Part shown: piece after piece, positions 1-64,000 of the stretch | Position numbering within the stretch: the first letter of the stretch is position 1 | How the letters are laid out: each line of letters starts with the position of its first letter | From: an uncultured Candidatus Saccharibacteria bacterium | GTDB taxonomy: Bacteria > Patescibacteriota > Saccharimonadia > Saccharimonadales > UBA10212 | Reading direction: 5' to 3' | NCBI GenBank assembly: GCA_965231085.1 | Contig: OZ246413.1 | Location: 344,971 to 408,970 of the forward strand | DNA: 64,000 bases | The notes under the pieces: generated by a model | The model's database searches: none | What the model was told of the DNA's origin: nothing | The model's input: the letters and a program-made list of their open reading frames with translations, nothing else | Program-made: the position numbers and the translations under genes

Positions 1-1838
1 CGCTGCTGGTTAGAACCCATCAGTGAGCGAAGCACATAGTTCTTCTCGATAAACGGAATTAGGCCGGCACTAGAGCCGATAGTCTGGCTTAGTGAAGAGT
101 CGATATAACCAACTTCGTTAGCGTCAACCTCACCTGGTTCAAGTCGAATGCGAGCACTAACGCGCTCATTAACAAAATATCCGTCCTTGCCAACTTCGTT
201 ACCGGCACCTGCGATTGTTGACTGTTCCTCTTCAGCAGCGTCCAGGTAAACAATCTTGTCTGTAACCTTGGCTTTAACTGGCCAAGTGGCTTTAGTTTTT
301 ACTTCGGCTAGCTTTTTAGCAGCCGCCTCAGTAATAACTGCGCCTTTTTTAACAATTACTTTATCTTTGGCATCTGTTAGGTCGGCGCTAGCTATATGAC
401 CAACAGCCTCCTTAGCAGTTACAGCGTTAATAACTTTTCTATATGGGGTTTCGATAAAACCATATTCATTGATCCGAGCAAAACCGGCTAGGTTAAGCAC
501 CAGGCCAATGTTGGCGCCTTCTGGGGTTTCAACTGGGCAAATTCGCCCGTAGTGAGTGGCGTGGGCATCACGAACCTCAAAGCCAGCTCGTTCGCGGCTC
601 AAGCCTCCTGGCCCCATTGAGCTAAGACGTCGCTTGTGAGCAAGCTCAGATAGCGGGTTAATCTGATCCATGAACTGCGAAAGCTGAGAACTTGCAAAAA
701 ATTCACGAACAGCCGCTACAACTGGGCGAGCATTGATTAGCTGAGCCGGGGTGACTGTCTCGATTTCGCTCATACTCATTCGGTCTTTGGCGTTGCGCTC
801 CATTCTAAGCAAACCAATACGGAATTGACGCTGCACTAATTCACCAACGAGTTTAACTCGGCGATTAGCTAGTGAGTCAATCTCGTCAGCTGGATCTTGG
901 GTAACATTAAGACGAATGACCTCGGCGATAATAGCTACGAGGTCTTCGATGCGCATTGTTCGGTTTTCGATAGTGTTGGCAACATCAAGATTCAAACGCT
1001 TGTTGATCTTATAGCGACCTACGCGGCCAAAATCAAAGCGTTTGAAGTTGTAGAACATATTTTCTATTAGTCCACGGGCATTATCTACGGTAGCAAGGTC
1101 GCCTGGGCGTAGTCGGCGGTAAACTTCGATAAGTGCTTCGTTGGTGGTTTTGGTTGGATCCTTGGCAATTGTAGTATCAATGTAGCTAACCGGTCCTTGA
1201 TCAACGTGTTTAAAGGCCTCTTTAATCTGCTCGTTGCTCATACCAAGAGCTCGAAGCAAGGTGGTAACAGCAATTTTTCGCTTGCGATCAATCTTGACGT
1301 TTAGTACGCCAGCTGCCGAGGTTTCAAATTCTAACCAAGCGCCACGAACAGGGATAACTTTGGCACCGTAGATATTCCTACCACTGCTGTGCGGGTCGGC
1401 AGTAAAGAAAACGCCAGATGATCTAATCAACTGGCTTACTACAACGCGTTCTGCACCGTTAATAACAAAAGTACCGCGAGAAGTCATCCACGGGTAGTCA
1501 CCTAAATAAATTTCTTGATCTTTAACTTCGCCAGTTACTTTGTTGGTAAGCTCAACCGTTGCCTTTAACGGGGCTTCAAAGCTAACATTGTTTTCCCGAG
1601 CGTCGTTCTCGGACATTTTTGGGTCTTCAAAATGATACTTTTTGAACTTTATACTTAGCTTTGTGCCAGTGTAGTCATCGATTGGACTAATCTCTGATAA
1701 AAGCTCACCCAGCCCTTCTTCTACGAACCATTTAAAAGACTTATTTTGGTGATCTACTAGGTTTGGTGCCTCTAGTATATCGTCAGATTGTGTAAAGTAC
1801 GTTCGCGCTGAGCTAGCAGCAGCCGTGTTTTTTGCCAT
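1..1838 (-). CDS. rpoB: DNA-directed RNA polymerase beta subunit, N-terminal part (C-terminus beyond window start)
   Basis: Reverse-strand translation from the ATG (complement of 1836-1838) reads MAKNTAAASSARTYFTQSDDILEAPNLVDHQNKSFKWFVEEGL... and runs without a stop to position 1. Typical RpoB blocks are present (GLIPFIEKNYVLRSLMGSNQQR at the window edge). RBS AAGGGAGAG lies upstream. The ORF is absent from the supplied track because it is truncated by the window. Confidence 0.85.
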   Translation of the reverse strand, partial: MAKNTAAASSARTYFTQSDDILEAPNLVDHQNKSFKWFVEEGLGELLSEISPIDDYTGTKLSIKFKKYHFEDPKMSENDARENNVSFEAPLKATVELTNKVTGEVKDQEIYLGDYPWMTSRGTFVINGAERVVVSQLIRSSGVFFTADPHSSGRNIYGAKVIPVRGAWLEFETSAAGVLNVKIDRKRKIAVTTLLRALGMSNEQIKEAFKHVDQGPVSYIDTTIAKDPTKTTNEALIEVYRRLRPGDLATVDNARGLIENMFYNFKRFDFGRVGRYKINKRLNLDVANTIENRTMRIEDLVAIIAEVIRLNVTQDPADEIDSLANRRVKLVGELVQRQFRIGLLRMERNAKDRMSMSEIETVTPAQLINARPVVAAVREFFASSQLSQFMDQINPLSELAHKRRLSSMGPGGLSRERAGFEVRDAHATHYGRICPVETPEGANIGLVLNLAGFARINEYGFIETPYRKVINAVTAKEAVGHIASADLTDAKDKVIVKKGAVITEAAAKKLAEVKTKATWPVKAKVTDKIVYLDAAEEEQSTIAGAGNEVGKDGYFVNERVSARIRLEPGEVDANEVGYIDSSLSQTIGSSAGLIPFIEKNYVLRSLMGSNQQ

Positions 1839-1995
1839 TAAAAACAGCTCTCCCTTATATTTTTAATTGATATCGCTCTTGCCTAAGCGAAGCCCACTAC
1901 GTTCGGAGTTGCCAATATAATTAGTTATAATCACGCGCAATCACCAAAGTACACTACTTCTTAAGGTAAGATTGTGAGCCAAGAGAGTTAATGTG

Positions 1996-2613
1996 TCAAG
2001 ACTTTTTTCGAAGTCTCTTCATCAATGCAGCAGCCGAGTCAATATCATAGAAGGCCATAGGAATAACCACGCCTGAGACTTCTTGCTCTCCATAACCTGC
2101 AAAATTTAGTCCAACAGATTCATAGAAGGCTCTACCGGTTGGGTACCCAGCCGAAAGAGCTGCCTCAACCGGTACGTGCTCGTCGGCTAGCATAACCATT
2201 CGCCTTAAGACTGCCCGTCCGAGCCCAGCGCCTCTAAAACTTAAACCTGTATGTACTTCTAGTATACGCAGGACTTGGCCAGTCTCGGTTTCGCTTATCT
2301 GACCTTTTGCTAAAGCAACAACTCTAGTGATGGGTGTGCTGGTGGTCCCCAGAGCGGGAGTTTTAGCTGTGGCTACCACCGTCGGCTGCTCTGGGTCAGG
2401 GTTTGACTCAACTGCTCTGACTAACTTGAGCCGCTGAGTCTCGTTCCTCGGGCTAGCCAGTTGATCCAGCTGTTCTGTGTCCAATAGACCATCGTATATT
2501 TCACCGTTGCCCGCTCGCTCAAGAGATAACATCTGCCAGGCAACATCGGTCGGTCGCATATTGACATACTGAGGTGGAGCAACTTCGAGTTCTTCGATTT
2601 TACTGGCTGCCAT
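1996..2613 (-). CDS. GNAT family N-acetyltransferase
   Basis: 205 aa. The C-terminal half carries the acetyl-CoA binding signature (LRILEVHTGLSFRGAGLGRAVLRRM ... YESVGL) typical of GNAT enzymes. Confidence 0.55.
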   Translation of the reverse strand: MAASKIEELEVAPPQYVNMRPTDVAWQMLSLERAGNGEIYDGLLDTEQLDQLASPRNETQRLKLVRAVESNPDPEQPTVVATAKTPALGTTSTPITRVVALAKGQISETETGQVLRILEVHTGLSFRGAGLGRAVLRRMVMLADEHVPVEAALSAGYPTGRAFYESVGLNFAGYGEQEVSGVVIPMAFYDIDSAAALMKRLRKKS

Positions 2614-2627
2614 TTATACACCCGATA

Positions 2628-3221
2628 CTATCGGTGGGCGATGACCTTGTCAACCAGACCATATTCCTTGGCCTCTTTGGCGGTCATCCAGTAGTCACGC
2701 TCAACGTCTTTTTCTATCTTTGATAAGCTTTGCCCAGTGTTCTTGGCAAGTATTTCATTTAGGAGCTTCTTGATACGCAATCCTTCTTTAAGGTCTATCT
2801 CCATATCTGTAACTTTTCCTTGAGTACCAGCCGATGGTTGGTGGATCATAACGGTGGCATTTGGCAATAGCAAACGCTTGCCCTTAGTGCCTGAACTCAA
2901 TAAGAAGGCTGCAGCCGAAGCCTGCACGCCGATTCCAACTGTCTGGATATCGCACTTCACATATTGCATCGTGTCATAAATGGCTAAGGCATCATAGGCA
3001 CTACCGCCCGGACTGTTTATATAAAAAATGATGTCTTTCTTGGGATCCTGATTTTCCAAAAATAACATTTGGGCAACAACTAGGTTCGCAGTGTGCTCGT
3101 TTACCTGCTCGCCTAGAAAGATAACCCTATCTTTGAGTAAACGACTGTATATATCGTAGGCTCGCTCCATCCGACCGTCAGACTCGATCACAGTTGGCAC
3201 TAATGTTGAGAACTTATTCAT
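2628..3221 (-). CDS. clpP: ATP-dependent Clp protease proteolytic subunit
   Basis: 197 aa with strong ClpP similarity ([34 protein letters not shown] with catalytic Ser, MIHQP with His, later Asp). Confidence 0.9.
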
Positions 3222-3243
3222 ATATAAATATTGTATTTATTTA

Positions 3244-3267
3244 GCACTCGCTAGTCAAGAGTGCCAA
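3244..3267. repeat. Hairpin GCACTC-N9-GAGTGCCAA; copy 1 of a shared AGTCAAGAGTGCCAA element
   Basis: Inverted repeat GCACTC/GAGTGC sits downstream of tig and shares the 15-mer AGTCAAGAGTGCCAA with the hairpin at 26367-26393. Confidence 0.4.
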
Positions 3268-3312
3268 GTTGCTCACTTGCCCCTTACCAAAGATTTTATA
3301 ATAATGTCAATA

Positions 3313-4593
3313 CTATTTCGTGGCGTATTGTTTGAGCTTGGTTAAAGTCTTTTCTGTTAGAATCCGAGCTGCAATGTCCTGGCGATTCTCAGGCTTATCA
3401 AGCTCTTCGCGCATCTTTGAGTCAGTGTACTGTTGCTTTAGAGTATTGATTCGTTCTTCAAGCTCGGCCGGCGTGATTTCGACCTTTTCAATCTCAGAAA
3501 TCTCGCTAAGAATTAAACTTGCCTTTACGCGCTCCTGGGCATCTGGGCGATTACGCTCCCGATGCTGATTTTCAGTTACGCCTTCTTGTTTAAGATGCTC
3601 TTCCCACGTAATTCCCTTATACATTAGATTTCGCTTTTCTTCTTCTTCACCACGGCGTATTTGGTCTTCAATCAGAACTTCTGGTATGGCGACTTCGGAC
3701 TTATCAGAAATTTTTCTTACCAGCTGACTTTCATAATCACGTTCAGCCTGCCACTTTTTTTCTTCTAGAAGCTGTTTTTTAATGTCTGCCTTCATCTCCG
3801 CTACAGTTTTAAACGGCCCGGTTTTGGCCGCAAAAGCGTCATCAACTTTAGGTTCAATAAGTTCCCTAACCTGTTTTATATCAACCTTAAATTTAACCTT
3901 CTTGGACTGGAGCTCCTTGGCTTGATAGTCCGCTGGGAAGGTTATGGTGAACTCTTTAGTTTCTTTAGGTTTTAGGCCGATTAATTCCTCTTCAAAACCA
4001 GGTATAAAGGTCTTACTGCCAACTTTTAACTCGTAGTCTCTGCCCTCTGCTCCAGCAATCGGCTCGCCCTTAAGGTCACTGCCGTAAAAATCTATTACCG
4101 CCTCATCCCCTTTTTTTATGGCTCGGTTGACTTCTGTCTTTTCAGCCAGTCTAGCCTGCATCTTTTTTATAATGTCAGCAACTTCTGCCGCTGTAACCTC
4201 AACTTTAGGAATGGCTAATTTTATGGCCTTGTAGTTTGCTAGTTTAACCTTACCAACCACTTCTTGTTGTGACTCAAACTCTAAGTCCGTAAATGGTACA
4301 AATTTCTTAACAGATAAATTAGGGCTGCCGATTGGCCGTAAGTTTTCTTGATCGATGGCTTTTCTGTATAAATCGTTTATTGCATGATCTAAAAACTCGT
4401 CCAACAGGGCCCGCTGGTCAAGATGTTTCTCGACAAGGTTAATGGGCGCAGTACCAGGTCTAAAACCAGGAACCTTAACCGTCGCTGCAAAATGCTTTAA
4501 AACATGCCCCTTAATTGGAGCAAGGTCTTTAGCGTCTGCTTTAATATTAATAGTAAGTTTGGTCTGATTGATCTCTGTTAAAGTTATCTGCAT
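3313..4593 (-). CDS. tig: Trigger factor (ribosome-associated chaperone/PPIase)
   Basis: 426 aa showing N-terminal ribosome-binding, FKBP-like middle and C-terminal arm organisation (VKVPGFRPGTAP..., KVGSKTFIPGFEEELIGLK). Confidence 0.85.
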   Translation of the reverse strand: MQITLTEINQTKLTINIKADAKDLAPIKGHVLKHFAATVKVPGFRPGTAPINLVEKHLDQRALLDEFLDHAINDLYRKAIDQENLRPIGSPNLSVKKFVPFTDLEFESQQEVVGKVKLANYKAIKLAIPKVEVTAAEVADIIKKMQARLAEKTEVNRAIKKGDEAVIDFYGSDLKGEPIAGAEGRDYELKVGSKTFIPGFEEELIGLKPKETKEFTITFPADYQAKELQSKKVKFKVDIKQVRELIEPKVDDAFAAKTGPFKTVAEMKADIKKQLLEEKKWQAERDYESQLVRKISDKSEVAIPEVLIEDQIRRGEEEEKRNLMYKGITWEEHLKQEGVTENQHRERNRPDAQERVKASLILSEISEIEKVEITPAELEERINTLKQQYTDSKMREELDKPENRQDIAARILTEKTLTKLKQYATK

Positions 4594-4612
4594 ATCTGGA
4601 GGATTATAGTGC

Positions 4613-5908
4613 CTAAAGCGGCTTATGTACAGATAGCTTACTAATAATTTCGTCTATGCTTAATGTTTGCTCTTCGCCCTTATCGAGATCTCTCAATTTA
4701 ATTTTGCCCGAGTCAATCTCGGATTCACCCAAGAAAATTGCGTATCTTACACCACTTTTAACGGCACTTTTTATCTGGTGGTCAAGCTTGCGACCGGAGT
4801 TATCAACCGCAATCTTCAACCCAGCATCGCGAAGTTGACCAAGCTGTTTTTGCACCTTAGCGTATACGTCACCAATTAATATGGCCGTAATATGCGTCTC
4901 GGGTTTAAGCTTAGGCAAAAGTTTGTGAGTTTCTAAAAAGTTCTGCAGGGTAACATCGCCCATGCCAAAACCAACGGTCGCAACTGATTCAACCCCGAAC
5001 AAACCAACTAATCCATCGTAGCGGCCGCCACCAAACATAGATCTAATGTTCTCCGGGTTTGTATCAAAGACCTCGAAGACTATATCTGTGTAGTAATCCA
5101 TACCCCTGACAATTGAGGTGTCAAAAACGGCTTCAGTAATCCCGGATTCTTTGAGTAGATTGAACAATTTTTTCAAGTCGCTGACGGATGGGTGTGAGCT
5201 AACCGACGACGGTAAAGCCTCGACATTTGGACAATGTAAATATTCGATAAGCTGTGCAACATGATTAGCGTCTTTCAATAGATCTTGAGCCTCTTCTACA
5301 AAAGCCTCGCGAGGCATCTTATGTTTTCGGTCAATTAGCTTTTGAGCGGTAATAGAGTCCGCTTTTGATAACTTTAGGTGATCATTTAGAAAGTGATCTG
5401 TAAGTTTACGGCTACTAATTCTTATAACGTAACTGTCTTCTGGGGCCTTAAATGTCCTTAAAATTGAATTAGCAACGGCTATAATCTCATGATCTCCCTC
5501 CACACCCGATATACCAAATAGATCGACATTTAATTGCCAGTGTTCCCTGAGTCTGCCACGCTGCGGCCGCTCATAGCGCCAAAGATTAGGAATACTATAC
5601 CAGCGCAAGGGATATGATAATTCTTGACGGCGAGCAGCTACCATACGGCTAACAGAAGGAGTCATTTCAGGTCGAATCGCTACCTTGCGACCACCTCTAT
5701 CTTCAAACGAATATATTTGATCTCGTATAATCTCCTCGCCTGTCTTGGCTAGATAAATCTCCAGCGGCTCAATTATCGGCGCGTCGTACTCCTGGTAGCC
5801 ATAGCTCTCAACAACGTCGCGCAGTACTGAAAATATATATTTTTGAGCAGCTTTATCCTCGGGGTAAAAGTCGCGTGTGCCCTTATACGGTTGTTTATTT
5901 AAACTCAT
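4613..5908 (-). CDS. hisS: Histidyl-tRNA synthetase
   Basis: 431 aa with class II aaRS motifs and HisRS-specific blocks (KGTRDFYPED, RYERPQRGRLREHWQLNVDLFG, GGGRYDGL). Confidence 0.9.
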   Translation of the reverse strand: MSLNKQPYKGTRDFYPEDKAAQKYIFSVLRDVVESYGYQEYDAPIIEPLEIYLAKTGEEIIRDQIYSFEDRGGRKVAIRPEMTPSVSRMVAARRQELSYPLRWYSIPNLWRYERPQRGRLREHWQLNVDLFGISGVEGDHEIIAVANSILRTFKAPEDSYVIRISSRKLTDHFLNDHLKLSKADSITAQKLIDRKHKMPREAFVEEAQDLLKDANHVAQLIEYLHCPNVEALPSSVSSHPSVSDLKKLFNLLKESGITEAVFDTSIVRGMDYYTDIVFEVFDTNPENIRSMFGGGRYDGLVGLFGVESVATVGFGMGDVTLQNFLETHKLLPKLKPETHITAILIGDVYAKVQKQLGQLRDAGLKIAVDNSGRKLDHQIKSAVKSGVRYAIFLGESEIDSGKIKLRDLDKGEEQTLSIDEIISKLSVHKPL

Positions 5909-6100
5909 TATCAGTCAATTATATCTTAAGCCGTAAACAGTGAACAGCCACACCTTGTGCATTTAGCCTGTTGATTATATAATTTCGGCATCTTTGTTGA
6001 GGTAAATGTTTCACACCTGAAGTTCGCTTCCAAAGATGTACATTTTGGCAAGCAGACAAAGACCAGATCGCAATCCGACCACAAGATTGGAGGATCCGAA

Positions 6101-6349
6101 ATGGCAGTAGACGTATTAACCGACCTGGAAGCACTGAAGCACAGGCGCCTGGCGGACAGCTACCGGCTCGGCAGCTGCACGGCCATCGTCGAGCGCGGCG
6201 AGTTCTGCGGGCGGCCCAATGTCCGTACCAGTGGGCAGGGTCACACCTGCGTGTCGGAGCACGCCTGCCAGGCGTGTGGCCGCGAACCAAGCGCTGCCGG
6301 CCCGAGGTGCAAGATGTGCCCGGCTTACGGTGAAGATCATGGCGAGTGA
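6101..6349 (+). CDS. Hypothetical small Cys-rich protein (82 aa), high-GC island
   Basis: RBS GGAGGA lies 6 nt upstream of the ATG and third-codon positions are strongly GC-biased. Seven Cys include CQAC and CKMC pairs (zinc-ribbon-like). The stop overlaps the next start (ATCATGGCGAGTGA). Confidence 0.45.
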   Translation: MAVDVLTDLEALKHRRLADSYRLGSCTAIVERGEFCGRPNVRTSGQGHTCVSEHACQACGREPSAAGPRCKMCPAYGEDHGE

Positions 6350-6806
6350 CTCAGACGCTCTCGCACGGGGGTTCGATCTCGAGCTCTTCGGTGGCACCGG
6401 TGGGCCTCGCCCCTACGCCAGCCCGGCCTTGGACACGTCCAAGTGGATTCCATGGCCGGCCGGCCCCGGGCTGTGCGACCGCTGTGGCAAGCATGCCGAG
6501 CAGCGAGCCAAGTCGATCATCTTCCATGATGATCGGGAGGAAGAGTACGTCGGCTACTGCCAGGCGTGCTGTGACCGCTTCAAGTGGGAAAAGGCACTCA
6601 GCCAACTCCCGACTGGGCCGATCGTCGTCTTCCCGGGCGATCAGCTACAGCTAGCCACCCTGGTCACGCTCCACGAACTCTTCATCGAGTCGAGGGGCTG
6701 GAAGCGGGTCAACCCTCCCGGCTACTGGAAGAACCCTCGGAGGTTCAGGCCGCCGCTGAAGCTTCACGATGCGGTGCGCTATGAGATCGAGACCGAGTCA
6801 GCCTAG
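6339..6806 (+). CDS. Hypothetical zinc-ribbon-like protein (155 aa; alternative start at 6219 gives 195 aa)
   Basis: Its start is translationally coupled to the upstream ORF and third positions are GC-rich. It carries CDRCGKH...CQACCDRF (CxxC...CxxCC). A perfect 11-bp stem hairpin follows at 6828-6860. Confidence 0.45.
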   Translation: MASDSDALARGFDLELFGGTGGPRPYASPALDTSKWIPWPAGPGLCDRCGKHAEQRAKSIIFHDDREEEYVGYCQACCDRFKWEKALSQLPTGPIVVFPGDQLQLATLVTLHELFIESRGWKRVNPPGYWKNPRRFRPPLKLHDAVRYEIETESA

Positions 6807-6827
6807 CTACACCGCTGACCACCCGAC

Positions 6828-6868
6828 GTAGAGACGAGTGAACATATGCCTCGTCTCTACTGTTTGCG
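6828..6868 (+). terminator. Intrinsic-terminator-like hairpin after the island's small ORF pair
   Basis: GTAGAGACGAG-tgaacatatgc-CTCGTCTCTAC is followed by TGTTTG. Confidence 0.45.
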
Positions 6869-6937
6869 AGAATAAGTCTGCTTGCCATTAACCTAATTAT
6901 AAAAAGAAACTCTCCATGTTGAGAGTTCATATCCTGT

Positions 6938-7282
6938 ATGGTGGAACTAAACGGAACACTCTCGAACCCTGAAGTACGGGTTGAGGTTCTGGAGCTTTTT
7001 GGCTTGGTTGAGCTGATTCTGACCAGAGGGCCCAGTAGCTCAGAACGTCCTGATCCACCCAAGCGGGCTGGAGAGATCAAGCAAACGGTGATCCATGTGC
7101 TCCAGATGGCCGAGAAGCCAATGAGGGTCATGGACATCCATAGAGCCTGCGAGGAGTACCTAGACAGACCAGTCAACCGGTCTACAGTCTCGGACTGCCT
7201 GATCAAGCACTCAAAGGGACAGAGGCAGTTGTTTGTAGCTACAAGTCGAGGGCTCTACTCGAAAATTGAATTCATCGCCTAA
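6938..7282 (+). CDS. Hypothetical small protein, winged-helix-like (114 aa)
   Basis: Intermediate GC. The helix-turn-wing pattern (IHVLQMAEKPMRVMDIHRACEEYLDRPVNRSTVSDCLIKHSKGQRQLFVATSRGLY) suggests a DNA-binding fold. No confident family assignment. Confidence 0.35.
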   Translation: MVELNGTLSNPEVRVEVLELFGLVELILTRGPSSSERPDPPKRAGEIKQTVIHVLQMAEKPMRVMDIHRACEEYLDRPVNRSTVSDCLIKHSKGQRQLFVATSRGLYSKIEFIA

Positions 7283-7401
7283 AACCACGAACTTGTTCAT
7301 AGTCTTGGGTGAAGCCCCAGGATTAACGTACCTGGGTATTTAAGACCTTGGTGGTCTTACGGCTCTTGCGAGCAATGTTCGAACAGCCGATAACGGAGAG
7401 C

Positions 7402-8079
7402 TCAGGCGCGGCTGGCAGCCACGTACAGCTTGACCTCATCGGCCTTCTCACGGTCGATCTTGCCAGTCTCGATGTAGTGGTCGAGGAGCTGGGAGAGCGT
7501 GAATGCTGAGATGACTCGGATGCCCTCCTCGTCGGTGAGCCACTCCGAGCCTCCCTGCTCACGATCGACCAGCACCAGGAGGTCCCGAACCTCCATGCCA
7601 GCTAGCTCAAGGATCGACACAGCCTCGATCTTGCTGTCGGCCTGGGTGATCAGGTCGTCGACCAGCAGAACCTTGCCGGGCAGATCCCAATTTCCTTCCA
7701 GAAGACCGGCGATCCGTCGTAGGTCTGCGGACTCTTCCTTGTAGAGCCGGATCTGATTCACCGGTGACCACGAGACGAGGCGCTTCATCAGCGCGTCGGC
7801 AAGCGGTTCACCGGCATTCGGGATGCCCGCCACGTACCGAAAGTCGAGACCTTTGTTCAAGTGGATCATCCCATAGAGCAGGTCAGCGATCTGTTCGATC
7901 AGCTCAGGTGTCAGCGGGCCCGGTTTCGGGTTGTCGGGAGTCCGCAGGTTGAGGTAGATCGGCGACAGTGGTGCATCCGGCTGGATCTCATGGAGCTTCA
8001 GTCGGAAAGCGCCGAACTTGATCGCGCCGACCTCGAAAAGCTGGTCGGCGACCGTAGCAAATCTTCCTTCGAGCAACAA
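7402..8079 (-). CDS. pyrE: Orotate phosphoribosyltransferase (type-I PRTase fold)
   Basis: 225 aa. The PRPP-binding motif VLLVDDLITQADSKIEA corresponds to VMLVDDVITAGTAI of E. coli PyrE, and LVLVDREQGG matches LISLDRQERG. The N-terminal KFGAFRLK block is also present. It has a TTG start immediately after the pyrF stop (operon). High GC. Confidence 0.7.
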   Translation of the reverse strand: MLLEGRFATVADQLFEVGAIKFGAFRLKLHEIQPDAPLSPIYLNLRTPDNPKPGPLTPELIEQIADLLYGMIHLNKGLDFRYVAGIPNAGEPLADALMKRLVSWSPVNQIRLYKEESADLRRIAGLLEGNWDLPGKVLLVDDLITQADSKIEAVSILELAGMEVRDLLVLVDREQGGSEWLTDEEGIRVISAFTLSQLLDHYIETGKIDREKADEVKLYVAASRA

Positions 8080-8087
8080 TCCTCCTT

Positions 8088-9068
8088 TCAGATCTGAGCC
8101 AGCACGATCGAGATGTCGTTGTGCATGGCCGAGGTTGCAGACCTCGCGGCTTCGGCGAAGTCCTCGCCATCACTGGCGAAGATGATGCCGCGAGAGCCGT
8201 TGATGATCATGCCCTGGTCGTGGCTGTTGACGCCCGCTCTCACGGACGCTTCCAGCTCCCCGCCTTGAGCCCCGATCCCGGGGATCAAGATAGGCATGTC
8301 GCCGACGATCTTCCGAACCTCAGCCAGTTCGGCAGGGTATGTCGCGCCAACTACGACAGCGCAGTTGCCGTTGTAGTTCCAGCCGCGCGTGATGTTCCTG
8401 GCCACGATCTGATACAGCGGCACTTCGCGCTCTTCGTAGTCGTAGAGCTTGCCCGGGTCGCCTTGCTCAGTGATCCGCAGATCCTGGAACTCGCCGGCAC
8501 CGGGGTTGCTTGTCCGAACGAGGACGATGACACCCTTGTCCATCTGGTCGAGGAACGGCTTCATCGCCTCCATACCGAGGTATGGATGCACCGTCACGGC
8601 GTCAGCGGCCTGAGCCGCCGCAACGTAGCCGGCGTTTGTGTTGCCGATATCGCCCCGCTTGTAGTCGAGGATGACCGGGACCTCGGGCGCTACATTGTGG
8701 ATGTAGTCGATCGTGTCTTTCAGGGCCACCAACCCCGAGAAGCCGAGCGCCTCGTAGAACGCCGAGTTCGGCTTGTACGCGCAGACGAGGTGCTTGGTCG
8801 CGTCGATGATCGCTTCGTTGAAGTCGAGAATCGTGTCGCCGAGGATCTCTGCCATGTCGCCATAGCTCAGACCCTCCGGCAGATCCTCTCCTCGCTGAAG
8901 AACCGCGAAGGCGGCCTGGGCGATCAGCATCTCGTCCACGCTGTACGACCCGCGGCTCTTGATGTGCCGAACGGGCAGCTTCTGGATGTCGCTGTCGAGA
9001 CCGACGCAGACGAACTTGCCCTCAGCCCAACGGGCTTGAAGCAAGTCCATGAAGTTGCGTTGTGACAT
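8088..9068 (-). CDS. pyrF: Orotidine 5'-phosphate decarboxylase, long (type 2, actinobacterial-like) form
   Basis: 326 aa with VGLDSD, DYKRGDIGNT (the D-x-K-x-x-D OMPdecase signature) and ILIPGIGAQGG. RBS GAGGAGA precedes the ATG. High GC. The plus-strand 314-aa ORF over the same DNA is a shadow. Confidence 0.8.
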   Translation of the reverse strand: MSQRNFMDLLQARWAEGKFVCVGLDSDIQKLPVRHIKSRGSYSVDEMLIAQAAFAVLQRGEDLPEGLSYGDMAEILGDTILDFNEAIIDATKHLVCAYKPNSAFYEALGFSGLVALKDTIDYIHNVAPEVPVILDYKRGDIGNTNAGYVAAAQAADAVTVHPYLGMEAMKPFLDQMDKGVIVLVRTSNPGAGEFQDLRITEQGDPGKLYDYEEREVPLYQIVARNITRGWNYNGNCAVVVGATYPAELAEVRKIVGDMPILIPGIGAQGGELEASVRAGVNSHDQGMIINGSRGIIFASDGEDFAEAARSATSAMHNDISIVLAQI

Positions 9069-9101
9069 ATTTCCGCTTCTCCTCTCGTAGTAGTCTGGCT
9101 T

Positions 9102-9153
9102 TTCCAGACCGGATTACTGCCTTCCACGCAGCAAGCACTAATCCAGTCTGGAA
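9102..9153. repeat. Long-range inverted repeat (13-nt arms, 26-nt spacer) in the pyrF 5' leader, with an overlapping alternative local hairpin (9093-9109)
   Basis: TTCCAGACCGGAT ... ATCCAGTCTGGAA. GTCTGG-ctttt-CCAGAC overlaps arm 1, giving mutually exclusive structures. Confidence 0.45.
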
Positions 9154-9233
9154 GAACCCGAAGAGAACTAACAATAAGAACCTGCTTGTCAAAGAATCAT
9201 CAATGGAGCTAAGTGCTCAACAAAGATGACGAG

Positions 9234-9262
9234 ATTATACAATAATCGGCCGGAATACTCAA
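9234..9262 (-). promoter_or_regulatory. Candidate sigma70 promoter for pyrF-pyrE (extended -10)
   Basis: On the minus strand: TTGAGT, a 17-nt spacer, then TGTATAAT. Located about 160 nt upstream of the pyrF ATG. Sequence-only prediction. Confidence 0.35.
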
Positions 9263-9326
9263 CTATTGGTGGGTGTTGTAAGTAACGCTTTTCAGTAAAC
9301 TAACTGCGAATTCTCGAAGACATGAA

Positions 9327-9353
9327 AAATGACCTCGTCTACTGAGGTCATTT
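9327..9353 (-). terminator. Terminator hairpin downstream of tRNA-Leu
   Basis: Perfect 10-bp inverted repeat AAATGACCTC-gtctact-GAGGTCATTT. On the minus strand it is followed by UUUUUCAUGUCUU. Confidence 0.5.
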
Positions 9354-9383
9354 AACTTCTGATAACGATAACCATTACCATTA

Positions 9384-9468
9384 TGGTGGGGACGAAAGGA
9401 CTTGAACCTTCATGGGTTGCCCCGCTAGCTCCTAAGGCTAGTGCGTCTGCCAATTTCGCCACGTCCCC
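9384..9468 (-). tRNA. tRNA-Leu (anticodon UAG), CCA encoded
   Basis: Cloverleaf: acceptor GGGGACG/CGTCCCC, 3-bp D stem, anticodon stem CTAGC/GCTAG with loop CTTAGGA (anticodon TAG), long 13-nt variable arm, T loop TTCAAGT, 3' ACCA. Its 3' end faces the GC island. Confidence 0.85.
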
Positions 9469-9635
9469 TCGTTGAAGCAAAAGTTTCTACATTTCGCTTC
9501 CAGACACATCCGAAAGCTCAATCTTAATCTTTGCTTCTCCTCTCATTTTTGCAAAAACCTGCACAGGTGTTTTCACAAAAATGGTAATCGCACAGGGGTT
9601 ATTTTACCTTAAATCCTGCTATTTTTAAAGGGCCC

Positions 9636-12056
9636 TTATTGCTTATCTAGATTTAGCTTTAATTTGCCAACTGCCGCTTCAGCCATAAGCGCTAAGTTCC
9701 GTTTTACGTCTTCCATTTTGTTCAGCCCATAGCCTAGCGAATAGCCTGAATATTCGTCTAGGATTTCATCCATTATTTCAATTCTTTGTGCTAGATCGTA
9801 TTGACCAATAATCTGATGCATAATTATGCCCATTTGGGTTTCGTCAATAATTAGGTCAGCCTCCGAGTCTCGGGCGATATCTCTGCCGACGCGTCCTGCT
9901 AGCCGAAGCAATCTTAGATTGTAAATCGATTGATCTCTTTGCCACTCTTCCCAGCTATCAGCAGGATTTTCGTATTGTCTCGCCCGAGCAAGATAAGTCG
10001 CCGCTCTGTCTTTTGTGTAGGCTCTAGGTATTTTTGGCGCAATGAAGCCACCAGAATCGGAGGCTATATTCCTAAGCTGTGTAAGGCTACCAAGTCTAGC
10101 CAGGGCTTGAGATTCAAGCTGTCTGACTCTTTCTCTAGTTAGGTCCAGCTCATAACCGACCTGGTCGAGTGTATATGGTTCCTTGCCATCAAAACCAAAC
10201 CTTTGTCTTATAATTATCGCCTCTCTTTCAGGCAAGGAATCCACAACTGAGGCTATCTCTTGGGTTAACATCTCTTCTTCTGCTATTTCCTCGGTAGTCT
10301 GATGGTCAGGATTACGAGCATCTACAACCTGCAATCCCAGGCCCGATGGGTAGCCATCAAAACCCCATAATGCTAGTCTGGCCATGTCTTTAGCGCTACC
10401 ATGCCTGGCAAGATTTTTACGTTCAATAAAGTCTTCGATATCTTCTACCTCGGGGACGACTCGTTGCTCCCGAACGTACCGGCGCATAAAGCGGCCGATT
10501 TCCCGGGCGGTAGTGGCTGGAAAGCCTATTGAGCTTCCTGGTACTTCTGGTAGGTCCCACTCTTTTTCCAAAATTTGGTTATACCGCCTGATATCACGAC
10601 TATGAGTATCAGTGCGCTTAGAGTTGTATTTTACTCTAAGTTGTTTTAGTAAATAGGCATCATTGGCTAGAAGGTTAAGCCATAACTCGGAATTAATAAT
10701 CCGCTCAAGATTTGACCGCTTTGAAGTAGAGCCACCATTACCGACCCGCTCTGATCCAATTACCCGTCCGAGATGAACCGATTTTTCATCCATCACGTCC
10801 AGGCTAGTGTACTGATATTTGTTGGGTGAAACATCCATAAAATCAACGATAATCGACTCTAAGTTACCCGGTTTTTTACGAAGTACCCTACCTAGTTCTT
10901 GGGTCTTTCGAACACGCGAGGTAGTTGGGCACGTAGCGATTAAAAAGCTAGCTCGGCTGCTATCCCAGCCTTCGGCTATGGCTTTTACATATGTAAGAAC
11001 GTCAATTTGCCCGTTTTCAAAGGCCTGTAATATTCTTTGATTTTCTTCTTGGCTCAAGAAACTGCCGACCGCTCGGGCTCTAATAAATTTTTTAGTACCG
11101 TCTGCAAGCGTTATAAAACTGCCGTCCAGCTCATCGGCTAGAGACCGAGCGTGAACAGAATTCTCCCCCGGTACACAGCTAATAATTCCCTGGCGGCCAT
11201 CGGCTACAAAATTCCGGGCAAACTCTAGAGCACTGTCGTTTCGAGCCTTGAGGTCTATTAGTTTTTCAAGTTCCCGTTGCGTGTATTCGTCTGCATATTC
11301 GTCTAAGTCAGGGATTTCGGCATCGGTGGTATAAAGCAAGCATGTTACCGGCGCAACTAAATCGTTTTCGATAGCTTCTTTGAGTGATAATTCATGAATT
11401 GGTGTTTCAAAAATTTCGTTGACACTTTTTCCAACGCGATATTTTGGAGTGGCAGTAAAACCAATTTTTGTGGCTTTTGGAGATATGCTAATTAAATTAC
11501 GCTTTGTCACTGCCCCAAGACTCTTATGTGCCTCGTCAGCCAAAATAACGTCAAACTCTCCCAGCTCACCAGTCTGAACAAAGTTATTCATTCCAGCGTA
11601 GGTCGCAACGACTACCTTGTCGGTTTTTGTAGCTTTTGATCCACCATAATGCTTGCCTACGTCTGCTGGGCTAAGTCTTTGGGCAAATTTTGCCAAGCCT
11701 TTATCTTCAATATCGCCGGACAGCTGGCTAACCTGAGTTCGCATGTCTGCTAAAACCAAAACTCTTAAGCCGCTTCCGGCAAATATTTCGGCTAGTTTGG
11801 CAATTAGATATGTTTTTCCGGTTGATGTTGGTAGCTCAACATATCCCCGGTTATAACCCATAGCAAGGGCTTCTGAAATATCAAAAAAAACCTCCTGTTG
11901 ATGAGGGTATGCCTCGTCCTGATCATCAAGCCAATGTTCACTTCTGAAGTATTGGTCTAAGGCAAGAGCGGGGCCTTCTAGATTTTCTTCTTGCGAGAAA
12001 ACTCGTACGCCAGATTCAAACGGGGACGAGTTTGCTCGCTCTATAGCCGTATTCAC
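9636..12056 (-). CDS. SF2 (DEAH-type) helicase fused to a sigma-70 region 4 domain
   Basis: 806 aa. The N-terminus has helicase motifs I (PTSTGKTY), II (ILADEAHK), III (FTATP) and VI (QELGRVLR). Residues about 600-655 read LPEREAIIIRQRFGFDGKEPYTLDQVGYELDLTRERVRQLESQALARLG, closely matching sigma-70 region 4.2 (compare E. coli RpoD [48 protein letters not shown]). The C-terminal roughly 150 aa are unassigned. Confidence 0.75.
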   Translation of the reverse strand: MNTAIERANSSPFESGVRVFSQEENLEGPALALDQYFRSEHWLDDQDEAYPHQQEVFFDISEALAMGYNRGYVELPTSTGKTYLIAKLAEIFAGSGLRVLVLADMRTQVSQLSGDIEDKGLAKFAQRLSPADVGKHYGGSKATKTDKVVVATYAGMNNFVQTGELGEFDVILADEAHKSLGAVTKRNLISISPKATKIGFTATPKYRVGKSVNEIFETPIHELSLKEAIENDLVAPVTCLLYTTDAEIPDLDEYADEYTQRELEKLIDLKARNDSALEFARNFVADGRQGIISCVPGENSVHARSLADELDGSFITLADGTKKFIRARAVGSFLSQEENQRILQAFENGQIDVLTYVKAIAEGWDSSRASFLIATCPTTSRVRKTQELGRVLRKKPGNLESIIVDFMDVSPNKYQYTSLDVMDEKSVHLGRVIGSERVGNGGSTSKRSNLERIINSELWLNLLANDAYLLKQLRVKYNSKRTDTHSRDIRRYNQILEKEWDLPEVPGSSIGFPATTAREIGRFMRRYVREQRVVPEVEDIEDFIERKNLARHGSAKDMARLALWGFDGYPSGLGLQVVDARNPDHQTTEEIAEEEMLTQEIASVVDSLPEREAIIIRQRFGFDGKEPYTLDQVGYELDLTRERVRQLESQALARLGSLTQLRNIASDSGGFIAPKIPRAYTKDRAATYLARARQYENPADSWEEWQRDQSIYNLRLLRLAGRVGRDIARDSEADLIIDETQMGIIMHQIIGQYDLAQRIEIMDEILDEYSGYSLGYGLNKMEDVKRNLALMAEAAVGKLKLNLDKQ

Positions 12057-12105
12057 GAGACATATTTTAATATAATACTAACTTTCTGTCAATTTAAGCT
12101 AGGGG

Positions 12106-12660
12106 TCAGTCTCTATTTTTTCTATAAAACACCAGCTTAGCGTCGCCGTAGGTTTTTTCGGCAGCTATTTCGGTCTTTTCGTACTCTGGGGCTGCATACT
12201 TACCGGGGCACGACAATACTGCTAGACCTCCCTTTTTAACATGTCGCTTGATCAGGGTTTCTGTTATTGCCTCTTGCAAATCATCAAAAGGCGGGTCAAT
12301 CATCACAATATCAAATTTCTTATCAACGTTATGACTACTCCAGCCGCTAGTGTTTGCTCTAACTGCATCAATTTTCTTTTGCAAGTGATGCTCTATGATA
12401 TTTTTATCTAAAGTTGCATGGGCAGAGCGATCCTGGTCGATCGCTATTACATGTTTAGCGCCGCGGCTAACAGCTTCAATCGATAGGGCTCCGCTGCCAG
12501 CAAAGGCGTCTAAGAAAGTTAGCCCTTCTACGTCACCAAGAATGTTAAATAATGCTCCTCGAACTTTTTCACTCATGGGATGTGTTTTATGCCCATGATG
12601 CTGTGTAATGACCTGTCCACCTAAAGTCCCGGCGATAATTCTCATAATTCTATGATACAC
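12106..12660 (-). CDS. rsmD: 16S rRNA (guanine966-N2)-methyltransferase
   Basis: Contains the SAM-binding motif DAFAGSGALSIEAVSRGA and DPPF. The likely true start is the internal MRIIAG (about 12645). Confidence 0.7.
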   Translation of the reverse strand: MYHRIMRIIAGTLGGQVITQHHGHKTHPMSEKVRGALFNILGDVEGLTFLDAFAGSGALSIEAVSRGAKHVIAIDQDRSAHATLDKNIIEHHLQKKIDAVRANTSGWSSHNVDKKFDIVMIDPPFDDLQEAITETLIKRHVKKGGLAVLSCPGKYAAPEYEKTEIAAEKTYGDAKLVFYRKNRD

Positions 12661-12688
12661 CCTCGAATATATCCTGATAAATGAAGTA

Positions 12689-12714
12689 GGGGCGGCCCGT
12701 GTAGGACCGCCCCC
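12689..12714 (-). terminator. GC-rich hairpin downstream of the high-GC secreted-protein gene
   Basis: GGGGCGGCC-cgtgta-GGACCGCCCC. On the minus strand it is followed by UACUUCAUUUAUC. Confidence 0.45.
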
Positions 12715-12727
12715 GTGTTGTCCGCTC

Positions 12728-13117
12728 TTACGTCGAGCAGGACTCGTGCGCCGGCTTGCCCCACACCGTGGTTGCGTCCACGACGGTGACGTTCAGCCCC
12801 TTGATGAAGCACCTCACGTCCCAGTTGTAGACGATCACCGTGGCATGGTCGCTGGCGACCACAGTCGTGTGACCGTGCGCCGACACGACCGCATTGCCGG
12901 AGGCAATGGCAGTCGCACCCTTGTCGATGGACACGCAGCCGTTCTTGGAGACGACCACGACGACGCGCCCGGTGTAGGCCGACTGCTTGGTCGGGTCGGG
13001 GCAGGACGTCAGGTAGAGGTTGGTCGGCTTCGGCTTGTTGGCCGCGCTGGCCACGCCCGTGAGGGCGAGCATGGCGGCAACGCCGACGAGAACGAGACCG
13101 ATGAGCTGCTTACGCAT
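12728..13117 (-). CDS. Secreted small protein (signal peptide, 4 Cys), high-GC cassette
   Basis: 129 aa. Sec signal MRKQLIGLVLVGVAAMLALTGVASA with an AxA site. Repetitive V/A/T-rich beta-like segments and GC-rich third positions. RBS GGGGAAG. The surrounding DNA is low GC. Confidence 0.6.
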   Translation of the reverse strand: MRKQLIGLVLVGVAAMLALTGVASAANKPKPTNLYLTSCPDPTKQSAYTGRVVVVVSKNGCVSIDKGATAIASGNAVVSAHGHTTVVASDHATVIVYNWDVRCFIKGLNVTVVDATTVWGKPAHESCST

Positions 13118-13203
13118 GACTTCCCCTTTTCCGCGTTGTGCGGGTTGGTTGCGGGTGGAAGAGCGGTCCCCTTGACTATTGCTAGCCTTTGAGACTAAAA
13201 AAG

Positions 13204-13231
13204 ATTATATCAGATTGCTTCGATTTGTCAA
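13204..13231 (-). promoter_or_regulatory. Near-consensus sigma70 promoter driving the high-GC secreted-protein gene
   Basis: On the minus strand: TTGACA, a 16-nt spacer, then TATAAT (plus-strand tgtcaa 13226-13231 and attata 13204-13209). A roughly 90-nt leader reaches the ATG at 13117. Confidence 0.5.
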
Positions 13232-13233
13232 TA

Positions 13234-15270
13234 CTAGTTAAGGCTAGTTATTGCCCGGAGCTTACTTATCCGCTCAGCTAAATGCGGGTAATCAGTCAAC
13301 TTGTTTTTTCTATCTAGAAATTCTTGGGCCGCGCTTCGAGCCGATGCGATCAGTTTTGAATCGGTAAGCTTGGCAACTCGTAAATCTAATGCTCCGCTTT
13401 GAACCGTTCCATAGATAGCTCCTGGGCCCCGAAGCTCTAGGTCCAGCTCGGCCAGTTTAAAGCCGTCGCTCATAGTCTCTAGTGCCCTAAGCCGTTGACT
13501 CGGGGCTTTGCTATCGCTCATCTCTAAGTAACAATAGCTTTGATGCGCCCCCCGGCCCACCCGGCCCCTTAGCTGGTGGATTTGAGCCAGCCCGAACCGC
13601 TCGGCCCCAACTACTAGCATGACTGTTGCGTTTGGTACGTCCACTCCAACCTCTATAACCGTGGTGCTAACTAAAATATCGTACTTTTTAGCTATAAAAT
13701 CCTTCATAATTTTTTCTTTTTCTTCAGATTTCATCTTGCCATGAAGCATTGCCACCTTGCGGTGCTTAAAATCGTTATTTGCAAGTCGCCCGTAGGTTTC
13801 CTCGACTGATAAACCCTTGCTCAGATCGTTTTGGGTAATTAGAGGACAAACTACAAACATCTGACGACCCACTTTTAATTGGCTGTCTATCTTCTCATAT
13901 AAAGTTTTTCTTGAGTTTGGAGAAGTAACTTTTGTTTCTATTGTTTGACGACCAGGCGGTACTTCGTCCAGAACGGAAACATCTAGCTCGCCATATAAGG
14001 TAAGCGCTAGGCTCCTCGGGATTGGAGTGGCAGTTAGATGTAGTACGTGGGGCATGTGCCCAGCCTTGGCCTGAAGTTTTTTTCTTTGCTCAACCCCAAA
14101 ACGATGCTGCTCGTCAACAATAATCAAACCAAGACTATGCATATCAACCTTTTCACTAATGAGTGCGTGTGTGCCAACAATCATCTTTACTCTGCCTGAT
14201 TTTATTTTTTTATAAATCAGCGTCTTGGCAGCGGGCTTAAGGCTACCTACCAGTAGGGCAAGTTGGTCAGCGTGCCCGACACTGCTTAGTAATTTATGCA
14301 TTGTTTCTGCATGTTGACGGGCAAGTATTTCCGTTGGTGCCATGAAAGCAACTTGGTAACCCTGCTCCATGGCCATAAGGCCTGCCATAACCGCAACCAC
14401 TGTCTTCCCAGAGCCGACATCTCCCTCAACTAAACGGTTCATGGGATGTGGCTTCTCAAGATCTTGATATATTTGCCAGATTACTTTGCGCTGCGCTCCA
14501 GTTAATTTGAATGGGAGCTTGGCTACAAAGTCTTTTGCCAGATCTTGCTTAAACGGGATTAACACACTCTTTTCGTGAGATAATTCGTACTTATTAAGTA
14601 GAGCGGCAAGGGTTAGCTCAAAAACTTCTTCAAGCCCCAAACGTTTTTTAGCAAGCTCTAGTTCCGCAGCAGATGATGGAAAGTGCATTTCTGAGACTGC
14701 TTTTTTATAGTCGGTTAGCTTTTCCTTTTTTATCAGCCAAGCAGGCAAATGCTCGTTAAGTTCAAAATTATCTGTAAGTACTGTCCTGATTAACTTCCGT
14801 ATGGCCGATGACTTGAGCCCCTTTGTTTCACGATAAACCGGAATAATACGCGCGGTATTTACCGGGAAGTCGCTCACCAATTCCATCGACGGGTTTAATA
14901 TGCTAAACCGGTTTCTGCGCAGAGCATAGTCTCCGGAGATATAATATTTCACTCCAGGTTTTACTGCTGCTGAGCGATATGGCTGATTAAACCAAACCAG
15001 CCGAACGCTACCTGTAGCGTCAGAAGCAACTGCTTCGGTAATATGCATACCCCTGCGAACATACCGACCTTTTACTTCTTTTATAGTCACTTCAAGAGTT
15101 ACGGGGCCGGGATGCATACTAGCAATCGATGCAACGTTAGAATAATCATCGTACCGACGTGGATAGTAATCAACTAGATCACCAACTGTTCTTATGCCAA
15201 GAATGGTCAGTTTTTTTGCTAACTCATCACCCACCCCTTTTAGTTCGGTAATGTTTGCGCCAAGATTCAT
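13234..15270 (-). CDS. recG: ATP-dependent DNA helicase RecG
   Basis: 678 aa with an N-terminal wedge domain and helicase motifs (GDVGSGKT, DEQHRFGV, C-terminal QLRGRVGRG). Confidence 0.9.
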   Translation of the reverse strand: MNLGANITELKGVGDELAKKLTILGIRTVGDLVDYYPRRYDDYSNVASIASMHPGPVTLEVTIKEVKGRYVRRGMHITEAVASDATGSVRLVWFNQPYRSAAVKPGVKYYISGDYALRRNRFSILNPSMELVSDFPVNTARIIPVYRETKGLKSSAIRKLIRTVLTDNFELNEHLPAWLIKKEKLTDYKKAVSEMHFPSSAAELELAKKRLGLEEVFELTLAALLNKYELSHEKSVLIPFKQDLAKDFVAKLPFKLTGAQRKVIWQIYQDLEKPHPMNRLVEGDVGSGKTVVAVMAGLMAMEQGYQVAFMAPTEILARQHAETMHKLLSSVGHADQLALLVGSLKPAAKTLIYKKIKSGRVKMIVGTHALISEKVDMHSLGLIIVDEQHRFGVEQRKKLQAKAGHMPHVLHLTATPIPRSLALTLYGELDVSVLDEVPPGRQTIETKVTSPNSRKTLYEKIDSQLKVGRQMFVVCPLITQNDLSKGLSVEETYGRLANNDFKHRKVAMLHGKMKSEEKEKIMKDFIAKKYDILVSTTVIEVGVDVPNATVMLVVGAERFGLAQIHQLRGRVGRGAHQSYCYLEMSDSKAPSQRLRALETMSDGFKLAELDLELRGPGAIYGTVQSGALDLRVAKLTDSKLIASARSAAQEFLDRKNKLTDYPHLAERISKLRAITSLN

Positions 15271-15298
15271 CTAATAATTAGTGTAGCAATAGACCTCG

Positions 15299-16012
15299 CT
15301 AATACGAGCGCATATCGGCGTTGAGCCTGGCGAGTTCTGCCAACGAATCATCTATTTTTTTGGGAGCAAACTCGCCGTAAGCGTTAGCCGCTGCTAGGGC
15401 AATAAGACCATCGACAAATTTTGGATTGTTGGGCAACACAGGCCCGTGGGCATATGTACCAAAAACGTTCTTATACCGTGCCCCTTCACTCTTATCCTGA
15501 CCATTGTTCCCGCGGCCTCTTACGACCTTACCAAAAGCGGGCTGCCCTTTAGCAAGAGTAGTCATGCCGCTGTGGTTTTCAAAACCATAGATAATACCAA
15601 ATTCGGTTTCGAATTTAATATTACCTATCATTCGCTTCGAGCCTGCAATTGTTACAGCATCAAAAATGCCTATGCCCTTTATTTCTTCTTTTTTATCCGT
15701 TACAAATTTATGGCCAAACAGCTGATACGTACCGCAAACCATTAGCATCGGCACTCCCGCTTTGGCTAGCTCTCTTAGCTGCGACCCTATCCTTACAATA
15801 TCCGCCTGAACGGTACTTTGGGCCGAGTCTTGTCCGCCGCCGCCAACCACGACGTCGATTTTGGCAGGTAATTTGCCTCCGGGGTGATGGTAATGAACAA
15901 CTGGATCATAACCGTGCCATTCGCAGCGGCGAACCAGAGTCAAGACATTACCGTGATCACCATAGGTATTCATTTCGTTAGGATATAAGTGAAGAATATT
16001 AATAGTTTTCAT
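15299..16012 (-). CDS. gatD: Lipid II isoglutaminyl synthase, glutaminase subunit (CobB/CobQ-like GATase)
   Basis: 237 aa class-I glutamine amidotransferase-like (MVCGTYQLFGH, HGPVL). Positioned immediately after murT, with the murT stop overlapping the gatD start. Confidence 0.7.
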   Translation of the reverse strand: MKTINILHLYPNEMNTYGDHGNVLTLVRRCEWHGYDPVVHYHHPGGKLPAKIDVVVGGGGQDSAQSTVQADIVRIGSQLRELAKAGVPMLMVCGTYQLFGHKFVTDKKEEIKGIGIFDAVTIAGSKRMIGNIKFETEFGIIYGFENHSGMTTLAKGQPAFGKVVRGRGNNGQDKSEGARYKNVFGTYAHGPVLPNNPKFVDGLIALAAANAYGEFAPKKIDDSLAELARLNADMRSY

Positions 16013-17280
16013 GGTTTCTTACCTGAACGCTTACTTAAAATGGTGTGCAGCCTTAACATGGCGGTATAAGTTGCAAAAACCACCTTGTGGCCCGCCGAAT
16101 TGGCAAACTTGCTCAGTGCCAGTTCTAGGTTCGGCTCAATAGTCGATACTTTGATAGATTCATAACTTAACCTTAAAGCCATATCAGCTGCCCTGGTACC
16201 ACTAACTAGCTGTATCTGCTTGTCGGCTAAAGACGTAACATCAACATCCCAGAGCCACGAGGTGTCGCGACCATCAGCAACATTGTCGTTTATTGCAATC
16301 ATTAAGGGTTGCTGACCATGAACATATGAGGCCAAGGCCTGACGAAAACTGGCGGGATTCTTAACTAGTACCAACTCAACGACTGCGCCATTTGAGAGCC
16401 TATATGATTCACCTCGACCAAAGGCAATAGATACAGTTGCTGCTTTATCGACAAGTTTTTCGTCATCACAATTTGGTAGCAGTTGCTTAACCAAGGCTAT
16501 GGCGGCGGCCGCATTCAAAAAATTATGCTGACCAGTTAGTTTAAAATCTGCTTGGTAGATTTTGTCATCTATACGCAAGACTGCTTCTTGTTTCTTGAAA
16601 TCTAGCAATTCGACCAACGAATTATGTTTTTGGACTTGTTGAGTAGAATTAGGCCCGTCAACCGCGGCGAGCTCAAAGTCGGTGGGAAAATAGCTTTTAA
16701 TTTTATCGTTAACGCCAAAGTATTTTACCTCTTTTTTTAGGTTCTTGGTCAGTTTGGCCAACTGCGGATCATTAGCATTAGTAACAACGCCATCAGTTGC
16801 AGCCTGCATAGCTAGCCCAATTAATTGAGCAATCTTGTCGACTTCGCCATACCTGTCTAGCTGATCGCGACTAACATTCAGAGCTAGTACCCAGCGAGGC
16901 GATACCTGTTTTATAAATGACGGTATTGAAGCTTCGTCCAGTTCAAAAACTGCTGTGTCATAATCTAGTCGGCCAGTGATTTTAGCATGTTTTATAACTC
17001 CACTAGCAATCCCACGAGTCATATTGCTGCCGGTCGAGTTAGTTAAAACTTTTTTACCCTGTGAGCGAAGTAGCTCAACAACTAATCTGGTGGTTGTGGT
17101 TTTACCATTCGTGCCCGTAATAATCACCACGCCGCCCGGTACTGTTTTTAACATCCTGGCCAGATAGTTAGGCAGAGCCTTTTCAACAATTAATCCTGGT
17201 AGCGCTTGGCCGCCGGTTCCTTTAACTTTAGTTGATAACCGGACTAACTTGCCCAAAGCTGTTCCAGTAATTTTTTGCAT
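16009..17280 (-). CDS. murT: Lipid II isoglutaminyl synthase, Mur-ligase-like subunit
   Basis: 423 aa with the Mur ligase P-loop ITGTNGKTTTT and the C-terminal DUF1727-like block DGRDTSWLWDVD. Confidence 0.8.
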   Translation of the reverse strand: MQKITGTALGKLVRLSTKVKGTGGQALPGLIVEKALPNYLARMLKTVPGGVVIITGTNGKTTTTRLVVELLRSQGKKVLTNSTGSNMTRGIASGVIKHAKITGRLDYDTAVFELDEASIPSFIKQVSPRWVLALNVSRDQLDRYGEVDKIAQLIGLAMQAATDGVVTNANDPQLAKLTKNLKKEVKYFGVNDKIKSYFPTDFELAAVDGPNSTQQVQKHNSLVELLDFKKQEAVLRIDDKIYQADFKLTGQHNFLNAAAAIALVKQLLPNCDDEKLVDKAATVSIAFGRGESYRLSNGAVVELVLVKNPASFRQALASYVHGQQPLMIAINDNVADGRDTSWLWDVDVTSLADKQIQLVSGTRAADMALRLSYESIKVSTIEPNLELALSKFANSAGHKVVFATYTAMLRLHTILSKRSGKKP

Positions 17281-17285
17281 GATCG

Positions 17286-18557
17286 TTATTCTAACTCTAT
17301 TAGGGCTGAGTCTTTAAAGGCCTTGCCTCGCCGAATAAGTAAGCGCCCGTTTTTAAAATCATCAATCTCAATCGTCTGCTTAGCGGCCTTTTCGCCGTTA
17401 ATATAGATTGCTCCGGCCTCGACCAGGCGACGTGCCTCGGTATTAGACGATGCCAGCCCACTAGCAACCAGCAACTGGACCAACTTTGTACCGGGGTGAG
17501 CAGGCGCGGATTTAATTTGCTGTCTAACTTCATCTACTTCTTTATCTGAGGCATTGGCAATAGATGCTTGACCTGTTAAGTATTTTGTAACACCTGAAGC
17601 CGAGCCTGTTTCCTGTGTGCCATGAACAATTTTTGTGACTTCTTCGGCCAAGACTTTCTGAGCCTTGCGTTTTGATAGGTCGGTTATGTGTTCCTTCATC
17701 AAACTGTCTATTTCTTCCCTGCTCAGGAAAGTATATATTTTTAAATATTCTTCGACGTCTTCATCGCTAGAATTCACCCAAAACTGATAGAACTGCGTTG
17801 AGCTTGTTTTTGCGGGGTCTAACCAGACGGCCCCGTCTTCGCTTTTGCCGAACTTCTTGCCAGTAACCTTATTTACAACCAGGGGCATACTCATGGCATG
17901 CACTTCCTGGCCTTCTTTTTTTCTCACAAGCGGCACACCCGAGAGCATATTACCCCACTGATCGGAGGCGCCAATCTGCAAAACTACACCCTTGTTCTTA
18001 AATAACCACCAAAAATCATAGCCCTGAAGTAGCGAATAGCTAAACTCTGCGTAACTTATACCACTGCCACCCTCGCCAATTCTTGCCGACACAAAGTCTC
18101 TCTGCAATAGCTCAGTCATAGAGTAGTTTTTACCCACATCACGTAAAAAGTCCAGGTATTTCATTTCGCCCATCCAATCGAGGTTATTGACTGTTTCGTG
18201 AGGTGAGTCGCCTAAGATCGTCTCAATTTGGGCCTTAACTGCGGCTACATTATTTTGAATTTCCTCTTTTGGCTTAAGATTTCTTTCTTCTTCCTTACCG
18301 CCTGGATCGCCAACTAGACTCGTGGCCCCACCTGCCAGCATCACGGCCTTCCAACCAGCATCGATGAATCTTTTAGCTAGTAGTATTACCGCTAGATTGC
18401 CGACCGTCATACTGTCGCTGGACGCATCAATTCCAAGATAAAAAGCTTTTGGGTCATCCAGCCATGAGTTATCACTGAATGTCTTATCTTTTATAAGCCC
18501 ACGCCACTTAAGGTCTTCACTCAATTTAGTCATATCTTTAGAATTAGTATAACCCAT
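17286..18557 (-). CDS. tyrS: Tyrosyl-tRNA synthetase (HIGH motif reads TVGN; KMSKS reads KFGKS)
   Basis: 423 aa. Conserved TyrRS blocks GGATSLVGDP, EFSYSLLQGYDF, QIGASDQWGN, KFGKSE and a C-terminal S4 domain. The segment aligned to the HIGH region is DSMTVGNL. Confidence 0.8.
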   Translation of the reverse strand: MGYTNSKDMTKLSEDLKWRGLIKDKTFSDNSWLDDPKAFYLGIDASSDSMTVGNLAVILLAKRFIDAGWKAVMLAGGATSLVGDPGGKEEERNLKPKEEIQNNVAAVKAQIETILGDSPHETVNNLDWMGEMKYLDFLRDVGKNYSMTELLQRDFVSARIGEGGSGISYAEFSYSLLQGYDFWWLFKNKGVVLQIGASDQWGNMLSGVPLVRKKEGQEVHAMSMPLVVNKVTGKKFGKSEDGAVWLDPAKTSSTQFYQFWVNSSDEDVEEYLKIYTFLSREEIDSLMKEHITDLSKRKAQKVLAEEVTKIVHGTQETGSASGVTKYLTGQASIANASDKEVDEVRQQIKSAPAHPGTKLVQLLVASGLASSNTEARRLVEAGAIYINGEKAAKQTIEIDDFKNGRLLIRRGKAFKDSALIELE

Positions 18558-18648
18558 CCTCTTATCTAATAAACTTTAATTTAATACCACTACTAAAGAC
18601 AACCATTTTGGTATAATTAGTTCTTATAGGGGAATGTGAAGCTTAAAG

Positions 18649-21486
18649 ATGGCTAAAAAAATCAGACGACCAAACGTTTCTATAAAAACACGCAGCGGCA
18701 AAACTCTCAAAGTTAATCGAACATTGTTCGACCGCTGGAAGAATATGAAATTATCTAAAGCCAAACGCCGAGCCGAGCGCTTGAGGGGCTTACCCAAATC
18801 GCGCCTAAAACGAATGGTTTGGCGCATAAGTCCAAGACATTTAAAAGAATATTGGTTTAGCCGAGACGGAGCCATAATGGCTTTGAAACTCCTTGGGATT
18901 GGTATTCTGCTGATGTTCATCCTAACCCTTGCCGTTTTTGCTTATTTTAGAAAAGATTTACCGAAACTTAACGATATTTCAGGCGATAATCTAGGTGGAA
19001 GCATCAGTTATTACGATCGAACTGGCCAGACTCTTCTGTGGCAGGATTATAGCGCCGTCAAACGCGTTCCCGTGAAAAGCGAGGATATATCGCCATTCAT
19101 GAAGGAGGCGACGGTTGCAATAGAAGATAGAGATTTCTACAATCACCGTGGGTTTGATATAAAAGGTATTTTTAGAGCTGCTTTTACGGACGCTGTAAAG
19201 CGCAGTAGCGCTCAAGGTGGTTCAACCATAACCCAGCAGCTAGTTAAGCTAACTCAGGACTTTAATCAAAACCGGAACCTGGCCATCAAGGTTAAGGAAT
19301 TAATTTTGGCGGTTGAGGTTGAGAGAACCTATACCAAGGATCAGATACTAACTGGGTATTTGAACGCTGCACCATATGGGGGAGTTGATTATGGAGTTCA
19401 GGCAGCGGCTTCTGACTATTTTCACAAGAATGCTAAGGATCTAACCTTAGCCGAAGCGGCAATGTTGGCCTCGATACCCAAATCACCCACTTATTATTCG
19501 CCATATAATAAAGTCTACTTTGATAAGCAGCTATTCTTAAATCGCCAACACTATGTGCTTGATGTAATGGTCCAGACCGGAAAAATTACCAAGGCCCAGG
19601 CCGAGGCAGCAAAGAGTGTGGACATTCTGGCAGAGGTTCAGCCACAATCTACAAAATACGCTGGGATTCACGCCCCCTACTTTGTCTTGGCGGCTAAGGA
19701 CCAGCTTCAAAAGCAATTTGTGCCAAGTGAAGGCAACGGCTCGGCAAAAATTGGCGGATGGAAGGTCATTACCACTCTTGATTTAAATCTTCAGAACAAG
19801 GCCGAGGAATTGGTATCCAGCAATTACAGCAATGTCTCCAGATATGGTGCAGACGAAGAGGCTTTAGTAGCTGAGGATGTTAAAACTGGGCAGATGATGG
19901 CTCTAGTTGGTGGTACCGACTTTAACAACGAGGATCATGGCAACATTAACTATGCTCAGTGGTATATATCCCCTGGTTCTAGTTTTAAACCATACGACTA
20001 CGTAAGTTTGATTGAGAATACAACAAATGCTGGTGCTGGCTCGGTACTATACGATGTTCAACAGGCTCTACCCGGTTACAGCTGTACCATCAAAGGCCTT
20101 CCGCCACCAAAAGGCAACAGCAACTGTCTTCAGGACTACGACTTTAATTACCCGGGCCCACTGACTTTGCGTTATGCACTAGGCGGATCTAGAAACGTAC
20201 CAGCTGTAAAAGCTATGTTGACTGTCGGGACAGATAAGGTAATTAGCACGGCTAACGCCCTGATGAATGCCGATGGCGCCTACAAATGTTTTAATCCGGG
20301 CGTTGACGTTAATACCGCCACAGCCAGTGACGAGGCTCAGTGTTATGGAGCATCGGCTATTGGCGACGGTGCCTATCTGCACCTTGACCAACACGTTAAT
20401 GGCCTAGCCAGTCTTGCCCGTATGGGCCTGAGTATTCCTCAAACGTACATTCTAAGTATTCAGGATTCTGCCAACAAATCCGTCTATCAGTGGAAGCAGC
20501 CAAAAGTCGGTGATTCGAATGTTAAGCAGGTGGTACGACCAGAAGCAGCCTACATAGTTAACAATATGGCCTCCGATCCCAAAGCCAGTTACTTACCATC
20601 TAATAATAAGTGGCAGACTTATAAGGGGTGGCAAACCGCTGTTAAGACTGGTACTACTAACAATGGTTTCGACGGATTGATGACCGGTTGGAATACTCAA
20701 TATGCAGTTGCTAGCTGGGTTGGCTACCATACTAGAAATAAAGCTTTAACCACCTTCATGGAAAATCTAACTACACCGCTAACCAAGGGTTTAATGGAGT
20801 ATGCTCTGGATAGTCTGAACACCAAGCCAGTCAACTGGACTGAGCCAAGTGGTATTCAACACCTGCCCGCTTTTGTAGTAACTACCCATGTAGGAGTTGG
20901 ATCTATCGAGCCCAGCCCCTCTACAGACATATTCCCTTCTTGGTACAAGCCCAAGTCTGGCTCCGCTAAGAGTTCAACTATTGATAGAATTTCAAATAAG
21001 ATTGCTACCAACTGTACCCCCGAGCTGGCCAAACAAAATCTTTCTGGCAACTCTACCGATAATTACTACTCGGCCGACGTATTTTATCCTCCTGGAGGAT
21101 CAGCTAGCTCTGCTACTGCATCATCCGCGTCCGATGATGTACATAGCTGTAGCGATACATTACCTACCGTCGCATCAGTCTTTGTTAATGGCACTAATAT
21201 AACAACCGGCGGATCGGCAACCTGTACAACTGGATCAGCTTGCACAATTACGGCAACGATTGCTGCTGGCACACACCCACTTAATGATTCTCAGTACCCG
21301 CAATCACCAGGCACGGCCATTCTTCTAATTGATGGTCAGTCGGTTGCATCACAAGCCCTGGGAGATTCACCAAGCACCGTAACCTTTGACTATACTGCTA
21401 CTGGCTCGCATACCGTGGCAATCGAAGCAATCGACAGTGTTCTGTACACCACTACGACTCCTAACGCCACCCTAACAGTTAATTAG
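18649..21486 (+). CDS. Class A penicillin-binding protein (transglycosylase/transpeptidase), with a basic N-terminal tail and a C-terminal Ser/Thr-rich Ig-like extension
   Basis: 945 aa. GT51 motifs EDRDFYNHRGFD and GGSTITQQ. Transpeptidase SPGSSFKP (SxxK) and KTGTT. The first roughly 60 aa are highly K/R-rich and precede the TM segment. Confidence 0.85.
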   Translation: MAKKIRRPNVSIKTRSGKTLKVNRTLFDRWKNMKLSKAKRRAERLRGLPKSRLKRMVWRISPRHLKEYWFSRDGAIMALKLLGIGILLMFILTLAVFAYFRKDLPKLNDISGDNLGGSISYYDRTGQTLLWQDYSAVKRVPVKSEDISPFMKEATVAIEDRDFYNHRGFDIKGIFRAAFTDAVKRSSAQGGSTITQQLVKLTQDFNQNRNLAIKVKELILAVEVERTYTKDQILTGYLNAAPYGGVDYGVQAAASDYFHKNAKDLTLAEAAMLASIPKSPTYYSPYNKVYFDKQLFLNRQHYVLDVMVQTGKITKAQAEAAKSVDILAEVQPQSTKYAGIHAPYFVLAAKDQLQKQFVPSEGNGSAKIGGWKVITTLDLNLQNKAEELVSSNYSNVSRYGADEEALVAEDVKTGQMMALVGGTDFNNEDHGNINYAQWYISPGSSFKPYDYVSLIENTTNAGAGSVLYDVQQALPGYSCTIKGLPPPKGNSNCLQDYDFNYPGPLTLRYALGGSRNVPAVKAMLTVGTDKVISTANALMNADGAYKCFNPGVDVNTATASDEAQCYGASAIGDGAYLHLDQHVNGLASLARMGLSIPQTYILSIQDSANKSVYQWKQPKVGDSNVKQVVRPEAAYIVNNMASDPKASYLPSNNKWQTYKGWQTAVKTGTTNNGFDGLMTGWNTQYAVASWVGYHTRNKALTTFMENLTTPLTKGLMEYALDSLNTKPVNWTEPSGIQHLPAFVVTTHVGVGSIEPSPSTDIFPSWYKPKSGSAKSSTIDRISNKIATNCTPELAKQNLSGNSTDNYYSADVFYPPGGSASSATASSASDDVHSCSDTLPTVASVFVNGTNITTGGSATCTTGSACTITATIAAGTHPLNDSQYPQSPGTAILLIDGQSVASQALGDSPSTVTFDYTATGSHTVAIEAIDSVLYTTTTPNATLTVN

Positions 21487-22828
21487 ATTTTTCTAAGAAC
21501 ATATTGAGCGCTGACCTAAGATCGCTAACGGGCGTTAAAAAGGCTGGCTTTTTGCCAGAAATAACTCTGGGTCCGATGACGGTCTCGAATCCTAATTTCT
21601 GGGCCTCTGATATTCGTTTGTCCAAAAATGGCACATGTCTGACTTCACCAGATAAACCAACTTCACCAAAAACTACCGCATTCTTTTTTAGCTGCATACC
21701 TTTGGCCGCACTCGCAATCGCCATGCAGACAGCCAGATCCGCCGCCGGCTCATTGAGTTTGATCCCACCGACTATGTTAATAAATATATCGTTATCTGCT
21801 AGTTTAAGCTTGGTTCGTTTCTCAATAACTGCCACCAACAGATTGACTCTATTAAGATCTATGCCGCTGGCAGTCCGTTTGGGGTAGCCATAACTCGTTG
21901 GGTTTACTAAGGCTTGCACCTCCACCAGAAGAGGTCTGGTTCCCTCCATGGTAGCTAAAACTATCGATCCATCGCTGGCCTGCCTTTCCGAGAGCAGGGC
22001 CGCCGATGGATTAGGGACCGACATCAGCCCCTGCTCCGTCATCTCAAAGATACCTGCTTCGTTGGTTGAGCCAAATCTATTCTTTACCCCTCGAAGGATC
22101 TTGAACCCGCCGTAGCGGTCCCCCTCCAGCTGCAACACTACATCGACAACATGTTCTAATATTTTGGGCCCAGCGATCGAACCCTCCTTAGTGACGTGCC
22201 CAACGATAATAAGCGCTGTGTTTGTGGCTTTAGCAGAAAGGGTCAGTAAATGCGCACTATTGGTTATCTGGCTCACCGAGCCCGTGCTTGAACCAACTTC
22301 GTTAACCGATATCGCTTGAATTGAGTCCACTATTACCAGGTCATAACCCCCGCTATTAATAGTTGTAGCTATGTCATTAGTAATATTGGAGACTGCTAGT
22401 TCTAGCCTTGCGTTCTTTGCATTCAAACGTTGGGCTCTTAGAGCTATTTGTTGAGCTGATTCCTCGCCGCTAACATAAAGAACTTTATACTTTTTTGAAA
22501 CATTATTTGCTAACTGAAGCAATAGAGTGCTCTTACCTATACCCGGCTGGCCAGCGACAAGATTTACGCTACCCGGAACAAGTCCTCCTCCTAAAACAAT
22601 GTCAACTTCTTCGATATCGGTGGTTATTCTTTTGGTCTTTGCGGCTGAGGCACTAGTAATTGATTCAGTCTTTAATTTCAGGCCAGCCAATCCTTTGCTG
22701 CTAGCAATAACGTCTATCTGCTCTTCTAGCGTGTTCCATTCACCACAGTTGCTGCATCTACCAACCCAAGACGAATATGTTTCACCGCAATTCGAACAAA
22801 CAAATTTTGCACCCTTATTTTTAGCCAT
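21479..22828 (-). CDS. radA: DNA repair protein RadA/Sms
   Basis: 449 aa with zinc finger CSNCGETYSSWVGRCSNCGEW, RecA-like GQPGIGKSTLLLQ and a Lon-like C-terminus. Confidence 0.9.
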   Translation of the reverse strand: MAKNKGAKFVCSNCGETYSSWVGRCSNCGEWNTLEEQIDVIASSKGLAGLKLKTESITSASAAKTKRITTDIEEVDIVLGGGLVPGSVNLVAGQPGIGKSTLLLQLANNVSKKYKVLYVSGEESAQQIALRAQRLNAKNARLELAVSNITNDIATTINSGGYDLVIVDSIQAISVNEVGSSTGSVSQITNSAHLLTLSAKATNTALIIVGHVTKEGSIAGPKILEHVVDVVLQLEGDRYGGFKILRGVKNRFGSTNEAGIFEMTEQGLMSVPNPSAALLSERQASDGSIVLATMEGTRPLLVEVQALVNPTSYGYPKRTASGIDLNRVNLLVAVIEKRTKLKLADNDIFINIVGGIKLNEPAADLAVCMAIASAAKGMQLKKNAVVFGEVGLSGEVRHVPFLDKRISEAQKLGFETVIGPRVISGKKPAFLTPVSDLRSALNMFLEKSN

Positions 22829-22843
22829 ATTTACAGTTTATCA

Positions 22844-23824
22844 CTACTGAGCGGGCTGTGTGCTGACCCTGGTATCTAAAGCTTTATATAGGCTGTTTTG
22901 AGTGTGAGCTAAATTATTATAGCTAGTGACCAAGTCATTAATCTCAGCCACCTGCGCATTATACTTGGCAACTAATGCCTTATAAGCCGCGACCCTGTTA
23001 TTAAATGGGTCTACGCCCTCATTATAGGTATTTATGTCTCCGGAGTTTTTTAGAGCTTGGAGTCTGTCAGATTCGGATTTCAAAGAGGTTTCCTGGCTAG
23101 CAATAATGGATTGCTCATCTGAGAGTTGAGATTTTAGGTCAGATATTTTTTGATTTATATCTGCTAGTTGCTGTCGATTTTGAGTAAAAACAGACTGGTA
23201 TTGATTAGCTAGTGCTACAACAGCCGAACGATTAACAAAGTATTTTTTATAGTAGCTCTCTAAACTTGGTGGTAAACTTGTGACCTCGGTACCAAAGATT
23301 GAGTGCATCTCGTTTAATAAACCATTGGGCTCAGTCTTTTTATATAAATTGATGATATCGATTAACCTCTGATCGTGGAGATCGTTATCGTAATAATTTT
23401 GCAATAGATTGTTGATATTCTTTTTGTCCGCTCGACTTAGGCGATCATAGGCCGCATGCAGCATTTCATGAGCAGCTGTAACCTGCTGGACTCCAGCCAG
23501 GCGCGGATCCTGGACGTCATATATGGCAATACCGCTTTCGCCCGCCATGTAACAACCAAGGACTATTGTTTGTTCGTCCTCTGGGCAATCCTGACGAAAA
23601 TTCTGAGTGTTAGAATCAAGTTTTGGATGGTTCACGTAAAAAAGATGCTTGGCATAGTCTGTCATAGTAACCTGCGAAGCAATACTTGCAACAGGTGCTG
23701 GAGCTGTATAGTTCAGTAATTTTACCCAGTCCTCTATGGCACTGGCCTTCCACCAAACAAGCGGCAAAATTGATAGCATCGCTGCCCACAACGCGATCCT
23801 TGTTAGTGATCTAACTGAGCTCAT
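22844..23824 (-). CDS. Membrane-anchored hypothetical protein with an HExxH motif and a C-terminal coiled coil
   Basis: 326 aa. N-terminal TM (IALWAAMLSILPLVWW), AAHEMLHAAYDR (HExxH), then a long Q/N/S-rich heptad-like segment. Sits between clpC and radA, 24 nt downstream of clpC. Confidence 0.5.
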   Translation of the reverse strand: MSSVRSLTRIALWAAMLSILPLVWWKASAIEDWVKLLNYTAPAPVASIASQVTMTDYAKHLFYVNHPKLDSNTQNFRQDCPEDEQTIVLGCYMAGESGIAIYDVQDPRLAGVQQVTAAHEMLHAAYDRLSRADKKNINNLLQNYYDNDLHDQRLIDIINLYKKTEPNGLLNEMHSIFGTEVTSLPPSLESYYKKYFVNRSAVVALANQYQSVFTQNRQQLADINQKISDLKSQLSDEQSIIASQETSLKSESDRLQALKNSGDINTYNEGVDPFNNRVAAYKALVAKYNAQVAEINDLVTSYNNLAHTQNSLYKALDTRVSTQPAQ

Positions 23825-23848
23825 TGATTAACAGTATAGCAATATCTA

Positions 23849-26344
23849 CTATTCAGCGACAGTTGAGTAAGTTAGTTCTGCACTCTTAGTTTTTTGCCCC
23901 CTGCCGATACCGACACTGACAACATCCCCTTTGGAGTAAGTGTCTTCCAAAAGGCCCGCGGCAATGGCGTCCTCTAGTGTTTCTTGCAATAACCTACGCA
24001 TCGGTCTGGCTCCGTTATGAGCATCGTAGCCTTCTTTTAGAAGGTGCTCTTTTGCGGCTTTACTAACCTCTAGACCGATACCCTTCTTAACTAGTCGACT
24101 GCGCAGATCATCAATTTGTATATCAAGGATCTGCAAGGCATCTTTTTTGGTGAGGGCTCTAAAGACTATGGTCTTATCAATTCGGTTCAATAATTCCGGA
24201 CGCATCATTTTCTTTAGATCTTCTAAGACTTTTTCCTTGTTGGCGGCATGCAACTCATCGAGATTCTCGAAGTCTGAGGTTTTTATCGCACTAAAACCAA
24301 AGCTAGCCTCCTTCTGAAGTTTCTCGGCTCCAATATTGCTAGTCATAATAACTATGGTATTTGTAAAATCCACCTTTCGGCCTTTGGCGTCGGTGAGAGC
24401 CCCGTCTTCTAGAATTTGGAGTAACATATTAAACACTTCCGGGTGAGCTTTCTCGATTTCGTCAAAGAGCACAACACTATATGGCTGACGGCGGATCTTA
24501 TCGGTTAACTGACCCCCATCGTCGTAGCCAACGTAGCCGGCCGGAGCACCTACCAGTCTTGAGACTGTATGGTGCTCACCAAATTCACTCATATCTATCT
24601 TAATGAGTGATTCTTCACTACCAAAAAACTCTCGGGCTAAAACTCTGGCCAGTTCCGTCTTGCCGACCCCAGTAGGACCGAGGAATATAAATGAACCTAT
24701 CGGCCGTTTCCCGCTTGATATCCCCGAACGTGACCGACGAACGGCTTTAGCCACGGTCGTAACGGCTTCATCCTGACCAATGATATATTTACCTAGATTT
24801 TTTTCTAAGTTAATCAGGTACTTGGCTTCGCTCTTAATAACCTTGGATACGGGGACTCCTGTCATCCTGGCAACTGTCTCGGCAATATCGTCACTATTAA
24901 GATTAATTGGGCGACCAGTTTTGTGAGTCTCTTCAAGTTTATTAATTTTTTGGTTAACCTGGCTAGCTTTTTGTTTTTCTCGGGCTGCCCTCTCGTAATC
25001 CTCATTATCGACAGCATCTTCGATTCGACTGTTGATTAGTTTTAATTCTTTTTGAAGCTGGCGAAGTTGCGGCGGCGTTTTACCCTTATTAACTCTTAGA
25101 TGAGCGGCTGTTTCATCAAGTAAGTCTATGGCTTTATCTGGCATAAACCGATCATTGATATACCTTGCAGCAAACTGGACTGTGTCCTCTAGCGCTTCGT
25201 CGCTAACTTTTACGTTATGAAATTCTTCGTAGCGGCGTTTAAGACCCTTTAAGATTGCCAATGTTTCAACTTTTGTGGTTTCTGGTACTTGGATTGGCTG
25301 AAAACGACGCTCTAGTGCAGCATCTTTTTCAACATATCTAGTGTACTCATCGGTTGTGGTTGCACCAATTAAGTGAATTTTTCCGCGGGCTAGTGATGGC
25401 TTAAGAATATTGCCAGCGTCCATTGAGCCTTCAGCAGAACCAGCCCCAACAATTAAATGAAGCTCATCAATAAAAACTATGGCGTTTTTATCTTGCTCTA
25501 ATTCGGCAATTACTTTTTTTAGTCTTTCTTCAAACTCACCACGGTATTTGGTGCCAGCAATCATACCGGCCAAGTCTAAGGTAATAATTTTTTTATCAAG
25601 TAAACTGTCTGGTACTTCTTCGTTGACTATTCTTTGGGCAATCCCTTCAACAATTGCTGTTTTGCCAACGCCCGGCTCGCCAATAAGCACAGGGTTATTC
25701 TTAGTTCGTCGATTAAGAATTGTTATGACTCTTTTTATCTGAGCTTCGCGGCCAACAACTGGATCAAGTTTATTATCCTTAGCAAGCTGAGTTAGGTCAG
25801 TACCGAAGTGTTCAAGAGCTGTTTTTTTACCCACTCGAGAGCGGCGCCTAGAGCTAGTATCGGTCTGATCGCCATCGTACTGTTGACGATTTAAGAACTG
25901 CTCAACCTCGCTAGAGAGAGTGTCTACATCGACACTCATATCTCTTAGAAGCACTGTTGCTCTAGCGTTTTTTTGGCTCAGAATGCTGTATAAAATATGT
26001 TCTGTTCCGCAGTAGTCCTGGTTGAATTCCTGGGCAATTTCCCATGCCATTTTAAGCGTCAACTTGGCAGTTTCAGAAAGACCCTTGCTCCCCATATTAA
26101 TAACGATAGTTTTGGGCGTTAGATTCAATGCTAGACGCGCTCGGTCCAGCGTTACACCAACTCCCTCAAGTATCTTAGACGCTATCGATCCTTCCTGAGC
26201 CAAAACACCCAATAATAGGTGTTCTGTGCCAATATAGGCACTGCCTGAGGCCCTGGCAATTGCATCCGCGTGCTTCAGGCTATGAAGCGCGTTACTAGTC
26301 ATGTGCGCCAAAAAGTCTTGAAAGTCTGGTGAACTTGGAAACAT
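23849..26344 (-). CDS. clpC: ATP-dependent Clp protease ATP-binding subunit ClpC
   Basis: 831 aa with Clp_N repeats, two AAA+ modules (GEPGVGKT; GPTGVGKT) and a UVR-like linker. Confidence 0.85.
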   Translation of the reverse strand: MFPSSPDFQDFLAHMTSNALHSLKHADAIARASGSAYIGTEHLLLGVLAQEGSIASKILEGVGVTLDRARLALNLTPKTIVINMGSKGLSETAKLTLKMAWEIAQEFNQDYCGTEHILYSILSQKNARATVLLRDMSVDVDTLSSEVEQFLNRQQYDGDQTDTSSRRRSRVGKKTALEHFGTDLTQLAKDNKLDPVVGREAQIKRVITILNRRTKNNPVLIGEPGVGKTAIVEGIAQRIVNEEVPDSLLDKKIITLDLAGMIAGTKYRGEFEERLKKVIAELEQDKNAIVFIDELHLIVGAGSAEGSMDAGNILKPSLARGKIHLIGATTTDEYTRYVEKDAALERRFQPIQVPETTKVETLAILKGLKRRYEEFHNVKVSDEALEDTVQFAARYINDRFMPDKAIDLLDETAAHLRVNKGKTPPQLRQLQKELKLINSRIEDAVDNEDYERAAREKQKASQVNQKINKLEETHKTGRPINLNSDDIAETVARMTGVPVSKVIKSEAKYLINLEKNLGKYIIGQDEAVTTVAKAVRRSRSGISSGKRPIGSFIFLGPTGVGKTELARVLAREFFGSEESLIKIDMSEFGEHHTVSRLVGAPAGYVGYDDGGQLTDKIRRQPYSVVLFDEIEKAHPEVFNMLLQILEDGALTDAKGRKVDFTNTIVIMTSNIGAEKLQKEASFGFSAIKTSDFENLDELHAANKEKVLEDLKKMMRPELLNRIDKTIVFRALTKKDALQILDIQIDDLRSRLVKKGIGLEVSKAAKEHLLKEGYDAHNGARPMRRLLQETLEDAIAAGLLEDTYSKGDVVSVGIGRGQKTKSAELTYSTVAE

Positions 26345-26366
26345 AGTACTTAAATAATATCACAAG

Positions 26367-26393
26367 TTGGCACTCTCAAGTCAAGAGTGCCAA
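26367..26393 (-). terminator. Hairpin terminator after nusA; copy 2 of the shared AGTCAAGAGTGCCAA element
   Basis: Perfect 10-bp inverted repeat TTGGCACTCT-caagtca-AGAGTGCCAA. On the minus strand it is followed by a U-rich tract. Confidence 0.5.
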
Positions 26394-26438
26394 TTGAGTC
26401 TGAATTTAGTAAAAATATCCCTGTTCTAAAAACTAAAT

Positions 26439-27599
26439 CTACTCGCCGTGTTCTTCTATGGCTTCCAGTAGAGAGTTTTCGAGTTCTGTTTTTTTCTTTA
26501 ACTTCTGGACTACAGGTTTTGACTCGGTAGCCGTTTCACTAACAACTTCGTCTTTACCGCCAGCACGATCTGATGTTACGTCAAGCTCGTACCCGGTAAG
26601 CTTGCCGGCTAATCTTACATTCTGACCAGCTTTACCAATTGCGATGCTTAATTGATCCTCGGCAACTACGACCGTGGCTTTATTTTCTTTACCAAGCTCA
26701 ACCTTTATGACGTTGGCTGGTTTCATAGCGTTAGCTATAAACGTTTTTATATCATCGTCGTAAACGACGATATCGATCATCTCTTGATTACCAATTTCAT
26801 CCCTTACGGCATTAATTCTGGTACCATGGCCACCTACAAAAGTCCCTACTGGGTCAACTCCAGGTGTGTTGCTAGCTACGGCTATTTTAGATCTTACTCC
26901 AGCTTCTCGAGAGACAGCTTTAATCTCGACCGCATTATTCTCCATTTCTGGCACTTCGGCTCTGAACAATTGCTCGACAAATTCTTTGCAACCACGACTA
27001 ACAATTAGCTGTGGTCCTCGGAAACTCTTTTCGACGTCTTTCAGGAATAGCTTTAGACGCTGGCCAGGGTAATACCGTTCTCCTTGGATTTGTTCGCTAG
27101 CTGGTAATAGGCCTTGGGCTCGACCTAGTTCGATTCGTACAACCCGACCCTCAACCCTAGTAACGACACCGTTTACAATACTGCCGATTTTATCTTCGTA
27201 TTCAGCTAGAACGATTTCTCTCTCAGCTTCGCGCAAACGTTGCATGATTACTTGTTTGGCAGTCTGAGCAGCTACTCGGCCAAAATCTTCTACCTTTTGA
27301 ACGATTTCGATTGTTTCGCCAACCTTCACGTTCTTTTTCATTACTTGAGCGTCACCAAGACTAATTTGAAGCTCTGGATCCTCAACAGTCTCAACAATCT
27401 CCTTTGTTACAAAGGCGGTAACCTCGCCAGTATTTAGATTCATGGTTACGCGCACTTCTTGGTCTCGGTTACCATAATCACGACGCCACGCCGCAGCCAG
27501 AGCTTGCTCAACAATCTCTTGCACTTGTTCTTCCGGCAGATTCTTTTCCTCGGCAATTGCTCTAATTGCGATTGCTAGTTGTTTGAAATCCATTTCCAT
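26439..27599 (-). CDS. nusA: Transcription termination/antitermination factor NusA
   Basis: 386 aa with an N-terminal RNAP-binding domain, an S1 domain and KH domains (GRVVRIELG..., IGKAGQNVRLAG). Confidence 0.9.
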   Translation of the reverse strand: MEMDFKQLAIAIRAIAEEKNLPEEQVQEIVEQALAAAWRRDYGNRDQEVRVTMNLNTGEVTAFVTKEIVETVEDPELQISLGDAQVMKKNVKVGETIEIVQKVEDFGRVAAQTAKQVIMQRLREAEREIVLAEYEDKIGSIVNGVVTRVEGRVVRIELGRAQGLLPASEQIQGERYYPGQRLKLFLKDVEKSFRGPQLIVSRGCKEFVEQLFRAEVPEMENNAVEIKAVSREAGVRSKIAVASNTPGVDPVGTFVGGHGTRINAVRDEIGNQEMIDIVVYDDDIKTFIANAMKPANVIKVELGKENKATVVVAEDQLSIAIGKAGQNVRLAGKLTGYELDVTSDRAGGKDEVVSETATESKPVVQKLKKKTELENSLLEAIEEHGE

Positions 27600-27640
27600 A
27601 TTTTTTCTCCTTAAACTTTCAATTTCTAAATTGTGGTACT

Positions 27641-27664
27641 AAAAAATCCGACCTTTCGGCCGGA
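27641..27664 (-). promoter_or_regulatory. Terminator-like hairpin plus U6 in the nusA 5' leader (possible attenuator)
   Basis: On the minus strand: UCCGGCC-gaaa-GGUCGGA followed by UUUUUU, about 40 nt upstream of the nusA ATG. A candidate promoter lies just upstream on the same strand (plus coordinates 27678-27707): TTTACA, 18 nt, TATCAT. Confidence 0.35.
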
Positions 27665-27761
27665 CATCACTAAACACATGATAGCACATGCGCACTACTA
27701 GTGTAAACATTCCATCTATTGTATTGTACGATTGGCGTAATTGTTTTATAATAGCCATTCA

Positions 27762-28655
27762 ATGACATCAACCGAAGTACCAATCCCCACATATGCTCAG
27801 TACCCACACTACGCCCAAACAGTCGCTTCGTTTAGGTCTATTGATAGACGGCTACTTAACGAGATGGTGGTCACTGGTACAGATAATATACCTGGTCAAT
27901 TTATAGGCTTCTCTAATCATCATAGCCCTAGAGGACTAATTTGGGCCGATATCGTAAATACAGCTATAGCCTATGATATAGCGCAAGAACAAGCTGAAGT
28001 TCCAGTTGAGGAACGAAAAGTAATTAGGTTTGTAGGTAAATCCACTTTATTTAATCCCAACTTATCTATGGCCGACTTGCTGGCAAAAAGGCTTGGATCC
28101 GCAGCCCCAAAAGCTGGTGAAATTGCAACTAAGGCCGCTCTAGGCGCCGTAAAACACATCACCGGAATGGAATTGGATAAGCTAGACTTTGCGCATATAT
28201 TAGGTGATGGCTTAGCTGCCCTGGCCCTAGATAGACCCAGAGATACTAAAGACGGGTCTGCTCCGGATACAGAAAAAATTAAAGCCATATACCGCACAGC
28301 CCAGCACAACAGCCTTCATCTCTTTGCCGAGGGTACAGTTTCTCACCCAAGCGATGGTCAGTTATTACCATTTGAGGAAGGTTCTTTTAGAATTGCCAAG
28401 GCTTCAAAACAACCCTTGCTACCAATATCGTTAGTCTATGGCAATACTGGCCCTTCTGGAGTTGTAGGCCAGGACTTACTGGTATCATATGATGCACCGT
28501 TTGAGATTGACAGATCAGTGAGAGATTTCGAGATAATACAAAAAGAAATGCAGAAAAAACTGCATGCAGACTATGAACGTTTTCGCGAAATTTTTGGCTA
28601 CAAACCAGGCCAACAACCTAAGAGTCGGGTTTTGAAAAAAATAATTCTTAATTAG
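27762..28655 (+). CDS. Acyltransferase, lysophospholipid acyltransferase (PlsC/LPLAT)-like with a divergent motif I
   Basis: Motif III FAEGTVSH (FxEGTR-like) and an N-terminal NHHSPRG region. The track start (TTG at 27741) contains a TATAAT at 27747-27752, preceded by TTGTAC at 17-nt spacing. The internal ATG at 27762 is therefore the likelier start, giving a near-leaderless mRNA. Confidence 0.5.
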   Translation: MTSTEVPIPTYAQYPHYAQTVASFRSIDRRLLNEMVVTGTDNIPGQFIGFSNHHSPRGLIWADIVNTAIAYDIAQEQAEVPVEERKVIRFVGKSTLFNPNLSMADLLAKRLGSAAPKAGEIATKAALGAVKHITGMELDKLDFAHILGDGLAALALDRPRDTKDGSAPDTEKIKAIYRTAQHNSLHLFAEGTVSHPSDGQLLPFEEGSFRIAKASKQPLLPISLVYGNTGPSGVVGQDLLVSYDAPFEIDRSVRDFEIIQKEMQKKLHADYERFREIFGYKPGQQPKSRVLKKIILN

Positions 28656-28714
28656 TGGCTGACTAAGTGGTGGCTAAAAGCAGACAAAGAGATATCTTGT
28701 TACAATAAGACCCA

Positions 28715-29113
28715 ATGTCATCTAACAATTTTACAGCTAGCAGCTACCGACTCAGTCTAGGCAACCCCTTAACGGTTCTCATAACTGGTAATAAGGTAGG
28801 CAAACCCAACTTTCGTGTGATCTTGTACCAGAAAGGATTAAGGATTATAACTGCTCAGATTACGTACTACTCTCGTGGAACGACAAAAAATATCGAAGTT
28901 AAACGAATAAATCGCATCAACCGGCTTAACGAACTTCGGCTTCACACAACGGAAATACTCTATCCAGGAAAATACGTAATAAATATTACTTTTGAGGCTT
29001 TATCGAAAATAGATTACTCTAAATTAGACAAAGATACGGGCGACTTAAAAGCCTACTTACCCGTCGCCGACATAAGCGAACAAGCTAACAAACTGGAGAT
29101 TGTTGCCCGATAA
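28715..29113 (+). CDS. Hypothetical protein (132 aa), translationally coupled to pepF
   Basis: ORF with no recognisable motif. Its stop overlaps the pepF start (TAATGA). Confidence 0.4.
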   Translation: MSSNNFTASSYRLSLGNPLTVLITGNKVGKPNFRVILYQKGLRIITAQITYYSRGTTKNIEVKRINRINRLNELRLHTTEILYPGKYVINITFEALSKIDYSKLDKDTGDLKAYLPVADISEQANKLEIVAR

Positions 29114-30813
29114 TGACTAAGACAACTTATATTCACTACCCCGATAGGCCAAAAAGTTTAACCGCTAGTTTTGTAGCTAAAGAATATGCAAAACTACTAT
29201 CTCGGCTCGAGACTGCCGAGGCTGCAACAACAGCAGACTTATGGATAAAGTTGTTTGGCGACTGGAATAGTCTTGCCTCCTACATAGGTAGCGAGGCAAG
29301 CCGAGTAAGCTATGCTTACGCCAAAGACGTTACTAATAAGTCCTTGGAGTCCAAGGATGAGTACTTTCGAAATAAGATTGTGCCCGTTATTACTAAGCCA
29401 GAACATGAATTAACCTCTGCCTTTTTAAAAAGCAAGCATCGCCAGGCTTTGGCTAGTCGCTATGGTGAACAATTAATACCGGTTTATGAGACAGCTCTTA
29501 AACCGATGGACCCAATCAACACTAAACTCGGAATAGAAGCCAGCAACCTGACTAATAAATACGACAAGATCATCGCTAAAGGCAATGTAAAAATTCAGGG
29601 TAAAGAAGTTAATCTATACACTGCGCGTTCTTTCTTATTTTCCGATAATGCAGATACTCGTCGTGAGGCCTATATTGCCTCTAGTGAATGGTTTTTGAAA
29701 AATCACGACCAGTTAGCCGAAATTTACGATAAGCTCGTTGGTATTAGAACTCAGATGGGCAAGAATCTTGGTTTTACAAACTATGTACCACTGGCTTACC
29801 AGATACGTGGTCGTCAGGGTTATGGAGAAAATGAAGTTACAAAGTTTAGAAAGGCAGTTCAAAAATATTTAACCCCATTGGTTAAGGATGTTCTGGATAA
29901 GAGAGCCAGCCAGCTAGGGACTAACGGCCTCAAGCCTTGGGATATTTTTTATGACCCAGCGCTTACTATTCCTCTCGGAATTGTCCCGGTCGCAACCCAG
30001 CTAGACTCTGCCCAGCGGCTTTTTGACAAACTATCGCCCGTTCTTGGTAACCACTTCAAACAGATGCGCCGCGAAGGATTAATTGACCTGGAAACCAGGC
30101 CCAATAAGAGAGCTGGGGCTTTTTGCACCGAATTCAGCGACGAACAAAAAGTTGCCATCTTATGCAACTCAACGAACGACGCTGACGATGTTAGAACCCT
30201 GACCCACGAAATGGGTCATGCTTTCCAGGGGTTAGAAAGTCTGCATATTGAAGCGGTTGATTTGCAGTGGGGTTCATTCGAGCTTGCTGAAGTCTACTCA
30301 ATGGGTATGGAATTTTTGTCCTTACCATATATGACAGAATTTTTTGATAAAACAAATGCTGATAAATTCGCAAAATATAAATGGATAGATAGTGTTTTTA
30401 CGACTTGCTATGTATGTGTGGTTGATGAGTTCCAGCATTATGTTTATAAGCACCCAGAAGCCACAAAAAAGGAACGTGACAGCCAATGGATAAAAATATA
30501 CGACAAGTACTTACCTTCTATTAACTTCGAGGGTTATGAAAAGTTTCAAGCCACCAGGTGGTATGGCCAGGGCCACATTTTCAATGCTCCTTTTTATTAC
30601 ATTGATTATGGGTTAGCCGAGATTTGCGCCATGCAATTTGGGATTTTAAATACCAAAAATCATAGAAAAACCGTAAATTTGTATCTTAAAATGTGCAGAC
30701 TCGGTGGGACCATGAGCTTTATTGATACTTTAAAGTACAGCGGCTTTGCTCCACCATTTAATGATAAAACCATTCGGCATGTAGCCGACTACATAAGAGA
30801 ACAGTTAATCTAA
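29113..30813 (+). CDS. pepF: Oligoendopeptidase F (peptidase family M3B)
   Basis: 566 aa with the zinc motif HEMGHAFQG and overall M3B architecture. Confidence 0.8.
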   Translation: MTKTTYIHYPDRPKSLTASFVAKEYAKLLSRLETAEAATTADLWIKLFGDWNSLASYIGSEASRVSYAYAKDVTNKSLESKDEYFRNKIVPVITKPEHELTSAFLKSKHRQALASRYGEQLIPVYETALKPMDPINTKLGIEASNLTNKYDKIIAKGNVKIQGKEVNLYTARSFLFSDNADTRREAYIASSEWFLKNHDQLAEIYDKLVGIRTQMGKNLGFTNYVPLAYQIRGRQGYGENEVTKFRKAVQKYLTPLVKDVLDKRASQLGTNGLKPWDIFYDPALTIPLGIVPVATQLDSAQRLFDKLSPVLGNHFKQMRREGLIDLETRPNKRAGAFCTEFSDEQKVAILCNSTNDADDVRTLTHEMGHAFQGLESLHIEAVDLQWGSFELAEVYSMGMEFLSLPYMTEFFDKTNADKFAKYKWIDSVFTTCYVCVVDEFQHYVYKHPEATKKERDSQWIKIYDKYLPSINFEGYEKFQATRWYGQGHIFNAPFYYIDYGLAEICAMQFGILNTKNHRKTVNLYLKMCRLGGTMSFIDTLKYSGFAPPFNDKTIRHVADYIREQLI

Positions 30814-31146
30814 CTCAAGAATTTCTAAGGCTTCACAATTAGCGCCGCTGACACTGGCAGCTAGTAATCTTATATCGCCATCCCAATCGTTGACACTAAC
30901 CCAAATCTTGGATGCAAGAATTATTTGATCAAGTTTTTTAGAAGTTATATACGAAAAACCATCACCCTGGCTGTCGCTTGCCCTGTACTTAACTTCTACT
31001 AAATATATGACGTCCCGTTTTTTAGCCACTAAATCGATCTCGCACAATCTATGGCGCCAGTTGAGGTCTAGAATTGTATAACCATGGCCCTTTAGATATT
31101 TAGCCACTTTTCTTTCCGCAAGTTGACCTTGCTGCGTTGATTTCAT
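30805..31146 (-). CDS. yraN: YraN family (UPF0102) endonuclease-like protein
   Basis: 113 aa with the characteristic ERKVAKYLKGHGYTILDLNWR...EIDLVA...VEVK block. Confidence 0.7.
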   Translation of the reverse strand: MKSTQQGQLAERKVAKYLKGHGYTILDLNWRHRLCEIDLVAKKRDVIYLVEVKYRASDSQGDGFSYITSKKLDQIILASKIWVSVNDWDGDIRLLAASVSGANCEALEILELD

Positions 31147-31712
31147 ACCAGCTCCGCCACGGGCTTAAAGCTAAATCTGTGGATACCACTTATCGCCCCA
31201 TGGCTTTTTAGTGCCTCCAGATGCGCTTTTGTACCGTAACCTACATGCCTGTCAAAGCCATAGAGACAGTATTTCTCGGCCAGTTTAAGCATGAAATTAT
31301 CTCTTGAGACTTTTGCATAAATACTGGCAGCCGAAACTATTGGCTCCAAGTTATCGGCTTTTGGGAAATTAGTTACATTTATAAAATTAATTGGCAAATA
31401 GTTATGCGACCCATCCAAAATTATTGGTATAGAGTGGTTTGCCCTTAGGCTGGTTAGTGCTCGCTCGGCTCCGAGACTCAGAGCTTTAGTTAAGCCAATT
31501 TTATCAATCTCCACTGGAGTAACCCAACCTTCACCAAAATCACAAACCTTCACTAGCGAGTCATAGTGTTTTTGCCGTTGGATTTTTGAGAGTAGCTTAG
31601 AATCCCTGAGTCCTGGAGGAAGAGAGTCTTTAGCTCGTGCTGCAACAACCAGCAGCGGGCCAGCCCAGCAGCCCCTGCCGACTTCGTCGATTCCAACTAT
31701 ATCTAGCCCCAT
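31143..31712 (-). CDS. rnhB: Ribonuclease HII
   Basis: 189 aa with GIDEVGRGCWAGPLVV (active-site DE) and DSK motifs. Confidence 0.85.
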   Translation of the reverse strand: MGLDIVGIDEVGRGCWAGPLLVVAARAKDSLPPGLRDSKLLSKIQRQKHYDSLVKVCDFGEGWVTPVEIDKIGLTKALSLGAERALTSLRANHSIPIILDGSHNYLPINFINVTNFPKADNLEPIVSAASIYAKVSRDNFMLKLAEKYCLYGFDRHVGYGTKAHLEALKSHGAISGIHRFSFKPVAELV

Positions 31713-31762
31713 AAGACCATGCTAAAGGTTTTGAATACTGTGGTCTAGTTTTTAGTGAAGAT

Positions 31763-32266
31763 CTATTCAGTTTTTGCAGCGGCGGCTGCTTCTGCTTTTT
31801 CAGCAGCTTTTTCTTTTTTGGCAGCTTCAGGGTCGTAGCTAGCAGCAGCCTCTTCTTGGATTTTTGCCTCTTCGGCTTCTGCGGCCTCATCGTGCACTTC
31901 GTTAACTGATTGCTTATCAAATTCAACACTAGAAAGTCGGGCGCTCTTGCCAGTAAGCTCGCGCATGTATGTCAGGTAGCCACGGCGAACCTTGCTTCGT
32001 TTAGTAACTTCAACCTTTAGGATGCTTGGGGAATGAATAAGAAAAGATTTTTCAACTCCCACACCGCTGGCAATTCTTCGCACTGTAAACGTGCTGGTTA
32101 AACTTTTTTCGCGATTAACCTTCATTACTAAACCTTCGAAAATCTGAATACGCTCTTTATTACCTTCTTTGATTTTCTGGTGTACGCGAACACTGTCGCC
32201 GCTTTGTATGACCACAACGGCGCTTTTTTTGTACTTATCGCTAATTTTTTGTGCCAAACTTTGCAT
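31763..32266 (-). CDS. rplS: 50S ribosomal protein L19 with a roughly 50-aa Ala/Glu/Lys-rich C-terminal extension
   Basis: The N-terminal roughly 115 aa match L19 (VRVHQKIKEGNKERIQIFEGLVMKV...RRGYLTYMREL). The tail is low-complexity (AAEAEEAKIQEEAAA...KAEAAAAAKTE). Confidence 0.85.
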   Translation of the reverse strand: MQSLAQKISDKYKKSAVVVIQSGDSVRVHQKIKEGNKERIQIFEGLVMKVNREKSLTSTFTVRRIASGVGVEKSFLIHSPSILKVEVTKRSKVRRGYLTYMRELTGKSARLSSVEFDKQSVNEVHDEAAEAEEAKIQEEAAASYDPEAAKKEKAAEKAEAAAAAKTE

Positions 32267-32343
32267 AATTCCCGTTAATCTTACACTAATCTGTTAAATT
32301 AATCAATTCCCTCTGTGGCGACTTTTAAAGATATTTAGAGTTT

Positions 32344-33948
32344 TTAGTCTACAACCCTGTAAACTTCTTCGATACTAGTTAGCCCGGCAATAGCTTTGAG
32401 TATCCCATCTTGCAGCATGGTTCGCATACCTTCGGTAACAGCTTGTTTTTGGAGGTCTTCGGTTGTAATAACGTTAGGCGGTAACTTTAATAATCTTTGC
32501 ACACCTGGTGTCATAACCATTTGCTCCCGAATTGCTAACTGCCCATTATAGCCAAACGGATTTGCTTCACTCTTACCTGGTTTGTATAAGGTTAAGTTGT
32601 TTAGATCCGGTTTTTGAACGGTGTCAGGCAGAGTGTCTATGACTTTTTTGATCTGCATCTTCATAGCCTCGTCGGGTTGATAAGCCTGTTTTGTTTCATC
32701 GTCTAGTCTGCGGACTAGGCGCTGGGCCATAACAAGGTGCATAGCACTCGCAAATAGTGGGTTAATACCAACCATGTCGAGCATTCTAGTTAGGGCAGCG
32801 GCAGCTGATGAGGCGTGAAACGTGCTAAGAACCAAGTGGCCTGTTAGTGCTGCCTGTAGAGCGGTTTTGGCTGTATCTTGATCACGAATTTCACCGACCA
32901 TCACAACGTCGGGATCAAGCCTTAGCACAGCCCTCAAATTCTCAGCAAAGCTTTGCTTACCAAGTTGACCTTCCACTGGTATCTGAATTACTCCGGGCAT
33001 ATTGTATTCAACTGGATCTTCAAGTGTAACTATTTTGCGCTCTTCGGAGTTGAGTGTATTAATTAAAGAATATAGAGTTGTTGTTTTACCGGAGCCAGTC
33101 GGCCCTACAACCAGCACCATCCCCGTAGGGTGGCTAATAACGTCGTCAACTCTAGCCGCTTCATCCTTGCTAAGACCCAGGTTATCTAACTTAAAAAACT
33201 CTAATTTCAGATTAAATAGGCGCATTACAACATCTAATCCAAAAACGGTGGTAACAGCCTCAACTCTTAAATTAAGCGTGACTTCCTCGCCGGTTGCCAG
33301 CTGGTATTGACGACTTATGTGCCCAGACTGGGGTTGCTTCTCGCCGGTTGAAATGTTGGCAGCACTGGCCACCGAAGATACCAGATGACGATATTTATCT
33401 TGCGTAATATCAGCTACGTGGTGCAAAACGCCGTCGATTCTAAATCGGACCCGGACTTTTTCCTTCTGAGTCTCTAGATGTATATCACTGGCTTTTAGGC
33501 TATATGCTTGCTGAACTAAGTAGGCCAAAATGTCGTCCGGCTTAACTTGATCAAGAGCAGCACTGACTCGTGAGACCATGTCTGTGGTTGTCGTTGAGTT
33601 GTCGGCTATGGCTATGTCTTCATAGTGAACCTCTTTAGGAGGATCATAAAGCTTCATGTAATCATCAAATGTTTGGTCGGAGATAAGAGTGAAATCTAAT
33701 CGTTGATCGCTAAATCTTGTTCTTAAACTATTAATAGTCTGCTGCGCCGTCGTTGTCGTTACTCCAAAATTTATATAGTGCTCATCGGCTACTAGCGGCA
33801 CAACGCGCATTTTATATAATTCTGCGTTGCTTAAAATATTTCTAAATAATTGCTTCTGGATTTTAGTTCCATCAACATAAGGCATATTAAGGACTCCAGC
33901 TCGTTTCTGGGTGGCTTGCTCAGCTGTCAATCTCACATCCTGTGGCAT
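32344..33948 (-). CDS. pilB: Type IV pilus assembly ATPase (PilB/GspE family)
   Basis: 534 aa with Walker A VVGPTGSGKTTTLYS, Asp box, Walker B and His box as in secretion ATPases. Confidence 0.8.
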   Translation of the reverse strand: MPQDVRLTAEQATQKRAGVLNMPYVDGTKIQKQLFRNILSNAELYKMRVVPLVADEHYINFGVTTTTAQQTINSLRTRFSDQRLDFTLISDQTFDDYMKLYDPPKEVHYEDIAIADNSTTTTDMVSRVSAALDQVKPDDILAYLVQQAYSLKASDIHLETQKEKVRVRFRIDGVLHHVADITQDKYRHLVSSVASAANISTGEKQPQSGHISRQYQLATGEEVTLNLRVEAVTTVFGLDVVMRLFNLKLEFFKLDNLGLSKDEAARVDDVISHPTGMVLVVGPTGSGKTTTLYSLINTLNSEERKIVTLEDPVEYNMPGVIQIPVEGQLGKQSFAENLRAVLRLDPDVVMVGEIRDQDTAKTALQAALTGHLVLSTFHASSAAAALTRMLDMVGINPLFASAMHLVMAQRLVRRLDDETKQAYQPDEAMKMQIKKVIDTLPDTVQKPDLNNLTLYKPGKSEANPFGYNGQLAIREQMVMTPGVQRLLKLPPNVITTEDLQKQAVTEGMRTMLQDGILKAIAGLTSIEEVYRVVD

Positions 33949-34009
33949 ATGACTTCCATTATAAACGTTAGCGTCTTAAAGTGTAAGCTCTCAGGCTATA
34001 ATTAGACCT

Positions 34010-34522
34010 ATGCAGAAGATAGTTTTAGTAATCTACAACGTCCGATCCACCCACAATGTCGGGAGCATGCTTCGAACTGCTGATGGGCTGGGCGTCGAAA
34101 AGGTTATTTTTAGTGGCTATACGCCCTATCCCCAAACCGATAACGATGAACGCTTACCTCATGAATCTAGAAAAATAGCAGCCAGTATCAATAAAACAGC
34201 CTTGGGAGCCGAAAAAACCGTAGACTGGGAACACCAAGCCGACATCTATAAAGTGATTGATGAGCTACGAAGCAAGCATTATCAAATATGCGCACTGGAA
34301 CAAGACAGTCAATCGGTAGACCTTAGCAGCTATAGACCTCTTAGTAAGGTGGCGATTATAGTTGGAGCTGAAGTTAACGGGCTACCTAGAGCCATTCTAG
34401 ACAAAGTTGATAAGATTCTCGAGATAAAAATGATCGGCAAGAAAGAATCCTTTAACGTATCGGTGGCTGCGGCTATTTGTCTTTACCACCTTAGGCAATC
34501 TGGACAAATAAACATTAGCTAG
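34010..34522 (+). CDS. SPOUT (TrmH/TrmL family) RNA 2'-O-methyltransferase
   Basis: 170 aa with SpoU motifs (NVGSMLRTADGLGVEKV, IVGAEVNGL, ESFNVSVAAAI). Confidence 0.7.
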   Translation: MQKIVLVIYNVRSTHNVGSMLRTADGLGVEKVIFSGYTPYPQTDNDERLPHESRKIAASINKTALGAEKTVDWEHQADIYKVIDELRSKHYQICALEQDSQSVDLSSYRPLSKVAIIVGAEVNGLPRAILDKVDKILEIKMIGKKESFNVSVAAAICLYHLRQSGQINIS

Positions 34523-34541
34523 ATAAACTACTTAATTAGTT

Positions 34542-35489
34542 ATGGCTGCCAAAATAAAAGACAAAAATCCGTATGCATCGAATATCCACCGCCACAAGCC
34601 TCGTGGAGTAAAGGATAAGGAATTTGAAAAAGTTTACTGGCCGTTTTTGCCAATTGTCTTAGCCGCTACCCTAATCCTTGGGTTATCAGTTCATAGTGGT
34701 TCATTGGCCAGCTACCTTAAGCACCCAACCGGTAAGGTTCTGTCTTACGAAACTAGTCAGAGCCCAGACAGTTTATTGAAATTGACCAATCAGGCAAGAC
34801 AAGCATTCCAAGCTGGGAGCCTTGCAATTAATCAAGAGCTGTCCTCGGCAGCACAAGCTAAAGCTAAGGATATGGCAACTCGTAATTATTGGAGTCATGT
34901 GACCCCCGATGGCAACGAACCGTGGATCTTTGTGGCAAATACTGGATATCAATACCAAAAACTTGGTGAAAATCTTGCAGTTGGTTTTGCAGATGAACAG
35001 TCAGTTATTAACGGTTGGATGGCCAGCGCGGCTCACAAAGAAAACCTAATCGACCCGGCCTATACTGATGTTGGCTTTGGATTTGCCAATGCTGAAAATT
35101 ACACTGCGACTGGCGGGGGACAAATGACAATTGTCGTAGCTTTTTACGGTCGTCCAATGAGTCTTTCGGCCCCGGCTCCATCAAGTATTTCAACCTCTAA
35201 AGCTCCTTCAACCGATAACACACTAGATTCCAAAGTGTTGTCAGACACCTTAGTTAGATCCCAAGTTGGGCTTTACAAACTGGGAGCCAATTCGTGGGGG
35301 CCTGCCATGGTAATAGTTTGTATAGGCGGCCTGGCTGGAATGATTCTCAGCAAACATGTTCGACAACTCAAGCGATCAATTCGAAAAGGCGAGCGCTACG
35401 TATGGCGACATCCGCTGGTCGACCTACTGGTTTTGGTCGCTATTGGACTGCTCGTAGTTCTTACCCAAACAGCCGGCTACATTCAGTAA
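34542..35489 (+). CDS. Membrane-anchored CAP (SCP/PR-1-like) domain protein
   Basis: 315 aa. N-terminal TM, a CAP-domain block (ATRNYWSHVTPDGNEPW...GENLAVGF...GWMASAAHKENLIDPAYTDVGFGFA), a Ser-rich linker and C-terminal TM segments. Confidence 0.6.
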   Translation: MAAKIKDKNPYASNIHRHKPRGVKDKEFEKVYWPFLPIVLAATLILGLSVHSGSLASYLKHPTGKVLSYETSQSPDSLLKLTNQARQAFQAGSLAINQELSSAAQAKAKDMATRNYWSHVTPDGNEPWIFVANTGYQYQKLGENLAVGFADEQSVINGWMASAAHKENLIDPAYTDVGFGFANAENYTATGGGQMTIVVAFYGRPMSLSAPAPSSISTSKAPSTDNTLDSKVLSDTLVRSQVGLYKLGANSWGPAMVIVCIGGLAGMILSKHVRQLKRSIRKGERYVWRHPLVDLLVLVAIGLLVVLTQTAGYIQ

Positions 35490-35493
35490 GCTC

Positions 35494-38400
35494 TTATTTG
35501 ACTACAACGTTTGTTGAGCCAAAAATGTCAGCAAGCTCCCTGAGACTTGTTTCGTTAACAGCCACAGTTTGAGGCAATTTAATTATTTGCTTGTTGTCGC
35601 TTGGCCCAGTAACTAGAACCACCTCTGTGTCGCCGCTAAATGAATCGATTTTTTCCTTTAAGGCAAGTAGCTGTGATTGGTCGCTACTATCTTCAAGACG
35701 GATGAATATCTTGGGTTTAGCGCTAGCTGCTGCTCTTGCAGAGTTTGTGTTAACACCATACTGTGACAGTTTGTTCTCAAATGTTTTATGATTTTTTGCA
35801 TAAGCCCTGGCCTGCTCTAGCGAAATTGGCTGGGCTGAATCAACCAAGATTTTTAATTCGCTATCTTGATTTGAGCCACGGCCATCACCGATCTTGCCCA
35901 AGGCCAATACTACACTGTCTCTCATAAAAAAGTCTTTGGCATTAAGGTAAGCTTTGGGGAATAGAACTAGTTCAATATCGCCGCTCATGTCTTCAATTCG
36001 AATAAAGGCCATTTTGTCGCCTTTTTTGGTGGTTATTTCGCGCACATCATTAACAACTCCGCCAACTATTAGTGACTTATCCCTGTGGGAAGCGCTTAAG
36101 GTATTTATAGGTACGGTTAATTCGCTAAGGATCTTTTCATATGCGGACAGAGGGTTTTGACTCAAATAAAGCCCCAGCAGTTCTCTTTCCCAAATAAGCT
36201 GCTCGTGTGCAGATATATTAACGGCTGCCTCGCTCAACTTAAATTTAACTACCGCGCCAGAGTCACCTTCGGATGATCCGAACAAGCCAACCTGGCCACT
36301 ATTTTCGTCTTTTTGAACGCGTGCGGCAAAGTTTAGGATATTTTCTAAGTTAGCATAGATTAGGTTACGTTCTCCGAACGCATCTAAAGCCCCAGCCCGA
36401 ATTAAACTATCTAGGGCTTTCTTATTTACAATGCGCGGGTTTACGTGTCGGCAATAATCCTCTAGCGTATCTAGCCGGCCACCACTCGCCTCACGAGCCC
36501 TAATTATTTCTTCTACCACTCCGTACCCCACGTTTTTTATAGCATCCATACCGAATCGTATCTGTCTTTTACCCGGGACTACGGCAAATTCATGGAAGGA
36601 TTCATTGACATCAGGTGGCAAGACTTCAATTTTCATGTGCTTGCATTCCGTTATCTCAATGGCCAGCCGATCTATGTCATCGTAGTCACTAGTCATAAGA
36701 GCCGCCATGAAGGCCGCTGGATAGTGAGCCTTCAAATATGCCGTTTGGTAGGCGATTAAACCATAACAGGCAGCATGGCTCTTGTTAAATGCATAGTCAG
36801 CAAAACCCTCAAGATCTACCCAAAACTTTTCGGCGACCTGCTTCGGTACGTTTTTGGCCAAAGCTCCTTTTATAATTTGATCTTTCATTTTGCGCATTAA
36901 GTCTCGCTTTTTCTTACCGACAGCCTTGCGTAGTGTGTCAGCCTCACCGCCAGTAAAACCGCACATATCTTTAACGATTTGCATAAACTGTTCTTGGTAA
37001 ACCATTACACCGTAGGTATTTTTTAACGCTGGTTTCATCAGTTCGTGATCAAAGCTGACTTTTTCTAAACCATTTTTTCTGGCTATATATTTATCGGTTA
37101 GGCCGGCTGTTAGTGGGCCGGGTCGATACAGAGCAACCATTGCAACTATGTCTTCAAAAGTGCTAGGTTTAAGCTCTTTTAGATACCGACGCATGCCAGA
37201 AGACTCTAGTTGGAATATGCCTTTGCTCTCGCCCTTGGCTAGTAGCTGAAAGGTTTTTTTGTCGTCAAGAGGGATGGTAGAAATATCAATTTCTTTGTCG
37301 TGAACCTTTTTTATAATTCTTAGGGAGTTTTTAATTATTGTCAGGTTAGACAAGCCTAAAAAGTCCATTTTAAGAAGACCAAGCTCCTCAACAGGCCCCA
37401 TCGAATACTGAGTAGCAATTACACCCTTTTGAGCCATCTCGAGCGGTGTATACTCGACTATGTCACCCGGAGCTATAACGACCCCTGCAGCATGCACCCC
37501 GTGGCTTCTAATCGTCCCCTCTAGTTTGGTTGCGAGGTCAAAGACCCTTCTTGATGATTGATTTTCATTTTCGGTTCTTAATTCGGCGTTTTCCTTGAGA
37601 GAGACAGCTAAAGGTATATGTCGGCCTTGCACCGGCGGCGGTATCATCTTAGCAATTCTGTCGGCCTCAGAGTACGGAACCTGCAAGACTCTGGCTACAT
37701 CTCGTACAGAGTTTCTGGCTGCCATCCGGCCAAATGTTACGATATTCGCCACTCGGTCGCGACCATATTTTTCGATACAATAGTTTATAACTTCGTCACG
37801 CCTTGAATCCTGAATATCAATATCCATATCGGGCATACTTATTCGATCTGGATTCAAAAATCTTTCAAATAGCAAATCATAGCGTAAAGGGTCAAGTTCC
37901 GTAATGCGCATAGCGTAGGCCATAATTGATCCCGCCGCCGAACCCCGCCCTGGGCCAAAAACTATGCCCCTGTCTTTACCCCAGTTGATAAAGTCGCTAA
38001 CAATTAAAAAGTAGCCGTTGAAGCCCATATTGTCTACTACTTGCATTTCGTAGCTGGCTCGCTCAATAACTTTTTGATCAAGCAATTTTTGAGCCTCTTT
38101 TGCAGTCAGTTTACTGGCAGCCTCACGTTTTTTCCCTCCATAACGCCAAGCCAAGCCTTGCCAAACCTCTTCTTCAAGTACTTCCTTTTCTGTTTTTTTG
38201 TCCCTTGTAGGAAACTTTGGGATTAGTATTTTACCAAGTTCAATCGTAACCTCGCAGCGCTCTGCTATAGACGATGTATTAGTTATCAATTCCGGGTGGT
38301 CCGGACCCCAGCGCTTAATAATATCCTGAGGGTCAGCAACGTGTAGCTCGAATTCCTTGAGACTAAATCGGTTTTCGTCTGTTAAAAACGCGCCAGTCTG

Positions 38401-39114
38401 CACACATAAAAGAATCTCGTGGGCCTCTTGGTCCTCGTGATTCAAATAGTGAGCATCACAGGTTACAACTGCCGGCACACTCAGCTCCTTGGATAGTCTT
38501 AGAAGCTGCTTATTCACCTCGGTTTGTTCTGCCCATACTGTTGGATGGCTAGGATGACCGTGATCCATTAATTCTATGTAGTATCGATCGTCAAATACTC
38601 CTTTATACCATGCGGCTACCTCTTTGGCTTGCTCGTATTGATCCTGTCTTAGCAGATCGCTGACTTCTCCCCCTATACAGCCGCTAAGGATAATCAGGCC
38701 CTCGTTATATTTTTCCAGCAAAACACGGTCTATCCTCGGACGGTAGTAGAAGCCATCCAGATTGGCAATCGTCGATAGCCGCATTAAATTTTTGTAGCCT
38801 TGATTGTTCATAGCCAGCATAGTTAGGTGGAAGTACTGCCTATCCTTATCTGGGGTCTTGTCCAGGTAAGTTCTTGGGGCAATATAGGCTTCCATACCAA
38901 TGATTGGTTTGAGGCTCTTTTCCTTGGCGGCTTTATAAAATTCAATAACTCCACTCATGGTTCCATGGTCGGTCATGGCTACCGAATGCATCCCCATTTC
39001 TTTTACCCTATCCATTAGAGCTGGGACTTTGGTTAAGCCATCAAGCAGAGAGTATTGAGTGTGGTTGTGCAGATGAACATAATCTGCAAGTTTTAATGAA
39101 GAGGTTTTTCCCAT
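35494..39114 (-). CDS. dnaE: DNA polymerase III alpha subunit
   Basis: 1206 aa with the N-terminal PHP domain (HLHNHTQYSLLDG), polymerase core, OB fold and tau-binding regions. Confidence 0.9.
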   Translation of the reverse strand: MGKTSSLKLADYVHLHNHTQYSLLDGLTKVPALMDRVKEMGMHSVAMTDHGTMSGVIEFYKAAKEKSLKPIIGMEAYIAPRTYLDKTPDKDRQYFHLTMLAMNNQGYKNLMRLSTIANLDGFYYRPRIDRVLLEKYNEGLIILSGCIGGEVSDLLRQDQYEQAKEVAAWYKGVFDDRYYIELMDHGHPSHPTVWAEQTEVNKQLLRLSKELSVPAVVTCDAHYLNHEDQEAHEILLCVQTGAFLTDENRFSLKEFELHVADPQDIIKRWGPDHPELITNTSSIAERCEVTIELGKILIPKFPTRDKKTEKEVLEEEVWQGLAWRYGGKKREAASKLTAKEAQKLLDQKVIERASYEMQVVDNMGFNGYFLIVSDFINWGKDRGIVFGPGRGSAAGSIMAYAMRITELDPLRYDLLFERFLNPDRISMPDMDIDIQDSRRDEVINYCIEKYGRDRVANIVTFGRMAARNSVRDVARVLQVPYSEADRIAKMIPPPVQGRHIPLAVSLKENAELRTENENQSSRRVFDLATKLEGTIRSHGVHAAGVVIAPGDIVEYTPLEMAQKGVIATQYSMGPVEELGLLKMDFLGLSNLTIIKNSLRIIKKVHDKEIDISTIPLDDKKTFQLLAKGESKGIFQLESSGMRRYLKELKPSTFEDIVAMVALYRPGPLTAGLTDKYIARKNGLEKVSFDHELMKPALKNTYGVMVYQEQFMQIVKDMCGFTGGEADTLRKAVGKKKRDLMRKMKDQIIKGALAKNVPKQVAEKFWVDLEGFADYAFNKSHAACYGLIAYQTAYLKAHYPAAFMAALMTSDYDDIDRLAIEITECKHMKIEVLPPDVNESFHEFAVVPGKRQIRFGMDAIKNVGYGVVEEIIRAREASGGRLDTLEDYCRHVNPRIVNKKALDSLIRAGALDAFGERNLIYANLENILNFAARVQKDENSGQVGLFGSSEGDSGAVVKFKLSEAAVNISAHEQLIWERELLGLYLSQNPLSAYEKILSELTVPINTLSASHRDKSLIVGGVVNDVREITTKKGDKMAFIRIEDMSGDIELVLFPKAYLNAKDFFMRDSVVLALGKIGDGRGSNQDSELKILVDSAQPISLEQARAYAKNHKTFENKLSQYGVNTNSARAAASAKPKIFIRLEDSSDQSQLLALKEKIDSFSGDTEVVLVTGPSDNKQIIKLPQTVAVNETSLRELADIFGSTNVVVK

Positions 39115-39183
39115 TCCTTACAGTATATAAAATAAGTCTCCTAACCAGGCTTAGCCAAGCCTCATTTTACAACGCTAAATATT

Positions 39184-39588
39184 TTAATTTTTTAGATATT
39201 TTTTAAGGTTTTTTACTGCTTCTTGGCCCTGCTTGATAGCCGCATCGAGGTCGGAATTATCAGCTTTACCGTTTTTTACAGCTTTTATAATTGATTTGGT
39301 TTTATCCTGAGCGATACGAGCCTTAGCGGCAGCTTCGTCAAATTCAGCTCTAGCAGGAGCCGTTAGTTTGGCGGCTTTTGACCTAGTTTCAGCTATAACC
39401 CTCGCTAGTTCAGATTCAACTTCTTTTAATTTTTCTAGGCTTGCTGACTTAATATCACCAGCCTTATCAGCAATATCCTGCCTGGTTTCTTTGCCACTTT
39501 TCGGGGCTGTTAGTATACCGGCTATAAATCCAATGATACCTGTTATTAATGCAAAAACTACGAATTTCTTCTTATTACTCTCAGCCAT
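39184..39588 (-). CDS. YtxH-like membrane protein
   Basis: 134 aa: N-terminal TM followed by APKSGKETR, the YtxH signature, then a coiled region. Confidence 0.55.
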   Translation of the reverse strand: MAESNKKKFVVFALITGIIGFIAGILTAPKSGKETRQDIADKAGDIKSASLEKLKEVESELARVIAETRSKAAKLTAPARAEFDEAAAKARIAQDKTKSIIKAVKNGKADNSDLDAAIKQGQEAVKNLKKYLKN

Positions 39589-39589
39589 A

Positions 39590-39853
39590 TTAATTCTCCC
39601 TTTTCTTTTTAAGCTTAGCTACACTTTCAACTATATTAGCTACTACTTTTAATGCCGCAATTGGAGTTGCAGTTTTTTCAAAGGCGCTAGCGGCTGACTC
39701 AACACTAGTTGCAACGTTCTCAGCTTTTTCAACAATTTTCCTGACCTGCCTAACAAGACAGACTAGGTTATACAGCATTAAGCTAAAGAGTATTAAAAAT
39801 ATTGTTAAGGCGGCACTTACTACTATCAGTGTTATTACTGCTGTATCATTCAT
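39590..39853 (-). CDS. Small membrane protein (DUF948-like), partner of the YtxH-like gene
   Basis: 87 aa: one TM plus an amphipathic helix. Adjacent to and co-oriented with the YtxH-like gene. Confidence 0.45.
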   Translation of the reverse strand: MNDTAVITLIVVSAALTIFLILFSLMLYNLVCLVRQVRKIVEKAENVATSVESAASAFEKTATPIAALKVVANIVESVAKLKKKREN

Positions 39854-39868
39854 AATCTAATTATAGTC

Positions 39869-40762
39869 CTATAAACTAAGCTGTCGCAAATATGACTTAA
39901 AGTCTTCACCTATATCTTTTCTAGCTAGGGCGAAATCGACTACCGTTTTTAAATAGCCGAGCTTGTCGCCTGCGTCGTAGAACTTTCCGTCCGCAATTTT
40001 TAAGGCTATGACCTTACCCGAGTCATTAATAAGACGTTGAATCGCCGCCTGGATTTGAGTGTTGACTCCTTGATTGTTTTGTTCGATTTCCTGGTTCATG
40101 TACTTGATAATCTCGTTAGTGAATAAGAAACCGCTGACGCTTGCTAGGTTGGAGGGTGCTTTATCCTTACCAGGCTTTTCAACAATGGTAGTCACATTAA
40201 GAACATCGGTCTCTAGTTCTTGCCCGGCAACGATACCGTACTTGTCATATTCCTTGTCGGATGTAACTTCAACGCAAGACAAAACAGATGCATCGTACTT
40301 CTCGTAGGCACTTATCATTTGCTTGAACCTGAGCGGTGAAGAGAGGATAAAATCATCACTCCACGTATAAATAAACGGTTCGTCACCGACCCAGTCTTGG
40401 GCATAATATAAAGGCCCTAGGTTACCGAGAGCCTCTTTTTGACGAACGTACGCTATATTGGCAAGATCCGATATTTTTTTAATGTCATCCAGATAACTCA
40501 GCTTGCCGCCTTGCTCCAGCAGACTTGCTAGCTCGGCATTTGGAGAGTCAAAGTGATCTTCAATGACCCGCTTATGATAGTTAGTCACTATTACAATGTC
40601 AGTTATCCCCGAGTCAACAAGCTCTTCGACAACGTACTGAATTATTGGCTTATCAACCAGAGGTAGCATTTCCTTGGGCATAGCTTTGGTCTGTGGCAAA
40701 AATCGAGTTCCAAAGCCTGCCGCGGCTATAACGGCCTTTCTGACTTTTTTAGGATTATGCAT
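39869..40762 (-). CDS. galU: UTP--glucose-1-phosphate uridylyltransferase
   Basis: 297 aa with AAGFGTRFLP and LPLVDKP motifs. Confidence 0.85.
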   Translation of the reverse strand: MHNPKKVRKAVIAAAGFGTRFLPQTKAMPKEMLPLVDKPIIQYVVEELVDSGITDIVIVTNYHKRVIEDHFDSPNAELASLLEQGGKLSYLDDIKKISDLANIAYVRQKEALGNLGPLYYAQDWVGDEPFIYTWSDDFILSSPLRFKQMISAYEKYDASVLSCVEVTSDKEYDKYGIVAGQELETDVLNVTTIVEKPGKDKAPSNLASVSGFLFTNEIIKYMNQEIEQNNQGVNTQIQAAIQRLINDSGKVIALKIADGKFYDAGDKLGYLKTVVDFALARKDIGEDFKSYLRQLSL

Positions 40763-42166
40763 TTAGACCTCCAGTTGTTTTTTTATTATTTGTTGAGCTA
40801 GCTCAGGATTTGCCTTGCCCTTGCTCCTGGCCATTACCTGGCCAACTAGGAAGCCGATGGCCTTCAGCTCTCCGTTCTTAACATCATTTGCCGCTTTCTG
40901 GTTGTTCGCCAGAACGTCAGCCACTATTTTCTCAATTTCGTTTTTGTCGGAAACTTGCTGGTTCTGACTTATTAGTTCATCTACGCTATCAGTAGAACCG
41001 GCTACCATTGCCCCTAGAACAAGATTAGCCGATGACGAGCTTAATGTCCTCGATATTACTGCGTTAGCTACTTTTATATGGTCTTTTGGATCGAGTTTTA
41101 GAGAATCGGGCTTTTCTAGTGAGTCGTATGCTATGCGACGAATAACGTCACTAGAGTCAGTTAATTTCGAAACTTTGGATATTTTTTCATAAACTTCAAC
41201 ATTATCTAAAACTTCTTCAATAAGAGTATCGTTAACATCTAAACCAGATAGTTTGCGACGTATGTCCTTTGGTAGTTCTGGAGTGGTGGCTTGTATCTTA
41301 AGTAATTCTTCGTCGCTAAGAACAATCGGTGGAATATCCGGTTCGGGCATATACCGATAGTCATGGGCCTCCTCTTTGCCCCGCTGACTGGTTGTTTTTT
41401 GTTTTGCTTCGTCCCAGCCACGAGTTTCTTGCTGTACCTTTTCGCCTTTTTCTAGAAGCGCAGCTTGACGCTCAATTTCATAATTAATGGCGTTTTCGAC
41501 GCTCTTAAAACTATTTAGGTTTTTAATTTCAGCCCTGGTGCCTAGCTTGCTCGGATCAGTACTCAAACTAACGTTAACATCAAATCGCATATGACCCAGA
41601 TAAAGGTCGCAGTCGCTAATACCAGCGTATTTCATAATTAAGTAAAGCTCGCGTACGTAAGCCTTAGCTTCGGCTGCCGAGTGGATTTGGGGCTCACTAA
41701 CAATTTCTAGCAGCGGTGTACCGGCTCGGTTAAGGTCTACTAAGGAATAATCTGCTCCATCGGGATGAGTATTTTTGCCGGCATCTTCTTCGAGATGGGC
41801 TCTTACGATCCCAATCTTCTTGATCTGCGAACCAACCCTAATCTCCACATGGCCGCCAAGAATTATTGGTTGGTCGTACTGACTAATTTGATAACCTTTT
41901 GGAAGGTCAGGATAAAAATAATGTTTTCTGTCGAACTTACTGAATTTCTGTGGCTTAGTGTTGAGTGCATAGGCCGCTTGGACACACAGCTCAACAGCTT
42001 TGCTGTTTAGAACGGGCAAAGCTCCCGGCATACCAACGCAAATATGGCTTATGAGTGTGTTGGGCGGGGCGTTTTTGGCGTCATTATCAACGGCCGCAAA
42101 TAGTTTGGTTTTCGTTTTAAGCTGAACGTGCGTTTCTATACCAATTGTCGGAATATATTTACTCAT
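40763..42166 (-). CDS. gatB: Asp/Glu-tRNA(Asn/Gln) amidotransferase subunit B
   Basis: 467 aa with GIETHVQL and a GatB/YqeY C-terminal domain. Confidence 0.9.
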   Translation of the reverse strand: MSKYIPTIGIETHVQLKTKTKLFAAVDNDAKNAPPNTLISHICVGMPGALPVLNSKAVELCVQAAYALNTKPQKFSKFDRKHYFYPDLPKGYQISQYDQPIILGGHVEIRVGSQIKKIGIVRAHLEEDAGKNTHPDGADYSLVDLNRAGTPLLEIVSEPQIHSAAEAKAYVRELYLIMKYAGISDCDLYLGHMRFDVNVSLSTDPSKLGTRAEIKNLNSFKSVENAINYEIERQAALLEKGEKVQQETRGWDEAKQKTTSQRGKEEAHDYRYMPEPDIPPIVLSDEELLKIQATTPELPKDIRRKLSGLDVNDTLIEEVLDNVEVYEKISKVSKLTDSSDVIRRIAYDSLEKPDSLKLDPKDHIKVANAVISRTLSSSSANLVLGAMVAGSTDSVDELISQNQQVSDKNEIEKIVADVLANNQKAANDVKNGELKAIGFLVGQVMARSKGKANPELAQQIIKKQLEV

Positions 42167-42571
42167 CTATAAGGCCCCTAGATCTTTCAAAGCCTGCCTA
42201 AAACCAGCCAGCGCATTTTGGGCTTCGTTCTTTTTTAGGTTGGCACCAGTATTGTGCACTAGTCGGTTACGCAGCTTATGCGCATACCAGACGGCATCGT
42301 TATCTGACAACTCGCGTTGGGCGGCCACTAATCTCTCGCCCATAGTCTTACCTTTAAAATGTTGCTTTTTAAGACATTCGTCCAAGAGTTTATCGGCATC
42401 TATAACAGCCAATACCATGCCATCAGCCGTTTTTACTCTAGCCAGTAAATCCATCCACCTTTTTTGAAAATATTCCTGATCAAGTTTGTGGCCTGGGCGT
42501 TTAACAAATTTGGTAAGAATTATAAGTACTAAAATACCAAACAGGATTATTGCAACTAAAAATTCTATCAT
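42167..42571 (-). CDS. Hypothetical membrane-anchored protein inserted between gatA and gatB
   Basis: 134 aa with an N-terminal TM (IEFLVAIILFGILVLIIL) and a helical cytoplasmic part containing RNRLVH. It overlaps the gatA stop by 4 nt and abuts the gatB start. Confidence 0.5.
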   Translation of the reverse strand: MIEFLVAIILFGILVLIILTKFVKRPGHKLDQEYFQKRWMDLLARVKTADGMVLAVIDADKLLDECLKKQHFKGKTMGERLVAAQRELSDNDAVWYAHKLRNRLVHNTGANLKKNEAQNALAGFRQALKDLGAL

Positions 42572-43986
42572 TCGACTACCTCAAAAGCCTTGGCCGCTGC
42601 TAAAACTTTACGGTCGTCCGACTGTTTACCAATTATTTGTAAACCTACGGGGAGCCCATTATCTAGGCCGGCAGGCACACTAATCGCCGGCATACCAGTG
42701 ATATTAGCCGCCACTGTTATTACGTCGGTGAGATACATCTGTAATGGATCTTTAATTTTCTCGCCAATCTTAAAGGCTGTCATGGGTGCTGTTGGTCCAA
42801 TCAGCAGGTCATACTTTTCGAAGGCTTGGCTCATCTCCTTAATAATCTTGGTTCTCACGGTTTGTGCTTTTTTATAATAAGCATCGTAATACCCGCTGGA
42901 AAGAACATAGGTCCCAATCATTATGCGACGTTTAGCTTCAGCACCAAACCCCTCTTCTCTAGACAGCTCATAACTTTCGTTGAGATTTTTTGCTTGTTTT
43001 GAGCTGTGACCGTAGCGTTGACCATCGTAACGAGCCAGATTGCTGCTTACTTCTGCAGGGCAAATTATGTAGTAGACGGCTAAGGCCAGATCGACACTGG
43101 GCAGACTTACCTCTTCAACACTTGCCCCAGCTTTAGTGAGCTTATCAACAGCAGCTTTTATGACCTTCTTGGTTCCTGGCTCTAAGTCGTCAGTAAAGTA
43201 CTCCTTTACTAGACCAATCTTTTTACCAGAAAAGTCATAGTTAAGATCAGTATAGGCAGATTCATCTCGGTTTATAGTGGTGCTGTCTAACTCATCTTTA
43301 CCGGCTAGTACATCAATTATCAACGCCGCATCATCAACGGTTTTTGTGATTGGGCCAATAACGTCTGTGCTGCTGGCCATGGCTATAACACCGCTACGAC
43401 TAACTAGGCCATATGTTGGCTTATAGCCAACTGCGCCGCAGAAACTGGCTGGCAAGCGAATCGAGCCACCAGTATCCGTACCAAGCGCAAACGGAGCCAT
43501 ATTTAGCATGACTGCCGCAGCAGAACCACCAGAACTGCCACCAGGCACCCGGGTTACATCGTGTGGGTTTTTGGTAGTAAAAAAATCACTGTTTTCGGTG
43601 CTAGAACCGTGAGCAAAAGCGTCAAGATTGGCCTTCGCGACACAAATAGCACCTTCGGCTTCTAGACGGTTAATGGCTGTTGCCTGATATGGGGCTTCAA
43701 AATTCTTTAAGATATTACTTGCCGCGGTTGTCTTGCCACCAATGGTTAGAAAGTTGTCTTTTGTGATAAAAGGAACGCCAGCCAACCTGCCAGGATTTTT
43801 GCCAGAAGCAACAGCCGCATCTATTTGTTTAGCTCTAGAGATTGCTTGATCACTCAGGGTTGAGATAATTGCTGAGTATTCATTTCCTCTGTCGATGGCG
43901 TCTAGGGCTTTTTGAACCAGTTCCGTGGCTGTCGTTTTGCCACTTCTGACAGACTCAGCAAGACCATCTATTGGTAGCCAGTTCAT
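42568..43986 (-). CDS. gatA: Glu-tRNA(Gln) amidotransferase subunit A
   Basis: 472 aa with the amidase signature GGSSGGSAAAV. Confidence 0.9.
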   Translation of the reverse strand: MNWLPIDGLAESVRSGKTTATELVQKALDAIDRGNEYSAIISTLSDQAISRAKQIDAAVASGKNPGRLAGVPFITKDNFLTIGGKTTAASNILKNFEAPYQATAINRLEAEGAICVAKANLDAFAHGSSTENSDFFTTKNPHDVTRVPGGSSGGSAAAVMLNMAPFALGTDTGGSIRLPASFCGAVGYKPTYGLVSRSGVIAMASSTDVIGPITKTVDDAALIIDVLAGKDELDSTTINRDESAYTDLNYDFSGKKIGLVKEYFTDDLEPGTKKVIKAAVDKLTKAGASVEEVSLPSVDLALAVYYIICPAEVSSNLARYDGQRYGHSSKQAKNLNESYELSREEGFGAEAKRRIMIGTYVLSSGYYDAYYKKAQTVRTKIIKEMSQAFEKYDLLIGPTAPMTAFKIGEKIKDPLQMYLTDVITVAANITGMPAISVPAGLDNGLPVGLQIIGKQSDDRKVLAAAKAFEVVE

Positions 43987-43988
43987 AC

Positions 43989-44279
43989 CTATAGCACCCT
44001 CTTTACTTGATATTGGCCATCTTTTACAGCTGGTGCCGATTTTAATAACTCTTCTGGTTTGGCCTGATAATCCTTGACTTTGTCTTCACGCGTGACCGTA
44101 ATTAAGCCCGACACCTGATATGTTGGCTCCTCGTCTGCAGTATCAACAGTGTCTAGCATCTCTACATAGCCGAGTATTTCTGATAATTCAGTCTGAAATT
44201 TTGCAATTTCCTGCTCAGAAAGCTTAAGCTTGCTTAAACCAGCCAACTTCAAGATATCTTCCCGGGTAAGTTTACTCAT
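43989..44279 (-). CDS. gatC: Glu-tRNA(Gln) amidotransferase subunit C
   Basis: 96 aa of GatC size and pattern, directly upstream of gatA. Confidence 0.8.
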   Translation of the reverse strand: MSKLTREDILKLAGLSKLKLSEQEIAKFQTELSEILGYVEMLDTVDTADEEPTYQVSGLITVTREDKVKDYQAKPEELLKSAPAVKDGQYQVKRVL

Positions 44280-44322
44280 CTTCTTAGGCTTAATTATACC
44301 AAAGAAGTTAATTTGTCTGGTG

Positions 44323-46293
44323 TCATAATTTGGCTTTTATTTCGGCGATTAAATCACGTAGGTCAGCAGCTTTTTCAAATTCTAAGTTAGCGGCGGCCAA
44401 ATCCATCTGGGCCGTCAAATCGTGCATCAAATGTTTGTATTCGTCTTTTGGTATTTTCTTAAGATCAATATTGCGTCTTTGGGCTGCCGTTTGTTCCTTT
44501 GATTCATGGGGCAGCATATCACCAACCACTCGGCTGATGCTGGTAGGAGTTATGCCGTTATCCTCATTGTATTTTGCCTGGATTTTACGACGTCGGTTTG
44601 TCTCATCAATTGTCTGCTTCATACTACCGGTAATATTATCGGCATACATTATGACTCGACCCTCTTGGTGGCGAGCTGCCCGGCCTACTGTCTGGATCAG
44701 TGCCTGTGAGCTTCTTAGGAATCCTTCTTTATCAGCGTCCATAATAGCTACTAAGCTAACTTCTGGCAGGTCTAGCCCCTCGCGCAGTAAGTTAATACCT
44801 ACTAGGACGTCGTAAACGCCTAGTCTGAGGTCTCTTAAAATATCAACCCTATCAAGCGTATCTACTTCGGAGTGAATATAAGATACTTTAATGCCGAGTT
44901 CTTTAAGGTACTCACTCAGATCTTCGGCCATGCGCTTTGTTAAAGTCGTAACTAAAACTCGTTGTTTCTTAGATGTGGTATGCCTAATTTCAGCAATCAG
45001 GTCATCGATTTGACCCTCGGTTTTACGAATTTCTATTACCGGATCAAGCAAGCCTGTCGGGCGTATAATCTGCTGAATCGGCTCAGGGCTTCTTGATAGC
45101 TCATACTCAGCCGGGGTAGCACTAACATATACAACTTGGTTGATATGTTTTTCAAACTCGCTAAAAGTTAATGGTCTATTATCTAGAGCGCTAGGTAGTC
45201 GAAAACCATAATCTACTAAAACTTCTTTCCTGGCTCGATCGCCATGATACATCCCACGGACCTGCGGAATACTCATATGGGATTCATCAATTATCATTAG
45301 GTAATCGTCTGGAAAATAATCTAGTAGCGTAGCCGGTTGCTCGCCCGGCTCACGGTTTGTTAGGTAGCGACTATAGTTCTCAATGCCTTTTACAAAGCCG
45401 GTAGTTTCGAGCATTTCCAGATCAAACTTCACTCGCTGCTCTAATCGCTGGGCCTCTACAAGTTTGTCGTGAGATTTGAACCATTTGATACGCTCATCGG
45501 CCTCTTCGCGAATTTTAACCATGGCTAACTTTAACTTTTGCTCAGGCGTTACATAGTGCGAGCCAGGAAAAATCGTAACCTCCGTAAGCTCGGCTTCAAT
45601 TTCACCAGTCAGTGGATTAACCTTTGTAATTCGATCTACTTCTTCGCCAAATAATTCTACTCTGTAAGCCGATTCCTCGCCGGCTGGATATATATCAATC
45701 ACATCGCCCCGAACCCTGAATGTACTGCGATGGAAATCTATATCATTACGTCGATACTGAATATCTGTAAGTTGGCGCAGTAACTTATCCCGAACTCGCC
45801 TTTCACCTTTTTTTAATCTAATAGCCAGACTGTCATAATCTTCAACCGATCCGATGCCGTATATACATGAAACACTGGCCACAATAATCACGTCACGGCG
45901 AGACAATAAGGCGGCGGTTGCAGCATGACGCAACCGATCAATTTCTTCATTAATGGCGCTGTCCTTTTCTATATAAACATCGCTACGAGCTATATAGGCC
46001 TCTGGCTGGTAGTAATCAAAATAGCTTACAAAATAATGCACCGCATTATCTGGGAAGAACAGTCTAAATTCGTTATAAAGTTGAGCAGCCAAAGTTTTGT
46101 TATGAGATAAAACCAGGGTTGGTTTACCGGTATTGGCGATAAGATTGGCCATAGTAAAAGTTTTACCACTACCGGTTACACCTAACAGCGTTTGCTCCTT
46201 AACAGCTTGGTTGAGTCCATCGGTCAATGCAGCAATAGCCGCAGGCTGATCGCCCTGCGGTTGATAGTCACTAACTAACTTGAAGTCACTCAC
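44323..46293 (-). CDS. uvrB: Excinuclease ABC subunit B
   Basis: 656 aa with [10 protein letters not shown], helicase motifs and a C-terminal UVR domain. Confidence 0.9.
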
Positions 46294-46311
46294 CTGTTAA
46301 TTGTAGCAACT

Positions 46312-46911
46312 TTAACTGTAGAGATCCTTATACGGCTTATGAATCGTGTCGAGAAGGCTAGTTAACTTTGCTACTAATTTTTCTGGGTCGTCATCAAACA
46401 TTACATAATCTGGATTAGCGTTAGGCAGCAACTTCATAAGTTCGGGTATTTGATCACCTATACCACCGGCACCATCCAAAATCCCGATAGGTGTATGGGT
46501 TTCGGCAGCAATCGTAAATTCATGTAAAGTCCCCAGCCTGCCACCAATACTGATTACAGCGTCGGCCGAATTAATGAGCAGGGCGTCACGTCCTCCGTAA
46601 TGCAGACCGGTGTAAAGAATGGCGTCATAACTTGCTGTAGGCAATCGGTATTTCAGCATATGCTCAACTTTGGTCGAGGCTGGACTAAGGCCCAAACTCA
46701 TGGCCCCGCCAGCCTTTTTATAACCGATGGCCGCCTCATTGGGTAATCCCGTAGTAGCTCCAGTCATTAAACTATGGCCAGCCTTGGCAATAGCTGCACC
46801 AACCGCCAAGGCAAGTCTTTTGCCCTGGTCGGCACTGTGGCCTTTAGCTGCACCCGACACGCATATTTGGTATTTACCCATTATTATCAATACCCTCCAT
46901 CTCTGTAGCAA
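46312..46911 (-). CDS. LOG family (TIGR00725-like) Rossmann-fold nucleotide-binding protein
   Basis: GGxGTxxE-like motif (IGGRLGTLHE) and GGRD. The likely start is the internal MGKYQ (about 46881). Confidence 0.55.
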   Translation of the reverse strand: MLQRWRVLIIMGKYQICVSGAAKGHSADQGKRLALAVGAAIAKAGHSLMTGATTGLPNEAAIGYKKAGGAMSLGLSPASTKVEHMLKYRLPTASYDAILYTGLHYGGRDALLINSADAVISIGGRLGTLHEFTIAAETHTPIGILDGAGGIGDQIPELMKLLPNANPDYVMFDDDPEKLVAKLTSLLDTIHKPYKDLYS

Positions 46912-47926
46912 ATTCCTTGGCCGGATTTAGTAGTTCTCCGGTTTTTTCCTCGGCCATCTCTTCTGCAGCCACGATATCAGCTGGCAGAGCTTCCAATTTA
47001 TCTTTGTAGCGGCTAACAAGTTCATTCCAAAAAGCCATCTTGGCTTTTTCTTTCGAACGATCCTCATAAGAAGCCCCGTTGATGTGTGCCTGGGCGATAT
47101 CTTTATAGTTTAACGAAATCGGCTGACCATCGTTCCAGGCCATTAAATGTTCGGCATCTTCCCACCAGGCTAGTGTTGGATTAAGATGAGATAATTTTTT
47201 GGCGGGTTTGACAGTAGCCATTTGGCTAATTTGATCATGAAGCGCCAGGGTCAACGACAGAACCGATATTCTATTAGCCACGGTTGATTCCGCTATGGCT
47301 GCAACTCCGAGCCTCGAACTATTATTAGCGGTATTAGCCACCCCCCATTTTTTACGTTCTAAAACTACCAGCTGGACTGGCCGAAGTTCAAAGTCAGCAC
47401 TTGTATATTTTGCTAGCTTCGAGTTGAAATTCCTCAACCAAGTCGGCGATTCTAATAAGGTAGCCCCGTAGGCCAACTCAAAAGTGTCCTCACGCTTTAG
47501 CATAGAATCTAACGATCTGTAGTGAAGCCGCCTTAGAGTCTTTGGCACCCCGAGAGAAATTAATGTTTTACGAAGCTGCCCCTTTTTAAGGGCCCAGACC
47601 TGTCCGATGCCCTCCATATGCTCTAAAAAGCTTTTGGCCTTTTCAAGCTTATCCGTAAGAGAAGCTTCCTTGCTGACACCCAGAGCTCTATCAATAATCG
47701 CACCGTCTCTTTCAAAACGAGCTAGTAGGGCATGGTAAAGTTCCTCGCCTGTGGTGTCATTTGGGTCCAGACCAAGATCTCGTATTTTAGCCTTAACTTT
47801 TTGGGCAGACTCAGCCAGCAACCGAACATCCTCGCTTTTATATCCAACCTTTTGTTCAAGCTTGTTGATAACACCCGCAATATGCGTCTCAGGTTTATCA
47901 AGCAAAGTTGCTAAAACCCTTGACAT
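46874..47926 (-). CDS. Hypothetical protein (about 350 aa), no recognisable family
   Basis: Long ORF of consistent composition. The track start at 47968 overlaps pfkB by 41 nt, whereas the internal Met (MSRVLATL) sits 1 nt after the pfkB stop, so that start is preferred. Confidence 0.45.
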   Translation of the reverse strand: MSRVLATLLDKPETHIAGVINKLEQKVGYKSEDVRLLAESAQKVKAKIRDLGLDPNDTTGEELYHALLARFERDGAIIDRALGVSKEASLTDKLEKAKSFLEHMEGIGQVWALKKGQLRKTLISLGVPKTLRRLHYRSLDSMLKREDTFELAYGATLLESPTWLRNFNSKLAKYTSADFELRPVQLVVLERKKWGVANTANNSSRLGVAAIAESTVANRISVLSLTLALHDQISQMATVKPAKKLSHLNPTLAWWEDAEHLMAWNDGQPISLNYKDIAQAHINGASYEDRSKEKAKMAFWNELVSRYKDKLEALPADIVAAEEMAEEKTGELLNPAKEFATEMEGIDNNG

Positions 47927-47927
47927 G

Positions 47928-48935
47928 TTAAGCAATCCTTTCGGGATGGTACCACTTAGGCGCTTCACGCAATAAATGTTCTACTTCCCGAACATTAAGC
48001 AACCCAGCCTGCGCCCCAACCTTTTGAACTACACTCATGGCGTTAATTGGAGCCCAAAGTAGCGCTCCCTCTATGTCCGCACCATGCATAATGGCCGCTA
48101 CAAAGGTTGAAGTAAAGGCATCGCCTGCCCCGGTTCGCTCAAAAGGTGGCTTAGGGTCAGGGTAGATAGGCATTTTAAACCTTTTTTCGCCGTCACTAGC
48201 ATAAGCACCGTCATGACCGTCGCTTATAACTACAATCTTGGGCCCAAGGGCATGCAGCTTATCGAAAAGGTCATGGATGTCATTATGCTTTCCGCCGGAA
48301 ATTTGTGCCGCCTCTTCACGATTGACTGTCAGTATCTCTGAGCGTTCGTAAATTCTCTTTAGTCTTTTTGCCCCGGCCTTGATCTGAAAGGTACCCGGCT
48401 GAAAGGCTAGTTTAACTGGTAAATGACCGTCTAACCAACTCGCCAACTGGTCGTGATAATCAAGGGCATGCTCGCTTACGGAGCTGAAGTAAATCCATTT
48501 AGGAATATCGCTAATTCTAAAATGAGGCCAATGATATTCATAGTCTTCATGCTTGATTAAAATAGTTCGTTCTTCCTTATACCAAAGCACGTAGTGGTAG
48601 TTGCTTTGTTTATCGTGGTTTATGTGCACAAATCGAGCGTCGACTCCGGCTTTATGTAGAGCAGCCAGAATTTCACGCCCCTGTTCATCCGAGCCGATAT
48701 TTGCAACTAGCCCGGACTTGAGGCCGAGTCTGCTAAAAGCGACTGAGGCATTAGAAGCATTGCCAACAGCTGGGATGATCTCCTTATGGTCAAACGGTAC
48801 CTTAGTTCCAAAGGGAATAGCCAGCCAGTTACCATCGGCTCGATGCTCAACCCGCTCTTCTTCATCAAACAACTTTATAAAAGCGTCGGTTACTACGTCG
48901 CCAACTGCTAGAACATCTAGATTAGACTGGGCCAT
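47928..48935 (-). CDS. PfkB-family carbohydrate/nucleoside kinase
   Basis: 335 aa with an N-terminal GD dyad and the C-terminal TGAGDAFTS anion-hole motif. Confidence 0.75.
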   Translation of the reverse strand: MAQSNLDVLAVGDVVTDAFIKLFDEEERVEHRADGNWLAIPFGTKVPFDHKEIIPAVGNASNASVAFSRLGLKSGLVANIGSDEQGREILAALHKAGVDARFVHINHDKQSNYHYVLWYKEERTILIKHEDYEYHWPHFRISDIPKWIYFSSVSEHALDYHDQLASWLDGHLPVKLAFQPGTFQIKAGAKRLKRIYERSEILTVNREEAAQISGGKHNDIHDLFDKLHALGPKIVVISDGHDGAYASDGEKRFKMPIYPDPKPPFERTGAGDAFTSTFVAAIMHGADIEGALLWAPINAMSVVQKVGAQAGLLNVREVEHLLREAPKWYHPERIA

Positions 48936-49004
48936 CTGTTATTTATACCTTATACCGCTCGTGTTTACAGCTTAAATTGTAGCATAAACCATGAGCAAAA
49001 TAAC

Positions 49005-49033
49005 TTGACCTAGAGGGGTTTGTGTTGTATAAT
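49005..49033 (+). promoter_or_regulatory. Consensus sigma70 promoter for the intergenic small RNA
   Basis: TTGACC (49005-49010), a 17-nt spacer, then TATAAT (49028-49033). It points away from pfkB toward fba. Confidence 0.55.
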
Positions 49034-49039
49034 ATTCGA

Positions 49040-49293
49040 ACATCATGCGTCTGTACCCACCCTACGGTAGCATGGTCTCTTGATCAATCCTCTGGCCCCG
49101 ACGCTGCGCCGAGGTGAGACCAAGAGCGGAGCAGTCGTTCGACTCCGGGCAGCGGCATGCGAACCCGCGCCTCCCGTCGCAAGTTCGAAGCGATGCTATC
49201 GACGACTCGAACAGCTGGGAGGGGTGCGCGCCCGCGCTCCCCTCCCACACTCAACTTATAAAAGTCTTAGGACCCAACAAGAGGTCTTTTTTT
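49040..49293 (+). ncRNA. Candidate structured small RNA (about 250 nt, GC-rich), identity unknown
   Basis: Bounded by the promoter above and a hairpin/U7 terminator (AGGACC-caacaaga-GGUCUU-UUUUUUU, 49269-49293). Multiple nested perfect helices, for example GGUCUC...GAGACC, GUUCGA...UCGAAC and GGGAGGGG...CCCCUCCC. No ORF is compatible with the terminator. Confidence 0.4.
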
Positions 49294-50233
49294 ATACCTT
49301 GGCCTTACCGGCCGAGTTAAAGTTATCAATCTTGGATTCGACAACTTTTTGTACTTGATCTATGACTTCACCCATAAGCTTAACCACTGCATATTCTTCC
49401 TTGTTTTCTTTTAAGACCTTCTCCAGAGTTTCACGATAAGCAATCCTCATATCACTATTGATATTTATTTTCGTAACGCCAATCTTTACAGCTTCCACAA
49501 AATAGTGGCCTGGCGTGCCGCTACCACCATGCAGTGAAATATTACAGTCGATTGCAGCGCGTATTTTCCGTAACAAATCTAGGTCTAGTTTTTTTGGTAC
49601 CGGGTAATGTCCGTGTAAATTGCCAACTGCTGCCGCGAAAGTATCGATACCGGTAGCCGTAACAAAAGCCTTTGCCCCAGCCGGAGTGGTAAAAGTCTTC
49701 TTAATTTCGGCGTAATCAATTTTTTCTTTATGCAAATTACTCGAACCACCAAAATAATGCGGCTCAGCCTCTACCATAGCGCCGGTTAGCTTAGCAGCCT
49801 GCACCACCCGAACGGTTTTTTCTATTATCTCTTCGTCGGTGGCGTCATGGTTGGCTTGTGAGATATCGATGTGTATGCATTCAAACCCAGCCGTGATTCC
49901 AGCAATAGCGTCCTCAACCGATGGGCTGTGGTCGAGGTTAATATACATTTCAATTTTGTAGTCCTTTTTGTAATTATCAACCATGTCTCGAATATTATCT
50001 AAGCCCATGGCATCGACTTCGCCCTGGCTGACCTCCACTAGAACCGGAGCCTTCATTTTGGCTGCTGCTTTTGCTACGGCAATTAATGTTTCTTGGTTGT
50101 CTAGGTTAAAAGCTCCTAAGGCAAAATGCTCTCTTCGGGCCCGCTCAAAGCAAGCTCGCGCTTCTTGGCAGTTTTTCCGGATTTCGGTCATGGTGTGACT
50201 CATGCCTACAATTGTAAATGCTTGTGGTTGCAA
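49292..50233 (-). CDS. fba: Class II fructose-bisphosphate aldolase
   Basis: LGAFN..., INLDHS and LHGGSG motifs. The start is uncertain (TTG at 50233 or ATG at about 50203). Confidence 0.8.
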   Translation of the reverse strand: MQPQAFTIVGMSHTMTEIRKNCQEARACFERARREHFALGAFNLDNQETLIAVAKAAAKMKAPVLVEVSQGEVDAMGLDNIRDMVDNYKKDYKIEMYINLDHSPSVEDAIAGITAGFECIHIDISQANHDATDEEIIEKTVRVVQAAKLTGAMVEAEPHYFGGSSNLHKEKIDYAEIKKTFTTPAGAKAFVTATGIDTFAAAVGNLHGHYPVPKKLDLDLLRKIRAAIDCNISLHGGSGTPGHYFVEAVKIGVTKININSDMRIAYRETLEKVLKENKEEYAVVKLMGEVIDQVQKVVESKIDNFNSAGKAKV

Positions 50234-50265
50234 TTGGAATCTAATAATAAGATAATCCCATTAAC

Positions 50266-50637
50266 ATGAGCGAAAAGAAATTGGCCCATTTTGAAGATAG
50301 AGAAGATGTCCGAAAAGTGATTGGAATACACCTCGAGTCCATGGGACACTCAGTTGTGGCAGTAGCAACCAATCTACGCGAGGCCCTGGAGACTATCGAT
50401 CAAATTGCCAGTGGCGGTATTGAGGTTGACGCTATCATTCTTGACGGAAATCTTAAACAGGGTGCAAATGATAATCAAGACGCGAGAGACATTGTTGCCT
50501 ACGCCAAATCAAAGGGAGTAACAGTCCCAATAATTGGTTTTGCAAGCGAATCTTTAACAAAGCGAGGTATTGCAGTTGATCACGACCCAACAAAACAAGA
50601 TATACCTGGGTTACTAAAAATTATCGGCGATCTTTAG
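50266..50637 (+). CDS. Stand-alone receiver-like (CheY-fold) domain protein, atypical
   Basis: 123 aa with a beta-alpha pattern and a conserved Asp in AIILDGNL, but the acidic pocket DD is replaced (FEDRED). Tentative. Confidence 0.35.
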   Translation: MSEKKLAHFEDREDVRKVIGIHLESMGHSVVAVATNLREALETIDQIASGGIEVDAIILDGNLKQGANDNQDARDIVAYAKSKGVTVPIIGFASESLTKRGIAVDHDPTKQDIPGLLKIIGDL

Positions 50638-51611
50638 TGTTTATGGCCTTTATGATCGCTAAGTAGATTATGGGCAGTTTTGGCAATGTGCTCAGCTGTT
50701 AAACCAAAGTGCTTCAGTAATTCCTCTGGCTTGCCAGACTCACCAAACCTATCTTGCATACCGATTCTTAACATTGGGGTTGGTAAATTTTCTCCTAGCA
50801 GCTCAGCCACAGCACTGCCAAGACCGCCGTTAATTTGAGCCTCTTCTGCCGTAATTACATGTCTTGTTTTGGCGGCACTCTTTATAATTGTCGCGGAATC
50901 TAGCGGCTTAATAGTTGGGACATGTATAACCTCGGCACTGATTTTATGTCTCGCTAGCTCTTCAGCGGCAGCTAGTGCCTGATAGGTCATGGTGCCAGTT
51001 GCCGCTATTGTAATATCTTTGCCTTCTCGGAAAACATAGGCCTTGCCGATTTCAAAAGGCGTATGTAGCGTGGTTACAATTGGTGTCGCCTCTCGAGCTA
51101 CGCGCATATAGTTAGGCCGCTCGTCGCTTGCCATGGCTAGCGTGGCTTTCTCGGCTTCCAGGCTGTCACAAGGCGCAATTACGACCATGTTTGGCATGGC
51201 CCTCATTAGAGCAAGATCTTCTAGCATTTGGTGCGTCGCGCCGTCCGGACCGACGCTAATTCCTGCATGTGAGCCAATGATTTTAACTGGTCTGTCGTTT
51301 AAGGCTATAGTGGTTCTAATTTGTTCCCAATTGCGACCCGGGCTAAAAGCCGCATAGCTGCTCACAAACGGAATTTTGCCAACGGCCGAGAGACCGGAGG
51401 CAACAGTAACCAAGTTTTGCTCGGCCACGCCAACATCTATAAACCGGTCTGGATAGGCTTCGGCAAAGAAATGCATTTGAGTTGATTCTGTGAGATCAGC
51501 ACAAATTGCCACTATTTTACTATTCTGACGTCCAGCTTCAAGCAGCCCTCGCCCAAAGCCTTTTCGAATCGGTTCTTCTTGCAGCTGATTAGTCGCTAAA
51601 CGCAGATCCAT
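50634..51611 (-). CDS. Transketolase, C-terminal (pyrimidine-binding) subunit of a split enzyme
   Basis: 325 aa with Pyr- and C-domain motifs. Overlaps the N-terminal subunit gene by 1 nt. Confidence 0.85.
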   Translation of the reverse strand: MDLRLATNQLQEEPIRKGFGRGLLEAGRQNSKIVAICADLTESTQMHFFAEAYPDRFIDVGVAEQNLVTVASGLSAVGKIPFVSSYAAFSPGRNWEQIRTTIALNDRPVKIIGSHAGISVGPDGATHQMLEDLALMRAMPNMVVIAPCDSLEAEKATLAMASDERPNYMRVAREATPIVTTLHTPFEIGKAYVFREGKDITIAATGTMTYQALAAAEELARHKISAEVIHVPTIKPLDSATIIKSAAKTRHVITAEEAQINGGLGSAVAELLGENLPTPMLRIGMQDRFGESGKPEELLKHFGLTAEHIAKTAHNLLSDHKGHKH

Positions 51612-52477
51612 TACTGATGCTCCGATCTAATCTTGCCGCCCAGTGTCCTGAGTTCATGTAGTGCTTTCTTGGCTTGTTCGTGGTTCGGTGGTGTGCCGTG
51701 CCATTTATAGTCATACTCCATGAAGTCGACGCCCTTACCGGGCACAGTATGAGCAATAATAACTACCGGCTTTTCAGTAATAGCCTTAGCCATATCACAA
51801 GCATTGATAAACTGTTCGATATTGTTGCCATCAGTTTCTATAGCATGCCAACCAAAAGCCTCCCATTTGGCTTTTAAATTCTCCAGCGGCATAACATGCT
51901 CAGTTGTTCCATCAATCTGAATATTATTACGGTCAACTACACCTATGATGTTGCTGAGCTTATATTTACTGGCAAACATGGCGGCTTCCCAAACGTTGCC
52001 CTCGTCTAGCTCACCGTCGCTCATAACCACGTAAACCCATCGGTGAACTACTTTGTCCATTTTTAAACCCAGGGCCATACCAGCAGCCTGGCTAAGCCCA
52101 CAACCCAAGGGGCCGCTTGTAGTCTCCATGCCAGGTAGTCTTAGCCGCTCCGGGTGACCCTGCAAACGAGAACCGAACTGTCTTAAAGTCATTAGCTCGG
52201 CCCTATCGAAGTAGCCAGCGTGAGCCATTGTAGCGTAGCGAACCGGAACGCAGTGACCGTTGCTTAGGACCAGTATATCTCTCTCATCCCAGTCGGGGCG
52301 CTTTGGGTCATTTTTTAAAACATCAAAATACAGTGCGGTAAAAATATCGGCTAGTCCTAAAGGCCCGGCCGAGTGGCCGCTACCAGCGTGCTCTAACATT
52401 TTAATAATGTCGATGCGAATATCGTTAGCTATTGCTTGAAGTTCAACTACCGATTTCTTGCTGGAGTCTGCGATCAT
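51611..52477 (-). CDS. Transketolase, N-terminal (TPP-binding) subunit of a split enzyme
   Basis: 288 aa with GHSAGPLG and GDGELDEGNVWEAA thiamine-PP motifs. Confidence 0.85.
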   Translation of the reverse strand: MIADSSKKSVVELQAIANDIRIDIIKMLEHAGSGHSAGPLGLADIFTALYFDVLKNDPKRPDWDERDILVLSNGHCVPVRYATMAHAGYFDRAELMTLRQFGSRLQGHPERLRLPGMETTSGPLGCGLSQAAGMALGLKMDKVVHRWVYVVMSDGELDEGNVWEAAMFASKYKLSNIIGVVDRNNIQIDGTTEHVMPLENLKAKWEAFGWHAIETDGNNIEQFINACDMAKAITEKPVVIIAHTVPGKGVDFMEYDYKWHGTPPNHEQAKKALHELRTLGGKIRSEHQ

Positions 52478-53127
52478 TATGCGCTCCCCGTTTCTGCAGC
52501 AATCCGTTGTAGGGTTTTATACCCTTTTTCTGGAGTTTCGGCTTTTTGCAAAAATCCACCAACCCCGACATTTAGCACATCTATTCCACCGTGAACGAGT
52601 CGAGATACATTCTGATCGTTTACTCCACCGTCCCAGCCTACTTCTAGGCTATGCTTACCCGCCTTTAATATTTTTACCTTTTCTAGTAAGTCAAGGTCGG
52701 CCTGGCCGCCATATTTGCCAAGCTCACCACTAAAAATTAGTACATGATCTATAATCGGCAAAGCACCAGCGATAACCAATGGGGATGTCCCTGGCAGTAA
52801 GGCGACGCCTACTTTAACTCCGTGCTTCTTGCAAAGCTCGGCAAATTCGCTAAAATCGCCGCGACATTCAGCATGCACAATAATAAGATGTGGTTTATGT
52901 TCGATTATGGCCTTGGCAGCGCTTATCGGCTGATTATACATTAAGTGTATGTCGGCCCTTACCCCGACCGGCCACCAAGCCTCCTTGGGGCTGACCGTCT
53001 TGGGTTTTGCAAACTCACCGTCCGTTAAATCAACTTGTATTCTGTGAGCAAAGCGAGCTACTTTTTCCATTGTATCGTGATATTTCTCAAGACTTTCCTC
53101 AAGCACTGCCGGACATACAATTGCCAT
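52477..53127 (-). CDS. rpe: Ribulose-phosphate 3-epimerase family protein
   Basis: 216 aa TIM-barrel, phosphate-binding family (VDLTDGEF, LLPGTSP). Confidence 0.65.
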   Translation of the reverse strand: MAIVCPAVLEESLEKYHDTMEKVARFAHRIQVDLTDGEFAKPKTVSPKEAWWPVGVRADIHLMYNQPISAAKAIIEHKPHLIIVHAECRGDFSEFAELCKKHGVKVGVALLPGTSPLVIAGALPIIDHVLIFSGELGKYGGQADLDLLEKVKILKAGKHSLEVGWDGGVNDQNVSRLVHGGIDVLNVGVGGFLQKAETPEKGYKTLQRIAAETGSA

Positions 53128-53625
53128 CTAGCTAACCTCCCTGTCTAGCTTGGCTATACGCCGTGAGTGCCTGGCGTTGCCACTAAAATCGGTAGCCAGC
53201 CAAATTTTTATGGCTTGGTTGATTTCGTCCGGGCTTAAAAATCTAGCAGCTAGACTCAACATGTTTGCATCGTTGTGCTCACGAGTAAGTTTAATAATCT
53301 CGTAGGGATCGTGACTAGTTTTGCCCTCAGCGTCAACCGCACGCCTGGCTACTGCTGTGCTATAAAATACTGCACAGCGAATACCGCCTATTCGATTAGC
53401 CCCCATAGCTTCACCTTGACCACTTCCTCCTAAAATAATACCTCTGTCGCAACGACCGGCAGCCACTGCTTTGGCAGCCGGTAAAACAAAATCCGGATAA
53501 TCATCCGCCGGGTTAAGAGCACTTGGTCCAAAACTAACGCATTCGTGACCCAACGATTCCAAGAACAATCTTACCTCGCGCAGATTGTTATAGCCTGTAT
53601 GGTCGGAAGTTAATGCGACTTTCAT
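53128..53625 (-). CDS. rpiB: Ribose-5-phosphate isomerase B
   Basis: 165 aa with RpiB/LacAB motifs (GSDHTGY-like SDHTGY, ILGGSGQGEAMGANR). Confidence 0.85.
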   Translation of the reverse strand: MKVALTSDHTGYNNLREVRLFLESLGHECVSFGPSALNPADDYPDFVLPAAKAVAAGRCDRGIILGGSGQGEAMGANRIGGIRCAVFYSTAVARRAVDAEGKTSHDPYEIIKLTREHNDANMLSLAARFLSPDEINQAIKIWLATDFSGNARHSRRIAKLDREVS

Positions 53626-54749
53626 CCCTTTTGCGCAATCTCCCCTTGGTTTGCTGGTGCAGTCAGTAATTCCTCTTTGGCCGATTCTGGTGCTTCGAGT
53701 AAAGCCTCTTTCACAGCAACCGCAGGTTCAGCTGAAGAGCCTGTGATTAGCTTTCCGGTGTCGGCGGTTATCTCTACTAATCGGTTGCTATAACCCCACT
53801 CGTTGTCATACCAAGCTACAACCTTTAGCAGGTTACCTCCAACTACGTTAGTTAGTGCGAGATCAATAATTGCCGAATGGCTATTGCCAATAAAGTCACT
53901 ACTAACTAACGGTTCTTCTGTGACAGCTAGAATCCCCTGATAATATGGCTCGGCTGCAGCTTTTTTGAATACTTCATTAACTTCTTCAGCGGTTACCTCG
54001 CGCTTGGTTACTATGGCAAAGTCACTCAGCGAAACAACTGGGGTAGGAACCCTAATACTTAAACCACCAAACATGCCCTTTAAGGTTGGTAGGGCTTCTG
54101 TGGCGGCTATGGTCGCCCCTGTGCTAGTCGGAACAATGTTCTCAGCAGCGTTGCGGGCTCGGCGTAGATCTTTGTGGGGGGCGTCCTGCAAACGTTGATC
54201 GGCCGTATAGCTGTGAATGGTTGTCATCATGGCTTTTTCAATACCAAATGCTTCTTCGATTACCGCCATCACTGGTGTTATGCAGTTAGTAGTGCAAGAA
54301 GCATTGCTGATAACTTCGCCAGAAGTTTCAAGTTCGGTCTCATTTACTCCAAGGACCACCGTACTCGCACCCTCACCTTTGGCCGGTGCGCTTAAGATTA
54401 CTTTCTTTGCTCCGGCACTAACGTGAGCCTTGGCTTTTTCTGGTTCGTCAAAAACACCGGTCGATTCTATAACGACTTCAACCCCAAGATCTTTCCATGG
54501 TAATTTAGCCGGATCTTTTTCGGCTAAGACTTTTGTTTTTTGACCATTAACGATAATGTTCTGCTCATCAAAAGTGACTTCGTGCTCATAGGTTCCGTAG
54601 TTACTGTCGTGTTTTAGTAGATGTGCCAAAGTTTTTGTATCTGTTAGGTCATTAACAGCTACTATTTCAAGGTCAGATCTTTCGAAAGCAATCTTAAAAG
54701 CGTTGCGCCCAATTCTTCCGAACCCATTTATAGCAATTTTGGTTTTCAC
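53622..54749 (-). CDS. gap: Glyceraldehyde-3-phosphate dehydrogenase
   Basis: 375 aa with NGFGRIGR and the active site SNASCTTNC. It carries a roughly 40-aa C-terminal extension. Confidence 0.9.
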   Translation of the reverse strand: MKTKIAINGFGRIGRNAFKIAFERSDLEIVAVNDLTDTKTLAHLLKHDSNYGTYEHEVTFDEQNIIVNGQKTKVLAEKDPAKLPWKDLGVEVVIESTGVFDEPEKAKAHVSAGAKKVILSAPAKGEGASTVVLGVNETELETSGEVISNASCTTNCITPVMAVIEEAFGIEKAMMTTIHSYTADQRLQDAPHKDLRRARNAAENIVPTSTGATIAATEALPTLKGMFGGLSIRVPTPVVSLSDFAIVTKREVTAEEVNEVFKKAAAEPYYQGILAVTEEPLVSSDFIGNSHSAIIDLALTNVVGGNLLKVVAWYDNEWGYSNRLVEITADTGKLITGSSAEPAVAVKEALLEAPESAKEELLTAPANQGEIAQKG

Positions 54750-54824
54750 TTAACAACTCCCTCCCTAGTTAGCATAAGCCTTATGCTAATATTGTAAGCT
54801 TTTTACAGTCTTGCGCGCAACAGA

Positions 54825-55355
54825 TTACTTTGAGTAGTTGGCAATTGCCTCAGATATAACTTTTTTGGCTGCTTCAGCGTTGCCCCAACCTTTAAACTCA
54901 ACTTTTACACCCTGCCAGTTGTTCTTCCAGTCTTTGTAGTGGGTGTAAAAATGTTCTACCCGTTGCTTAAAAGCGGGATCTAGATCTTCAACTTCTTTTA
55001 CTGAGTCTTTACTAATATCTTTAGCCGGTACGCAGATCAACTTTTCATCGCCCTCACCATCATCAATCATATAAAGCACACCAATTGGTCTGGCTGGCAC
55101 GACTGCACCGTGAACTACCGGCTCATCAATTACCAGCAGAACATCCAGTGGGTCGCCATCATCACATAGGGTTCCAGGCACATAGCCGTAGTCTGCCGGG
55201 TACGTTGCAGTTGTGGCATTAACTCTATCTAATGTCAGTCGCCCAGTACCTTTATCAATTTCATATTTGTTACGGCCACCGCCTTTTTGAATTTCAATAA
55301 TAACATTCACTTCATCAGGTGCATTTTTACCAGTGGGAACAGGTTGGTTTGACAT
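54825..55355 (-). CDS. ppa: Inorganic pyrophosphatase
   Basis: 176 aa with DGDPLDVLV and YGYV motifs. Confidence 0.85.
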   Translation of the reverse strand: MSNQPVPTGKNAPDEVNVIIEIQKGGGRNKYEIDKGTGRLTLDRVNATTATYPADYGYVPGTLCDDGDPLDVLLVIDEPVVHGAVVPARPIGVLYMIDDGEGDEKLICVPAKDISKDSVKEVEDLDPAFKQRVEHFYTHYKDWKNNWQGVKVEFKGWGNAEAAKKVISEAIANYSK

Positions 55356-55499
55356 CTTGGCCTCCTAAACTTTCTAGTACAAAATCGTACTCTTGTTAAT
55401 TAGTATTTCCCGCTCAACAACTCCCTACAACGAAAGTTTGGCGGCTGAATCTCCTTATTCTGGTTTTATTTTACAGTATAGACTGGCCTTATAAAAGAA

Positions 55500-55535
55500 A
55501 AGAGGGCCGATCCGTGCCGAAGCACGAACCGACCC
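55500..55535 (-). terminator. Strong intrinsic terminator ending the tRNA operon
   Basis: On the minus strand: GGGUCGGUUCGUGC-UUCG-GCACGGAUCGGCCC followed by UCUUUUCUUUUAU. Confidence 0.65.
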
Positions 55536-55542
55536 TGTAGAA

Positions 55543-55615
55543 CTGCGCGCGCGGGGTTCGAACCCGCGTTACCTGCACCGTTGGCAGGGGTTCTAGGCCA
55601 CTGAACTAGCGCGCA
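55543..55615 (-). tRNA. tRNA-Arg (anticodon ACG) with atypical A33 and G37
   Basis: Acceptor TGCGCGC/GCGCGCA, D arm GTTC...GAAC, anticodon stem CCTGC/GCAGG with loop CAACGGT, T loop TTCGAAC. No CCA is encoded. It directly abuts the upstream tRNA. Confidence 0.65.
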
Positions 55616-55688
55616 AGCGGCTGAGAGGGCTCGAACCTCCGACCTCCCTCGATCATGAGGGCGCTCTAGCCTACTGAGCTACAGCCGC
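55616..55688 (-). tRNA. tRNA with an abnormal 6-nt anticodon loop (CAU or GAU family; Met/Ile-like body)
   Basis: The body closely resembles tRNA-Ile(GAU) (D arm TAGCTCAGTAGGCTAGAGC; AGGTCGGAGGTTCGAGCCCTCTC). The anticodon region CCCTC-ATGATC-GAGGG is one nt short of the canonical 5-7-5 arrangement. Confidence 0.5.
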
Positions 55689-55740
55689 GGGCAAATCTTG
55701 GTGCATATGCTGCAACTACAATTTCTACCCAGAACTACTA

Positions 55741-55814
55741 AGTCGGTGATGGGGCTCGAACCCACGACCTCCTGCATGGCAAGCAGGCGCTCTAGCCAAC
55801 TGAGCTACACCGAC
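55741..55814 (-). tRNA. tRNA-Gly (anticodon GCC)
   Basis: Acceptor GTCGGTG/CACCGAC, anticodon stem CCTGC/GCAGG with loop TTGCCAT, T loop TTCGAGC. No CCA is encoded. Confidence 0.8.
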
Positions 55815-55865
55815 CGGCAAATCTTTTGGAGCTACTACTAGCTACGACAAATTGTTGCCACTTAA

Positions 55866-56030
55866 TGGGCGTGGGAGGAATCGAACCTCCGACCTCTAGT
55901 TTCTCTATCTGACGTTTCAATTTGATGTCTTGAAACTTCCCCGAGCGTCCCCGGGACTCTCAATCATCTTTACTTTATCAGCAAAACAGAGAAAAACAAC
56001 TAGCACTCTAACCAACTGAGCTACACACCC
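55866..56030 (-). tRNA. tRNA gene interrupted by a roughly 90-nt insertion in the anticodon arm (putative intron or disrupted tRNA); identity undetermined
   Basis: The 5' half GGGTGTGTAGCTCAGTTGGTTAGAGTG-CTAGT and the 3' half ACTAG-AGGTC-GGAGGTTCGATTCCTCC-CACGCCC-A form a canonical acceptor/D/T/anticodon-stem cloverleaf. Between them lie 98 nt that fold into helices of their own (UUCUCUG...UAGAGAA; GUUUCAA-9nt-UUGAAAC; CCCG...CGGG). Confidence 0.55.
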
Positions 56031-56082
56031 TTAAACCAAAAATTATTCTACACCCAAATAGCCTATATCGCAACTATGTTTT

Positions 56083-57063
56083 CTAGTCGCCGTAAAGAGT
56101 TTGGACGGCCTTGTTGCTAGTCTTTTGGTGATTCTCAATATATTCACGGATCATAAGCGCCGCTGTCGCACCTTCGCCAACCGCACTAGCTATCTGCAAG
56201 GTTGCTCCACTGCGCACATCGCCAGCAGCAAAGATCCCTGGAACCTTGGTCATTAGGTGTTGATCGGTCTTAATAAAATTACGCTCATCAAGCTCCACGC
56301 CGCTTCCAGCCAAGAACTTAGTGTTTGGGTCTAGGCCCACAAATACAAACACACCGTCAGTTACAAAATCTACTTTTTTACCGGTAGTCTTATCTGTGCC
56401 GACAACTTTTATCACTTTCTTACCGTCGCCAACAATCTCGTCAGTTGTAGTGTTCATATGTACGGTAATTTTATCAGCATGTTTTTTTAAGTCTTCTTGC
56501 AGTACATCGCTGGCTCGCAAGCTGTCGCCACGAACCAGTATATCTATATGCTTAGCAAATTTGGTTAAGAATATGCCTTCTTGAATTGCCGAATTGCCGC
56601 CACCCACCACCACAATTTTTTTATCTCTATAAAATGCACCATCGCAGGTTGCACAGTAATGTACCCCTCGAGCGTAATATTCTTGCTCGCCGGGCACACC
56701 AATTTTGCGGTACTCGCTACCAGTTGCCACCAGCACGGCTTTAGCCAGATAATCTCCGCTAGTAGTATCAAGCCTGATAAGTTCGCCCTCGCTCTTTACG
56801 CCCATAACTTCACCCAGCTCGATCTTGGCTCCAAAACGTTCAGCTTGCTTACGCATAGCCTCAGCTAGTTCTAAGCCAGCAATCCCTTTTTCAAAGCCCG
56901 GGTAGTTATCTACCCAGTCAGTCACCGCGGCTAGACCGCCAATTGCCGCTTTTTCAAATAATGTAGTATCGATATCCTCCCGGCAAGTATAAATAGACGC
57001 GCTCAGGGCAGCTGGCCCCGCCCCCACAATGACTAGGTCATGAATCTTTTTTTCTTCCGCCAC
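56083..57063 (-). CDS. trxB: Thioredoxin reductase
   Basis: 326 aa with FAD/NADPH GxGxxG motifs and the redox-active CATC. Confidence 0.85.
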   Translation of the reverse strand: MAEEKKIHDLVIVGAGPAALSASIYTCREDIDTTLFEKAAIGGLAAVTDWVDNYPGFEKGIAGLELAEAMRKQAERFGAKIELGEVMGVKSEGELIRLDTTSGDYLAKAVLVATGSEYRKIGVPGEQEYYARGVHYCATCDGAFYRDKKIVVVGGGNSAIQEGIFLTKFAKHIDILVRGDSLRASDVLQEDLKKHADKITVHMNTTTDEIVGDGKKVIKVVGTDKTTGKKVDFVTDGVFVFVGLDPNTKFLAGSGVELDERNFIKTDQHLMTKVPGIFAAGDVRSGATLQIASAVGEGATAALMIREYIENHQKTSNKAVQTLYGD

Positions 57064-57299
57064 AAAAACTCCTCTTCTTTACCACCATTATAAATTACGG
57101 GCTGCGTTTGCACTACACAAGTAACTGTTTTCGTGAGTTTAGTACAAGGCGAAACCGAGCACCGCAACCGTTATTTTAGATAAAGTAATATTTGCTTGAG
57201 TGCAATGCAAGGAACGGCCGAATTTAGAGCGAGTTGTATTTCTTTAATACTACGAGCGATAAATTTTAGGTCGTGACAAAGCAGTGTGCCAAGCAAATA

Positions 57300-57548
57300 T
57301 TACGCTAGTGCTGGGGCGAGTTGCTGTAGGTTATAGCCTACTACCACCTGCTGCGTGTCGTCGGTCTTGGTTATGAGAGTAACTGGAACGGTCATAGCGC
57401 CACTCATCTGAAAAACTTCTGCCTGACGATCAGGGTGTTCTTCAAGATTTACCTCGTCATAAGCCAGACCCTTGCTTTGTAAATAGCGCTTGACCATGGG
57501 GCAGTAGGAGCAAGTGCTAGTCGTAAATACGGTGATGTTTTTAGTCAT
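57300..57548 (-). CDS. Glutaredoxin-like (NrdH/Grx-fold) small redox protein
   Basis: 82 aa thioredoxin fold with a CSYC active site. Confidence 0.6.
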   Translation of the reverse strand: MTKNITVFTTSTCSYCPMVKRYLQSKGLAYDEVNLEEHPDRQAEVFQMSGAMTVPVTLITKTDDTQQVVVGYNLQQLAPALA

Positions 57549-57706
57549 CTTTTCGTTACCCTCTCTAAAAATATTTTTAATGTTTGTTTAATTTTATTAA
57601 ACTAATTTAAGTTTAAACCTGGCCTATACGGGCGTCAACACGCTATATATTGTGTTTTTTACTGGAAATGACACACTAATCTGTTAATCGGTGGATAACT
57701 AGAATT

Positions 57707-58246
57707 TTAGTTAATTGCCAACAGCGTAACATCAAAAACCAAGTCGGAGTTGGGTGGTATGCCGTTAACTCCCTGGCTACCGTAGCCATATTGGGCTGGT
57801 ATAAATAAGCGTCTAAAACCACCAACCTTCATGCCTTGCAAGCCGTCGCTCCAACCCGGAATCACCTGAGACAACCCAAACGTAGCCGGCTGACCAGTAT
57901 CTAGAGAGCTATCAAAAATCGTGCCATCAGAAGCAAGAGCTCCAACATATTGCACCGTTACCGTCGAGCTCGCTGTAACAGCAGCTCCGGTACCAACTTT
58001 AAAGTCATTGCACTTTACATATGTAAACTTCTGGGGGGCTTTAAAATCAGCTAGTTTTGCCCCTTTTACGCTACCGTTAGCTGGTTGCTGGTTAGGAATA
58101 TTGCCTGTCTTGCTACATGCTATAACGTCTGTGCTATTAGTCTTGTGTGTATTGACCCAAAATGCATAAATACCAACCCCAACACTGGTCAAAACAAAGA
58201 GAATCACTAAGGTTAGCCACACCGCCCGGTGCATTTTCTCGCTCAC
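57707..58246 (-). CDS. Membrane-anchored FKBP-type peptidyl-prolyl cis-trans isomerase
   Basis: 179 aa with an N-terminal TM and an FKBP domain (VTVQYVGALASDGTIFDSS...FGLSQVIPGWSDGLQGMKVGGFRRLFIPAQYGYG). Confidence 0.75.
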   Translation of the reverse strand: MSEKMHRAVWLTLVILFVLTSVGVGIYAFWVNTHKTNSTDVIACSKTGNIPNQQPANGSVKGAKLADFKAPQKFTYVKCNDFKVGTGAAVTASSTVTVQYVGALASDGTIFDSSLDTGQPATFGLSQVIPGWSDGLQGMKVGGFRRLFIPAQYGYGSQGVNGIPPNSDLVFDVTLLAIN

Positions 58247-58250
58247 TTTA

Positions 58251-60761
58251 TTAAATCCTTTCAGCTTTAAGTTTTAGTTTAGCTTGAGCCGCAACGTCAT
58301 CCAGGAGCTTATTAGTCTCTGTAGTTGTTAGAGTCCTGCTTGGGTGCGCTAGGCTAATACGCCAGGTCGTCTGCTTGTCTTTACCGCCGGCCTCTTTTTG
58401 ATAAATATCAACCGCTGACAACGTATATTGATAGCCGTGATTTTTACTAAGGCTAGCTATGGTCTTAGCTACGAACGCACTCAGTTCACCGTAGCTTACA
58501 CTAGCTTCTGTTTTAAGGCATAAGTCCTGCTCTGTACTCGGGAAACGGTTTAAAGATTTATAGATTATTGGTCGGCTTAGGGCTTCCAGTTGTGCTAGAT
58601 CAACCTCAAACATTGCAGTTGCGGCTGGGAGTTTGAGCCTTGTGACTAAAGCTTGGTTTGGCTCACCCAACACGCCAATTATTTGGCCACCGGCACTTAC
58701 ATATGAGCTCCTGTTTGTTTCATAAAAGCTTACAGAATGACGCTGACTTTTTTGTGATCCAACTGGCATAAATTCTAGATCAAAAATATTTAACCTCGAT
58801 AGTAAAAACTCCAGATAGTGTTTGGCCCAATAGTACGGAGCGCCGGCAATTTTGTTCTTTGTGATTACAAACGCTAAGTTGCTTAGCTCCTGTGGAAGCT
58901 GTTCCTTGTCTACGATATTTCTATTATGTACTGCTCCCATCTCAAAAATGCCAAATTCTTTGTAGCCTTGTTTTATGTTAGCGTGAACCTTCTCTAGCAA
59001 ACTGGGAACTACTGACATCCTATAATATTGGACCTCTGGGCTTAGGGCATTTTTTATGTGATATGTATTTCTGGCGCTTTGGCCGCTAGCTTCAAGTAGC
59101 GCACCCGGGATAAAGCTGTAGGTCAGAACTTCGTTAGCTCCAGCCGAAGCCAAAATATTTCTAATCTTTGTTTTTATTTCAAGATTTGGGTTGGCTGGAG
59201 CCGGATCAATTGCTTTAACTGGTAAAGCCAAAGGCAGTTGGCTGTATCCATATAGTCGCCCGACTTCTTCAACAATGTCTTCTACAATCTCGATATCAGT
59301 TCTCCAAAAAGGAGCTTCAACCATTAGGCCCCTACTGCTCTCGCTAAGCGTGAACTCGACATTCTTCAATAAATGTTTGATAGCTGGCAGCGTTAGACCA
59401 GGTAGACCGAGAAGACCACCAACAACCTTAGCATCGCTAATTAAGACTTGCTTGGGGTCAAATTTACGAGCTTTAAGGTCTATGGTTTTGCCTGCAACCT
59501 GACCGCCTGCATATTTTTTAATCTCGCCGACGGCGTAAGCCAAAACGGCCATGTTCTGACGAGGTGATTGCCCCTTGGTGAACCTGGTTGAGGCGTCCGT
59601 AAATAAACCATAGGTCATAGATGTTTTGCGGATCAGATTCATATCAAAATTACCGCACTCAATAATAATGTTCTTTGTACTGTCATCGACTTCCGTCTCC
59701 GCACCGCCCATAATACCGGCTAGGCCGATGGGTTTAGTGCCATCGGTTATCACAATGGCCCCATCTTCAAGTTTTAGTTTCTTGCCACCCAACAATGTTA
59801 GTTCCTCGCCTTTTTTGCTAAGTCGGACGGCTATTTCAGCTGACTCTTTACTGCCCTTTACTTTATCGTAATCATAGGCATGAATTGGCTGGCCAGTTAA
59901 ATGCATGACAAAATTAGTGACATCAACAATATTGTTAATCGGTTTAATGCCAACTCGCGCTAGCGCCGATTGCATAAAGTAAGGGCTGGCTTTTACTTGT
60001 ACGCCCGCCACTGCACTTAGGCAAAATCTGGGCACTTGTTTATCGGACCAGTTTTTTACAAGCAGCGGCAAGGGTTTGGTTTCGGATTCAATTTGAGCAA
60101 ACTCGTCGTACCAATCAGGGCTTTTAAAACTAAGGTGATTAATCCCCGCCAGTTCACGAGCCAAACCTAATATTCCAAAGCAGTCTGGACGATGTGTGAA
60201 CATCTTGTTTTCTATATCTACGATTGTGTCGTCCAAACCGTAGAGGTTCTTAAAAGGGGTACCGCGTTTAATATTTTTATCACCAACCTCGGCTGGATCA
60301 ATAACTAAAATACCGCTGTGATCATTGCTTATTCCAAGCTCTGAAGCACTGGCCAACATTCCATTGCTCAGCACCCCTCTTAGCTCTCTGGCGTCTAGTA
60401 CCAGCGGGTCTTTATCAAAAGTAGTTGGCACGGTCGCGCCCGGCGGTATCCAGGCGACCAATTGCCCGGCAGCTACATTGGGTGCGCCGCAAACCACTTG
60501 GACTAAACCATTCTTATCACGTTTAACTTTTTCAACCACACCACCGTCATCAATCAGACAAATACTTAATTTATCAGCGTTTTCGTGTTTTTCGCAGGAT
60601 ATCACTTTAGCAACTACGATACCGTCAAATTTTTGCCCCCACTCGACAACCTCATCAATTCCACCAAGCTGTTCACCAATTTTACTTAACAGTGTTTGTT
60701 TATCTATGTTTTTAATATCAACATTGGAATAATACTGCGCCCAATTAAGACTTAACTTCAT
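58251..60761 (-). CDS. pheT: Phenylalanyl-tRNA synthetase beta subunit
   Basis: 836 aa with tRNA-binding, B3/B4, B5 and FDX-ACB domains. Its start overlaps the pheS stop. Confidence 0.9.
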   Translation of the reverse strand: MKLSLNWAQYYSNVDIKNIDKQTLLSKIGEQLGGIDEVVEWGQKFDGIVVAKVISCEKHENADKLSICLIDDGGVVEKVKRDKNGLVQVVCGAPNVAAGQLVAWIPPGATVPTTFDKDPLVLDARELRGVLSNGMLASASELGISNDHSGILVIDPAEVGDKNIKRGTPFKNLYGLDDTIVDIENKMFTHRPDCFGILGLARELAGINHLSFKSPDWYDEFAQIESETKPLPLLVKNWSDKQVPRFCLSAVAGVQVKASPYFMQSALARVGIKPINNIVDVTNFVMHLTGQPIHAYDYDKVKGSKESAEIAVRLSKKGEELTLLGGKKLKLEDGAIVITDGTKPIGLAGIMGGAETEVDDSTKNIIIECGNFDMNLIRKTSMTYGLFTDASTRFTKGQSPRQNMAVLAYAVGEIKKYAGGQVAGKTIDLKARKFDPKQVLISDAKVVGGLLGLPGLTLPAIKHLLKNVEFTLSESSRGLMVEAPFWRTDIEIVEDIVEEVGRLYGYSQLPLALPVKAIDPAPANPNLEIKTKIRNILASAGANEVLTYSFIPGALLEASGQSARNTYHIKNALSPEVQYYRMSVVPSLLEKVHANIKQGYKEFGIFEMGAVHNRNIVDKEQLPQELSNLAFVITKNKIAGAPYYWAKHYLEFLLSRLNIFDLEFMPVGSQKSQRHSVSFYETNRSSYVSAGGQIIGVLGEPNQALVTRLKLPAATAMFEVDLAQLEALSRPIIYKSLNRFPSTEQDLCLKTEASVSYGELSAFVAKTIASLSKNHGYQYTLSAVDIYQKEAGGKDKQTTWRISLAHPSRTLTTTETNKLLDDVAAQAKLKLKAERI

Positions 60762-61792
60762 GAAAATTGCCTCAAGAATTTAAGATTACCTGATTCAAAA
60801 TGGCGAATATCTTCAATTCCATACTTAAGCATTACTAGTCTCTCGATCCCAAAACCCCACGCAAAGCCCGAGAATTCTTCGCTGCTAATCCCCGCTTCTT
60901 TTAGAACGTTGGGGTGGATCATGCCGCACCCACCTAACTCAATCCAGCCAGTGTAACTACAGACATTACAGCCCTTTTCGTCACAAAATGGGCAACTTGC
61001 AGCAAATTCGAAACTGGGTTCAGTAAAAGGAAAATAAAATGGTTGGATCTTAATTTTTACATCTTTACCAAAGTAGTTAGATAGCCAGGTTTTAATTGTG
61101 GCAGCTAGCATTCCGGTATGTACGTTTCTGTCTACATACACCCCCTCTATTTGATAAAAAGTATGCTCATGTCGAGCATCGAGATCCTCGTTGCGAAAGA
61201 CTCTGCCGGGTATAACTGCAGCTATCGGCTTACCGGATTTTAGGTTAGCCTTATTCTCTTTCAGAACCCGGTTTTGCATAGTACTAGTATGAGCTGGGGC
61301 AACTAAGCCCTCGTCCGTTACAAAAGTGTCATATTCGTCCCTGGCTGGATGGTCTAGTGGAAAGTTTAAGCTAGTAAACATATGGTAATCGTCGTCTATC
61401 TCGCGAGACTCATAGGCCATAAAACCCATTTTGGCGAAAATATCGACGACCATTTCAAGCTCAGTCATCAGAGGGTGCTTGCTGCCAGCGTCCGCATCAA
61501 ACAAGTTTGGTCTGTCCGTTTCTTTTACGTTGATATCAAACGGAGCTGTTATGTCTATTGGGGTTATCTCTATTTTAGATTCCTGGCTTGCTAGAGCCTC
61601 TAAATCTTGTTTTAACTTATTGACTTCCTTACCAAACTCAGCTCGCTGGGCCCCTGCCGGTAAGGTTTTGATGTGATCGTACAAAGCAGCAAGCTCTGGT
61701 GAGCGCAAAACAGATCTTCTGTCCTCTAGCGAGTCAACCTTGGCTAGAAGTTTTTTGGCAATCGCCGCCACTTGTTCGTTTTTATAATCCAT
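60758..61792 (-). CDS. pheS: Phenylalanyl-tRNA synthetase alpha subunit
   Basis: 344 aa class II core (FRNEDLDARHEHTFYQIEG, GWIELGGCGMIHPNVL). Confidence 0.9.
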   Translation of the reverse strand: MDYKNEQVAAIAKKLLAKVDSLEDRRSVLRSPELAALYDHIKTLPAGAQRAEFGKEVNKLKQDLEALASQESKIEITPIDITAPFDINVKETDRPNLFDADAGSKHPLMTELEMVVDIFAKMGFMAYESREIDDDYHMFTSLNFPLDHPARDEYDTFVTDEGLVAPAHTSTMQNRVLKENKANLKSGKPIAAVIPGRVFRNEDLDARHEHTFYQIEGVYVDRNVHTGMLAATIKTWLSNYFGKDVKIKIQPFYFPFTEPSFEFAASCPFCDEKGCNVCSYTGWIELGGCGMIHPNVLKEAGISSEEFSGFAWGFGIERLVMLKYGIEDIRHFESGNLKFLRQFS

Positions 61793-61842
61793 AGGTTATA
61801 AGTAATTATACCAATCTTTAGCATCTGTTTACTATCTTATAG

Positions 61843-63174
61843 TTGCTATACTTAAGCGTGATGAACACTGACGTTTTAGACCAAGCAAAACAGGTACTTA
61901 TAGATAACGACCACGGCAGCTTCACTGTGCCCGCCGGTGACCTATACCCCCACCAATGGCTTTGGGACAGCTGCTTTATTGCTATTGGTTTGCGTAATCT
62001 CAACGTTGAGAGAGCCATGACCGAGCTTGAAAGTCTTGTTAGCGGTCAGTGGGCTAATGGCATGATTCCGCACATCATTTTTTCTGACGATAGGCGCCAC
62101 CGCCGCGAACACAATTTGTGGCAAAGTTGGTTGAGCCCCCATGCTCCAAATGGGACTATCACAAGTGGCCTAACTCAGCCGCCAATGCTAGCCGAAGCTG
62201 TAGTAAGAGTTGGCGAAAAACTTAGTAGAGCCGACAGAAAAGCTTGGTATAAAAAAATGTACCCTTATTTGGTTAAGCACCACGTTTGGCTTTATAAAGA
62301 ACGGGATGTTTTTGGCGAGGGACTAATAACCTTAATTCACCCCTATGAATCAGGGCAAGATAATTCCCCACCCTGGGCGAAAGAAATGCAAACTAATGCT
62401 TGGCCGCTCTGGCTAAAGGCTGTAGGCCGGTTAAAGGGCGAGGTTGTTGCTGATTTATTCCGCCGCGATACAAAGCATGTACTACCTGGTCAGCGGATAT
62501 CTAACCTTGAAGCAATTGCCGACTGGGCGCTTCTGCGTAATTTAAGGGCCAAAGCATATGATAGTAAGCAAATTTTGACGAAGCCCAAAATTGCTGTCGA
62601 AGATTTGACCTTTAACTGCATTTTTATTCGAGCCAACAATCATCTGAGAACAATAGCTACTTATATTGGAGAATCTATTCCTGGTGAAGTAATAGCTAAG
62701 ATGAAGAAGTCAGAAGAGGCGCTAGAACTACTATGGGATGAGAATACGGGAGAATATTTTAGCTGCAGTCTAATCAACCATGATTTAATACGGGAACCCT
62801 CGATTGCGACTCTTTTACCCCTGTATGCAGGCTGCATCAGTAAAAAAAGAGCCGAACATTTAGTTGGTTTTTTGAAAAAGCGCAGCCAGTTTAAGGCCAG
62901 CTATCCCGTGCCAAGCGTACCTTTAAGCTCGACTAGCTTTAACGACCTCAAATATTGGCAAGGGCCCACTTGGATCAACATGAACTGGCTCATTATAGAT
63001 GGCCTGGAGAACTATGGTTTCAGTAACGAAGCTGAGAAACTAAAAGATCAGACTATTAAGCTGGTTGATAAAAGTGGCCTAAGCGAATATTTTAGCCCGA
63101 TTAGTGGCGAACCAGCCGGAGCCGAACACTTCAGCTGGACCGCCGCCTTAGTTGTTGATCTTATAGAGAATTAA
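61843..63174 (+). CDS. (alpha/alpha)6-barrel glycoside hydrolase, GH63/GDE_C-like (putative glucosyl-/mannosylglycerate hydrolase or amylo-alpha-1,6-glucosidase)
   Basis: 443 aa with LWDSCFIAIGL, YWQGPTWINMNWLIIDGL and HFSWTAALV blocks typical of GH63/GH37/GDE C-terminal catalytic barrels. Confidence 0.55.
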   Translation: MLYLSVMNTDVLDQAKQVLIDNDHGSFTVPAGDLYPHQWLWDSCFIAIGLRNLNVERAMTELESLVSGQWANGMIPHIIFSDDRRHRREHNLWQSWLSPHAPNGTITSGLTQPPMLAEAVVRVGEKLSRADRKAWYKKMYPYLVKHHVWLYKERDVFGEGLITLIHPYESGQDNSPPWAKEMQTNAWPLWLKAVGRLKGEVVADLFRRDTKHVLPGQRISNLEAIADWALLRNLRAKAYDSKQILTKPKIAVEDLTFNCIFIRANNHLRTIATYIGESIPGEVIAKMKKSEEALELLWDENTGEYFSCSLINHDLIREPSIATLLPLYAGCISKKRAEHLVGFLKKRSQFKASYPVPSVPLSSTSFNDLKYWQGPTWINMNWLIIDGLENYGFSNEAEKLKDQTIKLVDKSGLSEYFSPISGEPAGAEHFSWTAALVVDLIEN

Positions 63175-64000
63175 TCATCGTCAAGAGTTGGCTTATCGAG
63201 CGCCAGTGTATCTATAACCGCTTCTGTGCCGGCTATTTTGACTACGTCTTTATCAATTTTGCCCAGTTCCTTATAGGTAGCGTTGTAGTGGCCAACGGTC
63301 GTACCCAAACTATTGCCTAGTTTTTGCATGTAGGCATTGTGGGAAATTAGATGTTTGCCCAGCTGCTCTACATTTTTTCTAATGCTTTCGGTGTCGCGCT
63401 GAATATCAATTGAGCGCAGCCCCTGAACGATAATTTGCAGCATGGCTGCTAAGGTGCTAGGTCCAACAATCGTAACTTTTTTCTCGGCAGCGGCGTACTG
63501 CATCAAGTTTCGCCCACTCACGCCAGCCAAGCCAACCTTGTTGGCTAATAAATCGTAATAAATACCCTCGCTAGGTATAAACATAAAAGCCTGGTCGAGC
63601 GTACCCTTGCTTGGCTTTATGTATTTGGCTGTTTCATCAATGCGTTTTTTAAGGTCTTCTTTAAAAGCTTTTTCTAGAGCAGGACGGTCTTCGGCCTTTG
63701 CCTCAACCAAACGGTTATAATTTTCCAGGCTAAACTTGCTGTCTATTGGCAGCAGTTTGCCTTCCAGCATAATAACCGCATCAACCACCATGCCTTCGCC
63801 CAACTTGTGCTGCAACTTAAACGACTCAGGCGGTAATATGTTTTTTAAAATCTGTTCTAAATAGTATTCGCCCAGCACGCCGCGCTGCTTTGGGTTCTGT
63901 AAAACATTCTGCAAGCTCTTAAGTTCGCTAGCTATGTCGCCAACGTTTTTATTGGTTCTATCCAGTTCAGTTAGTTTTTGGGTAACATTTTCGATAATTT
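63171..64000 (-). CDS. rmuC: DNA recombination protein RmuC (C-terminal two thirds; N-terminus beyond window end)
   Basis: The reading frame stays open to the window edge, with RmuC-like coiled-coil and nuclease-like C-terminal blocks (FMFIPSEGIYYDL). Confidence 0.65.
   Translation of the reverse strand, partial: IIENVTQKLTELDRTNKNVGDIASELKSLQNVLQNPKQRGVLGEYYLEQILKNILPPESFKLQHKLGEGMVVDAVIMLEGKLLPIDSKFSLENYNRLVEAKAEDRPALEKAFKEDLKKRIDETAKYIKPSKGTLDQAFMFIPSEGIYYDLLANKVGLAGVSGRNLMQYAAAEKKVTIVGPSTLAAMLQIIVQGLRSIDIQRDTESIRKNVEQLGKHLISHNAYMQKLGNSLGTTVGHYNATYKELGKIDKDVVKIAGTEAVIDTLALDKPTLDDD

Follow-up and report, generated by a model that had tools for sequence, protein, structure and literature searches.

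The junction between fba and pfkB in the genome of an uncultured Saccharibacteria bacterium holds a GC-rich segment packed with hairpins, raising the question of whether it is a gene for a small RNA (sRNA). We analysed this locus within a 64-kb window, the whole stretch of DNA under study. Here, fba and pfkB lie in tandem in a single minus-strand operon, with a gap of 359 nt between them; the original prediction called pfkB divergent and fba convergent, which is correct relative to the proposed plus-strand RNA but not for the genes themselves. The locus comprises the following features:

47928-48935, minus strand: gene for a pfkB-family carbohydrate kinase, the next gene of the fba operon.
48976-48984, minus strand: pfkB's own extended -10 element, TGCTACAAT, back-to-back with the promoter of the element.
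48995-49291, no strand: approximate extent of the inserted segment (promoter, GC-rich body, AT-rich linker and terminator).
49005-49033, plus strand: sigma-70-type promoter (-35 TTGACC at 49005-49010, 17-nt spacer, -10 TATAAT at 49028-49033).
49269-49293, plus strand: intrinsic-terminator-like site (6-bp hairpin at 49269-49288 and a T-run).
49292-50233, minus strand: fba, class II fructose-bisphosphate aldolase (open reading frame list and PF01116), convergent with the element; the start in public gene calls gives 299 aa (49292-50191, minus strand).
50266-50637, plus strand: receiver-domain gene, an insertion on the other side of fba.

Past the element, the first ORF on the plus strand starts at 50266, approximately 970 nt away, with the antisense of fba lying between. 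In many genes of the window, a -10 box is found 6-12 nt ahead of the start codon, so that they appear leaderless or almost leaderless.

The promoter of the element, TTGACC-17-TATAAT, was present as originally placed and has the optimal spacer of 17 nt, although with 11 of 12 consensus matches it is not the perfect promoter claimed. Its spacing would put the start of transcription near 49040. Counting both strands of the 64-kb window, sites with at least 11 of 12 matches occur three times in all, against 1.6 expected. The predicted hairpin with a U7 tract was likewise found some 250 nt downstream, over the fba stop codon, so that the proposed RNA is convergent with, and antisense-adjacent to, the 3' end of fba. 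The hairpin (arms AGGACC/GGTCTT) is weak, at -6.1 kcal/mol, and the T-run (49287-49293) consists of seven T, two of them inside the stem and the last two within the fba stop codon (49292-49294). Read on the minus strand, the terminator hairpin has a C-A mismatch in place of one G-U pair and is not followed by a comparable U-run.

The window has one case of a promoter of at least 11 of 12 matches with a same-strand terminator-like site 100-420 nt downstream, as compared with a mean of 0.15 per window in composition-matched first-order Markov resampling. This pair brackets exactly the one ORF-poor GC-rich island, within the 359-nt intergenic gap, an arrangement (own promoter and intrinsic terminator around an ORF-poor intergenic segment) that characterizes independent sRNA genes. 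Additionally, a TTGCGA-17-TAGAAT promoter accompanies the tRNA cluster of the window, as does a canonical GC hairpin with U-tract, indicating that the organism uses such promoter and terminator signals, which counts in favour of an sRNA gene.

Structured RNA genes in AT-rich genomes usually show a GC-rich body and AT-rich flanks. As originally noted, the body of the element is much richer in GC than its surroundings, with 0.62-0.69 across 49050-49249 (100-nt windows) versus 0.37-0.40 in the flanks and 0.45 in the whole window, which has just one further non-coding GC island, the tRNA cluster. The nested helices listed in the prediction are all there, and belong to four domains:

49042-49076, plus strand: hairpin H1, with stems 49042-48/49070-76 and 49051-55/49063-67 and the apical loop CCCACCC (49056-62).
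49075-49126, plus strand: hairpin H2, with the outer helix GGUCUC/GAGACC or the shifted CUCUUG/CAAGAG.
49132-49217, plus strand: domain P3, with a 14-bp outer helix (49132-45 with 49204-17; two mismatches) around a pair of smaller hairpins.
49216-49247, either strand: hairpin H4, a near-perfect GC palindrome (TGGGAGGGGTGCGCG / CGCGCTCCCCTCCCA) at the 3' end of the GC-rich body.

In H2, GGTCTC (49075-80) faces GAGACC (49117-22), the inner helix joins CCTC-T-GGC (49089-96) to GCCGAGG (49109-15), and the apical loop has CCCCGA; further downstream, GTTCGA pairs with TCGAAC at 49207-12. The core of H4, GGGAGGGG (49217-24) with CCCCTCCC (49239-46), lies inside 15-nt arms that are 93% complementary, and we estimate the chance expectation of a similar palindrome in the region at approximately 1e-4. 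The regularity of H4 and H2 far exceeds chance; the folding of the whole is only modestly better than that of shuffled sequences, with a z-score of -2.05 for the core and -3.17 when the terminator is included. Minimum-energy and centroid folds are a row of local stem-loops, in which the 5' end makes H1 by itself.

Hairpin energies did not assign a strand. H1 is more stable on the plus strand (-12.0 versus -9.4 kcal/mol on the minus strand, where its two G-U pairs become mismatches), H2 and P3 favour the minus strand (-18.5 and -31.4 kcal/mol, respectively, on the plus strand versus -25.5 and -35.6), and H4 reaches around -28 kcal/mol on both, with no U-tract behind it. The whole element folds to -101 kcal/mol on the minus versus -86 kcal/mol on the plus strand, with the same z-score. 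The minus strand could thus be the functional one, with the hairpins serving, as intercistronic or 3'-UTR structures in the manner of REP/BIME elements, to stabilize or terminate the fba mRNA and insulate pfkB, and with an incidental plus-strand promoter. The position of the element fits this idea, since it directly follows the stop codon of fba, which has no other terminator, and precedes pfkB's own conserved promoter. Nevertheless, the promoter with its 11/12 matches and the T-run occur on the plus strand alone, the minus strand shows no U-tract behind the hairpins, the window contains one copy of the element and no repeat family of it, and relatives do without anything of the kind (see below); we regard this explanation as improbable.

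No known RNA accounted for the element. At gathering thresholds, Rfam 15 returned only four tRNAs in the whole window, and at E<=10 with permissive filters only noise in 48900-49400 (microRNA and IRES models on H4); ARAGORN detected no tRNA or tmRNA at the element, and no tmRNA in the window. These results indicate that the element is not RNase P RNA, tmRNA, SRP RNA or 6S RNA as those models define them, in agreement with the failure of the original comparison by eye to match the first three, and the Rfam check that it proposed assigned no housekeeping RNA. In particular, bacterial RNase P models gave no match at E<=10 and some 250 nt is short for the bacterial types, neither the small nor the large SRP RNA matched at E<=10, and no tRNA-like domain plus tag frame, as in tmRNA, was found by ARAGORN or Rfam. 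A riboswitch or cis-regulatory leader was discarded likewise, there being no same-strand gene just past the terminator and no match to a riboswitch family.

The prediction had offered 6S RNA or a novel sRNA as suitable identities; the second stands as a possibility, whereas 6S RNA matched neither at gathering thresholds nor at E<=10, and the fold is not rod-like, with no stem closing the two ends and no central bubble. A highly divergent housekeeping RNA, relocated and escaping the Rfam models, would still be conceivable, 6S being the only candidate of the right size: a length of around 250 nt, a strong promoter and GC richness would be in keeping with an abundant stable RNA, and 6S RNAs are poorly conserved in sequence, which we counted in its favour. 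With no 6S, SRP, RNase P or tmRNA match under permissive filters, and given that a housekeeping gene is not expected to be a recent insertion that every relative examined lacks at this locus, we consider this extremely unlikely.

Searches by sequence gave the same picture. Blastn found no match to the element in 85 related loci, plasmids or phages, a single-sequence covariance model run over 525 kb recovered only the element itself, and a scan of viral contigs for two exact words yielded nothing. On metagenome contigs, an exact 20-mer gave four chance matches, in unrelated GC-rich coding DNA. The absence of homologues from every collection searched means that there is neither covariation nor a sign of selection to appeal to. 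As for targets in trans, duplex energies with the 50 start regions of the window were no better than those of shuffled RNAs. In the literature, we found nothing relevant on small RNAs in Saccharibacteria.

The original statement that no plausible ORF ends before the terminator is literally untrue, since there is one ending 8 nt ahead of the hairpin, although it has the wrong GC phase:

49157-49261, plus strand: Arg-rich 34-codon ORF with an ATG start, MRTRASRRKFEAMLSTTRTAGRGARPRSPPTLNL.

This ORF has no Shine-Dalgarno sequence upstream, passes through the -28 kcal/mol hairpin H4 and shows GC values of 0.55/0.73/0.60 by codon position, highest at position 2, with the same phase in both halves; the three-base periodicity has p ~0.07 by our own chi-square estimate. 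We considered it non-coding. A second potential start, ATG 49045, lies 11 nt past the -10 box in a GC3-rich frame, where TGA 49081 leaves 12 codons. No plus-strand frame has a stop codon from 49120 to H4, indicating that the segment is not the 3' end of a gene with its terminator. The longest stop-free stretches of the six frames, concatenated, had no homologue at E<=10 among 5.8 billion proteins, and tblastn of two frames against phages found nothing. An exhaustive HMMER search with frame +0 over 1.84 billion sequences returned one marginal match (E=4.5e-4). Its target is a spurious ORF spanning a 228-nt tandem repeat that does not resemble the element at the DNA level, and we attribute the match to chance. 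Selenocysteine insertion at TGA 49081, with the following hairpin as a SECIS element, was also rejected: the loop does not have the expected initial G, no stop codon closes the frame ahead of the terminator and the genetic code of the organism is the standard one.

Production of a small protein, either from the 34-codon ORF or as a near-leaderless peptide from ATG 49045, appears extremely doubtful to us. The ATG start and end point of the former, and the short distance of the latter from the -10 box in a window with many leaderless-looking genes, would allow it; conversely, neither a Shine-Dalgarno sequence nor homologues were found, the longer ORF crosses a highly stable hairpin with its GC peak at the second codon position, and the shorter is merely 12 codons.

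To place the element in evolution, we compared loci of related genomes. In most of the approximately 70 with both genes, four of the closest relatives (79-82% PfkB identity) among them, the fba-pfkB gap is 23-130 nt and lacks the element, which was absent from 80 Saccharibacteria species loci and from the nearer relatives fetched; in the relatives with 87% identity, the contigs from two samples, L082 and L083, end 7 nt before the pfkB start codon. The enlarged gaps of other species contained small ORFs, as far as readable, and no similar RNA, and that of L034 corresponds to an N-terminal extension of PfkB. The insert is bounded by the stop codon of fba and, on the other side, by the conserved promoter of pfkB, which the aligned flanks place just outside it, and the TGCTACAAT motif is kept at the matching position in L084, L085 and L078. 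Conversely, L001, from a Logan assembly, was 100% identical over the 302 nt of the element, indicating that it is not an assembly artefact of one record. Judging from these alignments, the whole unit is an insertion seen, among the loci examined, only in the lineage of the window genome. Neither conservation nor structural covariation, which would mark an sRNA gene, was thus found in related genomes; the original prediction had itself named lack of conservation as speaking against a novel sRNA, and relatives do have a short gap without the element.

With regard to a mobile element, a second copy was found neither in the window nor in 525 kb of loci, and the insert boundaries carry no terminal inverted repeats. 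There is a direct repeat of 13 nt (48939-51 and 49288-300; 12/13 identical), which spans the conserved pfkB promoter and may be due to chance. The core motifs of an integron attC-like site do not fit.

Restriction to one lineage, with absence from all relatives examined, would also be expected if GC-rich DNA acquired horizontally, for example a decayed gene cassette or another foreign fragment, survived here as a non-functional remnant. Its promoter and terminator would then be leftover or fortuitous, and any transcript a by-product. The window does contain other acquired-looking GC-rich islands (6051-6850, 7381-9060 and 12651-13190). The last, on the minus strand, has a perfect consensus promoter, a body of ~70% GC and a GC-rich hairpin, the same layout as the element, yet it encodes a protein, with a clear Shine-Dalgarno sequence and a 129-codon ORF with a signal peptide and a GC3 of 0.90; an AT-rich promoter with a GC-rich body is therefore not specific to RNA genes in this genome. 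We could not trace the islands to actinobacteria, the closest organism-named homologues of a GC-rich pyrF-like gene being all from Patescibacteria. The weak codon-phase periodicity of the element, consistent in both halves, and ATG 49045, whose GC3-rich frame is broken by TGA 49081, would fit a pseudogene. Against a remnant stand the lack of a protein homologue for any frame in 5.8 billion or 1.84 billion sequences, the absence of plus-frame stops from 49120 to H4, the non-significant periodicity, and the need for a correctly oriented promoter and terminator to coincide, with ~0.15 such pairs expected per 64 kb. That the insert carries both signals together fits a transferred gene better than a random fragment, and we consider a remnant, the main alternative, to be possible but rather unlikely.

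Because it matches no known RNA or protein and is absent from the closest relatives examined, the element is best read as a recently inserted orphan sRNA gene of putative function. We thus tentatively favour a self-contained transcription unit of ~300 bp, recently inserted at the fba-pfkB junction of the sugar-phosphate operon in one Saccharimonadales species and encoding a candidate non-coding RNA of ~250 nt. The weak terminator hairpin, a folding z-score of about -2 that is equal on both strands, the greater stability of H2 and P3 on the minus strand, the lack of homologues and the absence from relatives of 79-82% PfkB identity weigh against this interpretation.

If the unit is indeed an sRNA gene, RNA polymerase would start near 49040 from TTGACC-17-TATAAT, the GC-rich transcript would fold into the four stem-loop domains H1, H2, P3 and H4, and the polymerase would mostly halt at the weak terminator over the stop codon of fba, releasing an RNA of ~250 nt. 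As the unit is convergent with fba in a formerly short intercistronic gap, any fba read-through towards pfkB would be fully complementary to this RNA, and polymerases from two directions would meet head-on. The likeliest effect would be in cis, uncoupling pfkB, with its own conserved promoter, from fba and affecting the 3' end or stability of the fba mRNA, the mode of action of convergent antisense RNAs.

In its boldest form, the element would be the single known copy of a novel structured RNA, horizontally acquired and acting as a regulatory leader with a weak terminator, at the fba stop codon, that is read through conditionally. Polymerases passing this site would make a long antisense transcript of fba and continue into the receiver-domain gene (50266-50637), an excludon-like arrangement coupling the expression of a glycolytic enzyme to a signalling protein. 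Such a switch would need two competing pairings, and these are available to the 5' arm of H2 (49077-49091), which is complementary to its local partner and also to the 5' arm of the terminator. We nonetheless judge this version very unlikely.

Saccharibacteria are ultra-small epibiotic bacteria with reduced genomes. If transcribed and functional, the element would be among the very few candidate regulatory RNAs described in them, and would exemplify how the recent arrival of a convergent unit can break up a conserved glycolysis/pentose-phosphate operon. If only a foreign remnant, it would imply that a GC-rich island with promoter and terminator is insufficient to call a structured RNA gene where GC-rich coding DNA is also taken up. 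Being one sequence only, it cannot at present seed an RNA family.

Several known systems share part of this anatomy. REP/BIME elements are likewise stable clusters of GC-rich hairpins right after a stop codon within an operon, but the element is single-copy in the window and fetched loci and carries an oriented promoter and terminator. The protein-coding cassette at 12651-13190 shares its AT-rich consensus promoter, GC-rich body and GC-rich hairpin, although the element has no Shine-Dalgarno sequence, no 129-codon ORF or signal peptide and no GC3 of 0.90. 6S RNA (RF00013) is similar in length, non-coding and possibly also driven by a strong promoter; it differs in that the element matches no covariance model, is not rod-shaped and occupies a locus not conserved among relatives. 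The Rsa family of Staphylococcus and the 6C RNA of Actinobacteria are regulatory sRNAs with C-rich loops, and the apical loops CCCACCC (H1) and CCCCGA (H2) might similarly pair with G-rich ribosome-binding sites; unlike these sRNAs, the element has no Rfam match, AGGGTGGGT-like sites are not over-represented and there is no target enrichment. The element also resembles convergent or cis-antisense sRNAs in having its own sigma-70-type promoter and terminator on the strand opposite an operon, a length of ~250 nt, a terminator over the stop codon of the convergent gene and full complementarity to any read-through from fba. In contrast to an antisense RNA to a coding region, the element overlaps the fba coding sequence by just 2 nt, and its putative transcript would come from an unusually GC-rich, multi-hairpin insert of foreign appearance rather than from native antisense DNA.

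The GC-rich unit between fba (class II fructose-bisphosphate aldolase) and pfkB (PfkB-family carbohydrate kinase) contains the predicted stem-loop domains H1, H2, P3 and H4. The features of the region are:

48976-48984, minus strand: pfkB's own promoter, TGCTACAAT, common to loci L084, L085 and L078
49005-49033, plus strand: promoter TTGACC-17 nt-TATAAT, 11/12 matches, sole site in 48500-49800 (promoter scan)
49157-49261, plus strand: 34-codon ATG ORF that includes H4, with no ribosome-binding site and the wrong GC phase
49216-49247: H4, the strongest helix, a near-perfect palindrome with 15-nt arms, 93% complementary, about -28 kcal/mol
49269-49288, plus strand: terminator-like hairpin followed by T's, sole such site in 48500-49800 (same scan)
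49287-49293, plus strand: T-run, overlapping the fba stop codon by two bases
49292-49294, minus strand: fba stop codon (ORF listing)

The promoter, the hairpin and T-run overlapping the fba stop, and every helix named in the original prediction are present in the sequence. The GC contrast with the flanks also holds, with 0.37-0.47 before the body, 0.62-0.69 over 49050-49249 and 0.38 beyond (100-nt windows; mean of the whole window, 0.45).

Promoter matches of at least 11/12 occur three times on the two strands of the 64-kb window, against 1.6 expected. An 11/12-quality promoter with a same-strand terminator-like site 100-420 nt downstream occurs once, the expectation being 0.15 per window in composition-matched random sequences (first-order Markov resampling), and this pair exactly encloses the window's one GC-rich island without a tRNA cluster or convincing ORF. 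Global folding is less impressive: on the plus strand the z-score is -2.05 for the core and -3.17 once the terminator is included, and the minus strand scores -2.11. Modelled energies favour the plus strand for H1 and the terminator and the minus strand for H2 and P3, H4 being symmetric, and do not decide the strand. A hairpin element of the minus-strand operon, with which H2 and P3 would agree, is improbable; the plus-strand evidence consists only of the promoter and T-run, signals that the organism does use, as the tRNA cluster has a TTGCGA-17-TAGAAT promoter and a canonical terminator.

None of the tRNAs in that cluster (55542-56030, minus strand) encodes CCA. The tRNA at 55866-56030, found by Rfam and missed by ARAGORN, carries an insertion of ~90 nt after the anticodon region, the anticodon loop of 55616-55688 is unreadable to ARAGORN, and tRNA-Arg (55542-55616) has one base in common with its neighbour. 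Many ORFs have a -10-like box (TAnAAT, often TGnTAnAAT) 6-12 nt before the start codon and lack a Shine-Dalgarno sequence (for example 3313-4593, 4613-5908, 13234-15270, 22844-23824, 28715-29113, 32344-33948, 34010-34522, 44323-46293 and 60758-61792), which suggests widespread use of leaderless or near-leaderless mRNAs in this genome; strong GGAGG or GGGAG sites are present at other genes.

To place the element in its context, we compared pfkB loci from 80 species-level genomes and from nearer relatives in public assemblies; named relatives of the kinase are almost all Candidatus Saccharimonadales or Saccharibacteria. The host is a conserved minus-strand operon (gap, rpiB, rpe, split transketolase, fba, pfkB). 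The fba-pfkB gap measures 23-130 nt in most loci having both genes and 43-63 nt in relatives with 79-82% PfkB identity, as compared with 359 nt here, and the flank alignment puts the pfkB promoter immediately outside the extra DNA. The short gap in relatives and this promoter position mark the entire unit (promoter, GC-rich body, AT-rich linker and terminator) as an insertion, found in this lineage only among the genomes examined. It is not an artefact of a single record, because a Logan assembly contig carries it at 100% identity.

The element and the pfkB promoter are enclosed by a direct repeat of 13 nt with 12/13 identity, which reads AAGGTATAAA[T/A]AA on the minus strand; one copy (48939-48951) lies in the ribosome-binding region of pfkB and the other (49288-49300), 349 nt away, at the stop codon of fba, and the two may reflect chance or a trace of rearrangement. 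For the closest other species (87% identity in PfkB), two separate samples each gave a contig (L082 and L083, positions 1-8) that stops exactly 7 nt before the pfkB start codon, which could reflect repeated sequence, a structure that is difficult to assemble or variation among strains at the element's site. On the other side of fba, a plus-strand 123-aa ORF (50266-50637) with a weak receiver-domain match lies antisense between fba and the transketolase C-terminal gene. These genes adjoin directly in the closest relatives examined, so that fba here stands between two antisense insertions; in many other species this site holds 400-1000 nt that vary in content, and in L034 a homolog with 33% identity occupies it. 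Beyond pfkB lies a conserved protein of ~350 aa without a Pfam family (46874-47968, minus strand), found there in all close relatives and followed by an LDcluster4 (LOG-like) gene.

Lack of conservation in related genomes, which the original prediction had named, together with lack of transcription, as counting against it, was observed: the element has no counterpart in those examined. Blastn returned zero matches in 85 related loci, 72,556 plasmids and 50,697 phage genomes, as did, at E<=10, a six-frame query (the longest stop-free stretch per reading frame, aimed also at spurious ORFs over a conserved RNA) against 5.8 billion predicted proteins. Viral contigs scanned for two exact words gave nothing, and a single-sequence covariance model (sequence plus predicted structure) found only itself in 525 kb. 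One 20-mer matched four metagenome contigs by chance: identity extends over no more than 20-23 nt, and the matches fall within GC-rich coding DNA unrelated to the element. Larger fba-pfkB gaps in some species apparently hold small ORFs and, in L034, an N-terminal PfkB extension; none seems to contain an RNA of this kind.

Other GC-rich islands of the window carry these ORFs:

12651-13231, minus strand: island with a 129-codon ORF (12728-13117; 129 aa), signal peptide, GC3 0.90
6101-6349, plus strand: 82-aa Cys-rich ORF
6339-6806, plus strand: 155-aa ORF
6938-7282: neighbouring 114-aa ORF

The first, at 70% GC, is driven by the window's only 12/12 promoter (TTGACA-16-TATAAT, starting at 13231, minus strand), with a clear ribosome-binding site upstream of the ORF and a GC-rich terminator hairpin downstream; it looks like an acquired cassette, and its protein has no Pfam family, PHROG family or phage match. 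Since it codes for a protein, an AT-rich consensus promoter, GC-rich body and GC hairpin also fit acquired protein genes here. The most GC-rich island (6051-6850, and up to 7282; up to 0.72) has TTGTGC-17-TATAAT before it and a hairpin after it; PHROG gave no family for its three ORFs, nor did Pfam, run solely on the second ORF in its longer 6219-6806 form. The pyrE-like and pyrF-like genes at 7381-9060 have 63-65% GC, against 45% for the genome. The closest named pyrF homologs (55-72% identity) are all Patescibacteria, so transfer from Actinobacteria does not explain this high GC, nor was that source demonstrated for the GC-rich islands. A non-functional foreign remnant, with which an insertion confined to one lineage would agree, is the main rival to an RNA gene and somewhat less probable; the enclosing promoter-terminator pair speaks for the RNA.

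A small protein is very unlikely. Split by codon phase, GC comes to 0.55/0.73/0.60, the phase being identical in both halves; this is suggestive, not significant (estimated chi-square p about 0.07), and the signal is much fainter than that of the GC-rich genes in the window (third position 0.90 or 0.82). The GC3-rich plus frame has ATG at 49045, soon after the inferred start, TGA at 49081 and no stop before the terminator; between 49120 and H4 no plus frame contains a stop codon. The claim that no plausible ORF precedes the terminator had overlooked the 34-codon ORF, itself a poor candidate by its GC phase and missing ribosome-binding site. When frame +0 was searched exhaustively with HMMER (1.84 billion representatives), the single marginal match (E=4.5e-4) was a spurious ORF on a 228-nt tandem repeat; the contig that carries it is unrelated, and its DNA does not resemble the element. 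In that metagenome contig (L094, 3020-3691) there are 2.9 copies of the unit, which includes a long palindrome, GTCATTGCGAGCGCAGCGCGGCAATCC ... GGATTGCCGCGCTGCGCTCGCAATGAC; the repeat is called as a 220-aa protein (P0241). The insignificant phase, unsuitable ORFs and spurious match leave a coding origin unsupported.

The reading that best fits together is a predicted non-coding RNA of ~250 nt, acquired recently and transcribed independently; that it is a real RNA gene we hold tentatively, at slightly below an even chance. The putative RNA would be convergent with fba, filling the former intercistronic gap, and hence complementary to any fba read-through transcript, which its transcription would oppose. 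The likeliest mechanism considered is that it would act on fba and pfkB in cis, as an antisense RNA or as an insulator, an effect less probable than the RNA gene itself; we found no evidence of trans targets.

A divergent housekeeping RNA has very little probability. At gathering thresholds, Rfam 15 reported four tRNAs and nothing else in the whole window; permissive filters (E<=10, 48900-49400) gave noise alone (an IRES model and models of microRNAs from plants and animals, placed on the GC hairpin), and ARAGORN found neither tmRNA nor tRNA at the element. RNase P RNA, tmRNA, SRP RNA and 6S RNA as currently modelled are therefore excluded; the Rfam check proposed originally assigned no housekeeping RNA, and the earlier failure to match the first three by eye was borne out. 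As for a novel sRNA, the element matches no known RNA and is possibly an sRNA, albeit an orphan not conserved among the genomes examined; it would be a gene for a small or antisense RNA particular to this lineage, not a new class. The suggestion of 6S RNA fared worse, with no Rfam match at E<=10: 6S RNA folds as a closed rod, whereas the element is predicted to form a chain of local stem-loops.

Follow-up and report, generated by a model that had tools for sequence, protein, structure and literature searches.

The window analysed here, a stretch of 64,000 nucleotides from an uncultured Candidatus Saccharibacteria bacterium, contains an interrupted tRNA gene, named tRNA1 below, at positions 55866..56030 of the minus strand (165 nt). 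Judging from its sequence, this gene is a copy of tRNA-Ile(GAU) in which the anticodon arm has been pulled apart, an intact anticodon loop being preceded by 17 and followed by 74 additional nucleotides. The reading favoured here, which is given an even chance, is that of a non-decoding tRNA-shaped RNA or of a disabled extra copy.

The body of this tRNA is complete. The full Rfam model RF00005 (positions 1-71) was matched end to end at 56030..55866 with 51.7 bits for a gathering score of 29 (E 3.4e-8 for the whole window), 97-98 nt being skipped in the anticodon loop, and all 21 of the 21 stem pairs are intact. The 5' body (55999..56030, minus strand), as delimited from the Rfam match and the sequence, comprises the acceptor 5' strand GGGUGUG, U8 and A9, the D arm (GCUC-AGUUGGUUA-GAGU), G26 and the 5' strand CUAGU of the anticodon stem. 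The 3' body (55866..55900, minus strand), delimited in the same way, comprises the complementary strand ACUAG, the variable loop AGGUC, the T arm (GGAGG-UUCGAUU-CCUCC), the acceptor 3' strand and the discriminator A; CCA is not encoded. The acceptor stem GGGUGUG/CACGCCC has 7 bp with a single U4.G69 pair, and the conserved tertiary bases U8, A14, G18G19, A21, C48, UUCGA and C61 are all there. The anomaly lies between positions 31 and 39, which are separated by 98 nt: the 31-39 pair does not directly close a 7-nt loop with U33. A preliminary description, made from the letters of the window, had reported a bacterial tRNA gene whose anticodon arm is broken up by roughly 90 nucleotides with a structure of their own. 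The RF00005 match and the 98 nt between the stem strands bear this out, and the details that had been given arm by arm (acceptor stem with one G-U pair, D arm, T arm, anticodon stem, 98 nt) all hold on the sequence. The context of the gene was missing from that description: tRNA1 heads a lineage-specific operon of four tRNA genes, two other members of which have defective anticodon loops.

The gene escapes the usual detection tools. It was missed by ARAGORN under default settings. Running this program with an intron model, a check proposed earlier, does produce an intron call, but on a shifted stem and with an implausible identity (output 'Ser(AGA), 89-nt intron'). This Ser(AGA) identity is not credible for a class I body with a short variable arm. 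The sequence of tRNA1 was found identical in two independent Logan assemblies (SRR13076588 and SRR14271365) and is therefore not an assembly artefact.

The anticodon, previously considered unreadable, can be located precisely. The sequence CUGAUAA, present within the insert at 55975..55981 (minus strand), is the canonical anticodon loop of tRNA-Ile(GAU) and equals the loop of genuine tRNA-Ile genes. What had been described as one insertion is accordingly better described as two segments placed on either side of this loop. Segment A (17 nt, UGUUUUUCUCUGUUUUG, 55982..55998, minus strand) separates stem position 31 from loop position 32, is preceded by U and has G as its last base. Segment B (74 nt, 55901..55974, minus strand) lies between loop position 38 and stem position 39. 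Repeated A's allow an alternative register for segment B, at 36/37, where it is preceded by U36 and ends in G; in this register both segments have a U just before them and a G at their end. The loop CUGAUAA occurred in 0.36% of 20,000 dinucleotide shuffles of the 98-nt region, and the relaxed patterns YUGAUAA and YUGAUAR in 1.5% and 2.9% of them. Its presence within the insert is thus unlikely by chance, at a level of 0.4-3%.

When segments A and B are both removed, the remaining sequence (GGGUGUGUAGCUCAGUUGGUUAGAGUGCUAGUCUGAUAAACUAGAGGUCGGAGGUUCGAUUCCUCCCACGCCCA, 74 nt) is called tRNA-Ile(gat) by ARAGORN. The best full-length matches of this shortened sequence are genuine tRNA-Ile(GAU) genes from Phyllobacterium (84%), Neisseria (78%) and the Streptomyces phage Byblos (87%). 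The Phyllobacterium and Neisseria genes are each directly followed by a tRNA-Ala gene, and the arm of the Byblos gene, GAGUG-CUCGU-CUGAUAA-ACGAG-AGGUC, is only one base pair different from that of tRNA1. The isoleucine identity was first inferred from the acceptor stem and the D arm, independently of the embedded loop. The exact GGGTGTG acceptor together with the D arm was found in 12 viral-contig matches, of which 10 are canonical tRNAs (8 Ile(GAU), 1 Val and 1 Lys) and 2 are truncated tRNA-like genes. Because the embedded loop and the best matches of the body both point to isoleucine, the gene is considered to derive from tRNA-Ile(GAU), its stem and its loop having both survived but been parted on both sides.

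The 98 nt found between the strands of the anticodon stem are more structured than expected by chance (z = -3.2 against 200 dinucleotide shuffles, one of which folded equally well). They are predicted to form an irregular rod, of which the minimum free energy (MFE) structure has a low ensemble frequency and uncertain details. The apical hairpin of this rod (55924..55968, minus strand), on which the MFE and centroid structures agree, consists of the helices GAUG..CAUC and UUGAGA..UUUCAA and of a G+C-rich tip, CCCGGG-GACG-CUCGGG. In the remainder of the MFE structure, a continuous 3' strand, GUCAG-AUAGAGA-AACUAG, is paired with three 5' pieces, CUAGUU, UCUCUGU and CUGAU, which are parted by the bulges GUUUU and UUUG. 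Segment A, through UCUCUGU/UUCUCUG, would in this manner pair with the 3' end of segment B. The pairing of UUCUCUG with UAGAGAA had been presented earlier as a direct prolongation of the anticodon stem: the 7 bp can indeed be drawn and their 3' strand abuts the stem, but the 5' strand stands 5 unpaired nucleotides away from it. The pentamer GUCAG (55909..55913, minus strand) is the predicted partner of bases C32-U36 (CUGAU) in the stranded loop, one of the pairs being U36.G, in the MFE structure and at a place where the centroid differs. According to this model, the anticodon of the unspliced arm would be buried in pairing and displaced by about 12 bp beyond its normal distance from the elbow, and an unspliced RNA could not decode because its anticodon would be both too far away and paired. 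The rod is described from a single genotype, for which no homologue was found, and any importance of the rod is putative.

tRNA1 is the first of four tRNA genes found between trxB and ppa, with a promoter and a terminator. The putative promoter is of the sigma-70 type (TTGCGA-17-TAGAAT, 56045..56073, minus strand; 9 of 12 positions in the consensus scan), its -10 hexamer ending 14 nt upstream of the first tRNA, and its -10 region aligns with the ppa promoter region of a relative (L003). The second gene, tRNA2 (55741..55814, minus strand; Rfam 68.3 bits), is a tRNA-Gly(GCC) according to ARAGORN too. Its loop has the normal 7 nt and its acceptor stem is unusual (U2-A71, C3-G70); its anticodon arm is also found in ordinary tRNA-Gly genes of viral contigs. 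The third gene, tRNA3 (55616..55688, minus strand; Rfam 51.9 bits), has a glycine-type acceptor (GCG.../U73) and a 6-nt anticodon loop, AUGAUC. It is reported as 'tRNA-???' by ARAGORN, and its best full-length phage matches are tRNA-Gly genes. The fourth gene, tRNA4 (55543..55615, minus strand; Rfam 48.6 bits), follows tRNA3 with no spacer. ARAGORN calls it Arg(ACG), its loop CAACGGU carries A33 instead of U33, and no match to it was found among phages. The operon is closed by an intrinsic terminator (55493..55536, minus strand) recognized by a terminator scan and on the sequence, with a 15-bp stem and a UUCG loop followed by CUUUUCUUUU.

Across the four genes of this operon, 84 of the 84 stem pairs are intact and all three defects fall within anticodon loops. 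These loops represent about 10% of the tRNA sequence, and lesions placed at random would hit them three times out of three in about one case per thousand. This distribution argues against random decay and is the reason why the defects are not regarded as ordinary decay. The operon as a whole is also unlike a set of decoders, since splicing cannot rescue the 6-nt loop of tRNA3 or the A33 of tRNA4. The only other tRNA of the window, a canonical Leu(UAG), has an encoded CCA and the T loop UUCAAGU, whereas the operon genes have no CCA and T loops of the UUCGAnn type. From this comparison, which is a sample of one, comes a hint that the operon could be foreign.

The operon is surrounded by housekeeping genes: pheS/pheT, those of an FKBP isomerase and a glutaredoxin, trxB, ppa, gap, rpiB, rpe and tkt. 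Genes for a transposase, an integrase, an RNA ligase or a splicing endonuclease were found neither in the 64-kb window nor in about 16 kb of flanks, and no further tRNA was found in the approximately 8 kb added on each side of the window. The comparison with orthologous loci, which had been suggested at the outset, found the operon at the trxB/ppa site of no relative examined. The closest trxB loci in GTDB all belong to Candidatus Saccharibacteria/Saccharimonadales, which places the organism among the CPR bacteria, and a tRNA beside trxB was present in 0 of 80 such Saccharibacteria loci (all 80 scanned with ARAGORN and the first 20 with Rfam). The operon is missing also from the other contigs reached through TrxB and Ppa homologues. 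The nearest lead to a closer locus is a Logan contig of 1431 nt, whose TrxB is at least 90% identical to that of the window. In the closest relatives, whose TrxB is 86-88% identical, the gap between trxB and ppa measures 25-40 nt; in other relatives it holds one or two GDPD genes, or nothing. The Ppa of the window is about 80% identical to that of the GDPD-carrying lineages versus about 40% to that of the closest TrxB relatives. Because the identities of Ppa and TrxB disagree and the contents of the gap vary, the trxB-ppa spacer is considered a recombination-prone slot and the operon a lineage-specific one. In the favoured reading, the operon is a recent acquisition in this variable slot, possibly of foreign origin.

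The same slot upstream of ppa is occupied in another Saccharimonadales lineage (locus L244) by an RNA gene of 125 nt (2781-2905), which has a promoter and a terminator of its own. The acceptor stem of this RNA has 7 bp, CCA is encoded and the T arm is perfect; there is no D arm, and an 83-nt rod takes the place of the anticodon arm. It gave no Rfam or ARAGORN match and has no sequence similarity to tRNA1.

Neither for the interrupted gene nor for its insert was a homologue found in any of the collections searched (GTDB loci, viral contigs, phages and plasmids). Scans of viral contigs with the gene halves, the junctions, the loops of the neighbouring tRNAs and the predicted spliced arm returned nothing relevant. 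BLAST searches against phages and plasmids returned only generic matches to tRNA halves, and a 'split' match in Vibrio phage D479 turned out to be two adjacent tRNAs. A metagenome scan with the pattern TAGCTCAGYTGGTTAGAGYGCTAGT was dominated, among the matches listed, by Bacteroidota-type tRNA-His genes. The spurious ORFs translated from the locus gave, against protein databases, nothing beyond one irrelevant match. L139 and L185, two loci that share the anticodon stem of tRNA1 and carry inserts of some 100 nt with a CAU loop motif, were rejected as homologues; they appear to be unrelated archaeal-type multi-intron tRNAs, with the T loops UUCAAGU and UUCAAAU. Two viral tRNA-like genes, L106 and L115, have CAG(A)UAGAGAA in common with the 3' junction of tRNA1, which was judged a chance resemblance. 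The intron mode of ARAGORN was dropped for these surveys, as it mostly fuses neighbouring tRNAs.

According to the favoured reading of a non-decoding tRNA look-alike, tRNA1 would be transcribed with three other tRNA-shaped RNAs from the sigma-70-type promoter of the operon, as its consensus matches suggest. The flawless acceptor, D and T modules would allow its ends to be trimmed like those of any tRNA, by RNase P on the 5' side and then by 3' trimming and CCA addition. Segments A and B are predicted to pair with each other and with the anticodon to form the irregular rod of about 98 nt, with C32-U36 paired. An RNA armed with such a rod would present no anticodon in the ribosomal A site. It would presumably not be charged by IleRS either, because IleRS reads the anticodon loop of tRNA-Ile. 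The anticodon loops of tRNA3 and tRNA4 would likewise be unusable. The gene may be a surplus copy that no longer works, or it may have been retained for a tRNA mimic that serves outside translation, for example as a decoy or a stable scaffold. The 84 intact pairs out of 84 favour the mimic somewhat over junk. An inactivated tRNA was among the possibilities raised from the start and is still the leading reading. The fold is kept and the anticodon region is unusable, the combination by which pseudo-tRNAs are recognized.

Several observations go against this reading of a non-decoding look-alike. The exact loop, the exact restoration of tRNA-Ile and the U/G boundaries are also what would be expected of real introns, and tRNA introns at odd positions, overlooked by annotation tools, are unusually numerous in Patescibacteria (PMC13011429). 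Two mutually complementary additions flanking the loop are hard to explain by simple insertion mutations. If the genome has no other tRNA-Ile(GAU) for the codons AUU and AUC, tRNA1 must work. The corresponding alternative is that of two tiny introns, one of 17 nt at 31/32 and one of 74 nt at 36/37 (equivalent to 38/39), excised by an unknown mechanism, protein-dependent or RNA-catalysed, with joining of the exons into a working tRNA-Ile(GAU). This double excision yields a flawless tRNA with real Ile genes as its top matches, from an insert that holds the exact canonical loop and a gene that has its own promoter. The group I boundary rule (U before, G last, 7-nt loop restored) is respected by both segments only in this two-segment reading, a coincidence over short distances that carries modest weight. 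The predicted CUGAU:GUCAG helix would moreover mark the 5' junction of the 74-nt segment with a U.G pair, as in group I introns, and a pairing of the intron with the anticodon resembles archaeal and eukaryal pre-tRNAs. Against these points, there is no catalytic core and no Rfam match, and the lengths of 17 and 74 nt are to be compared with a minimum of 184 nt among the 333 bacterial tRNA group I introns surveyed, which span 184-894 nt (Nakagawa et al. 2026, PMC13011429). The guide-like GUCAG, the sole complement of CUGAU, lies 6 nt from the 3' end of its segment, where a group I P1 helix would have it at the 5' end. An exhaustive search over all junction pairs detected no bulge-helix-bulge motif giving a tRNA product. 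To our knowledge, neither a protein-spliced tRNA intron nor a splicing endonuclease has been described in bacteria. Four precise cuts and two ligations would be required, the defects of tRNA3 and tRNA4 are incurable by splicing, and no homologue was found. Excision of two miniature introns is therefore regarded as unlikely. The stronger claim that the 17-nt and 74-nt segments form a new class of bacterial tRNA intron in CPR, neither group I, group II nor bulge-helix-bulge, and yield the tRNA-Ile(GAU) of the cell, is considered slightly less likely still.

Other readings are based on a single insert. In bacterial tRNAs, no class of intron but group I is known from the anticodon loop, and group I introns are enriched in Patescibacteria (PMC13011429). 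Their U/G boundary rule can be satisfied here as well, which would suit a group I intron that has degenerated or been miniaturised, whether it still splices itself or is a dead remnant. The insert had nevertheless been judged earlier not to be a recognisable group I intron, and rightly so. Neither RF00028 nor any ribozyme model matched it at E<=10 on a search space of 801 nt, and its approximately 91 extra nucleotides amount to half the length of the smallest of the known cases (PMC13011429). Neither a P3-P9 core nor a G-binding helix can be drawn. An enumeration showed that, with the true stem, every single excision places A or G at position 33, so that no single intron of any kind restores a 7-nt loop with U33. 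The Rfam scan recommended for the insert matched no family: models for small self-cleaving ribozymes, tmRNA and YrlA gave no match at E<=10 except noise (tmRNA_permuted, 19 bits for a gathering score of 47, T arm only). A group I remnant is thus close to refuted and very improbable indeed. A miniature mobile or palindromic element of about 91-98 nt, landing in the anticodon loop and destroying it, would have left CUGAUAA as a coincidence. The ends of the insert are complementary in the manner of terminal inverted repeats (UUCUCUG...CAGAUAGAGAA), the entire insert folds into a hairpin, and the content of the slot differs between lineages. A second copy would be expected from such an element, but none was found in the window and the 16 kb flanking it, which together cover about 80 kb of the 669-kb contig, in about 560 kb of related Saccharibacteria genomes or in the phage and plasmid collections. 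There is no target-site duplication and no direct repeat at the junctions, the ends being partly complementary, and no transposase lies nearby. CUGAUAA has a chance of only 0.4-3%, and an insertion should have left the original loop bases on either side of the element, where the actual flanks (U... and ...GAGAA) make no Ile loop. The loop could not come to lie in the middle through a single insertion. On these grounds the miniature element evoked in the preliminary description is not supported; it is considered rather improbable. Two further candidates were discarded by eye: a C/D-box guide RNA, as terminal C and D boxes are missing, and a small ORF (16 aa, MIESPGDARGSFKTSN), which has no ribosome-binding site. 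A search for antisense targets in the window gave only one 14-nt match, in the same sense and attributed to chance. That the true explanation lies beyond the readings formulated here is a minor possibility that still deserves to be kept in mind.

The significance of tRNA1 depends on its processing. If it is spliced, bacteria would possess a type of tRNA intron independent of the group I core, and the completeness estimates of CPR genomes that count tRNAs would miss such genes. If it is not spliced, it provides a clean natural tRNA body carrying a foreign rod, among look-alikes altered in their anticodon loops alone. Such a loop-only alteration would point to selection for the tRNA shape without decoding, as in decoys for tRNA-targeting enzymes or stable RNA scaffolds. 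In both cases, ARAGORN and similar tools miss the gene or misname it (Ser-AGA), and Ile-GAU becomes visible only once the embedded loop is recognised.

The arrangement of tRNA1 matches none of the families tested, and no interrupted bacterial tRNA with its cognate loop kept between two short flanking segments was found in the literature searched. Among the closest known introns are the group I tRNA introns of Patescibacteria (PMC13011429), found in the same phylum and in the anticodon loop, missed or miscalled by ARAGORN, with U/G boundaries that can be drawn and an excision that leads to a canonical tRNA. Unlike these introns, which measure 184-894 nt, the additions to tRNA1 measure 17 and 74 nt, with no core and no covariance-model match, and form two segments that flank the loop instead of one within it. 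The host tRNA is also different, Ile(GAU) here versus Asn, Asp, Met, Phe, Tyr and Thr in the Patescibacteria cases of Table 1 of that survey (PMC13011429). The protein-spliced tRNA introns of archaea and eukaryotes have similar sizes, and their pairing with the anticodon is similar to that predicted here. In archaeal tRNA genes, introns are possible at positions of the 31/32 or 38/39 type and more than one may occur per gene, as in the archaeal-type L185, with inserts in both the anticodon and T loops, and in L139, another multi-intron example. tRNA1 differs from them in having no bulge-helix-bulge giving a product, and its T loop and genome are bacterial.

Other resemblances concern RNAs that keep a tRNA shape outside decoding. 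The tRNA-Other of Bacillus cereus (PMC3399842) combines, like tRNA1, an intact tRNA fold with an unusable anticodon region, a variable or acquired locus and a possible role outside translation. Its anticodon arm is however of ordinary length, whereas that of tRNA1 has 98 nt with the cognate loop sequence inside. In tmRNA and the YrlA Y RNAs (PMC4201824), tRNA-like acceptor and T modules are likewise set on a long helix that replaces the anticodon arm. In contrast to both, tRNA1 gives no Rfam match to these families, has a complete D arm and ends in an acceptor stem; it also has neither the G3.U70 pair nor the reading frame of tmRNA. The YrlA RNAs are permuted relative to the layout of tRNA1.

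Unexplained rRNA insertions of CPR bacteria were reportedly described by Brown et al. in 2015. These and the intervening sequences (IVS) of bacterial rRNA resemble the present case as helix-extending insertions in a structural RNA gene, here again of a CPR organism, with no recognisable intron features. However, rRNA fragments work without re-ligation and a tRNA cut in its anticodon arm would not, and the helices of tRNA1, with at most 7 continuous bp, would be poor substrates for RNase III. The topology of tRNA1 is identical to that of the engineered 'tRNA scaffolds', a laboratory design in which, as Ponchon and Dardel are said to have shown in 2007, a foreign hairpin is carried on the anticodon stem and the chimera is processed and stabilised like a tRNA. 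We know of no natural bacterial counterpart. The resemblance between tRNA1 and the RNA of the L244 locus may be coincidental; it nevertheless suggests that rod-armed tRNA-shaped RNAs in Saccharimonadales merit a systematic search. Together, these two RNAs may represent a natural 'tRNA scaffold', an unrecognised class of non-coding RNA of the Saccharimonadales.

The intergenic spacer separating trxB from ppa (positions 54825-56083 of the window) was compared with the corresponding Saccharimonadales loci (L003, L236-238, L244-246 and L262-269) and behaves as a variable slot. Four states of this spacer were observed: it is empty, or it contains one GDPD gene, two GDPD genes together with a tRNA-like RNA, or the operon of four tRNA genes. 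The neighboring ppa gene itself occurs as two types among these loci. The Ppa protein of the window shares about 80% identity with its counterpart in distant lineages and only about 40% with the Ppa of its closest TrxB relatives. On the basis of these sequence identities, a gene replacement is implied.

Two members of this operon, both on the minus strand, combine a tRNA fold with unusual features. tRNA3 (55616-55688) forms a perfect cloverleaf and has a glycine-type acceptor (G1-C72, C2-G71, G3-C70, U73) together with an anticodon loop of 6 nt, AUGAUC. No identity was assigned to it by ARAGORN, and its top phage matches are tRNA-Gly genes. tRNA4 (55543-55615), designated Arg-ACG by ARAGORN, begins immediately after the tRNA3 discriminator with no spacer. 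Its loop, CAACGGU, carries an A at position 33 instead of the near-universal U, its variable loop is 4 nt long, and a BLAST comparison with phage tRNAs returned no match. All four operon tRNAs lack an encoded CCA and have T loops of the form UUCGAnn; the canonical tRNA-Leu(UAG) of the window (9384-9468, minus strand), compared with them, encodes its 3' CCA and has the T loop UUCAAGU.

This tRNA-Leu(UAG) gene adjoins a G+C-rich island (6000-9000; 60-66% G+C versus about 44% for the genome), which comprises a pyrF-like OMP decarboxylase gene, a phosphoribosyltransferase gene and ORFs without a Pfam match, and looks like horizontally acquired DNA. The same Saccharibacteria genome also encodes a heliorhodopsin (PF18761; positions 1-131 of the flanking sequence L248), about 8 kb past the right-hand end of the window (coordinate 64000).

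Other tRNA-shaped genes were found outside this genome. In another Saccharimonadales lineage, the slot upstream of ppa, as for the window operon, is occupied by a 125-nt RNA gene (L244, 2781-2905, plus strand) flanked by its own promoter and terminator. In this RNA the acceptor spans 7 bp, CCA is encoded by the gene and the T arm reads UCGGG-UUCAAGU-CCCGA; the D arm is absent, an 83-nt rod replaces the anticodon arm, and neither Rfam nor ARAGORN gave a match. Within the tRNA arrays of two viral contigs, tRNA-like genes (L106, about 8459-8530, plus strand; L115, minus strand) have in common with tRNA1, the interrupted tRNA-Ile(GAU)-derived gene of the operon, the acceptor and D arm GGGTGTGTAGCTCAGTTGGTTAGAGC. 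They possess a G3.U70 pair, and their anticodon arm is reduced to a 12-nt mini arm, UUCAGUAGAGAA. Two metagenome contigs, apparently archaeal judging from their UUCAAGU/UUCAAAU T loops, contain insert-bearing tRNAs (L185, 7364-7723, minus strand, and 9526-9661, plus strand; L139, 3268-3435, minus strand). Their anticodon loops hold inserts of about 100 nt, each embedding a CAU-type loop motif; L185 additionally has a tRNA-Glu that carries about 63 nt of inserted sequence, and a large T-loop insert that pairs at its ends with the insert in the anticodon loop.
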